From Bdellovibrionales bacterium (GTDB lineage: Bacteria; Bdellovibrionota; Bdellovibrionia; Bdellovibrionales; UBA840): a DNA stretch of 37,574 nucleotides. The stretch is taken from the NCBI GenBank assembly GCA_037969075.1, contig JBBKWS010000058.1, positions 1 to 37,574 on the forward strand, in the 5' to 3' direction. Numbering within the stretch: the first letter of the stretch is position 1; each line of letters begins with the position of its first letter. Below the pieces are notes generated by a model. The model saw only the letters and a program-made list of their open reading frames with translations, had not been told where the DNA came from and made no database searches. Positions 1-37,574 of this stretch are shown here, piece after piece. Both the position numbers and the translations under genes were made by a program.

Positions 1-37
1 CGAGGAAGTATTACACTCAACGCAAACGGATGATTAA
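1..37 (+). CDS. gspE: 3' end of type II secretion ATPase GspE (partial)
   Basis: Frame from position 2 reads EEVLHSTQTDD-stop(35-37), resembling the GspE/PilB C-terminal EEVLRVT motif; lies immediately upstream of gspF. Confidence 0.7.
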   Translation, partial: EEVLHSTQTDD

Positions 38-39
38 TT

Positions 40-1260
40 ATGCCTCTATTTGAATATCGTGGCGTAGGCCCTGGCGGAAAAAATCTTCGAGGCACAATTG
101 ATGCCGATAACGAAAGAACCGCTCGAGTAAAATTAAAAAAAGAAGGCATCTTTTTACAAAGTTTGCGTAACCGCCAAAAAAGTATAAAAAAAGCCAATGC
201 CACCAACTCTAGTTTACAGCGCCAAGTATCTGTTGAAGATATGGCTCTGATGACTAGACAGCTCGCCACTTTATTAAAAGCAAATATTCCATTAGTTGAA
301 TGCCTAAGCGGAGTATCAGAACAATTAGAAAACCCACAATTAAAAGCTGTGATGACTGACATCAGGGATCAAGTAAACGAAGGTAGTTCGTTTTATAAGG
401 CATTAAGTAAGTACCCCAAAGTATTTAATACTATCTATATAAGTATGGCAGAGGCCGGTGAAGCCTCTGGAACACTAGACGTAATTTTAATGCGGCTAGC
501 AGAATTTACTGAAGCACAAAATGAACTTAGACAAAAAGTAGTTTCATCCATGATGTATCCTGTACTCATGATGGTTTTTACTTTAGGCGTTTTACTGATT
601 TTATTTATTTTCTTAATACCAAAGATCACAGCTATTTTTGATCAATTCCCCGAGCTTGTATTACCTTGGTATTCAAGAATGATTATCGATATCAGTGACT
701 TCTTAATAGAGTATTGGTTGTTTTTATTTATCGCAGTGAGCTCAATGGTCGCCATGTTTTTACGTTGGAAAGCTACCCCCAACGGTTCAGCACAGTGGGA
801 TACGATTTTATTAAAACTCCCGGTAATCGGTAAAATGACAAGAATGATCGCTGTAAGTAGATTCACACGCACCTTAAGCACACTGCTTACAGGTGGTGTA
901 CCCATGCTACAATCCATGGACATCGTAAAAAATGTGGTAAGTAACCATGTTTTAGAAAAAGCCATCATTGCCTCCCGTGATAACATCAGTGAAGGAGAAA
1001 ATATCTCTGGTCCTCTTAAAAAATCTGGGGAATTTCCGCCACTTGTAATACATATGATCAACATTGGTGAAAAAACGGGCGAACTAGAAGTGATGCTGAC
1101 GCAGGTCAGCGACGCCTATGACTTTCAAGTAAAGAACTCAGTTGAAGGCTTAACAAGCATTTTGCAGCCCGTAATGATAGTTTTTATGGGAATAGTTGTA
1201 GGAATCATAGTTTTAGCTATAATGGTTCCTATATTTCAGCTTCAAAATATTGCGCAATAA
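40..1260 (+). CDS. gspF: Type II secretion inner-membrane platform protein GspF
   Basis: MPLFEYRG start, TRQLATLLKANIPL, AGEASGTLD and GEKTGEL motifs, two GspF/PilC domains and three TM segments; followed by pseudopilins. Confidence 0.95.
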   Translation: MPLFEYRGVGPGGKNLRGTIDADNERTARVKLKKEGIFLQSLRNRQKSIKKANATNSSLQRQVSVEDMALMTRQLATLLKANIPLVECLSGVSEQLENPQLKAVMTDIRDQVNEGSSFYKALSKYPKVFNTIYISMAEAGEASGTLDVILMRLAEFTEAQNELRQKVVSSMMYPVLMMVFTLGVLLILFIFLIPKITAIFDQFPELVLPWYSRMIIDISDFLIEYWLFLFIAVSSMVAMFLRWKATPNGSAQWDTILLKLPVIGKMTRMIAVSRFTRTLSTLLTGGVPMLQSMDIVKNVVSNHVLEKAIIASRDNISEGENISGPLKKSGEFPPLVIHMINIGEKTGELEVMLTQVSDAYDFQVKNSVEGLTSILQPVMIVFMGIVVGIIVLAIMVPIFQLQNIAQ

Positions 1261-1273
1261 CAGGAGTTAATAC

Positions 1274-1708
1274 ATGAGAGCAAGACAACTACTTCGTAAC
1301 CAAGCCGGTATGACATTAATCGAAATCGTTATCGTTTTAGCCATTATCGTCGGTATGGTTTCACTATTTTCTGGGACGATTTTCGATACGTTTGGTAAGT
1401 CTCGAGTGAGCACTGTTAAAATTCAATTCTCTGAAATCAGTAAAGCTTTAGATCGCTACAACTTAGATTGTAACTCATACCCAACCACAGAAGAGGGATT
1501 GATCTCTTTAGTAGAGTCTAGCGCAAGATGCAAAAACTGGGGCCCTAAGCCTTATATGAAAAAGCAACTTCTTAATGATCCATGGGGCAATGAAATCATC
1601 TACGAAAGAACATCTAGTTCTGATTTTATATTGATCTCTTTGGGTGCCGATGGCAATGAAGGCGGAGAAGGTTTGGATGCCGACATCCGCTCTGATGCGC
1701 AAGAGTAA
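1274..1708 (+). CDS. gspG: Major pseudopilin GspG
   Basis: Prepilin site QAG|MTLIEI, YPTTEEGL, DPWGNE and the C-terminal SLGADGNEGGEGLDADI motif; SD AGGAG upstream. Confidence 0.93.
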   Translation: MRARQLLRNQAGMTLIEIVIVLAIIVGMVSLFSGTIFDTFGKSRVSTVKIQFSEISKALDRYNLDCNSYPTTEEGLISLVESSARCKNWGPKPYMKKQLLNDPWGNEIIYERTSSSDFILISLGADGNEGGEGLDADIRSDAQE

Positions 1709-2315
1709 GATTCACTTAATCAGTTCAAGCAACAAAGGTTTTACCCTACTAGAAGTGATGGTGGTTTTAGCCATCATCATTGGTATTGTTGGTTTAGCCA
1801 TCACTAATTTACAGCCTCCTAGTCGAAGTGTTCGAGCAGACATTCGAAATATCCTAGTCATCGCAAAGCGTTTGAACCAACAAGCACAGCTTGATGGTAA
1901 AATGTATAGAATCGTTTTTGATCTAAATGATGAGCAAGGCGTCTACTGGGTTGAGTCTGCCAATCGCAAAACAGCAGGCTCTGCAAAACCAAGCGCTACC
2001 CCATTTGGTGGTGGCTCTAACACAGACGAAAAAGACCCAAGAGATTTCGCGCTGGATGCGAGCATCTTAAAAAATAAAGTCAAATTACCTAAAGGGTTTC
2101 GCTTTCTAAAAATTATCTTGGTAGATCAAGATTTAGCTTTTGAACAAGGCAATGGTTTTGTGCACTTTTTTCCTCAAGGCCTTGCTGACTCTGCTATCAT
2201 TCAGATAGCCAATGAAGATGAGAGTTTTAGCTGGACTCTGGTGACAAATCCGCTAAGCGGGAATATCCAGCTGATTGACGGACTGTTTTCAGAAAAAGAT
2301 CTTATCCGTAAGTAG
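1695..2315 (+). CDS. gspH: Minor pseudopilin GspH (start probably ATG 1695, not 1644)
   Basis: NKG|FTLLEVMVVL prepilin site, typical FFPQG motif, position after gspG; ATG 1695 gives a short basic leader. Confidence 0.82.
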   Translation: MRKSKIHLISSSNKGFTLLEVMVVLAIIIGIVGLAITNLQPPSRSVRADIRNILVIAKRLNQQAQLDGKMYRIVFDLNDEQGVYWVESANRKTAGSAKPSATPFGGGSNTDEKDPRDFALDASILKNKVKLPKGFRFLKIILVDQDLAFEQGNGFVHFFPQGLADSAIIQIANEDESFSWTLVTNPLSGNIQLIDGLFSEKDLIRK

Positions 2316-2346
2316 ACATTAACCTTATTTTAAACCAAAATAAACT

Positions 2347-2835
2347 ATGTCCAATAAACGCTCTCAAGGTTTTACTTTAATTGAGGTCATGATAGCTCTG
2401 CTAATTTTGGCAGCCTCACTCACTGTGCTTAACACCTCCTCCTCTTCAAGCATTGCCAGTGTACAAAAAGCTGGAGCCTTAGAGACCATTGCACAGCTCC
2501 TACAACAAAAAGCCAGTGAATACGAACTAACGTATAAAGGTAAGAAATTTGAAGAACTAAAAGAGTCTGAAGCAGGTGACTTTGGCTCGGACTATCCTGA
2601 GTATCGCTGGGCAGTTCAGGTAGAAGATTTTCCAGCGCCTAATTTAGCTGGCATGGCTCAGCAAGAAGAAGGGCAAAATGAAATGCTTTTAACAATTTTA
2701 AATAAATTTTCTGAGCACTTACAAAAAGCAGCAAAAGAAGTAAAGGTCACTGTGTTTTGGAAACCCGGAGAGAAAGAACAAGAGTATTCGGTAACTTTTT
2801 TATTGGTTGATTATGAAACACCTATTGGGATCTAA
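2347..2835 (+). CDS. gspI: Minor pseudopilin GspI
   Basis: SQG|FTLIEVMIAL, YRW and VKVTVFW motifs; lies between gspH and gspJ. Confidence 0.82.
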   Translation: MSNKRSQGFTLIEVMIALLILAASLTVLNTSSSSSIASVQKAGALETIAQLLQQKASEYELTYKGKKFEELKESEAGDFGSDYPEYRWAVQVEDFPAPNLAGMAQQEEGQNEMLLTILNKFSEHLQKAAKEVKVTVFWKPGEKEQEYSVTFLLVDYETPIGI

Positions 2836-3709
2836 ATCTGGCTTTACTATCCTAGAGGTAGTCATCGCTATTACCATAATGGCAAGCCTTGCCTATCTAT
2901 CAGCAATTAGTATAAGCAATGCCATTACAGCAAAAACGCAGCTGCAAAATAGGATTGATGTATCTTCTGAAGTAAGAACCGCACTAAAAGTGATTGAAAA
3001 AGATGTCAAATCTGCATTTCATTACAATAATTTTAACTATGATCTTTTGATCCAGATCAAAAAAGATCAGGTCAAAGCAACAAATCCTAATCAAAATGAT
3101 GAAAACGCTCCCCCGCCTGCACCTGACCAGCCTGTTAAGCCAAATCAACCCAATGATGGGCCAACTAAAAAAACTGTTGTTAATTTAATTGATGACTACT
3201 TGTCAAAATATAAAAAAGCAACGGACCAATCGCAATTTTTAGGTGGAAAAGAAGTTTTAAACTTCACAAGTCTTAACCACGTAAGAAGATTTCAAGACGC
3301 GCAAGAAAGTGATCAAATGGAAGTCGGCTACTATTTGGCAGAGTGCAGAGAACTATTAAATGCAGAGAAGCGTAGCCAATGCCTTTGGCGCAGAGAAAGT
3401 CCCTTTATAGACAAAAATATTGAAGAAGGAGGAGGCACCTCAGTCTTAATGGAAAATGTAAAATCATTAACATTTCAATACAAGACTAAAAAAGAGATGG
3501 AAGATCCAGACACAGACTGGAGAGACTCATGGAGATCAGATGAATCAGGGGATGCTATTACAAGAGGAAAGTTTCCTGATGTTATAAAGGTTAGTATTGA
3601 AGCAGAAATAAAGGGACGAACTATTAAAAATATTATTGTTGTACCTATCGATTTTGTAAACAACAAGGAGACAAAGACAAATGCCCCCGCACAAAATCCA
3701 GTCCGATAA
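2813..3709 (+). CDS. gspJ: Minor pseudopilin GspJ
   Basis: KSG|FTILEVVIA, EVGYYL, LWRRE, W-x-x-x-W and P-x-x-I-x-V-x-I C-terminal pattern; ATG at 2813 (the track start 2807 is TTG). Confidence 0.85.
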   Translation: MKHLLGSKSGFTILEVVIAITIMASLAYLSAISISNAITAKTQLQNRIDVSSEVRTALKVIEKDVKSAFHYNNFNYDLLIQIKKDQVKATNPNQNDENAPPPAPDQPVKPNQPNDGPTKKTVVNLIDDYLSKYKKATDQSQFLGGKEVLNFTSLNHVRRFQDAQESDQMEVGYYLAECRELLNAEKRSQCLWRRESPFIDKNIEEGGGTSVLMENVKSLTFQYKTKKEMEDPDTDWRDSWRSDESGDAITRGKFPDVIKVSIEAEIKGRTIKNIIVVPIDFVNNKETKTNAPAQNPVR

Positions 3710-4937
3710 CCAAGGAGTGGCACTTCTCACAGCCCTATTTGCTGTGATCATTATCTCTTATTTGTCCGTAGAAATTAGCTATGAAGCTGGTATAGAATAC
3801 CGTCTTGCCAAAAATAAAATCGATGAAATAAAAGCTAGCTATGCTGCAAAATCAGGAGCTGAGCTAAGCCTTCTTAGAATTGCCATTTATAAGCAAGTCT
3901 CAGCGCAGTTTGGAGAGCAAATTCCAGATCCCAAACTTTTAGATATGATTTGGAACTTTCCTTTCGCCTGGCCTCCAGCTGTTGGTGAGGATGCTAGCAT
4001 GGGTACAAAAGAAGAAATCAATACCATCCGAGAAGACACTATGCAGGATGCCATGTGGTCGACAGACATTCGAAGTGAAAGTACAAAGTTTGACATTAAT
4101 GACTTAAACTCGCCAGTAGAAAGCTTGCAAAAAGCCATCCGAGAAAAGCTCATAACGCTTTTACAAAACAAGCTAGACAAAGAAGATGCCTGGGCCGAAA
4201 GAAATCGTGATATTAGAGTGGATGAGATTGTAAACAATATTATTGATTGGGTGGATTCGGATACAGAATCTTTAAATGGCGGCGATGAAGGAAGAAATTA
4301 TCAAAATGTTGTCCCAGAAGGCTCTGATGCCACACTTCCGCCAAATAGAGATTTCAAAACACTTGAAGAGCTTCATATGGTAGATGGAATTACTGATGAT
4401 ATCTACGATGTCATCGCACCTGTAGTTACCATTTACGGAGCAAAAGGAGTCAATGTTAATTATGCCGAATCTGATTTAATACGCGCCATTGATCCGCAAA
4501 TCACTGAAGAGATAGCAGGAGAAATTATCAGCAGAAGAAAAAATCCTGACACTGGCCCATTTAAAGACCTTGAAGATTTTGAGGGATTTATTAAAGGCCT
4601 TGGTGTGAATACATCTACATACAACGAAAATAAACTCCCGCTACGATTTAAAAAAGAGTTCAACTTTCGAATCAGTAGCATTGGCTCGTTTGGCAATCAA
4701 ACCAAAGAGATCATCGCCATTGTTTATGATGTCACCAATGCAAAAGCTGAAATCACAAAATTATTAGAAGAACAATTAAAACAGGGAGCAGAACCAGAGG
4801 ATGGCGGTGATGATGACGATTCGTCAAAACCTCCAAATAATACGACTCCTGCGAACAATCAGCCAAAAGATGATAAGGATAAAAAAGACAGCTTTGATAA
4901 AGGTCGCCCTACCATTCTATATTGGAAGGAATCCTAG
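3681..4937 (+). CDS. gspK: Minor pseudopilin GspK
   Basis: QG|VALLTAL site lacking E5 (typical of GspK), K-x-DIN-x-L, IIDWVDSD, EELHMVDGI and VNVNYA motifs. Confidence 0.92.
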   Translation: MPPHKIQSDNQGVALLTALFAVIIISYLSVEISYEAGIEYRLAKNKIDEIKASYAAKSGAELSLLRIAIYKQVSAQFGEQIPDPKLLDMIWNFPFAWPPAVGEDASMGTKEEINTIREDTMQDAMWSTDIRSESTKFDINDLNSPVESLQKAIREKLITLLQNKLDKEDAWAERNRDIRVDEIVNNIIDWVDSDTESLNGGDEGRNYQNVVPEGSDATLPPNRDFKTLEELHMVDGITDDIYDVIAPVVTIYGAKGVNVNYAESDLIRAIDPQITEEIAGEIISRRKNPDTGPFKDLEDFEGFIKGLGVNTSTYNENKLPLRFKKEFNFRISSIGSFGNQTKEIIAIVYDVTNAKAEITKLLEEQLKQGAEPEDGGDDDDSSKPPNNTTPANNQPKDDKDKKDSFDKGRPTILYWKES

Positions 4938-4959
4938 ACTATCGTCGAAAGACATTTTC

Positions 4960-4988
4960 TTGTCCATATGTGCTCATCCAGATATACT
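4960..4988 (+). promoter_or_regulatory. Putative internal sigma70 promoter for gspL-M-N
   Basis: TTGTCC(4960-4965)-N17-TATACT(4983-4988) in the 72-bp gspK-gspL gap. Confidence 0.45.
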
Positions 4989-5009
4989 TAAAGCAACCAG
5001 GGAAGGTGT

Positions 5010-6653
5010 ATGCGCAGCATAGGAATTGACATCGGCACCTATAGTATAAAATACGCTGAAATTGAATACAGCAATAAGAGCTATAGTTTAAAATCATTTC
5101 ATGAATTCATTTTACCGCAGGACCCAACTGTTGACCCTCATGTACATATCGTAGATGCATTAAAAAAAATAGCCGATAAGTATGATACAGATTTAGATCG
5201 CTTCGTATTAGGAATTAGACAAGAGTATGTCTGCAACAGGGTGCTTAATTTTCCTTTTAAACAAAAATTTAAAATTGAAAAATCAATCGGCTTTGAATTA
5301 GAAGACGACCTTCCTTTTGATATCGAAGATGCCATTATCTCTCCAAAAATCGTACAAACATCAGGTGAAGCTTCTTCAGTCATGGCGTTTGCTGCTCTCA
5401 AAGCAAATATTGCTGCGATCATTAAGATCTGTAACGATGTAGGCATAGACCCTGACATCGTAAGTTGTGAAGGTGCGGCTCTTAGTAATTTTTTTGAAAT
5501 TTGGTCCGAAGCACCAAAAGATCAAATCATCGACTTAGCCAACATCGAACAGACCGAATGCATAGTTACCATTTACTTGGGACATTCTAAAAGCTTGATG
5601 GCCGTACACCATAAACATCAGCTGATAGCCTTAAGAAGCATTCACTTCGGTGGCTTAGAGATAGCCCAAGCCATATCAAAGAAATATAACATATCAATCA
5701 TTGAGTCTTTAAAAACACTACAAGAAAAAGCTTTTATCCTTACTTCACAAAAAAATGTTAGCCAAGACCAGATCACTTTCTCTAATCTTATTGCCTCAAG
5801 CGTTGATACAATGGCAACCGAAGTTAAAAGGCATTTGATCTCAATTGAGGCCGAAAAGAATATCCGTGTTACACAAATATTTATTACTGGTGGAACATCA
5901 AAAATAATGAACCTATGTCAGCATTTAACACAATGTTTTATATTGCCAGTCAACCTGATGGAGTTTGATGAGAGGTTAAAGGCTTCACCAATACAAGTGC
6001 CAAAAGAAAAGTTTCATAACGCTCTTATATCCGTAGGACTTGCCATCGAAGGCCTTCGACCAAACAAAAACCCTCCTATTCAATTTAGAAAACTAGAGTT
6101 AGCAAAACAAAGTCAAACTTTGCATATATTTGTAGAAAAATGGGGAAGTACTTTAAAAACCATGGCTGCCCTACTTGTAATACTATTTATATATACCCTT
6201 ACAAAGAGCATTGTTACAGATCAGATGCAGGCATTTTCTAATCAAAAATTAAAGGCGCAAGCGTCTAAAATTGGTTTAAAAGGCAGAGAGGCCACCACAA
6301 ATGCAATCCAACGCTATATTAGAAATCAAAGAAATGACTTAAAAGCTAAAGAAATGATTTCGGATCTACAAAAGATCAACTCTCCCCTTGATATCATGTT
6401 GACCCTTAGTAAAACGGTGCCTGCAGCCAACTCTATTACTTTAGATGTTAGAAAATTTTCTATCAAAGAAAATATTTTAAAGCTAGAGGGTCATGTTGAT
6501 AACCAACAGCAAATCAATGTTTTGAAATCAGCTCTCAGCTCTATTAATCTCAATAAGACTTTACAGACGCCGCCTTTCTCCATAGCTAGAGAATCAAGCA
6601 AGCAACCATTTTCGTACGAATTAAAAGTAAAACGTAATGTAGGAGATCTGTAA
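5010..6653 (+). CDS. gspL: GspL, PilM-like actin-fold cytoplasmic domain fused to TM and PilN-like periplasmic domain
   Basis: IGIDIGTYSIK, HFGG and ITGGTS actin-fold motifs, one TM near aa 385-400, LKLEG ferredoxin-like C-terminus; position between gspK and gspM. Confidence 0.8.
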   Translation: MRSIGIDIGTYSIKYAEIEYSNKSYSLKSFHEFILPQDPTVDPHVHIVDALKKIADKYDTDLDRFVLGIRQEYVCNRVLNFPFKQKFKIEKSIGFELEDDLPFDIEDAIISPKIVQTSGEASSVMAFAALKANIAAIIKICNDVGIDPDIVSCEGAALSNFFEIWSEAPKDQIIDLANIEQTECIVTIYLGHSKSLMAVHHKHQLIALRSIHFGGLEIAQAISKKYNISIIESLKTLQEKAFILTSQKNVSQDQITFSNLIASSVDTMATEVKRHLISIEAEKNIRVTQIFITGGTSKIMNLCQHLTQCFILPVNLMEFDERLKASPIQVPKEKFHNALISVGLAIEGLRPNKNPPIQFRKLELAKQSQTLHIFVEKWGSTLKTMAALLVILFIYTLTKSIVTDQMQAFSNQKLKAQASKIGLKGREATTNAIQRYIRNQRNDLKAKEMISDLQKINSPLDIMLTLSKTVPAANSITLDVRKFSIKENILKLEGHVDNQQQINVLKSALSSINLNKTLQTPPFSIARESSKQPFSYELKVKRNVGDL

Positions 6654-7288
6654 TGCGTTTTGACGATATCAAAGAACAAATCATAGAGTCAGCAAAGTTT
6701 TATACTGAAAAAGTTAAAGAATCCTCTGTATTTATCCAAGCGCAAGAAAAATATGAAGAATTAAATCCCAATGTGCAGAAGTTAATTCGCTACGGTGCTG
6801 TGTTTTTATTGGTTTATTTTATATTTAGTTTTCCTCTCTCTTGGAACAATCAGGCAAAAGACAATTTAGCCAAATATCAAAAGAACCGCGGGCTTATCGA
6901 GGACCTCTTAAATATACAGACTGAGATTAAAAATGCTCCTGATGTAAAAACCAAAATCGATGCCAATGTCTTACAAACGCAAACGAGTGAGATGATCGAA
7001 AAAGTTGGGTTAGCTAAAGAGCAAGTTACTTCCTCAAGCATTGTTACTAGTGCGCAAAGAGAGTTTACCTTTATTCCTAAAGATATAAACTATGTTGGCG
7101 TGCAAATTGTTTTAAGTAAACTTAATCTTACCCAGATTCTTGATATCGGAACGAAACTACAAAATCTCAATACTGATGCTAAACTTATCGAGTTAAGCAT
7201 GAACGCAAATAAGGATGATAATCACTACTACGATGTTACCTACTTACTAGCCAGCTTCACGGGCGCCGAGGCAGGAAGCAATGAATAA
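6653..7288 (+). CDS. gspM: GspM-like inner-membrane protein
   Basis: YEELNPNVQKL (resembles W-x-x-L-x-x-RE) + TM + coiled coil + ferredoxin-like domain; start overlaps the gspL stop (TAATG). Confidence 0.7.
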   Translation: MRFDDIKEQIIESAKFYTEKVKESSVFIQAQEKYEELNPNVQKLIRYGAVFLLVYFIFSFPLSWNNQAKDNLAKYQKNRGLIEDLLNIQTEIKNAPDVKTKIDANVLQTQTSEMIEKVGLAKEQVTSSSIVTSAQREFTFIPKDINYVGVQIVLSKLNLTQILDIGTKLQNLNTDAKLIELSMNANKDDNHYYDVTYLLASFTGAEAGSNE

Positions 7289-8231
7289 GGTTATCTTAAA
7301 AAAATCTCTGTCCATCTTTTTAAAAATTGTTTTACCATGTTTTATTGTATTTAGCTTTATCTTGTTTCCGATCAATGATCTAAGAGGTATAATCAGTCAA
7401 AAAATTTCTCAAGCGACACAAAATCAAGTTTCCTTGGACTTTTCTGAAATGAATTTAAATTTTTTACCAAAACCATCTTTAGAATTAGAAAAAGTAAGTT
7501 TATCTACGCCGCAATTTTCGACATTAAAAATGTCTAGCCTACAAATTTCACCTTCTATTTTAGGTCTAATTACTTTAAAACCTGGAGTCACTCTTTTCGG
7601 TGAAAACTTATTTGGTGGGAACTTTGATTTTAGCTTGCGTTCAGGAGCTAACAATAGCAAGTCACAAACAAAACAAATCATTCAACTCTCGGCACAAAAT
7701 TTAGCTATCGATGAGTTATTACAGTTCTTAAGCTTAGGGTTTAAGGGCAGCGGAAATTTACAAATCAATCTTGATTCTACCCTAGATCCAGCAGGGCAAG
7801 AAACCGAAGCTAGCATTAAAATAGATTCTAGAGATATCAATTTGCCCGAGAACAATGTTCCCACGCAGTATGGCGCGGTCACTTTGCCTCCAGCCAAAAT
7901 TAGTGTCTTACAACTTGAGGGTGAATTAAAAAAGAACAAGCTTCGAATCACCAAAGGCAGTATCGGAAAAGACGGCGATACCCTTACCGGGAGCATTGAA
8001 GGAACTATTGATGTCCGTGTAATGGCAGGCCCTCAAGGACCGCAAGTTGTCCCAACTGGTTACGATTTAATTGTCCGCTTACGTCTACAAAATACATTTT
8101 TGGATGCGTTTACACTTAAGCCTGTTATTGAGAACTTTAGATCTTCTCAATCTGGTAAAGATTCGGTTTTCAATCTATCTCTTAGTGCCACTAGTATGCG
8201 CTCGCCTCCAACCATTACTAAGATACAATAA
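7281..8231 (+). CDS. gspN: Type II secretion protein GspN
   Basis: N-terminal TM ending LFP, then a beta-rich AsmA-like body; last gene of the gsp operon. Confidence 0.75.
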   Translation: MNKVILKKSLSIFLKIVLPCFIVFSFILFPINDLRGIISQKISQATQNQVSLDFSEMNLNFLPKPSLELEKVSLSTPQFSTLKMSSLQISPSILGLITLKPGVTLFGENLFGGNFDFSLRSGANNSKSQTKQIIQLSAQNLAIDELLQFLSLGFKGSGNLQINLDSTLDPAGQETEASIKIDSRDINLPENNVPTQYGAVTLPPAKISVLQLEGELKKNKLRITKGSIGKDGDTLTGSIEGTIDVRVMAGPQGPQVVPTGYDLIVRLRLQNTFLDAFTLKPVIENFRSSQSGKDSVFNLSLSATSMRSPPTITKIQ

Positions 8232-8357
8232 GCAGCTTTTTCACTCTTCCTTTTGTATCCCAGAAGTAAAGTTTTCAATGTTCACTTTTTAAATTTAGAT
8301 CAATTTAAACCCTGCTATTACTCCATATAGTAAATTCAAATACTATGGGGGAATTCG

Positions 8358-8915
8358 ATGAAAACTACACTGCTTATCACGCTTGCTTTTTTTGCCGCAG
8401 GAATTGCGCAAGGGAATGACATATTACAAAACTGTTATGCAACTAACACTACCGAATTTTTTGTTAATAAATTAGAAGATATTGCTACTGATAAAGAGAC
8501 CGCGGTATTACTTCTAAATGATAAAAAAGAAATCGTTGGCGTGATGTCCGTTTCTCCTGAAAGAGCAGAAAAATATCCGCATCAAGCCTCTAGCGTAACT
8601 GTAAACTCAATCACTCTTTGTTCTACCCTAGCTGTTGATGATTTTTATTATGCTGACGATGGTTTACTCGATTGGGCGACAAAAGAAAGCGTAAGTATCT
8701 CTCAGGACGAAGGGCTTTTGATGCTCACAGCCGTGGTAGTTGAAAAAGGTCGTTACGCTACTTTGTATAAGGCAAGCTTCAATGCCTACGACGTATTTAG
8801 TGAAGACGATGAGGTTACAGTCGGAGAGGGTCAACCAAACTTTATTGACGACTGGGGTTTACCTAAAGGACAAGGAAACTTCTATTTTTATTTGCCAGCA
8901 AACTGGTCTAAATAA
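8358..8915 (+). CDS. Hypothetical secreted acidic protein
   Basis: Signal peptide MKTTLLITLAFFAAGIAQG, GGGGGA SD, two Cys; no family recognised. Confidence 0.75.
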   Translation: MKTTLLITLAFFAAGIAQGNDILQNCYATNTTEFFVNKLEDIATDKETAVLLLNDKKEIVGVMSVSPERAEKYPHQASSVTVNSITLCSTLAVDDFYYADDGLLDWATKESVSISQDEGLLMLTAVVVEKGRYATLYKASFNAYDVFSEDDEVTVGEGQPNFIDDWGLPKGQGNFYFYLPANWSK

Positions 8916-8991
8916 TCATTTAAAGATTGGCCGTATGCTTAGAAGCATTGCTTCACAGGCCAATCTGTAGATTTCAAAAAACCCTGTATTT

Positions 8992-9018
8992 TCAGGCCTC
9001 CACTTGCCTGATTTTTTT
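8992..9018 (+). terminator. Rho-independent terminator after ORF 8358-8915
   Basis: TCAGGC-ctccactt-GCCTGA followed by T7. Confidence 0.6.
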
Positions 9019-9109
9019 ATCCATTTTTATCCGAGCACTTTTCTGACAAAACCCATTGACCTCCTACACCTCATAAGGTCATATCTACTCTTTTATAGGG
9101 GAGATAAAT

Positions 9110-9541
9110 ATGTCTGGAGTAAATAAAGTCATTATAATAGGTCGTTTAGGAAATGATCCTGAGCTAAAGCAAACAACTGGTGGCCAAAGTGTTTGTACTT
9201 TAAGCATTGCTACTAGCGAAGCTTGGAAAGATCAAAATGGGCAAAAACAAGAGAGAACTGAATGGCACCGTGTTGTCGTTTGGGGTAAATCTGGAGAAAA
9301 TTGCGCCAAGTATTTAAGCAAAGGTCGCCAAGCTTATGTGGAAGGTCGCTTGCAAACCAGATCTTGGGAAGACCAAAGTGGACAAAAAAAATATTCTACC
9401 GAAATCGTAGCTACCACTGTTCAATTTTTAGGAGGAGGCGCGAATGCTTCTGACTCTCAAGGAGCAACTTCTGGAAATAATAGTAATCATGATTTTACTC
9501 CTGAGCCATTTTTTGATGCAAACGAAGACGTTCCGTTCTAA
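9110..9541 (+). CDS. ssb: Single-stranded DNA-binding protein
   Basis: [33 protein letters not shown] and acidic tail DVPF. Confidence 0.98.
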
Positions 9542-9571
9542 TTGCAAAATATCTGAAAATGTAAGCATATC

Positions 9572-9596
9572 AAAGGGGACGAATAGTCCCCTTTTT
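9572..9596 (+). terminator. Rho-independent terminator of ssb
   Basis: AAAGGGGAC-gaata-GTCCCCTTTTT. Confidence 0.85.
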
Positions 9597-9657
9597 CATG
9601 GAGTAGTATCTTAAGGACACCACTTACTGCGTAATAAGGACCTAGAACTTAGTTGGG

Positions 9658-9674
9658 CTGGTACAGTCTTTGCC
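9658..9674 (+). promoter_or_regulatory. Putative sigma54 (-24/-12) promoter of ORF 9724
   Basis: CTGGTACAGTCTTTGC: GG-N10-GC matching TGGCAC-N5-TTGC with one mismatch, about 50 bp before the ATG. Confidence 0.55.
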
Positions 9675-9723
9675 CCTCTTATGTTTGCAAGTATAATTTT
9701 GCAACCATTAAAGGGGGTTATAA

Positions 9724-11736
9724 ATGAACCAATTATTCAGGCGATGTATGTTCGGCCTGTGCGTCCTGTGGACTGGTGCTGCCTTAGCACAAGTCCCGGT
9801 AGCCGGCGAGAAAACAGCATCACCCATTGTTGTCGATGAGACACAATTGTTAGTAAAGTATGGTGAGTACGACGAAGTCGAACTTAACCTAGATGCAAAC
9901 ACAAGTAATAAGCCAGTAAAATGGTCGATTACTGCTGGATCACTTCCAGAAGGTTTAACACTAGAAGACTCTAGTTCAAAAACAGCATACCTGTACGGTA
10001 CACCTATGTTTACCGATCAGTGGTGCTTTTTAGTTTCAGCACAAGTTGAAAATAATATTTATAATCGTGAGCTTTGCGTATCTAGCGAAGACAATGACGA
10101 AATGGACTACCCTCGTTTTAAAACGAAAAGTCTATTAAAATATGCGATCAAAAAACAACTATATGAAGCTAAAATTGAAACCGATTCAGTCGTGCCATTA
10201 GTATATACTGAATTGATTAGCTCAACCATCCCTAATACTGCGGATGTTAAAGTTGAAATCTCTAATGATTATGAAACTGTAAAGATCAGAGGTCGTTTTC
10301 AAACAGCAGGCCTGCATTTACTTGCACTTCGCTTAGTCGACAAAGATGGCTATGAGAACTTTCAACAATTTAGAGTAAATATATTTGACGAAGAACCTCA
10401 AAACCAATGTCCTCCAGGCTATTATTATGACGATATACTTGGATATTGTGTTCAAGATCAATTAGATAATTGCCCATCAGATACATATTATGATCCAGAA
10501 CGAAATGTATGTGTGCAGTACCCACAAGCACCTCCAACAGTTTATTGTGGAACAGATTCTTACTACGATCATTTTTTATCTCGTTGCGTTCGTGTCGGAT
10601 ACCCACGTTGTCCACTAAACTCTTACTTTGATAGCTACTACAATCAGTGCGTACGCTACTCGTATTCATGTCCTGCAGGATTCAATTACGACTGGTCATC
10701 ACGTCGTTGTGAATATGTATACAGAAGAACTTGTCCATCTGGTTATAACTACGATTATGCAAGAGATACTTGTGTTCGTGAGTACAGACATTGTTCATCT
10801 GGACAATCTTGGAATCCACGCACGAATCGTTGCGAATGGAACTCAAACTACAGAAGCTGTGGAAGAGATGAATACTACAGTCCACAAACCAGAAGATGTG
10901 AGCCAAGTCGTGTAAGATGCCGTCCACATGAGTATGACAATGGCAATAGATGTCTACCACGCCAAGACGATAGAATTAGACGCTGTGGTCATGGTGAAAC
11001 ACACTCTCCTTCTTTAGGAAGATGTATTCCACATAGACAACCGCCACGTGTTGATCCGCCTCGTAGACCTCTACCTCCTCGTGTTAACCCACCAGATCGT
11101 AGACCTCCACCGATTGGTAGACCCCCTCGTGCAGAACCTCCACGTCAAAGACCACCGAGAGTGAAACCGCCACGTCAGGAGCCACCTCCGACTCGTCCAC
11201 CGCGTGTTGATCCACCGCCACGTCAAGATCCGCCTACTCGTCCGCCACGTGTTGATCCACCTCCGCGTCAAGATCCACCAACTCGTCCGCCACGTGTTGA
11301 TCCACCTCCGCGTCAAGATCCACCAACTCGTCCGCCGAGAGTTGATCCACCACCACGTCAAGATCCGCCAACAAGACCGCCGCGTGTTGATCCTCCACCG
11401 CGTCAAGATCCGCCTACTCGACCGCCGCGTGTTGATCCTCCACCTCGTCAAGATCCGCCTACTCGACCGCCGCGTGTTGATCCACCGCCACGTCAAGATC
11501 CGCCGACTCGTCCGCCACGTGTTGATCCACCACCGCGTCAAGATCCGCCGAGCCGTCCACCAAGACCGACTCCACCTCCAAGAGCGGAAGAGCCGGTTAG
11601 AAACGATCCACCTCCTAGGTTTGATCCACCTAGCAGAAGTGAACCGCCTTCTAGATCTGAGCCGCCAAGCAGAAGTGAGCCAGACAATAATGCTCGCGAC
11701 AGAGCCGGAAGATGTGTAGATCGTCGCAACTGTTAA
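9724..11736 (+). CDS. Secreted protein with Ig-like domain(s), ten Cys-pair repeats and a Pro/Arg tandem-repeat tail
   Basis: Signal peptide ending ALA|Q; WSITAGSLPEGLTL...YGTP (He_PIG/putative Ig-like); C-P-x-G-x-x-Y-D-x5-C-like units; 15-aa repeats; SD AAGGGGG. Confidence 0.85.
   Translation: MNQLFRRCMFGLCVLWTGAALAQVPVAGEKTASPIVVDETQLLVKYGEYDEVELNLDANTSNKPVKWSITAGSLPEGLTLEDSSSKTAYLYGTPMFTDQWCFLVSAQVENNIYNRELCVSSEDNDEMDYPRFKTKSLLKYAIKKQLYEAKIETDSVVPLVYTELISSTIPNTADVKVEISNDYETVKIRGRFQTAGLHLLALRLVDKDGYENFQQFRVNIFDEEPQNQCPPGYYYDDILGYCVQDQLDNCPSDTYYDPERNVCVQYPQAPPTVYCGTDSYYDHFLSRCVRVGYPRCPLNSYFDSYYNQCVRYSYSCPAGFNYDWSSRRCEYVYRRTCPSGYNYDYARDTCVREYRHCSSGQSWNPRTNRCEWNSNYRSCGRDEYYSPQTRRCEPSRVRCRPHEYDNGNRCLPRQDDRIRRCGHGETHSPSLGRCIPHRQPPRVDPPRRPLPPRVNPPDRRPPPIGRPPRAEPPRQRPPRVKPPRQEPPPTRPPRVDPPPRQDPPTRPPRVDPPPRQDPPTRPPRVDPPPRQDPPTRPPRVDPPPRQDPPTRPPRVDPPPRQDPPTRPPRVDPPPRQDPPTRPPRVDPPPRQDPPTRPPRVDPPPRQDPPSRPPRPTPPPRAEEPVRNDPPPRFDPPSRSEPPSRSEPPSRSEPDNNARDRAGRCVDRRNC
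10408..11025 (+). repeat. About ten degenerate Cys-pair repeats (roughly 19-24 aa) in ORF 9724
   Basis: CPPGYYYDDILGYC, CPSDTYYDPERNVC, CGTDSYYDHFLSRC, CPLNSYFDSYYNQC, CPAGFNYDWSSRRC, CPSGYNYDYARDTC, CSSGQSWNPRTNRC, CGRDEYYSPQTRRC, CRPHEYDNGNRC, CGHGETHSPSLGRC. Confidence 0.9.
11197..11556 (+). repeat. 8 x 45-bp coding tandem repeat (PPRVDPPPRQDPP[T/S]R)
   Basis: GTTGATCC recurs at 11206, 11251, 11296, 11341, 11386, 11431, 11476 and 11521 (45-nt period); followed by 3x PPSRSE. Confidence 0.95.
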
Positions 11737-11748
11737 ATTAATTATTAC

Positions 11749-11785
11749 AAAAAAAAGAGGAACCCAAAAGGTTCCTCTTTTTTTT
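11749..11785. terminator. Bidirectional rho-independent terminator
   Basis: A8-GAGGAACC-caaaa-GGTTCCTC-T8 between convergent genes. Confidence 0.92.
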
Positions 11786-11805
11786 ACTGAATGTATTTTT
11801 TTGAA

Positions 11806-12522
11806 TTAATCTTTCTGTATTAAAGTATTTACAGATTTTCCATCCATTGTTCTTACATGCAACAATATTTTTGAAGCTGGCAATCCGCTTGTATCAATTT
11901 CAGTTTCATACACAACTGGAGTCATTTTCATTGGACAAAAATCAGAAACCTTTTTCATGATCGGAAGAACTGAAATGGTATCCTTATTGTTGCTAATAGC
12001 TTCAAATCTATCCAACTCAAGACATGGACTATAGCGCATTCCTTTTACTTTATATCTGTTAGCGACTTCTAACTGCTCAATATAAAGAACATCAAGATAC
12101 GTATAGTCGTCGGTTAATGAACTCTCTGTCTTTTCTACCATTAAAGTATTTACAACTTCATACTGAGTACCCTTATTTACGGTAATAGTATAAAGGCCGG
12201 CAGGTAATAAACCAATGCTAACTACATCTTTAAATGGAACTAACATCAAAGCACACAGACTCTCACTTCCTTCTTTATCTCTTTTCTCAATAGCATCAAC
12301 AGAAATATCAATCTGTGTGCCACTAACATTTACTTTTGTAATATTACGAGAGTAGCAGCTAGATGAAAAATTTCCTGTTACAACAACTTCCACCGAATCA
12401 TTATTATCAAAGCCTTTAGGAACAAAGACATGGTCCGTCGGAGCCACAACAACAGATGAATCTGCAAATGCAGTCATTTGAAAACAAAATATAAATGGAA
12501 TTACTAATAGAACACGTGACAT
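11806..12522 (-). CDS. Hypothetical secreted protein with two Cys-pair beta domains (start probably 12522)
   Basis: MSRVLLVIPFIFCFQMTAFA signal peptide after SD AAGGGGG; VPKGFDNND motif; Cys pairs SCY...LCALM and PCLE...FCPMK. Confidence 0.75.
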   Translation of the reverse strand: MSRVLLVIPFIFCFQMTAFADSSVVVAPTDHVFVPKGFDNNDSVEVVVTGNFSSSCYSRNITKVNVSGTQIDISVDAIEKRDKEGSESLCALMLVPFKDVVSIGLLPAGLYTITVNKGTQYEVVNTLMVEKTESSLTDDYTYLDVLYIEQLEVANRYKVKGMRYSPCLELDRFEAISNNKDTISVLPIMKKVSDFCPMKMTPVVYETEIDTSGLPASKILLHVRTMDGKSVNTLIQKD

Positions 12523-12663
12523 AAAACCCCCTTGGTTTGTTAAACTATGCTTTAAATAAAACAATAAAAGCATGAGCTAGATCATATTTTGTATAGTTAT
12601 CGAATTTTTAGGGTTTAGAAGTCAATGTAAGCAGACAGAACTTAGACAAGTCTGCACTAGATT

Positions 12664-13911
12664 TTACCAAGTAAAATCAGGATATTTGCTAAACATGTCA
12701 GATTCGCTGTCAGCGTCTCTAATCTTTTGAATTTCACCATTTTCTTTGAGCAAAAACTCGGCAGGACGTGGGCGATGATTATAATTTGAGCTCATCACAT
12801 GCCCATAAGCTCCGCAGTTTTCGATAGCGAGTATATCGCCAACTTGTGGGTCAATAAGCTTTCTTGCCTCTGGATACACATCTGTATTTTCACAGATTTG
12901 CCCGCAAATCCAAAAATCTTTTGCAGCACCTTCTCTTGAATTCAATTGTGTAACCGGGTGATAAGATTGATACATGGCAGGACGAACCATAGTCGTCATC
13001 CCGCCGTCGATGCCCACAAAAGTTTTGTAAGATGTTTTGATGTGATGAATTTTCGTTAACAATATTCCTGCGTCTGCAACTATGTACCTTCCTGGTTCCA
13101 TGGCTAATTGCGGTGTACCAATTTGTAAGGAGGAAAGTCTTTCTTTAAACACACTCGCAACAGTTGAAAATAAAGCATTTAGATCTAGAGGCTTTTCACC
13201 TTTACGGTAAGGCACACCCAATCCTCCCCCAATATTAATAAATTCTAGTGGGATTTTAAGTGGCGTGACTTGCTTTTCGATAATATCAAATAAAACTTTA
13301 GTGATGTCAGCAAAGTGGGAAGCATCCAAGTTGTTTGATCCGGTCATGATGTGAATGCCAAAGCGTTTTACCCCTGCTTTTAGACAGGCCTCATAAGCTT
13401 TCTTGGTCTCCTCATGTGGAATGCCAAACTTACCATCAACCCCACCTGTAACAACTCCTGCATGGGAACCGCGCCCGACTCCTGGGTTGATGCGGATCGA
13501 CACCACATCAGGTATTCCAAATTTTATAACATCATCGATTCGACTATAATCATCCAAATTTAAAACACTACCGCTATCAAGCGCTACCTTGAAGTCACTA
13601 GTGGTTTCAAAGTTACCGGTATAGATGGATTTTTTCATATCAAAGCCAACATGCTTTGCTAATTTTAATTCAACAGGAGACGAGCAATCTGCCCCTATCC
13701 CCTCTTCCACAGCAATTTTTAAAATATGAGGGTTAGAGTTTGCTTTGATCGCATACTGCAGACGAAAATCTGAAAAAAATGGATGGGCTGCAGTCTTTAG
13801 ATTTCGAATATTCTCACGGATTCTTTTTTCTGAATATAAATAACAAGGAGTCTCTACTTTTTTAGAAAACTCTAACAAATCAAAAGATGTAAAATGAGAA
13901 AGACTAGCCAT
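12664..13911 (-). CDS. lysA: Diaminopimelate decarboxylase
   Basis: PLP lysine motif YAIKANSN, SIRINPG, KFGI, INIGGGLG, EPGRYIV, CGQICENTD, GAYGHVMSSNYN. Confidence 0.9.
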   Translation of the reverse strand: MASLSHFTSFDLLEFSKKVETPCYLYSEKRIRENIRNLKTAAHPFFSDFRLQYAIKANSNPHILKIAVEEGIGADCSSPVELKLAKHVGFDMKKSIYTGNFETTSDFKVALDSGSVLNLDDYSRIDDVIKFGIPDVVSIRINPGVGRGSHAGVVTGGVDGKFGIPHEETKKAYEACLKAGVKRFGIHIMTGSNNLDASHFADITKVLFDIIEKQVTPLKIPLEFINIGGGLGVPYRKGEKPLDLNALFSTVASVFKERLSSLQIGTPQLAMEPGRYIVADAGILLTKIHHIKTSYKTFVGIDGGMTTMVRPAMYQSYHPVTQLNSREGAAKDFWICGQICENTDVYPEARKLIDPQVGDILAIENCGAYGHVMSSNYNHRPRPAEFLLKENGEIQKIRDADSESDMFSKYPDFTW

Positions 13912-13919
13912 AACAAATA

Positions 13920-13944
13920 GCTTAAACCGCAGACTGATTTAAGC
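13920..13944 (-). terminator. Hairpin after rpmG (possible terminator or 3' element)
   Basis: GCTTAAA-CCGCAGACTGA-TTTAAGC on the + strand; on the - strand followed by UAUUUGUU and then the lysA ATG. Confidence 0.5.
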
Positions 13945-13953
13945 AAGCAGGTT

Positions 13954-14133
13954 TTACTTAATTTCTTTATGAATAGTGTGACGATTTAAAGCAGAATTAT
14001 ACTTCTTCTTCTCTAAACGCTCAGGGTGAGTTTGTGTATTTTTCTTAGTAGTGTAACGTGAAGGAGACTTCCCTTCTTTACGAGCTTCTGTGCATTCTAA
14101 TGTAATTATACGTACTTTACCTTTTTTGGCCAT
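13954..14133 (-). CDS. rpmG: 50S ribosomal protein L33 (59 aa; not in ORF track)
   Basis: Manual translation [66 protein letters not shown] 7 nt upstream. Confidence 0.95.
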
Positions 14134-14273
14134 GTTGCCACTCCTACCTAAAACTCACTTTTTGACGAAGCAATGTTGTAAGATATTTTGGGGGTTTATG
14201 TCAATTATTAAAAAAACTTAGCCAATTAGCTCAAATATATGGCATCTGAGTGAATATGACATCACTTATACTA

Positions 14274-14750
14274 CTACTTATGCTTCTCCAAAAACTCCAT
14301 CACATCCTTAGCTTGTTCTGCCGTCGAGGCAGAGCGGTCTAACCAAACCAAGCTACCCTCTTTAAATAAAAATACCTGACGAGAAGTAAAGCCAAAGCGC
14401 ACTGGCACATCGAAAGCCTTGGCTACCTCTTCTTTGTGATCAGACAGTAACATGAACGGAAGCCTATGCTTTTTCTTAAACTTAGCCTGATCATCCACAC
14501 TGTCAGTACTCACCCCTAAGACAACCATCTTATTTTTTTGTAATTTATCATAAGCATCTCTTAAACTACAGGCCTGCGCCGTGCAGCCTGGGGTATCGGC
14601 CTTTGGGTAAAAGTAAACGAGCACATATTTTTCATTGGCAAAATCCGCAAGGCTAGTCATTTTACCAGATTCATTAAGAGCTGATACGCTTGGTAAAGCG
14701 TCACCTATTTGAATGGCAAAAGATAAACTTAAAAGTAATGATAACAACAT
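14274..14750 (-). CDS. bcp: Peroxiredoxin BCP/PrxQ with N-terminal hydrophobic leader
   Basis: YFYPKADTPGCTAQACSLRD (P-x-x-x-T-x-x-C, CxxxxC), GVSTD, LLSD. Confidence 0.9.
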   Translation of the reverse strand: MLLSLLLSLSFAIQIGDALPSVSALNESGKMTSLADFANEKYVLVYFYPKADTPGCTAQACSLRDAYDKLQKNKMVVLGVSTDSVDDQAKFKKKHRLPFMLLSDHKEEVAKAFDVPVRFGFTSRQVFLFKEGSLVWLDRSASTAEQAKDVMEFLEKHK

Positions 14751-14752
14751 GC

Positions 14753-15631
14753 TTACTCCTCAAAAAAATGTTTAATGGGTTTTTTATCCGTATATGAAAA
14801 GGCGATTCCTTTTTCGTAGTACGCTGCCTCGTTCACAAAGATTGGATAATATTTTTTTACGGCCTCACTGCTAATGCTCTTCCCCGCAAATGTTAAAAAT
14901 GCTGGTTTCTCTGCTAACTGCTGATAATCTTGCCCTTGTAAATCAGGGTGGATCATCGCTGTGATATTACCAACTTCATCTCTTGGGTAATCCACATTGC
15001 CCACTTCTTTATAAAAATAAGGTAATTTAAAACTATAATCTACTCGGCCTGACTTATTATAAATTTCAATGCCTTCTAACGCTTGTAAGAGAGCTAGCTT
15101 AGTATCATTATAAATTTTTGCCACAGCTAGGTTTTGCGCTATCGGTCCCACCTCTAACATCAATCCATGCTTTGCGATTTGATTTACGTAGTGCGTGTCT
15201 TGATCTAACTCAATGGTTTCTAAAATGTAGGATTGGTTTAGTGCCCCTGCAGCTCTGTAGCCAATTTGTCTAGACAGCAGATCTTTTTTTGAAAAAATCC
15301 AGGTAACCCCCATGTTGGCGGTAGTTGTATGCAGATCAATTACAAAAGTAGTTTCGGAATTCTTAATTTCGGCTTTTAGTTCTGTGATTCTCTGGCTTTC
15401 GTATATACTATCTTCTAAACCGGCATTGAAACTTCGGTTTAAGTCATGATCCACATAGCGAAGATTATTTTTAATAGCCCTAGGGTTTCCCTCAATGTAA
15501 GAAATCTCAAAACTATGAAAAGGGCACATCCACTCATTTTTTAAATGTCTAACTAAGTTAATTCCAGTTTTTTCATTTCCGTGCGTGCCACCCACTATAA
15601 CTACATTAGTGATTTTATTCATTGGTTCCAC
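14753..15631 (-). CDS. Aspartoacylase (AstE/AspA family Zn hydrolase)
   Basis: GGTHGNE, DLNR, DLHTT, EVGP, IHPDLQGQDY, YPIFVNEAAYYEK. Confidence 0.88.
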   Translation of the reverse strand: MEPMNKITNVVIVGGTHGNEKTGINLVRHLKNEWMCPFHSFEISYIEGNPRAIKNNLRYVDHDLNRSFNAGLEDSIYESQRITELKAEIKNSETTFVIDLHTTTANMGVTWIFSKKDLLSRQIGYRAAGALNQSYILETIELDQDTHYVNQIAKHGLMLEVGPIAQNLAVAKIYNDTKLALLQALEGIEIYNKSGRVDYSFKLPYFYKEVGNVDYPRDEVGNITAMIHPDLQGQDYQQLAEKPAFLTFAGKSISSEAVKKYYPIFVNEAAYYEKGIAFSYTDKKPIKHFFEE

Positions 15632-16523
15632 CTATAAATTTACGAACATCTTCTTTGATTTGTAACATGTTTTTTATTTGCATCCAATGAACAGAGGAAT
15701 CTTTTTTTAACCAAGTCATCTGCCTCTTCGCAAGCTGCATAGTTTTAGTGGTAATTAGTGATGGCAGCTCTTCTTCTTTAAGCTTTTCCTCTAAAAATTC
15801 ATTGATCTCTTTATAGCCTACACTTTGCATAGGGTCCCAGTTTTCTGAGTGAGATTTTCTTAACATCTCTACTTCGCTAATCCAACCGGCTGCCAACATT
15901 GATTGCACCCTAGTCTCTACTCGTTTTCGTAAGATTTCTTTTTCTACTTGAACTCCAATTTTAAGCAGCGGATATGGAAACGTTTCGGCTTTAAATTGTT
16001 TCTTTAATTCACTGGGAATATGTCCTAGGCGCAAAATCTCAATAGCTCTAAAAATTCTATAAGAATCATTTTTATCGATCTCTTTTGCTCTCACTGGGTC
16101 TTTATCTCTCAACTCTTTGTGAAACTCAGCACTTGGCTTTGATTGCCATTCACTCATCAGCTTTGCTCTGCCTTCATCATTCATCTTAGGGTTTTCACCC
16201 ATTCCAAACTCTAGGGCTTTAAAGTAAAATCCTGTACCACCGACAATCCACATAATTTTTTGTTTTGAATTTTGCAAAATTGAGAGCGCATCACGTCTAA
16301 AATCACCTGCAGTATACTTTTCACCTGTTTTGACCGTAGATAGCAGATGATGTTTTACGCCTTGCTGCTCTACCGCTGTTGGTTTTGAGCTGCCGATATT
16401 TAGGCCTTCATAAACTTGAATGCTATCGCAAGATATAATCTCCCCACCAAATTCTTTGGCTAGATCGATAGCTAACCTAGTTTTTCCACTTGCTGTAGGA
16501 CCTAAGATAAATACGACTTTCAT
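15615..16523 (-). CDS. miaA: tRNA dimethylallyltransferase
   Basis: GPTASGKT, DSIQVY, VGGTGFY, VGYKE, LAKRQMTW. Confidence 0.97.
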   Translation of the reverse strand: MKVVFILGPTASGKTRLAIDLAKEFGGEIISCDSIQVYEGLNIGSSKPTAVEQQGVKHHLLSTVKTGEKYTAGDFRRDALSILQNSKQKIMWIVGGTGFYFKALEFGMGENPKMNDEGRAKLMSEWQSKPSAEFHKELRDKDPVRAKEIDKNDSYRIFRAIEILRLGHIPSELKKQFKAETFPYPLLKIGVQVEKEILRKRVETRVQSMLAAGWISEVEMLRKSHSENWDPMQSVGYKEINEFLEEKLKEEELPSLITTKTMQLAKRQMTWLKKDSSVHWMQIKNMLQIKEDVRKFIGGTNE

Positions 16524-16526
16524 TGT

Positions 16527-18323
16527 CTAAAAAATTCTTCCAAAAGATTTATCTAGCTGGGTAAAACTAAACTCAACAAAAACGGGCCTTCCGTGCGGAC
16601 AAAAAGTCGACAGTGGGTATTCATCCATCTGCTTTAAAAGTGCTTGCATCTCTGGATGAGACAAGGCCTGTCCTGCCCGAATCACCGAGTGACAAGCAAT
16701 GGTAGCGCAAATATCGCCGATCTTTCTTTCGAATGCTGTTGAATCTTCAAGTTCTGTTATTTGGTGAGCAAGCTCAGTCATGGTGTTGCCAATCACATGA
16801 TCTTTTACTAAAACTGGAGCCGAGATAACAGCCAACCTTCCACTCTCAAGCATTTGTAATTCAAACCCTAACTTCTCTAAATCAGTTTTTGCTTTAAAAA
16901 TTTTATCTACCGCAATCTCATCGATATCTAATTCGTAAGGAAATAAAAAGTTTTGTGTTTCTATTTTTCCCTCACGCCAAGCTATCATTAATTTCTCATA
17001 AGCAATTCTCTCGTGTGCCGCATGTTGATCCACTAGAACAAGGGCCGAGGAAGACTGTGCAAGGATATAGGTTAAATTGCTTTGTCCCAAAACCTGCAAT
17101 TGGCTCCAGTAAGGTTTCACTTCGAATGTTTCACTAATAACAGTAGGTAGCACCTTCTCTTGCTTTTTATTTTGATAAGAATCTAAAATACTTCCTAGCG
17201 AGTCTTTTGGCTCATCCTCTTGCCAAGTTTTTTGAGCAAATTGAGTTGCCGCAAATTCAAAGTTAGTCTGAGGAAATGATTGCGGTTTCAATTCGTCATA
17301 TTGAGAGGTAGTAGCGGTAGCGCCTTCAGTTTGCACTAGTCCTTTGCGCCACGGAGCTTTTTCAAGCTCTTGCTTTAGAGCTTGCCTAACGACTCTAAAA
17401 ACTGCCGAAGGCTCCCGAAACTTCACCTGCGACTTAGTAGGATGCACATTCACATCTACATCTTGCGGGTCACAATCAATCCATAGACAAACTTGTGGAA
17501 ACTCTCCATGCATCAGCAGGCTATCATAAGCACTAAGTACAGCAGACTGAATACTACGGTCTACAACCCATCTGTTTTTTACAAACACCCAAATATTTTG
17601 CGATGTTCTTTGCACATCGTTTGGAGAAGTAAACACTGCATGCACACTGTACGTACCTGATTCAAACTTAGTCTCATACATCTCTTTGATTTCTAATAAA
17701 TTTTCTACTCTATGCTTTCTCTCGTTTTGAAGCGGTAAATCAAGCAGCATTCTATCCTCGTAAAACAACTGAAAATGAACCCCCGGATATGACAGCGCGA
17801 AGGCACGAAATACTTTTTTAATCTGTTGTAGCTCTCCAGCCTCAGTCTTTAAAAACTTTAATCTAGCTGGTACATTCTCGAATAAATCATTTATGTGAAT
17901 CGTTGTGCCTTCAACTCCCGTAGAAACACTTGGTTTTGAGATTTTTCCAAAGTGTGATGTGATCTCAAAGCTATCACGACCTTTTTGTTGAGAAATGATT
18001 TTTAAATCACTGACCGCTGCTACACAAGAAAGAGCTTCTCCACGAAACCCAAAAGTGGATAGCTCCCAAAGATCGGCTGTCGTTGATATTTTGCTGGTAG
18101 CATGACGCTCTAATGCAAGCGGCAGGTCAGTTTTTGCTATTCCTTTGCCATTGTCTTGAATGACAAAATTTCTTACATCTTTAGACACTTTTACTTTTAC
18201 GTATGTTGCATTTGCATCGATAGAGTTTTCAACCAACTCTTTTACTAGATTCGCAGGCCTTTCTAGTACTTCGCCAGCTGCAATTTGATGTACTACTTCT
18301 TCTGATAAACGATGAATTTCCAT
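16527..18323 (-). CDS. mutL: DNA mismatch repair endonuclease MutL
   Basis: IAAGEV, ELVENSIDA, GFRGEAL, DVNVHPTK; endonuclease motifs DQHAAHERIAYE, ACH and CPHGRP; clamp-like motif QNFLFP. Confidence 0.98.
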   Translation of the reverse strand: MEIHRLSEEVVHQIAAGEVLERPANLVKELVENSIDANATYVKVKVSKDVRNFVIQDNGKGIAKTDLPLALERHATSKISTTADLWELSTFGFRGEALSCVAAVSDLKIISQQKGRDSFEITSHFGKISKPSVSTGVEGTTIHINDLFENVPARLKFLKTEAGELQQIKKVFRAFALSYPGVHFQLFYEDRMLLDLPLQNERKHRVENLLEIKEMYETKFESGTYSVHAVFTSPNDVQRTSQNIWVFVKNRWVVDRSIQSAVLSAYDSLLMHGEFPQVCLWIDCDPQDVDVNVHPTKSQVKFREPSAVFRVVRQALKQELEKAPWRKGLVQTEGATATTSQYDELKPQSFPQTNFEFAATQFAQKTWQEDEPKDSLGSILDSYQNKKQEKVLPTVISETFEVKPYWSQLQVLGQSNLTYILAQSSSALVLVDQHAAHERIAYEKLMIAWREGKIETQNFLFPYELDIDEIAVDKIFKAKTDLEKLGFELQMLESGRLAVISAPVLVKDHVIGNTMTELAHQITELEDSTAFERKIGDICATIACHSVIRAGQALSHPEMQALLKQMDEYPLSTFCPHGRPVFVEFSFTQLDKSFGRIF

Positions 18324-18361
18324 GCTTGCAAATATGGCAATATTTTTTACTGAAGTCTATT

Positions 18362-19183
18362 TTAAAATTGAAAAGAAAGACTTGAGGTGATGCCCAAATA
18401 AGCATTCTCTTCATAGTAGTATTTAGGCTCAAATCGAAGAGCAAATGAGGAAAACTTGTATACAAGTCCACCAGAAAACACTCCGCCAATTTTTGCGCTA
18501 GATGTGGGCACTAGCTTTGGACTGCCACCAATCTCTTGGACTAAATCCACATCAGTGTAGGCGAGACCTAAGCCAGCTCCTACAAAAGCTGTTAACTTTC
18601 GATCCAAGAAACTCGCTAGTGGGTAGAGCAGTGATATATCACCAATAATCACAAAGCCTTCTGGTGCATTTTTTGAGATTTTTGAATAGAACTGTGGCAC
18701 TTCTAACGAATACAGAACATTCACACTAAGTAGCGTAGAGCCGTCTAAAAATGTAAATGGCGTTGTAAGCACCCCGCCAATAAAGCTCGTTTGGGAATTA
18801 TCAGTGAAGCCACCAACCGTATCTTCAAAACCAATCATAGCGTAGGTTATACCTATGTGTGTTGAACCAAAAAATGGCCGATCTTTATTTTTCTCTTCAT
18901 TTTCACTGCCTGGAAAAAAATCTGATCCCGCTTTTGCATTATCAGGTCTTACATCAATATCAGAGATGTAACCAATAATACCCTGCTTGAACCTGACTTT
19001 ATAAAACGCCCCAAATAGCTTGTTAGATAAGCTGACTTTTTTTCCTGCGCTAAAATACCCTAATATCGGAGCATCAAAGCTGGGGCCTTTATAAACAATC
19101 GCACCTTCGGTAACGACACTACCCTTTTGGGCAGCAAAAACCTGTGTACTAAAAAAGAAAAATAAAAAAAGCCATTTAATCAT
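18362..19183 (-). CDS. SH3-like domain fused to outer-membrane beta-barrel
   Basis: Signal peptide; AIVYKGPSFDAPILG...FYKVRF...GYI (SH3b-like); amphipathic strands ending LSFQF. Confidence 0.65.
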   Translation of the reverse strand: MIKWLFLFFFFSTQVFAAQKGSVVTEGAIVYKGPSFDAPILGYFSAGKKVSLSNKLFGAFYKVRFKQGIIGYISDIDVRPDNAKAGSDFFPGSENEEKNKDRPFFGSTHIGITYAMIGFEDTVGGFTDNSQTSFIGGVLTTPFTFLDGSTLLSVNVLYSLEVPQFYSKISKNAPEGFVIIGDISLLYPLASFLDRKLTAFVGAGLGLAYTDVDLVQEIGGSPKLVPTSSAKIGGVFSGGLVYKFSSFALRFEPKYYYEENAYLGITSSLSFQF

Positions 19184-19223
19184 AGTGTACTTTTATTGTA
19201 GTTAGAAGCCTCATAAATGGCAA

Positions 19224-19643
19224 CTAGGTGTTAGCAGATTTATCCTCTTTACTTAATACAATGGCTGGAATCTTACGCCTAGGAATTTGCTCAAACTGCT
19301 TTGTAGACAGTAAGAAATTAGCAGAACTTTTTCTGTCTAGCATAAAGTTTTTAACGCTTTCAGCTGCTAGCTCTGGGCTCTTTAAGTATAAAACTGGATC
19401 AAAGCCGCAATACTTACAAACAATAGCTAGGCGCCACCTTAGATTAGAGAAGATCTCAACTACAACCCCAAGCATTACCCAAAACAGTAGCAACCTTGGG
19501 TCTAGCTGTTGCCAGAAGATAAAACTCAAAAGCACACTAGGAATCAATAAGAATACGATATCTAAAATTTGAATATGCTTCTTAGAAACATAGGTTCTTT
19601 CATTTCTACAGTAAGAACAAAAACAAGTTTGCTTTTTCGCCAT
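19224..19643 (-). CDS. Hypothetical membrane protein with split Cys motifs
   Basis: CFCSYC, two TM helices, then CKYCGFDP. Confidence 0.7.
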   Translation of the reverse strand: MAKKQTCFCSYCRNERTYVSKKHIQILDIVFLLIPSVLLSFIFWQQLDPRLLLFWVMLGVVVEIFSNLRWRLAIVCKYCGFDPVLYLKSPELAAESVKNFMLDRKSSANFLLSTKQFEQIPRRKIPAIVLSKEDKSANT

Positions 19644-19758
19644 ATAATTACTCTAACAAGCATTTTGATTTTTAAGAAGGCCAGTTGCACTTGACCTAGG
19701 ACTAGAATGTACCAATCTTAGTCTATGAAATTCAGGTAAACTGTTTCAAAATATAAGT

Positions 19759-20391
19759 ATGACTAAATTAATCCTTATTTTAACAAGCTTCTTATTCACT
19801 ACCACACTTCATGCACAGGAGTCAGAAGACATATACTCTTATGACACCATCGTGGACCAACTAAATACAAACCGCGCAGAACAGCCAGAAGATTTTGGCG
19901 ATCCGTATAAAAATGTAAAATTTCATATTGGTGCTGGTTTCTCGCAAAGTATTTTGAATGTTAAATCTGGCGGATCTTCTGATGCAGTCACTATCAGCGG
20001 TATTGAAATCAAATTTGGTATTAACCTAATGAGCCCGAGTTGGATCGCTGAAGGAACATTAAGAAATTACAATGACACAAGGTCAAACGGAACTAGTTAC
20101 CAACTGCGTGAGTTTGAAGGTAAAATTGTAAATACAAATTTATACGCAAAAAATTTATTTTACCGTGTTGGTAGTGGGATAGCCGCCAGAAACTTAACAA
20201 CAAATATTGAAAACAGAGATGTTAATAAAAGATACACTACTCCTTCATTAATATTGATGGCGGGAAGTGGTATGCAACTAACAAATCATATAGCTGTGGT
20301 TGGAGATGTGGCATTTAAAACTAGCATTGTTAACGATACTGTTGACAAAAATACGCTAGATTTTACACTTCGAGTAGACACTAGCTTTTAG
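19759..20391 (+). CDS. Putative small outer-membrane beta-barrel protein
   Basis: Signal peptide LHA|Q, about eight amphipathic strands, C-terminal Phe (VDTSF). Confidence 0.7.
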   Translation: MTKLILILTSFLFTTTLHAQESEDIYSYDTIVDQLNTNRAEQPEDFGDPYKNVKFHIGAGFSQSILNVKSGGSSDAVTISGIEIKFGINLMSPSWIAEGTLRNYNDTRSNGTSYQLREFEGKIVNTNLYAKNLFYRVGSGIAARNLTTNIENRDVNKRYTTPSLILMAGSGMQLTNHIAVVGDVAFKTSIVNDTVDKNTLDFTLRVDTSF

Positions 20392-20397
20392 GAGCAT

Positions 20398-20964
20398 ATG
20401 CTCAACTTCAATGCAGAAAAATTTTTAGGTGATATAAAGTACTTAAGTAATTTTGTTCTGCATTTTCTCAAAAATCCCGTAGAAGGAATGAAGACCGCCC
20501 CCAATCTTGATTGGGGACAAGTTCTATTGCTACAAGGCCTGCTATCGTTATTCAGTGGAGTCATGGCTGGGGTCATTTCACAAAACATTATCTTCATCGT
20601 GTGGGGTATCTTACTATTTCCCCTACTATCCCTAACGATTAGTTTTTTGGTGAGTTTGTCTCTGCACTATTTAATCCTATTTTTCTTTCAAAAAGAGTTT
20701 CCTGTACGTCAAACGTATATTTTACTGGTTCTAGCAAATATTCCTGTTTTGATTTTGCGAATTCTCTCCCCTATTTTTAACACTGTAGATTTAGTAGGGT
20801 TTGTTATTGTCGGGTTTTTATTAGTTGTAGGGATTGTTGAAAATTATAAATTAGAAAAAAGAAAAGTTATTAAGCTCGTATTTTACTTTGTTTTATTTAT
20901 CTGTCTGTCTTGGTTAGCCCAGTATGGTTACTCTTTAAAGCAAGATTGGACTAGGGTTTCTTAA
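20398..20964 (+). CDS. Yip1-like multi-pass membrane protein
   Basis: FLKNPVEG N-terminal motif and five TM segments; SD GGAG overlapping the upstream stop. Confidence 0.6.
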   Translation: MLNFNAEKFLGDIKYLSNFVLHFLKNPVEGMKTAPNLDWGQVLLLQGLLSLFSGVMAGVISQNIIFIVWGILLFPLLSLTISFLVSLSLHYLILFFFQKEFPVRQTYILLVLANIPVLILRILSPIFNTVDLVGFVIVGFLLVVGIVENYKLEKRKVIKLVFYFVLFICLSWLAQYGYSLKQDWTRVS

Positions 20965-20968
20965 TCAA

Positions 20969-21382
20969 TTAGCGTAGTAACCATGTATCGATCAATGGTT
21001 TAAACTTTGTAAACCCCAAATACATCATCAAAAGACCAAACATATAAATTGTGTTGATCAGTGGACTCAAACTAATTTTAGTTTCTAGCGCACTAAACCT
21101 GTCATTGATAGCTTTAAAGGCAAGGTCAATACCATGAAACTTTGCATCCATCTTGTCATTCAGACTTCGCTCTAACCGATCTATTCTATCAGTCAACTTA
21201 CGATCAACGAAGTCAATTTTATCATTCAAAAAATCCATGCGCTTTGACAGAGCTTCTCCAGCACTTTCAGTCATTAAACCTTTTTTAATATCCGCCATAG
21301 TTTTTACCTGCACTTCGGCCTGAACTATTGTAAAGCCTGTATTTTCAAATTCTTTTATAAGTTCTATGGTATCCATCGACAT
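20969..21382 (-). CDS. DUF1640/CCDC90-like coiled-coil protein with C-terminal TM anchor (true start may be ATG 21376)
   Basis: MDTIELIKEFENTGFTIVQAE head, KID-type coiled coil, C-terminal hydrophobic helix; SD GAGGA is spaced 6 nt from the second Met. Confidence 0.65.
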   Translation of the reverse strand: MSMDTIELIKEFENTGFTIVQAEVQVKTMADIKKGLMTESAGEALSKRMDFLNDKIDFVDRKLTDRIDRLERSLNDKMDAKFHGIDLAFKAINDRFSALETKISLSPLINTIYMFGLLMMYLGFTKFKPLIDTWLLR

Positions 21383-21422
21383 TCCTCTTTTATAAATTTA
21401 GTAGTATTTTTAAATTTATGAA

Positions 21423-21439
21423 AGCAACAGGAGTGCCAA
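21423..21439 (-). promoter_or_regulatory. Sigma54 (-24/-12) promoter of the DUF1640-like gene
   Basis: Minus strand TTGGCACTCCTGTTGCT = TGGCAC-N5-TTGCT, near-perfect consensus, about 40 bp upstream of the ATG. Confidence 0.75.
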
Positions 21440-21474
21440 TGTAAATTGAAATATAAAAGTGTGTAGGATTTTAT

Positions 21475-21503
21475 TGTCCGATAATACAATGGATTATCGG
21501 ACA
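21475..21503. promoter_or_regulatory. Perfect 11-bp inverted repeat (candidate activator site)
   Basis: TGTCCGATAAT-acaatgg-ATTATCGGACA. Confidence 0.55.
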
Positions 21504-21577
21504 CTTACTCGAAATAAAATGGTTAATTAAAAAGAGGTAGTACTGAATAGCGCTTTAATAAAGAAGTCTATATATAT

Positions 21578-22087
21578 TTATTGTTGCTCACAAATCTCAA
21601 CAAGATTTCTTTTTCTATGCTTGTATCTATTGTCACCCGAGTTCCAAACTCTTGAAGAGCTATCATAGCTAATCTTTAAAATATGGCCTGTTTTAGAGTA
21701 GATAGTTTTTGTGTGACCTTCAGCCCAAAGAAATGGGTTCTCAGTATTATTTTGATAAATCTTTTTTTGTAAAATACTTTCAAGCTTATCACCAAAACAA
21801 GTTGCTTTTATATTATTAGAAGTTACGAAATCTTCATCTTTACTGTCAAAAGAACGATTTAAACCATCTGCAGTCAGCATAAAGTTTTTGATTGTAGTAT
21901 CTCTATCGGCAATAATTCGATACACAGTAGCTGCACGTTCTGTCTGTTGAGATATCTTCAGATTATAGGTGTTAGCCTCTGAATGACACAAATACGTTCC
22001 AGAAATCTCAGGACACTCACCGGCAATCGAAACATGCGCCCATGAAAAAACTAAAAACACTAGACTTAAATTAATTAAACTTCTCAT
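21578..22087 (-). CDS. Hypothetical secreted protein (start probably 22087)
   Basis: SD GAGGT, signal peptide MRSLINLSLVFLVFSWAHVSIA, CPEISGTYLC motif, four Cys in the mature protein. Confidence 0.7.
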   Translation of the reverse strand: MRSLINLSLVFLVFSWAHVSIAGECPEISGTYLCHSEANTYNLKISQQTERAATVYRIIADRDTTIKNFMLTADGLNRSFDSKDEDFVTSNNIKATCFGDKLESILQKKIYQNNTENPFLWAEGHTKTIYSKTGHILKISYDSSSRVWNSGDNRYKHRKRNLVEICEQQ

Positions 22088-22155
22088 AATATACCTCACT
22101 CCTAGTACGTTAACACAATTAAAACAAAAAAACACTGTCCATGTAAAATGTCAAA

Positions 22156-22608
22156 TCACTTCCCCGTAGAACCAAAACCACCAGCTCCCCGGCTTGTTTC
22201 ATCCAAGCTTTTCACTTGTTGAAAGTTGGCTTTTACAACAGGACATAAAACTAATTGCGCGATTCGCTCTTGGTCTTTGATTTCAAACGGCTCATTGCCT
22301 TGATTGATTACGATGATTTTCACTTCCCCTCTGTAGTCGGCATCAATGGTGCCTGGGCTATTTACTAACGAGATCCCGTGCTTTATGGCTAAGCCACTAC
22401 GAGGACGGGCTTGGATCTCATAATTGGCAGGGATGGCAAAGGCAAGACCAGTAGGAATTAAAGCCCGCTCTCCTGGCTTTATGGTCACACTAGTATCAAG
22501 CCGTGCTCTAACATCAAAACCGCTAGCACCAGTCGTTGCATACGCTGGTAGCTCACCTTTAAAATGTTCTAGTGTTTGCACTTTTAAATCAACATTTGTC
22601 CATTCCAT
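22156..22608 (-). CDS. dut: dUTP diphosphatase
   Basis: ASGFDV, RPRSGLA, GTIDADYRGE, RIAQLV, RGAGGFGSTG. Confidence 0.98.
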   Translation of the reverse strand: MEWTNVDLKVQTLEHFKGELPAYATTGASGFDVRARLDTSVTIKPGERALIPTGLAFAIPANYEIQARPRSGLAIKHGISLVNSPGTIDADYRGEVKIIVINQGNEPFEIKDQERIAQLVLCPVVKANFQQVKSLDETSRGAGGFGSTGK

Positions 22609-22616
22609 AAAAAATC

Positions 22617-23075
22617 CTATATCGTTTTATACATTATAAAATGCGGCCCAACATCGGGAACTATAAATTCATCCCCTACTACTTTAAAACCCAATTTCAG
22701 GTAAAATGGCAATGCATAGGTTCTTGCGTTACACCAAAGAGTCTTATACTGCGCCTCTGTTAGCAGCCTAGAGAGTGTATTATCAATTAAAAATTTTCCC
22801 ACTCCTCTACCTTGGAGCTTTTCGTCCACTGCCATCCCTCTTAGCTGGATAAAGTCATAGGTATTAATAGATAAAAACTCTAAATTCTTCGGCACTATTT
22901 TTGTTGCCAGTAATGTTAGAACTCCACATATTTTATTGTCTTCCACGACAGCAACATGAGTGGTGGTCTTATCATCATCCTCAATATATGTGGCGCTAGA
23001 GATGTCACGATTTGGCCGTAAAATCCTGTGCCTAAGTGGCAGCACCTCTTTAGAATTAATAATTTTTATTTGCAT
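22617..23075 (-). CDS. GNAT family N-acetyltransferase (start probably 23075)
   Basis: LRHRILRP, QLRGMAV, QGRGVG acetyl-CoA motif, LWCNAR, FYLKLGF, GPHFIM. Confidence 0.9.
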   Translation of the reverse strand: MQIKIINSKEVLPLRHRILRPNRDISSATYIEDDDKTTTHVAVVEDNKICGVLTLLATKIVPKNLEFLSINTYDFIQLRGMAVDEKLQGRGVGKFLIDNTLSRLLTEAQYKTLWCNARTYALPFYLKLGFKVVGDEFIVPDVGPHFIMYKTI

Positions 23076-24063
23076 CGAGCCCTCTGAGTAAGTCCAACAC
23101 AACTGTATGTCCTTGATAAATCATAGCTGTGTAAATTTGAACAAGGCTTGCACCATTTTTTAAACGCCACAGGATCTCATCACTTGTATCAATTCCGCCA
23201 ACACTAATGATTGGTAGGTTTGTATATTTTTTTGCTTTTAAGAGCATTTCACGAGATGAGATTCGAAGCATTCCGCCACTAATCCCGCCAGTTTTATAAG
23301 TATCATTTAATTTTTTATCCACCCCAACTGATAGCGTGTTTGTTAAAATCACTCCCTGAAATTTTAGATCACTGATAGCTTCTAAAAGATCCTTAAGCTC
23401 TTCTCCCTCTAGTTCTGGAGCTAATTTCACAAACACCGGTTTTTCTGTTTTTACAACCTTCCTAACTTGTTCTAAAAAAGTTACGGATTGCAAATCTCTA
23501 AGCCCTGGGGTGTTGGGTGAGGAGATATTAATAACCATATAATCCGCTAGATCTAGTAAGCCCTCAGAGCAAATTTGATAATCATTTGCCGCCAATTCGC
23601 TAGTAGTAAGTTTATTTTTACCAAAATTGATTCCTAATTTTACCCCATCTTTCATCTTGTCTTTTTGGCGTAAAATATTAGATCGCATATGGTCAACGCC
23701 GTGATTGTTAAACCCCAATCGGTTCACTAGTGATTTTTTTTCTGGGAGTCTGAATATCCTAGGCTTAGGATTTCCTTTTTGAGCCAAGGGCGTAACGGTA
23801 CCCACTTCTATAAAACTAAATCCAATATGCGACAAGAGCTCAATGAGTTCTGCATTTTTATCAAAACCCGCGGCCAGTCCAATGGGGTGTGTAAACTCTA
23901 AGCCCGCCACCTGCACAGACTTGATTGCACCAAACTCTTCATACTGCATTTCGAATTTTTTATAAAACTTCATCGATTGCAAACGCTTGCCCACTATAAA
24001 AGCTAGCTGGTGTGCTGACTCTGGCGGCAGAAGTAATAATAAAGACTGCAAGCGGTTAAACAT
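23056..24063 (-). CDS. pyrD: Quinone-dependent dihydroorotate dehydrogenase (class 2)
   Basis: PESAH, GLAAGFDKNA, GNPKPRIFRL, NRLGFNN, NISSPNTPGLR, KLAPE, GGISG. Confidence 0.96.
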   Translation of the reverse strand: MFNRLQSLLLLLPPESAHQLAFIVGKRLQSMKFYKKFEMQYEEFGAIKSVQVAGLEFTHPIGLAAGFDKNAELIELLSHIGFSFIEVGTVTPLAQKGNPKPRIFRLPEKKSLVNRLGFNNHGVDHMRSNILRQKDKMKDGVKLGINFGKNKLTTSELAANDYQICSEGLLDLADYMVINISSPNTPGLRDLQSVTFLEQVRKVVKTEKPVFVKLAPELEGEELKDLLEAISDLKFQGVILTNTLSVGVDKKLNDTYKTGGISGGMLRISSREMLLKAKKYTNLPIISVGGIDTSDEILWRLKNGASLVQIYTAMIYQGHTVVLDLLRGLDANKNY

Positions 24064-24113
24064 TAGCTCTCAAAATAGTATACCGATAGTATGAAAACAA
24101 GTAGAATTGCACT

Positions 24114-24833
24114 ATGGTAGAAGTAAGTATTCTCCCCATTTTTACAGATAATTATGTGTTTATTATACACAATAATACCCATGCCGTAATTGTAGACCCA
24201 GGAGAAGCTAAGCCAGTTGTTGATTTTTTAAATGAACGCAACTTAATACCGATCGCTATTTTTATCACTCACCATCACCCAGATCATATAGGTGGAATCA
24301 ATGGTTTATTGCAAAAACAAAAGTTGCCAGTATATTGCTCTGAATATGATCAAAAACGCATCCCTTTTGCCGATCACTTTTTAAAAGATGGCGACTCTCT
24401 TGAGTTTCTTGGATTAAAGTTTAATATTTTAGATATTAAGGGACATACCTTAGGCCACATTGCATATTACTCTCGTGATAAAAACTGGCTCTTTAGTGGC
24501 GACACTGTATTTGGTTTAGGTTGTGGCCGTTTGTTTGAAGGCAGCCATAAAGAAATGTGGGATTCACTGCAAAAAATTAAAGCCTTACCTAGCGACACAC
24601 AAATCTTTTTTACCCACGAATATACACTGGCAAACTTAAAATTTAGTAAATCTATAGACACTAAAACTGATTGGACACAAGTTGAGACCAGTCTTAATAG
24701 TAAAAGAAAAAGTGATATACCCACTACGCCGTCATCATTATCTTTTGAGTTAACGTACAATTTATTTTTACAAGCTAAAACAGCAGAAGAGTTTAAAATC
24801 CTACGAGAAAGAAAGGATCAGTTTAATGGCTAA
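24114..24833 (+). CDS. gloB: Hydroxyacylglutathione hydrolase (glyoxalase II)
   Basis: DNY, THHHPDHIGG, GHTLGH, FSGDT, GCGRLFEG, HEYT. Confidence 0.95.
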   Translation: MVEVSILPIFTDNYVFIIHNNTHAVIVDPGEAKPVVDFLNERNLIPIAIFITHHHPDHIGGINGLLQKQKLPVYCSEYDQKRIPFADHFLKDGDSLEFLGLKFNILDIKGHTLGHIAYYSRDKNWLFSGDTVFGLGCGRLFEGSHKEMWDSLQKIKALPSDTQIFFTHEYTLANLKFSKSIDTKTDWTQVETSLNSKRKSDIPTTPSSLSFELTYNLFLQAKTAEEFKILRERKDQFNG

Positions 24834-25224
24834 CTCACACACATACAATTTAGAGGTAAAAGAACATCACCTAGACAGTTTTGGCCACGTAAACCATGCT
24901 GTGTATTTAGAAATTTGTGAAGAAGCCAGATGGCAATATTGCCTTGAAAATGGAATTAGCTTTGAAGACATTCATAGGGAAAAAATTGGGCCCATTATTT
25001 TAGAAGCGAATATAAAATATAAAAAAGAAATTAAAAATCGAGAGAAAATACAAATTTTAACTAGTTTTACCAAGGTAAGAAATACGATATTTACTATTCA
25101 TCATACAGTTGTAAAAGAAGATGGTAAAATAGGCGCTGAAATTGAAATCAGCGCAGCTATTTGGGATATAAAACAAAGAAAAATTATATATCCGCCAGCG
25201 AACTGGCAAAAAATATTATTGTAG
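24826..25224 (+). CDS. Acyl-CoA thioesterase (4HBT/YbgC family)
   Basis: LDSFGHVNHAVYLEICEEAR hot-dog-fold motif. Confidence 0.88.
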   Translation: MANSHTYNLEVKEHHLDSFGHVNHAVYLEICEEARWQYCLENGISFEDIHREKIGPIILEANIKYKKEIKNREKIQILTSFTKVRNTIFTIHHTVVKEDGKIGAEIEISAAIWDIKQRKIIYPPANWQKILL

Positions 25225-26694
25225 AGCCGTTGGATTAGCCTCGATCTTTGCCGATTCACGAAGAGCTTGCAACCATCTGCGGATTACCATTTGGCTCTGC
25301 ATATTTTGCGGACCTTCAGGCTTCACTGCATCTAGTTTTTTAGCTTTTTCTCGTCCACCAAATTTAACCACATAATAATCATGGCCGTTTTGCAAGACCT
25401 TACTTACATATGGCTTATCTGCTGTTAACTTCAGTGACTCCTCAACTAAACCACTTACTTGACCAAGTGGCCCAAGGTTTTCTGCGGCTAGATCAAACTT
25501 TGCCGAATCAACCCACTTCAGTTTTAATGAGCTAACCAGTTTTTCCGCCTCAGTTGCATTCCCCTCTTTAAGAAATCCATCTAGTTTTTTAATAGTAGAT
25601 TCAACCTGCTGCTCTTTTATCCATCTCTCTGATAGCGCTAGCTTTGCTTCTTCGAAAGAAGTGGTTTTAGCTTCGACTTTATCTTGAACTAAAAGTAGGT
25701 GGTATCCAAACTCGGTTCGTATTGGCTGGCTTACGCTGCCTGTGTCTAGCTGAAAAGCTGCATTTTCAAATTCTTTAACCATGGCACCTTTAGAGATATA
25801 GCCCAAACTTCCGCCCTCAGCTTTTGAACCAGGATCAGTAGAGTGTTTTTTTGCCATGGCTGCAAAGTTTTGAGGTGTAGTCTCGTTACGAATTTTTTCA
25901 ATTTCTTCTTTAGCTGCGTCCCAGTTGTCATCTTTAGGCTGAATCAAAATATGGCTTACCTTCACTTTTTCTTCTTGCTGATATAGCTTTTGGTTAAGTG
26001 CGTATAAATCCTTAAGTTTGCTTTCCATTTCTTTATCACTGGCAACACTTTGTATTTGAGTCTGGCTAGCCGTAGCTGAGGTTGCCAATAGGTCTTTATT
26101 GATTGATATGTATTTAACTTGCAAAAGAACAGACCCAGCCTCTTCTTCTTTCTTTTTTTGCAAACTAGACTCTACAATAGATCTACGAAATAAATCATTC
26201 ACCTTAGATTCAGACAATTCTTTGCGCAGTTGACCCTCAAACTGTGCAGCAGTCATACGTTGATTACGTAAAAAATAGTCATACGCATCTTTACTAAACA
26301 TACCATTTTGCTGAAAGTAAGGAAGACTAAGGATTGTGTGCACCAGCTCATCTTTAGTTACATGTAAGCCAGATTTAGTAGCTGCTTGCGACATTAGCTC
26401 TTGTGAAACCAATGACTGCAAAGCTTGCATGGTAGCTTGTTGTCGCTGTTCAATGGTGTTGCCGTAGTCTTTTCCGTAAAACATCGAATTTACGCGAATG
26501 ACTTGGTCTGTGGCCATTTTAAGCTCAGTTATGCTAATAATCGAATCATTTACACTAGCTGCATAGCCTGAGTTACCTTGAGAGCTACCAAAGTTAGCAT
26601 CAGACATGAATACGAAGACTATACAGATCATTCCCAAGATGATGTAGACTAATAATGATTTACGGCGTTTTGGGTTGGTAAATATATCGAACAT
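25216..26694 (-). CDS. ppiD: PpiD/SurA-type periplasmic chaperone with parvulin PPIase domain
   Basis: N-terminal TM, SurA_N-like region (FQQNGMFSKDAY), VSHILI, STDPGS, GGSLG, TEFGYHLL. Confidence 0.85.
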   Translation of the reverse strand: MFDIFTNPKRRKSLLVYIILGMICIVFVFMSDANFGSSQGNSGYAASVNDSIISITELKMATDQVIRVNSMFYGKDYGNTIEQRQQATMQALQSLVSQELMSQAATKSGLHVTKDELVHTILSLPYFQQNGMFSKDAYDYFLRNQRMTAAQFEGQLRKELSESKVNDLFRRSIVESSLQKKKEEEAGSVLLQVKYISINKDLLATSATASQTQIQSVASDKEMESKLKDLYALNQKLYQQEEKVKVSHILIQPKDDNWDAAKEEIEKIRNETTPQNFAAMAKKHSTDPGSKAEGGSLGYISKGAMVKEFENAAFQLDTGSVSQPIRTEFGYHLLLVQDKVEAKTTSFEEAKLALSERWIKEQQVESTIKKLDGFLKEGNATEAEKLVSSLKLKWVDSAKFDLAAENLGPLGQVSGLVEESLKLTADKPYVSKVLQNGHDYYVVKFGGREKAKKLDAVKPEGPQNMQSQMVIRRWLQALRESAKIEANPTALQ

Positions 26695-26828
26695 TCTTCC
26701 TCCAAGTGAAGCCTTTGCATTTCACAAAAATTACACCAAAAGAGCAAGTGAATTGCCCGCTAACGCAAAGAGCAAAGACTTTCTTTCCATTCATAAAAAA
26801 CGTTAACTATAGGTATAGGAGAAACAAC

Positions 26829-27668
26829 TTGAATTTCTTTCGCTTTGATCTCAAAAAATTATTTATTTTTGCGCTGCTTATTTTACTACCTGTATTCTCG
26901 CTTAGCTTATTAAAGCCAGGTGATAGGCTATGGATTTTTAGACCCTTAGGAAACGTCACCGGTTTTGTACAAAGCCTGTTTGTAAGTTTCTCTGAAACTA
27001 TCCAAGACACCACAGGTAAATACTTATACCTAATTGACGTCAATAAAGAGATAGCCTCTTTAAAAAATGAAAATGCAAAACTAAAAGCCGAAGTGATGCG
27101 CTTTACTGAAATCGAAAAAGAAAATACTCGCTTAAATAATATTCTACAATTTACTCAAGGCGCTGACATGACATTAATTTCTGCCCAGGTCATAGGGATA
27201 GACATTTTTGCCGAGCGTTCCAGTATAAGAATCAACCGAGGCACTAAAGATGGAGTTCAAAAAGGACAGGCTGTTATTACAAAAGAAGCAGCTGTTGGTT
27301 ATATACTAGAAGCTAATGATACAACATCTCTTATCTTGGTACTGACAGATCGTTACGCAGTTATTGATGCTATCATTCAAAATTCTCGCGCTAGAGGTAT
27401 TGTCGAGGGTAGCGGGTCTGACTCATGTCTGTTAAAATATCTACAGCGTTCAGACGAAGTACAGATAGGCGATATCGTTGTTACCAGTGGTTTAGATAAT
27501 ATCTTTCCAAAAGGTTTGCCCATTGCTCGTGTAAAAAATGTCTCTCGGCGTAAATCAGAGATTAGTCCAACCATCGAGCTAATGCCAATAGTAGATGTGA
27601 GTCGGCTTGACGAGGTTTTTGTTGTTCACACGGTTGTTAACCCAACTGCTGAGGCCAATTTACAATGA
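26829..27668 (+). CDS. mreC: Rod shape-determining protein MreC (start probably TTG 26829)
   Basis: ENTRL coiled coil, INRGTKDGV, VVTSGLDNIFPKGLPI; SD AGGAGA before TTG 26829. Confidence 0.93.
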   Translation: MNFFRFDLKKLFIFALLILLPVFSLSLLKPGDRLWIFRPLGNVTGFVQSLFVSFSETIQDTTGKYLYLIDVNKEIASLKNENAKLKAEVMRFTEIEKENTRLNNILQFTQGADMTLISAQVIGIDIFAERSSIRINRGTKDGVQKGQAVITKEAAVGYILEANDTTSLILVLTDRYAVIDAIIQNSRARGIVEGSGSDSCLLKYLQRSDEVQIGDIVVTSGLDNIFPKGLPIARVKNVSRRKSEISPTIELMPIVDVSRLDEVFVVHTVVNPTAEANLQ

Positions 27669-28201
27669 CAGAAAACCGGTCTCTCTATTTAAATATACTA
27701 TTGCACTTTTTATTTTTGTGGGTTTTGACAGCCATTCAAAGCGGGTTGTGGTATAAACTATTGGGTGGTTTTCCGCCGCCATTTTTTTGGGTACTTTTTT
27801 TATCCTATATTTCAATCTACAGAAAAGCGAAAGATCTAATTCTTTTAGGCATCGTAGGATTTTTTCTTTTGATGCATTTTACAATTGCACCATATGCGCT
27901 GGTATTCCTGATTTCATTTATTCTTATTCTGCTTTTACAAAAAGCTAAGCATCGAGTTTTTTGGCCTGGCCCCACCTACTACTTAGCAGCCAGCTCTGTC
28001 GCAAGTTTAGCTTTTATAATATTGTATTACTTTATCTCCTGGAGTTTTGAAGAAGCAGGTTTTGCTAAAGTTCGCTGGTTGTTCTTATTTTTACAATGGC
28101 TTTTGACCACTCTGATTTCACCATTTCTATATTTTCTATATCAATATATAGATAAGTGGACAGGTAAAGAGCAGATCATACCAATGGAAGACATGCTATG
28201 A
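27665..28201 (+). CDS. mreD: MreD-like membrane protein
   Basis: Five TM segments; ATGA overlaps with mreC and mrdA. Confidence 0.7.
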   Translation: MTENRSLYLNILLHFLFLWVLTAIQSGLWYKLLGGFPPPFFWVLFLSYISIYRKAKDLILLGIVGFFLLMHFTIAPYALVFLISFILILLLQKAKHRVFWPGPTYYLAASSVASLAFIILYYFISWSFEEAGFAKVRWLFLFLQWLLTTLISPFLYFLYQYIDKWTGKEQIIPMEDML

Positions 28202-30180
28202 ATTGGCGCGTAAGCACTCCTCAAGATGAAGTTAAAGAGTATAGCGACAGATATAAATTTATATATATCCTACTTGCCGTCTCATTAGGAATTTTTTTAA
28301 TGCGTCTTTGGTATTTACAAATTTTCAGAGGCACGGAGTTTCGCTATTATTCTGAACAGAACTTAATTAAATTTCAAAAAATGATGGCGCCTCGTGGACG
28401 CATACTTGATCGCAATGGCGTAGTCTTAGTAGACAACTATCCAGGTTTTGAGGCCACTATTACCCCGCAATACGTACAAGACTTAGAAGGAACCGCTCTT
28501 GCTGTATCTAAAATTTTAAATATTCCAGATAAACATATAGTCCGTCTTGTACAAAAAGGCGCAAAAGAAGAGGGTCGCTATCGGTCTGTGCGCATTAAAG
28601 AAAATCTGACACGTGATGAGGTGGCAAGAGTTGAACGAATTCGCCTAGATTACCCTGGCCTTGACGTAAATATGTTTATCAAGCGCTCTTATCCTTACCA
28701 TGAGATCGGCGCGCAGCTTTTAGGTTATGTGGCCGAGATTTCTAGGTCACAACTACCTGTATTAAACAGAAAGCTTCCAGACGATAAAAAATTCAAGCAA
28801 GGTGATATACTTGGAAAATCAGGAATTGAGCAAACATACGACGACGGTTTAAGAGGAATTGACGGGCTAAGTTTCGTACAAGTAGATGCAAGAGGAAGAA
28901 TTGCAAATATAAAAGATAGTGGGCTACTAACTGCCCTACCTTCAAAACAAGAACCAACTCCAGGAAATAACTTAAAACTAACAATAGATGCTGACTTACA
29001 AAATGCTGCATACAAAGCATTTCAAGACAAAGAGTTCATTGGTGGACTGGTCGCTATTGACCCTAATAATGGAGAAATCTTATCTTGGATTAGCGCACCT
29101 TCTTATGACCCAAATACATTTTCAACGGGCATCTCGCAAAAATTATGGGCTGAACTGACTAACGATCCATTTAAGCCATTAAGAAATAAAGTGATTCAAG
29201 ATCACTACGCCCCAGGCTCTACATTTAAAACATTTGTAGCTTTAGCGGCCTTACAAGAAAAGATTATTACTTCTAACACCACTGAGTATTGCCCCGGTTA
29301 CATTCAGTTCGGTAGAAAACGATACCATTGCTGGTCAAGATCAGGTCACGGGAATGTTAATATTTATCAAGCGCTCGAGCAATCTTGTAACGTATTTTTT
29401 TATAAGCTTGGGATAAAACTAGGAATAGACAACATAGCAAAATACGCCTCTGCACTTGGTATTGGTAAAAAAACTGACGTTGAAGTTAAAAACGAAGTCT
29501 CTGGCCTGATGCCTACTACTAAATGGAAAGAAGATCAGTTCGGAGAGCCGTGGCAACCAGGAGAGAACTTAAGTAATGCTATTGGACAAGGGTTTGTCCT
29601 TACAACTCCACTACAGTTAGCCTTAGCGTATGGCAGCATAGGTGCCGAGGGTCCTTACTACAAGCCTCACATTATACGAGAAGTTTTAGATCCTGATGAA
29701 AAAGTTATCAGAGAAGTAAAACCTGAGCTCGTAATGGACTCATCTCAGCCAGGTCCTGACGGAAAACCTTTGATTTCAAAAAGTACATTTAAAATCATCA
29801 AAGACTCTTTATTTAAAGTTACTAACGGTGAAAGAGGAACTGCTAAGTGGTATAAAATCCCTGGAATAGAGTACGCCGGTAAAACTGGGACCGTACAAAA
29901 CTTTGGCCTATCTGCAGATCAAATTTATACTAAGTGTGAAACCAGACCTCTTAGACAAAGACATCATGGTTGGTTTGTTGCCTATGCTCCGGCCGACAAT
30001 CCTAAGATTGCCATTGCGGTTCTTGCTGAACATGCCTGTCATGGCTCAAGCGCAGCTCCAGTGGTAAGAGATGTGATGCTGGCTTATTTTAAAAAATACC
30101 ACCCTGAACTACTCGAAACGAAAGAGCTACATAAAATTGTTGCTCCTAAGGCTACGCCTCAACCCAACATTGAGGAATAG
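28198..30180 (+). CDS. mrdA: Penicillin-binding protein 2
   Basis: APRGRILDRNG, GKSGIE, catalytic motifs STFK, SCN and KTGT. Confidence 0.96.
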   Translation: MNWRVSTPQDEVKEYSDRYKFIYILLAVSLGIFLMRLWYLQIFRGTEFRYYSEQNLIKFQKMMAPRGRILDRNGVVLVDNYPGFEATITPQYVQDLEGTALAVSKILNIPDKHIVRLVQKGAKEEGRYRSVRIKENLTRDEVARVERIRLDYPGLDVNMFIKRSYPYHEIGAQLLGYVAEISRSQLPVLNRKLPDDKKFKQGDILGKSGIEQTYDDGLRGIDGLSFVQVDARGRIANIKDSGLLTALPSKQEPTPGNNLKLTIDADLQNAAYKAFQDKEFIGGLVAIDPNNGEILSWISAPSYDPNTFSTGISQKLWAELTNDPFKPLRNKVIQDHYAPGSTFKTFVALAALQEKIITSNTTEYCPGYIQFGRKRYHCWSRSGHGNVNIYQALEQSCNVFFYKLGIKLGIDNIAKYASALGIGKKTDVEVKNEVSGLMPTTKWKEDQFGEPWQPGENLSNAIGQGFVLTTPLQLALAYGSIGAEGPYYKPHIIREVLDPDEKVIREVKPELVMDSSQPGPDGKPLISKSTFKIIKDSLFKVTNGERGTAKWYKIPGIEYAGKTGTVQNFGLSADQIYTKCETRPLRQRHHGWFVAYAPADNPKIAIAVLAEHACHGSSAAPVVRDVMLAYFKKYHPELLETKELHKIVAPKATPQPNIEE

Positions 30181-30188
30181 GAATACAT

Positions 30189-31292
30189 ATGCAAATAGAA
30201 TCCAGAACCATCTTTAAGCGCTTCGACATTAACTTTGCACTAATTATTTTAGCACTTAATATTATAGGCCTTATCAATGTTTATAGTGCGACCCATGATC
30301 ACGGAGAGTTTAGTCGTACCTTCGCGATGCAAGTGGTGTGGATCATATTAGGTTGGATATTTTTTTTAGCCCTGAGTTTTATGGATTATAAGTTTTTAAG
30401 TAAACTCGCAATTCCTTTCTGGCTCTTTAATATTGTTATGCTAATCCTCGTAACCTTTAAGGGAAAAACCGTTTACGGAGCAAAGCGTTGGCTAGATTTA
30501 GGCTTCTTTGCCTATCAACCCTCTGAGACTATGAAACTAGCAATGGTTTTAATTTTAGCTACCATCTTGCAAAAAAAGAATTCTATTCAAGGTTTAGGGT
30601 TTAGAGATTTAATTGTCCCCATGTTTTTTACCGCTATACCATTTTTCATCATCGTTAAACAACCAGATCTTGGAACAGGGTTAATGTTGGCAGCCATATC
30701 TGTCAGCATGGTCTTATTTGCAAAAATTCGCAAAGGCCCCCTTATCACAGCCATTGTTGCTGTTATGATAGCCCTGCCGGCGGTGTGGTCCTTTGGCTTA
30801 AAGCCCTATCAAAAGGATCGTGTATTTACTTTCTTAGATCCAGGCAGAGATCCTAGAGGAGCAGGCTATAACAGTATTCAGTCAAAAATTGCAGTGGGAA
30901 GCGGGGAAACTTTTGGCAAAGGTTTTTTAAAAGGAACACAGGCTCAGTTTGATTTTTTACCTGAACGACATACAGATTTTATCTACAGTGTATTGAGTGA
31001 AGAACATGGTTTTATAGGAAGCGTATTCACACTACTCTTATTTATGGTCTTATTCATTATGTGCATCCGAATCGCCACTAATGCTAGGGATAAGTTTGGA
31101 GCCCTACTAGTTATAGGTTTTTCTAGTTATATATTTTGGCATATGTTTGTAAATATAGGAATGGTTTGCGGACTGTTACCAATTGTGGGTGTACCACTTC
31201 CGCTCATTTCTTATGGTGGAACTGGTATGCTCTCTATTATGATTGGCCTTGGAGCTATATCCTCGGTGTCATACAGACGCTATTTATTTTAA
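30189..31292 (+). CDS. rodA: SEDS glycosyltransferase RodA
   Basis: GAKRWL, QPSE, QPDLGT, GYNSIQSKIAVGSG, LPERHTDFI, PLISYGGT. Confidence 0.96.
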   Translation: MQIESRTIFKRFDINFALIILALNIIGLINVYSATHDHGEFSRTFAMQVVWIILGWIFFLALSFMDYKFLSKLAIPFWLFNIVMLILVTFKGKTVYGAKRWLDLGFFAYQPSETMKLAMVLILATILQKKNSIQGLGFRDLIVPMFFTAIPFFIIVKQPDLGTGLMLAAISVSMVLFAKIRKGPLITAIVAVMIALPAVWSFGLKPYQKDRVFTFLDPGRDPRGAGYNSIQSKIAVGSGETFGKGFLKGTQAQFDFLPERHTDFIYSVLSEEHGFIGSVFTLLLFMVLFIMCIRIATNARDKFGALLVIGFSSYIFWHMFVNIGMVCGLLPIVGVPLPLISYGGTGMLSIMIGLGAISSVSYRRYLF

Positions 31293-31828
31293 TGTAACAA
31301 CGATCTCTTTTTACTGAAAAGTGTGATTACAACAATTCCTACGGCCACAAGATACCATGTGGCTAAATAACTTGGTGACATAAATACCTCAGCATTAGCT
31401 GCATCAGGCTTTCTCATCACTATAAATACTAATAGATACACTAATGGCGGAAGTGCAATGCTAACAAGTGGCTTAGTACGCAAAACCCTCATTTCAGCAC
31501 GACTTAATACAAACACACTTATTAAAGAGGACGCTCCGATAAAAATACTTGCACAAAGGGCCGCACATGCCCAATCTCCATAAGCCATTACAGAGTGTAT
31601 AAAATGATGTCCACTCATCTTTGTAAGGCTCACACCAAATTGCGGGCATACAAAAAGAGTCGCAACACCAGCTACCAGTTGGCTCAAAATAAACTTTTGA
31701 AATGTAGTAGAAAATGCTGGCTCTAAGTCTTTTTTAATTTGCTGCAGCACTTTTGATGTAAGAGATAAAGGAGCTCTAATGCTAGAGTTCATAAAATCTG
31801 TAAATTGTGCAAACCACTTACGCTTCAT
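31289..31828 (-). CDS. Putative membrane anti-sigma factor (Cys/His-rich)
   Basis: Overlaps the ECF stop; N-terminal soluble helix, about four TM segments, CPQFG, HHFIH, CAALC. Confidence 0.6.
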   Translation of the reverse strand: MKRKWFAQFTDFMNSSIRAPLSLTSKVLQQIKKDLEPAFSTTFQKFILSQLVAGVATLFVCPQFGVSLTKMSGHHFIHSVMAYGDWACAALCASIFIGASSLISVFVLSRAEMRVLRTKPLVSIALPPLVYLLVFIVMRKPDAANAEVFMSPSYLATWYLVAVGIVVITLFSKKRSLLH

Positions 31829-32348
31829 TTTTTTCTCCTAGGACCAATTTTCTTAATTTAATTACTCCCCTGCTTACAATCTTCCTTACATTAGATTCTT
31901 TTATATTTAATTTTTTAGCTATTTCTTCAAAGTCCAAGTCTTCAATGTATCTAAGTTCAATCATCTGCTTATAATTTTCTGGTAAACTTTCAATCATCGC
32001 TTTGATATCCCACTTTTCATCATCAACCTTTACTTCTTCTGACAATGTATCCACTACGATCTCTATTTTATCCATGGGGATGTCTTTTTTTAGCCGGTAC
32101 CAGTCTATCAACACATTTCTAGAAATCGTAAACAACCATGGGGCAAACAGTAAACTAGGGTCATATTTCTCCCTGTTTTCATGCAATTTTAAAAATATCT
32201 TTTGGTACAAATCCTCGACTACATCGTTTGTATTAAGCCGCTTCTTTAAATACGCGTAAACCCTTGAAGTATACCTACTATATAGCTCTTCAAAAGCCTG
32301 CAAATTACCATTTTGATACAGTACCATCAATTTTTCATCAGTTTGCAA
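31818..32348 (-). CDS. ECF RNA polymerase sigma factor (TTG start)
   Basis: Region 2 (AFEELY, EDLYQKIF, PWLFTISRNVLID) and region 4 (LPENY...EEIA...SNVRKIVSRG); 176 aa with no extension. Confidence 0.93.
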   Translation of the reverse strand: MQTDEKLMVLYQNGNLQAFEELYSRYTSRVYAYLKKRLNTNDVVEDLYQKIFLKLHENREKYDPSLLFAPWLFTISRNVLIDWYRLKKDIPMDKIEIVVDTLSEEVKVDDEKWDIKAMIESLPENYKQMIELRYIEDLDFEEIAKKLNIKESNVRKIVSRGVIKLRKLVLGEKNEA

Positions 32349-32371
32349 ACGTACGTCCTGTTACAAGTTAC

Positions 32372-32424
32372 TACGGAACAGCCTTTTAAATTGTGACATG
32401 TCACAAAATAAATTTTAGCCCGTA
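32372..32424. promoter_or_regulatory. Two divergent ECF-type promoters sharing palindrome TTGTGACATGTCACAA (32391-32406)
   Basis: Minus: TGTCACA(32398-32392)-N16-CGTA(32375-32372). Plus: TGTCACA(32399-32405)-N15-CGTA(32421-32424). Confidence 0.7.
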
Positions 32425-32452
32425 TAAAGGGTAGAAACAACACGGGAATGAT

Positions 32453-33079
32453 ATGACTAAAAAAATATTGCTACTTTTATTACTACTGACCCCCCATTTA
32501 GGCTATGCCCACCCGGTAAGTTATGAGGGCTCATTTATGCTGGGCAGTCAAAATTCTAACGATATGGGAAGGCAACTTATTATATACTCTCAAAAGTATT
32601 GGTTGGGGTACGGGGCTAGCTTTAATCGTTTTGAAGACGACCAGGTATATGCGTCCCAACTTAGTCTATTGGCTAAACGTTGGAACTTACCCGCAGCTCA
32701 AGCCAATATCTATGTATTTGGTGGCTATGGGATGTTAGAGCAAGAAGACAAACGAACCAGTGGGATTGCACATTATGGAACGCAAATAGACTATGAAACC
32801 AGAGAAATATTTACTGCTTTTAAATACCATAGGTTTGATAATTATGATGAATTCAACAGAGATAACTATGCGGTACAAGCAGGCTTTGCCCCATTTTTAG
32901 CAGATTACAACGACCTAAATGTATGGCTTATCGGTGAGCTAGCTTACCACCCAGATACTCTACGAAATGGAGTGGGCGCAGTACTATTACGATTCTTTTA
33001 CAAAAATGTATATTGGGAAATGGGCTCCTCTTTTGAGGGAGGACCAATATTTAACTTTATGTTGCACTATAACCCTTAG
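32453..33079 (+). CDS. Putative outer-membrane beta-barrel protein with mature N-terminal His
   Basis: Signal peptide GYA|HPVSY, aromatic amphipathic strands, C-terminal FNFMLHY. Confidence 0.65.
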   Translation: MTKKILLLLLLLTPHLGYAHPVSYEGSFMLGSQNSNDMGRQLIIYSQKYWLGYGASFNRFEDDQVYASQLSLLAKRWNLPAAQANIYVFGGYGMLEQEDKRTSGIAHYGTQIDYETREIFTAFKYHRFDNYDEFNRDNYAVQAGFAPFLADYNDLNVWLIGELAYHPDTLRNGVGAVLLRFFYKNVYWEMGSSFEGGPIFNFMLHYNP

Positions 33080-33088
33080 GGAGGAAAA

Positions 33089-33358
33089 ATGAATTCATTT
33101 ATTTTATTACTAATAAGTCAGCTCACTTTCGCAGGACAAATTCATGTCGGTGTAAATGGGATGGTCTGTGCGTTTTGCGCAAACGGAATAGAGAAAACGT
33201 TTAAAAAAGAAGCTTCCGTTGAAAAGGTAGATGTGGACTTAGAAAAAAAGATAGTTAGCATTACAACCAAAAAAGATAAAGATATCTCAGATGATCATTT
33301 AAAAGAATTAATCACAAAAGCGGGCTATACTATTACAACGATTCATCGAGAAAAATAA
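33089..33358 (+). CDS. Periplasmic heavy-metal-associated (HMA; MerP/CopZ-like) protein
   Basis: Signal peptide followed by GMVCAFC (GM-x-C-x-x-C) and AGY; SD GGAGG. Confidence 0.9.
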   Translation: MNSFILLLISQLTFAGQIHVGVNGMVCAFCANGIEKTFKKEASVEKVDVDLEKKIVSITTKKDKDISDDHLKELITKAGYTITTIHREK

Positions 33359-33370
33359 AGGACGAACAAT

Positions 33371-33733
33371 ATGAAAAAAGCGCTACACTTTTTTAATTTG
33401 TTTTCTAGCACAGCAACACTTATTTGCTGTGCTATTCCGGCCCTTCTTGTTGTACTGGGATTAGGTGCGACGCTGGCGAGCTTCCTAACTTATTTTCCTC
33501 AACTTATCTGGCTTTCAGAACATAAGGTCTTGGTTTTTGCGATATCAGGAACATTACTCTTAGCTTCACATGTTGTGCAGTTTTACACTAAACCCTTAGA
33601 CTGCCCTATAGATGAAAAAGGCGTAGCATGCAAAGAGACCAGAGGTAGTTCAAAAATCATACTCTGGCTTGCCACCCTAATTTGGATGATAGGCTTTGGT
33701 TTTGCTTATATCTTACCTTTATTGGATTTGTAG
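33371..33733 (+). CDS. MerT-like small inner-membrane metal transporter
   Basis: Vicinal Cys in TM1 (LICCAIP), second Cys pair in a loop (DCPIDEKGVAC), three TM segments. Confidence 0.75.
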   Translation: MKKALHFFNLFSSTATLICCAIPALLVVLGLGATLASFLTYFPQLIWLSEHKVLVFAISGTLLLASHVVQFYTKPLDCPIDEKGVACKETRGSSKIILWLATLIWMIGFGFAYILPLLDL

Positions 33734-33761
33734 CGCCCACAGACTGAGCGCTACATTTATT
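33729..33761. terminator. Hairpin between convergent MerT-like and S8 genes
   Basis: TGTAGCGC-CCACAGACTGA-GCGCTACA followed by TTTATT. Confidence 0.6.
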
Positions 33762-33762
33762 A

Positions 33763-35235
33763 CTACTCTACGGCAATCGCTGCTTTTACTGCCGCGTACA
33801 CATCGATAATTCCATACCCAAACGTGTTGTTAGGAACGGCATTAACATCTTCACCGCAAGATACACTTGCTGCAGTTGCTCTTGCCGTTTGATAAATCAA
33901 ATCTCTAGTTTTTGCCACTTGCCCAATTAACTTTGGATTTGCTGACCACATAAGGGCTACTTGTCCAGCCACATGAGGACCAGCCATGGATGTTCCACTC
34001 CAACCAAACTGTGCATAACCACCTCCTGGAATCGAAGATCTAATATTTACACCAGGCGCTGCTACTCCTGGTCCAATAGCTCCATCAAAAGCAGAGGGAC
34101 CGCGACTAGAAAAACCAGCTATCTGTCCTGTCTGGTGATTCATAGCTCCAACAGACAATATGTTAGCTGAATTATGTGCTGGAGCATCCTTGATGGTGCC
34201 ACAACCAGAACCAGAGTTACCCGCAGAAACTACTACCATAATACCTGATTCCTCAAGGGCCTTAAGAACAGGAATAAACTCATCCCCTTCACAACCTTCA
34301 CTCGGAGGACAACCCCACGAGTTATTAATTACGTTTGGTGCTTTTGTAGTATCTCCGTCTGTCATTGCATTTCCGCCGATTGGATACGGAGCCAAAAAGA
34401 ACTCAAAGCACTCAATATAAGTTGCTGGTGTTCCATCTCCTGCGTCCATATTTCTACAAGCGATCCATTTAGCTTCAGGCGCTAAACCGATTTGATTATT
34501 GGCTCCATCAGCACCAACTATAGTTCCCATCGTATGACTGCCATGTTGATTGTCATCACAAGGGCTAGTAACATTACTACCGCAAGAGTTACTGCCACGG
34601 TTCGAGTGTACCGAATCATGCCAATTGTAGTTGTGATCCACTCCGCTAGTCATCGATCCACGATACTGAAGTATCAATGCTGGATGATTCCATTGCACAC
34701 CAGTGTCCTGACCTGCAACCACAACTCCTTGCCCCTTAACGCCAAGTTCATTCCAAACTCTATCAGCCTTTACGTAGGTGATACTTGATTCGACAGTCGT
34801 TATATCTTCAATTATTTTGGCGATACTTGGTTGTAAATCATCGTGTTTAATAGATGGATTGTAAGATACTTTTCTTACATCAGATCTCATAGATAGTTCA
34901 TTGATTAAACTGCTGTCGGCAGAGTCGATGGCAATTGCGTTAGTAACGTAAAACGCTTTATAAAATATATTTTTGGCATCTAAGAGCTCACGAATTGAAA
35001 CTTGTGACTGAAGAGCTGTCACTCTTAATAAATTATAAACCTGTTTATGTTTTTCACTGATTGTTAGACCTGCAGAGATTGTATTTAAATCCGCAGTCTC
35101 TTTCATGTAAACCAGCACAGGTATTTCAACAAATGCTTTTGCCGACATTTTATTTAATAAATGAGGCTGTATTTTTGTAGCATTCCCTTGAGCAGCCATC
35201 ACAACCGATGTGATGAGTAAAATTAATATATTCAT
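33763..35235 (-). CDS. Secreted S8 subtilisin-like serine protease (bacillopeptidase F-like) with propeptide
   Basis: Catalytic D (QDTG), H (HGSHTMG), oxyanion N (SAGNSG), S (GTSMAGPH); signal peptide; SD GGAGG. Confidence 0.95.
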   Translation of the reverse strand: MNILILLITSVVMAAQGNATKIQPHLLNKMSAKAFVEIPVLVYMKETADLNTISAGLTISEKHKQVYNLLRVTALQSQVSIRELLDAKNIFYKAFYVTNAIAIDSADSSLINELSMRSDVRKVSYNPSIKHDDLQPSIAKIIEDITTVESSITYVKADRVWNELGVKGQGVVVAGQDTGVQWNHPALILQYRGSMTSGVDHNYNWHDSVHSNRGSNSCGSNVTSPCDDNQHGSHTMGTIVGADGANNQIGLAPEAKWIACRNMDAGDGTPATYIECFEFFLAPYPIGGNAMTDGDTTKAPNVINNSWGCPPSEGCEGDEFIPVLKALEESGIMVVVSAGNSGSGCGTIKDAPAHNSANILSVGAMNHQTGQIAGFSSRGPSAFDGAIGPGVAAPGVNIRSSIPGGGYAQFGWSGTSMAGPHVAGQVALMWSANPKLIGQVAKTRDLIYQTARATAASVSCGEDVNAVPNNTFGYGIIDVYAAVKAAIAVE

Positions 35236-35382
35236 AGATCCCTCCGTAGTAGTAAAATTAAATGTCGGTATTAAGCTTTGTGCAATACATGTTCTGATCG
35301 CAGAGCGTCTGAAATTCTTACATTACCTGAAATCAGCTAAGATTCTTTTGTCTATTCAATTTATAATGAATAAGACTAAGTT

Positions 35383-36315
35383 ATGGCTACAATAACAATT
35401 ATTCTATGGCACTTACTGATCTCTACATCAATGGCTGATAGCGCTACATTGAACCAAAAAGATTTCTTACAAGCTCTTACAAATTCACAACCATCAAAAC
35501 ACGCAAGTGTAGAAATTAAAAAATACAATTATTTATTCATCGCAGGGTTTTTAAATGAGTTCTTACCGGCTTACTTTAGTGAGAACATTGAATACCTGCA
35601 CCAAGCCGGCACTGATAAAGAGCAGATTCATATTTATTACCCACCATCTAACGGAAGTTTGTATCAAAATTCCGACGCCATCGCAGCAGAACTAAAAAGA
35701 CTTAACAAAAATTCTCAAAAACCCTGGATTATTATCGCTCACAGTAAAGGTGGCTTTGAAGCACTTTTATTTGCTAGCAAACATACAAGCCTTTTTTTAG
35801 AATCCGTTAAGAGACTTTATATTGTACAGGCAGCCTTTGGAAGCCCCGTATCTGATTATGCAAACGGAGAAGGGCAAGCCATTGACTCAAATTTAGGATT
35901 GATAGCTACATGGAACTGTAATTTTGCACTTGGGGTTAGATACTTATTAGACAGCAAGATCAATCGAGGCATTTACGCTCTTACAACAAATCAGGCGCAA
36001 AGAACACTTAGGCATATGTGGCAATACTACGATGGAAATATTAAAAAAATTAGATCTAAGATTTCTTATGTAATCAGTAAAAGCCCAGCTTATAAAACAT
36101 CATACTTACTGTATTGTCCAAGCCACTACTTAGAAACGTATTACTCAGAAAATGATGGCCTAATTTTGCATGATGAGCAGTGGGTACCAGACACGGGTAC
36201 TTTATGGGCAGATCTTGAAATTGATCATACCGATACTTTTTTGTCTTTTCCAATAAGTAATACCTTCTCTAACTATCGAAATGCATTTATGAAACTCTTA
36301 ATTGAAGATCTTTAG
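35383..36315 (+). CDS. Secreted alpha/beta hydrolase (lipase/esterase-like)
   Basis: Nucleophile elbow AHSKGG, NDGLI, DH; signal peptide. Confidence 0.75.
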   Translation: MATITIILWHLLISTSMADSATLNQKDFLQALTNSQPSKHASVEIKKYNYLFIAGFLNEFLPAYFSENIEYLHQAGTDKEQIHIYYPPSNGSLYQNSDAIAAELKRLNKNSQKPWIIIAHSKGGFEALLFASKHTSLFLESVKRLYIVQAAFGSPVSDYANGEGQAIDSNLGLIATWNCNFALGVRYLLDSKINRGIYALTTNQAQRTLRHMWQYYDGNIKKIRSKISYVISKSPAYKTSYLLYCPSHYLETYYSENDGLILHDEQWVPDTGTLWADLEIDHTDTFLSFPISNTFSNYRNAFMKLLIEDL

Positions 36316-37421
36316 AACCTATCAACATCATAATCAATAGGCGTGGTATCCGCGTCAGCTTCTACAGTAAATGAAATACGACCGATCTCTCTCCCATCTC
36401 CTGTACTAATAATTACTTTCCAATCACCTAGTTGATAGTTTTTCTTGACCCCGTAGCCTCTAAAGCCCTCGGCCCTTCCGCCGCTAATAGTAAGAGGAAT
36501 CGCGTCCCACTTTACCCAGCCTTGTTTGGGATCATCAAAATACCAATTAATAAGAATGCGGTCCCTAATACTAATCGGCGAAAATATTGTGGCAAATGCT
36601 ATGACCTCATCCCCTGGACGGGCCAAAAAGGTTTGCGCACCATTTTGCCAGAATTTCCAACTGGGTCTATGATAAGACAATAAGTACTCTCCATTTACCT
36701 TTTCGACCTTATGGTAAATGCCAATATACTGCAGGGAAAGCGGCACAGGAGGTACCAAGCCTAAGCCGTATAAATTTGTGTACATAATAAAAGTAATAAG
36801 CGCTGGATACATAAAGACAAACTTTATTTTTTTAACAAGCTCATCTGGTTGCCCTCGCTTGATAAGCACAAACATTCCATAAGTAACAAGAAGTCCCAAA
36901 ATCATAGACAGTAAAAATGGTACCCAGCTAACCACTCCAAATACTAGAGGCAAATACACAGCAAAAAAACTTCCCACACAAAGAGAAAATAAAACCGTTC
37001 TAAGGCGTAAGCCTAAGTTTTGCATATAAGGAATTTCATTTAAAACCAAAAGTCCCACAATAATTAATATAAAGACAAATGATGCTAATAAAGACGCGCT
37101 TTTTAAAAAAAACAGCGTGTACACACTCAATAAGCTTCCCAATAAAAAGTGCACAATCAGAACTTTATACTTCCATACTTTTTTAAAGCGTTCTGAAAAA
37201 AGAGTCCCTAACACGTCTTCTTTAACTTCAAGAAGCAAAAACACTCCTAATAGGGTTAAGTAGACAGCTTGTTGTGTGATATTCAAAAAATCGTCTACAT
37301 TGCCAAGAGTAAAGATATCAAAAAAGAAACCACTAAAAAAAACACTTATATCAAAATATTTTTGATGCTTTTCGTAATATGACTTTGCCCTTTGGACTCT
37401 ATCCCCTAATACCATAATCAA
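36312..37421 (-). CDS. DUF2914 domain membrane protein
   Basis: GFFFDIFTL, multiple TM segments, PPVPLSL, GGRAEGFRGY, GDWKV...DGREIGRI. Confidence 0.8.
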   Translation of the reverse strand: MIMVLGDRVQRAKSYYEKHQKYFDISVFFSGFFFDIFTLGNVDDFLNITQQAVYLTLLGVFLLLEVKEDVLGTLFSERFKKVWKYKVLIVHFLLGSLLSVYTLFFLKSASLLASFVFILIIVGLLVLNEIPYMQNLGLRLRTVLFSLCVGSFFAVYLPLVFGVVSWVPFLLSMILGLLVTYGMFVLIKRGQPDELVKKIKFVFMYPALITFIMYTNLYGLGLVPPVPLSLQYIGIYHKVEKVNGEYLLSYHRPSWKFWQNGAQTFLARPGDEVIAFATIFSPISIRDRILINWYFDDPKQGWVKWDAIPLTISGGRAEGFRGYGVKKNYQLGDWKVIISTGDGREIGRISFTVEADADTTPIDYDVDRF

Positions 37422-37547
37422 CCTCTATATATTGTATATAGTATGAAGAACTTAGGTCGAAAGGGAAATGATTTTCTAAAATGCATATACCGCAATTCAA
37501 AAGAGCGTCCTTGCGTTGTATTTAGATTACAGGTAAGCCTAAAAGCG

Positions 37548-37574
37548 ATGAAACTATATTTGGCACCTATGGAC
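37548..37574 (+). CDS. 5' end of probable tRNA-dihydrouridine synthase (partial)
   Basis: ATG 37548 reads MKLYLAPMD, matching the Dus N-terminal LAPM motif; only nine codons are visible. Confidence 0.5.

Follow-up and report, generated by a model that had tools for sequence, protein, structure and literature searches.

Five genes lie at positions 31289-33733 of the window, which is the whole 37,574-nucleotide stretch of DNA that was analysed. An ECF sigma factor gene and a membrane protein gene are divergent from three co-oriented genes encoding a barrel, an HMA protein and a MerT-like protein (the trio). This layout had been proposed in the original prediction, and all five open reading frames were confirmed at the coordinates given there. 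The features are:

31289..31828, minus strand: likely anti-sigma factor, a 179-aa membrane protein with no Pfam or NCBIfam match
31818..32348, minus strand: ECF sigma factor with sigma2 and sigma4 regions and a TTG start (PF04542, PF08281 and TIGR02937 over cut-off)
32372..32397, minus strand: GTCACA-N16-CGTA, an ECF-type promoter motif directed towards the ECF/anti-sigma operon (from sequence; conserved in related loci)
32400..32424, plus strand: GTCACA-N15-CGTA, an ECF-type promoter motif directed towards the barrel-HMA-MerT-like operon (from sequence)
32453..33079, plus strand: predicted 12-stranded outer-membrane beta-barrel, 208 aa, with a signal peptide and a short N-terminal segment (AF2 model)
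33089..33358, plus strand: predicted periplasmic HMA protein of MerP/CopZ fold with the motif GMVCAFC (PF00403)
33371..33733, plus strand: distant MerT homologue with C19-C20 in TM1 and C78/C87 in a loop (cysteine alignment; predicted topology)

The host assembly is 90% complete and is a mixture of two species of ~83% identity; two of its contigs, C22 and C5, may thus derive from the second species.

The barrel, HMA and MerT-like genes

The AF2 model of the barrel has 12 strands (pLDDT 92.5) and in fold most resembles other 12-strand barrels, with which it shares 7-11% identity. Pfam and NCBIfam profile searches gave no family match; PF05275 (CopB/PcoB) was not matched in Pfam and reached 0.7% in hhalign. 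Judged by profiles, the barrel belongs to no described family and is not CopB. It has no cysteine, and the family has almost none, while Met and His residues are conserved on the predicted lumen side (M203 in 84%, H205 in 61% and H20 in 64%), with M29 or M31 present in 124 of 196 barrel sequences.

The HMA protein, the sole PF00403 match in the assembly (39.1 bits vs a cut-off of 24.8), fits the MerP layout of a signal peptide (by hydropathy only) and a single HMA domain with CxxC. C27/C30 were kept in 81/81 members, and 64 of 78 carried a hydrophobic N-terminal stretch. It matched MerP at 97.8% in hhalign and scored 31.7 bits against TIGR02052 (MerP; cut-off 92.55). The MerT-like protein similarly remained below the cut-off of the MerT family (PF02411/NF010314; 18.2 bits vs 32.9 for PF02411), which 9 of 67 members matched at E<0.1 (best 5.5e-4). 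All four cysteines are kept in 67/67 members, and hhalign (E 2.7e-5, probability 74%) aligns them with the four of a MerT encoded in a merR-T-P-A operon. The predicted topology also follows MerT, with three TM helices, a Cys pair in TM1 and the C78/C87 pair in a K/R-rich loop predicted to be cytoplasmic. We found no solved structure for a relative by sequence. The MerT/MerP-like cysteine layout noticed at the outset was borne out.

The three genes form a conserved unit, as had been suggested for an outer membrane-periplasm-inner membrane trio. The barrel was followed by the HMA gene in 80/80 loci and then by the MerT-like gene in 66/80, and the trio was complete in 8/8 Pseudomonadota hits; this gene order is far from chance. 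Counting only loci with sufficient sequence, the MerT-like gene was absent in 10 of the 80. Relatives of the barrel were found neither in viral contigs nor in plasmids, and no description of the trio or the ECF module was met in the titles or abstract openings searched, a search that most subscription journals lay outside.

The ECF sigma factor, its membrane partner and their promoter motif

The ECF sigma factor scored 105.5 bits against TIGR02937 (cut-off 42.9); it contains no cysteine and has no C-terminal Cys extension. The membrane gene 3' of it, which overlaps its stop codon, is likely an anti-sigma factor, judging by position and co-occurrence. Its product is predicted from hydropathy and K/R bias to have a ~45-residue cytoplasmic N-terminus and four TM helices, and the AF2 model is helical (pLDDT 86.8). 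C61, C88 and C92 were the sole invariant residues of note (41/41 members), C61 at the end of TM1 and C88/C92 at the start of TM2, on the predicted periplasmic face. The Cys part of the Cys/His membrane gene originally described therefore stood. Its His residues were not conserved, and His-based sensing was dropped for that reason.

Searches of the 41 members revealed no Pfam family common to them and no match to PF06532 (DUF1109/NrsF; 0/41), and Foldseek with the AF2 model gave no match at E<=0.001. By the profile searches, the protein belongs to no described family and is not NrsF, the partner in the Caulobacter SigF/NrsF pair previously cited as a known metal-responsive ECF pair. An Atlas lead at a score of 0.75 pointed weakly to a cluster in which NrsF makes up 20%. 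In term searches of the Casas-Pastor 2021 supplement, the entries reached for GTCACA were ECF41, ECF103 and ECF288, none with the anti-sigma factor found here, and those searches brought up no mention of Bdellovibrio. RT primers for the Bdellovibrio ECFs bd0743 and bd0881 matched 0/116 loci, a weak negative. The pair occurs in 169 of 301 Bdellovibrionota genomes (~56% of those sampled), and it likely represents an undescribed type of ECF/three-cysteine anti-sigma pair.

Two GTCACA-N15/16-CGTA motifs stand back to back between the ECF and barrel genes, and the palindrome TGTGACATGTCACA at 32392-32405 comprises both -35 boxes. A sigma-70 scan of this intergenic region found nothing. Of 41 ECF-divergent loci, 28 have the trio-facing motif in its strict form, this locus among them; a relaxed form, whose pattern was loosened after the data were seen, occurs in 40/40. 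This conserved motif upholds the proposed ECF control of the trio, and autoregulation is predicted from the ECF-facing motif. In contig C103 of the sister species, the ECF-facing motif is retained, the trio is absent and the trio-facing motif has decayed; the joint loss of the trio and its -35 box speaks for the scheme described below.

We then compared the motif with reversed-pattern controls. There were 60 matches vs 7 controls in 17 genomes carrying the anti-sigma gene and 2 vs 8 in 11 non-carriers, showing that the motif tracks the presence of the anti-sigma factor. In five carrier genomes (18 matches vs 5 controls), the downstream gene was an ECF in 7 cases, a barrel in 5, a multicopper oxidase in 2, the OEP gene of a cus-type operon in 2, and a CusA/CzcA RND gene and an unknown secreted protein in 1 each. 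At the 30 best anti-sigma loci, the ECF/anti-sigma pair diverges from a barrel gene 15 times and from an OEP gene 10 times. In the present assembly, the motif is also found ahead of a DsbD-family gene and of an OEP-CusB-CusA-cupredoxin-ECF-CopA cluster. A loose scan of this genome gave 8 matches vs 18.6 expected from base composition, so the motif count alone is not enriched here. The module had been called self-contained; motifs ahead of cus-type efflux, multicopper oxidase and dsbD genes, and other regulators of the trio outside Bdellovibrionota, speak against that description.

Copper, mercury and the direction of flow

The absence of MerA and MerR, part of the original prediction, was confirmed within the 90%-complete assembly. 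No MerA match was over the cut-off, the best TIGR02053 match (405 bits vs 454) being a VTT-disulfide reductase fusion without the C-terminal Cys pair; no TIGR02051 (Hg-type MerR) match was over its cut-off either, and ECF-type motifs occupy the intergenic DNA. merA was over the cut-off in 2 of 50 trio-carrier genomes. The one 'MerA' hit close to a trio, at locus L078, was discounted, as a search of the same genome at E<=1e-125 yielded no MerA match. PMC8478169 does not mention merT or merP. The trio is not a mer operon. Mercury uptake by an orphan merTP module, in favour of which stands true distant homology to MerT and MerP, is hardly credible against the rarity of merA among carriers, its absence here together with that of MerR, and trio proteins below all MerT/MerP cut-offs.

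Copper was favoured over mercury because, across predatory bacteria, a matching promoter-like motif stands ahead of copper-pump genes. The thiophilic metal first proposed (Cu, Ag, Hg or similar) could be narrowed to Cu, or Ag, with Hg not favoured. At trio loci without an ECF, a Cys-rich, Pro-ending leader of CutF/CopL-like type lay directly upstream in 19/34 (control, 18/1928 positions), and 18 of the 19 had a hydrophobic N-terminal stretch. Leaders of this type are copper-induced according to PMC9973294. CsoR was near the trio in 7/80 loci, and in 3/8 loci. Taken together, the motif targets, these leaders and CsoR at ECF-less loci make the five-gene locus quite probably a copper/silver-excess module. 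Induction by excess rather than scarcity is likely from genomic context, and the acquisition role once entertained loses ground, since known regulators and co-regulated genes point to excess. A recognised copper gene within 5 kb of the trio in 31/80 loci, and a barrel with Met/His and almost no Cys, also speak for copper. Several findings weigh against: 49/80 loci have no recognised copper gene in the surrounding DNA examined; the CxxC motif of an HMA protein does not tell one metal from another; some motif targets are Zn/Cd/Co-like (a CusA/CzcA-family RND and, by sequence inspection, a likely CDF gene); a Cys-tailed ECF is encoded on contig C22 itself; none of the leaders reached the NF033807 cut-off (8/17 tested matched at E<0.05); and CruR-type leaders, according to PMC9973294, repress in copper.

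We propose tentatively, with nearly even weight for and against the full scheme, that periplasmic Cu(I) would bind C61, C88 and C92 of the anti-sigma factor and free the ECF, which would transcribe its own operon and the trio from the two motifs. The trio would relay Cu(I) passively from barrel to HMA protein to MerT-like protein, inward as from MerP to MerT. The barrel may admit or collect copper at its Met/His site, the CxxC of the periplasmic HMA protein may bind it next, and the Cys pair in TM1 of the MerT-like protein may pass it to the cytoplasmic loop pair and on to a CopA-type ATPase or buffers. Energised removal would fall to CusCBA, the oxidase and the ATPase, all induced along with the trio, and DsbD would maintain thiols of the periplasm in the reduced state. 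The trio would work like PcoB-PcoC-PcoD, from unrelated parts. The trio encodes no energiser, which counts for inward flow, and inward PcoB flux has been argued on the same ground (PMC9210255, section 2.5). MerT, according to PMC5715351, transports metal inward through four cysteines like those of the MerT-like protein. Against this, PMC12509749 reports Caulobacter PcoB as an efflux protein.

That report, on C. vibrioides PcoB with its likewise 12-strand barrel, also serves the reverse flow, in which cytoplasmic Cu(I) would leave via the MerT-like protein (or a CopA ATPase), the HMA protein and the barrel. Co-regulation of the trio with efflux genes agrees with such an outward relay, and a co-oriented CsoR-CopA exporter in place of the MerT-like gene in 3 of the 10 loci lacking it also fits outward flow. 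We consider this rather unlikely, as the trio has no energy source, the MerT homologue imports, and a high-affinity CxxC carrier would have to give copper up to the medium. Somewhat less likely still is periplasmic buffering, in which the HMA protein sequesters Cu(I)/Ag(I), the four-Cys membrane protein is mainly a thiol-electron conduit keeping CxxC reduced, and little metal crosses the inner membrane. It would account for an obligate barrel-HMA core (80/80) with a dispensable MerT-like protein (10 losses) and for the motif at the DsbD gene; SigF controls periplasmic copper-binding bufferins, as PMC11626156 describes. But the protein retains the 3-TM layout and each of the four cysteines used by MerT in transport, and buffering alone leaves the obligate barrel unexplained. 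MerT itself may keep MerP reduced.

A system responding broadly to thiophilic metals (Cu, Ag, Cd, Zn and Hg alike) or to thiol stress, without specificity for copper, would suit the all-Cys sensor, the CusA/CzcA-family RND and likely CDF targets, and the triggering of SigF by heavy-metal or oxidative stress; neighbours dominated by oxidases, cupredoxin, CusF, CopB, CueR, CsoR and CopA render it improbable. Copper acquisition under scarcity, for cuproenzymes, is very unlikely: the trio has an import-type architecture, many loci are isolated and importers do occur under CruR-type leaders (PMC9973294), but the motif is common to the trio and efflux/oxidase genes, and the leaders have signal-like N-termini, gaps <100 nt and CutF-like rather than CruR-like features.

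A larger claim is possible but doubtful: a new envelope-wide copper pathway, from an undescribed 12-strand copper channel through a MerP-like chaperone to a MerT-like permease, may represent a sister lineage that handles copper and from which recruitment gave rise to mer transport, with the three-Cys anti-sigma/ECF pair as master copper sensor in more than half of Bdellovibrionota. Copper passage across the outer and inner membranes and the direction of PcoB-type barrels are unsettled questions, on which the compact three-gene unit, with its unrelated components, allows an independent test. If true, the scheme would assign a role in copper handling to relatives of MerT and MerP and a function to two unannotated families, barrel and anti-sigma, and would add a candidate ECF group with its promoter and regulon in ~56% of the Bdellovibrionota genomes sampled. 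Where merA is lacking, orphan 'merT/merP' annotations are not to be taken as mercury resistance.

Comparison with known systems

With MerT-MerP the trio shares a periplasmic CxxC HMA protein and a 3-TM protein with TM1 and loop Cys pairs, and homology is detectable; it differs in falling below family cut-offs, in the order barrel-P-T, in an obligate outer-membrane barrel, in lacking MerR and MerA, and in its copper neighbours and regulators. The three-tier layout and copper-resistance context are common to the trio and to the Pco/Cop barrel (PcoB), chaperone (PcoC) and permease (PcoD). PcoB is also a 12-strand barrel with an equally debated flow direction (7PGE against the barrel: Z 11.8, rmsd 3.9 over 162 residues, while unrelated 12-strand barrels reach 12 to 15.6). 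However, the trio barrel has no sequence homology to CopB at an hhalign of 0.7%, its carrier is HMA and not PcoC, its permease is MerT-like and not PcoD, and control is by an ECF and not PcoRS.

SigF/NrsF (ECF16, Caulobacter, Bradyrhizobium) likewise combines an ECF with a multi-pass, Cys-bearing membrane protein encoded after it, a -10 CGTA and a copper/metal stress regulon, whereas the protein here has four predicted TM helices vs six in NrsF, three cysteines vs two and no DUF1109/NrsF match, with a -35 GTCACA vs GTAACC and other targets. CorE (ECF238) and CnrH/CnrYX (ECF291) are also metal-responsive ECFs driving oxidase, ATPase or RND efflux genes. Unlike CorE, the present ECF has no Cys-rich C-terminal extension and is followed by a conserved membrane gene; unlike CnrH/CnrYX, its likely anti-sigma factor is multi-pass and a CnrX-like gene is absent.

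The five-gene locus, its assembly and its relatives

The region was originally predicted to hold an ECF/anti-sigma pair controlling a barrel, a MerP-like and a MerT-like gene, without MerR or MerA. The five ORFs were borne out as described, between rodA and a subtilase gene:

31289-31828 (-): 179-aa membrane protein, anti-sigma-like
31818-32348 (-): ECF sigma factor
32453-33079 (+): barrel
33089-33358 (+): HMA protein, MerP-like
33371-33733 (+): MerT-like membrane protein

In a Pfam and NCBIfam profile search, the ECF and the HMA protein passed curated cut-offs, the MerT-like protein scored under the MerT cut-off, and no model matched the barrel or the 179-aa membrane protein. The nearest barrel relative (76% identity) came from a record titled Bdellovibrionales. 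The predicted lack of mercury genes also held, as neither MerA nor an Hg-type MerR exceeded the cut-off in the 90%-complete, two-species assembly, in which the HMA protein of the trio (barrel, HMA and MerT-like genes) is the sole HMA match. Long stretches are duplicated at 82-91% identity (contigs C58/C103, C108/C173, C126/C135/C202 and C55/C91), which points to two or more related species in the assembly. C103, a sister copy of the window (83% identical), carries the ECF, the anti-sigma and their promoter-like motif without the trio, and its forward -35 box is decayed.

By sequence inspection, the window also holds an ordinary type II secretion-like cluster (40-8228) and mreC-mreD-pbp2-rodA (26706-31292), directly followed by the module. 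A secreted protein (9724-11736) carries eight 15-residue proline-rich units with a 45-bp period (11191-11549), which cause the GC peak at 11-12 kb.

Among the best 80 of 237 confirmed barrel loci, the HMA gene followed the barrel in 80/80 and the MerT-like gene came after both in 66; 4 contigs ended too soon, and 9 of the 10 loci lacking it were Verrucomicrobiota by record title. The barrel occurred in 8 of 401 Pseudomonadota genomes, one of the 8 being the centre genome, selected as a carrier; each of the 8 carried the complete trio in the same order, with no ECF nearby. A protein ending in a MauE domain and, by inspection, starting with a glutaredoxin-like region repeatedly adjoins the module (L004, L008, L012, L038, L066, L068; contig C9 of this assembly). 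GDCCVxC domain proteins adjoin the trio in Lysobacter (L179:2923-3135) and, on a Vibrio plasmid, a MerT-like/HMA gene (L148:5754-5948).

Predicted promoter motif and regulators

Two back-to-back GTCACA-N15/16-CGTA motifs lie within the 104-bp gap between the ECF and barrel genes. The strict motif faced the barrel in 28/41 ECF-divergent loci versus 3/38 others, and a relaxed pattern set post hoc (CCTA allowed) in 40/40 versus 4/40; three of these four loci are on contigs that break off shortly upstream. Bdellovibrio sensu stricto has GTCACA-N16-CCTA instead (L013, L014, L017, L022, L026-L028, L030, L037, L041 and similar loci), and only the barrel-facing copy was found in the intergenic region; L133 lacks the trio.

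The anti-sigma-like protein was found in 169/301 genomes of the phylum. Seventeen carriers, chosen mostly for multiple copies and with kin genomes that are not independent, gave 60 motif matches versus 7 for controls, while 11 non-carriers gave 2 versus 8. For 30 of the 62 matches we examined the gene behind the motif: ECF (6), OEP (5), no family (5), PF14376 (3), barrel (2), oxidase (2), no ORF (2), and anti-sigma, CopZ-like, CsoR-type, DUF3347 and prepilin peptidase (1 each). Both non-carrier matches belonged to the prepilin peptidase or no-ORF class. Of 18 matches in five further carriers, 17 lay upstream of genes for an ECF, a barrel, an oxidase, an OEP or an RND protein. Copies in this assembly stand ahead of a DsbD gene and an OEP-CusB-CusA-cupredoxin-ECF-CopA cluster, whose CusA retains the methionine motifs typical of copper-type pumps. 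A loose scan of this assembly counts against a regulon, with 8 matches versus 18.6 expected, three of them seemingly incidental.

A second, CorE/SigZ-like ECF with a Cys-rich C-terminal tail (L089:6724-7281, contig C22 of this assembly) is encoded within the cus-cupredoxin-copA cluster, which may thus be under two layered types of ECF. Another recurrent gene, located after the motif or in these copper clusters (L150, L164, L170, and probably also L111:16040-16552 and L114:9684-10169), encodes a secreted haem-binding protein (PF14376) whose N-terminus is rich in His.

No ECF was present at 34 of 75 trio loci with sufficient upstream DNA. At 19 of these 34, a Cys-rich ORF with a terminal proline motif lies no more than ~90 nt from the barrel (versus 0.9% in the control), and 18 of these 19 ORFs have a signal-like N-terminus; NF033807 scores were below threshold. 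CutF/CopL leaders are copper-induced and CruR leaders copper-repressed, according to an excerpt of PMC9973294, and our leader ORFs fit the CutF/CopL type better. Thus, three regulator kinds (ECF regulon, leaders and CsoR) point to copper excess.

Proposed metal and direction of transfer

The trio is very unlikely to be a mercury module, since merA exceeded the cut-off in only 2 of the 50 carrier genomes counted, from 77 distinct ones (mer operon composition is covered in an extract of PMC3466566). A copper gene lay within 5 kb at 31/80 trio loci (cupredoxin 14, multicopper oxidase 10, CsoR 7, CopA 7, CueR-like 5, CusA 2, CusF 2, CopB 1), and none lay within the sequence covered at the other 49, many of them short contigs. 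MerT-like relatives were found on a Vibrio plasmid in a copper cluster and on a Variovorax plasmid outside any.

The barrel has a confidently predicted 12-strand fold, resembling other 12-strand barrels at 7-11% identity, with PcoB included but not top, and showed no profile similarity to CopB. It is nearly Cys-free and keeps M203, H205, H20 and M29/M31 across 196 homologues; strand alternation suggests that M203, H205 and M29/M31 face the lumen. The four invariant Cys of the MerT-like protein align with Cys of a real MerT that take Hg inward (PMC5715351, in part).

The predicted position of the anti-sigma's three invariant Cys, at the periplasmic face, makes them a plausible Cu(I) site, where copper binding would free the ECF. 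An outward relay of copper through the trio is plausible: C. vibrioides PcoB supports efflux (portion of PMC12509749), and three loci pair barrel-HMA with CopA in place of the MerT-like protein. The second main alternative is buffering in the periplasm. We favour a passive inward hand-off because the trio has no energiser, an argument likewise made for PcoB (sections of PMC9210255, including 2.5); the co-induced pumps would then remove the copper.

Relation to known systems

A full-text literature search, judged by title and abstract start, found no description of this module. The SigF copper regulon is described in part of PMC11626156, CorE is named as the copper ECF in a passage of PMC10141476, and an extract of PMC3464611 describes two further Bdellovibrio ECFs. 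ECF groups were compared via their descriptions in one part of the PMC7826278 supplement, and a matching group may stand in the remaining part. The module is real and conserved, and is apparently a variant for copper stress that has not been described before, with two protein families that lack annotation. It would work like PcoB-C-D and has a switch like SigF/NrsF, but is a member of neither, nor of mer.
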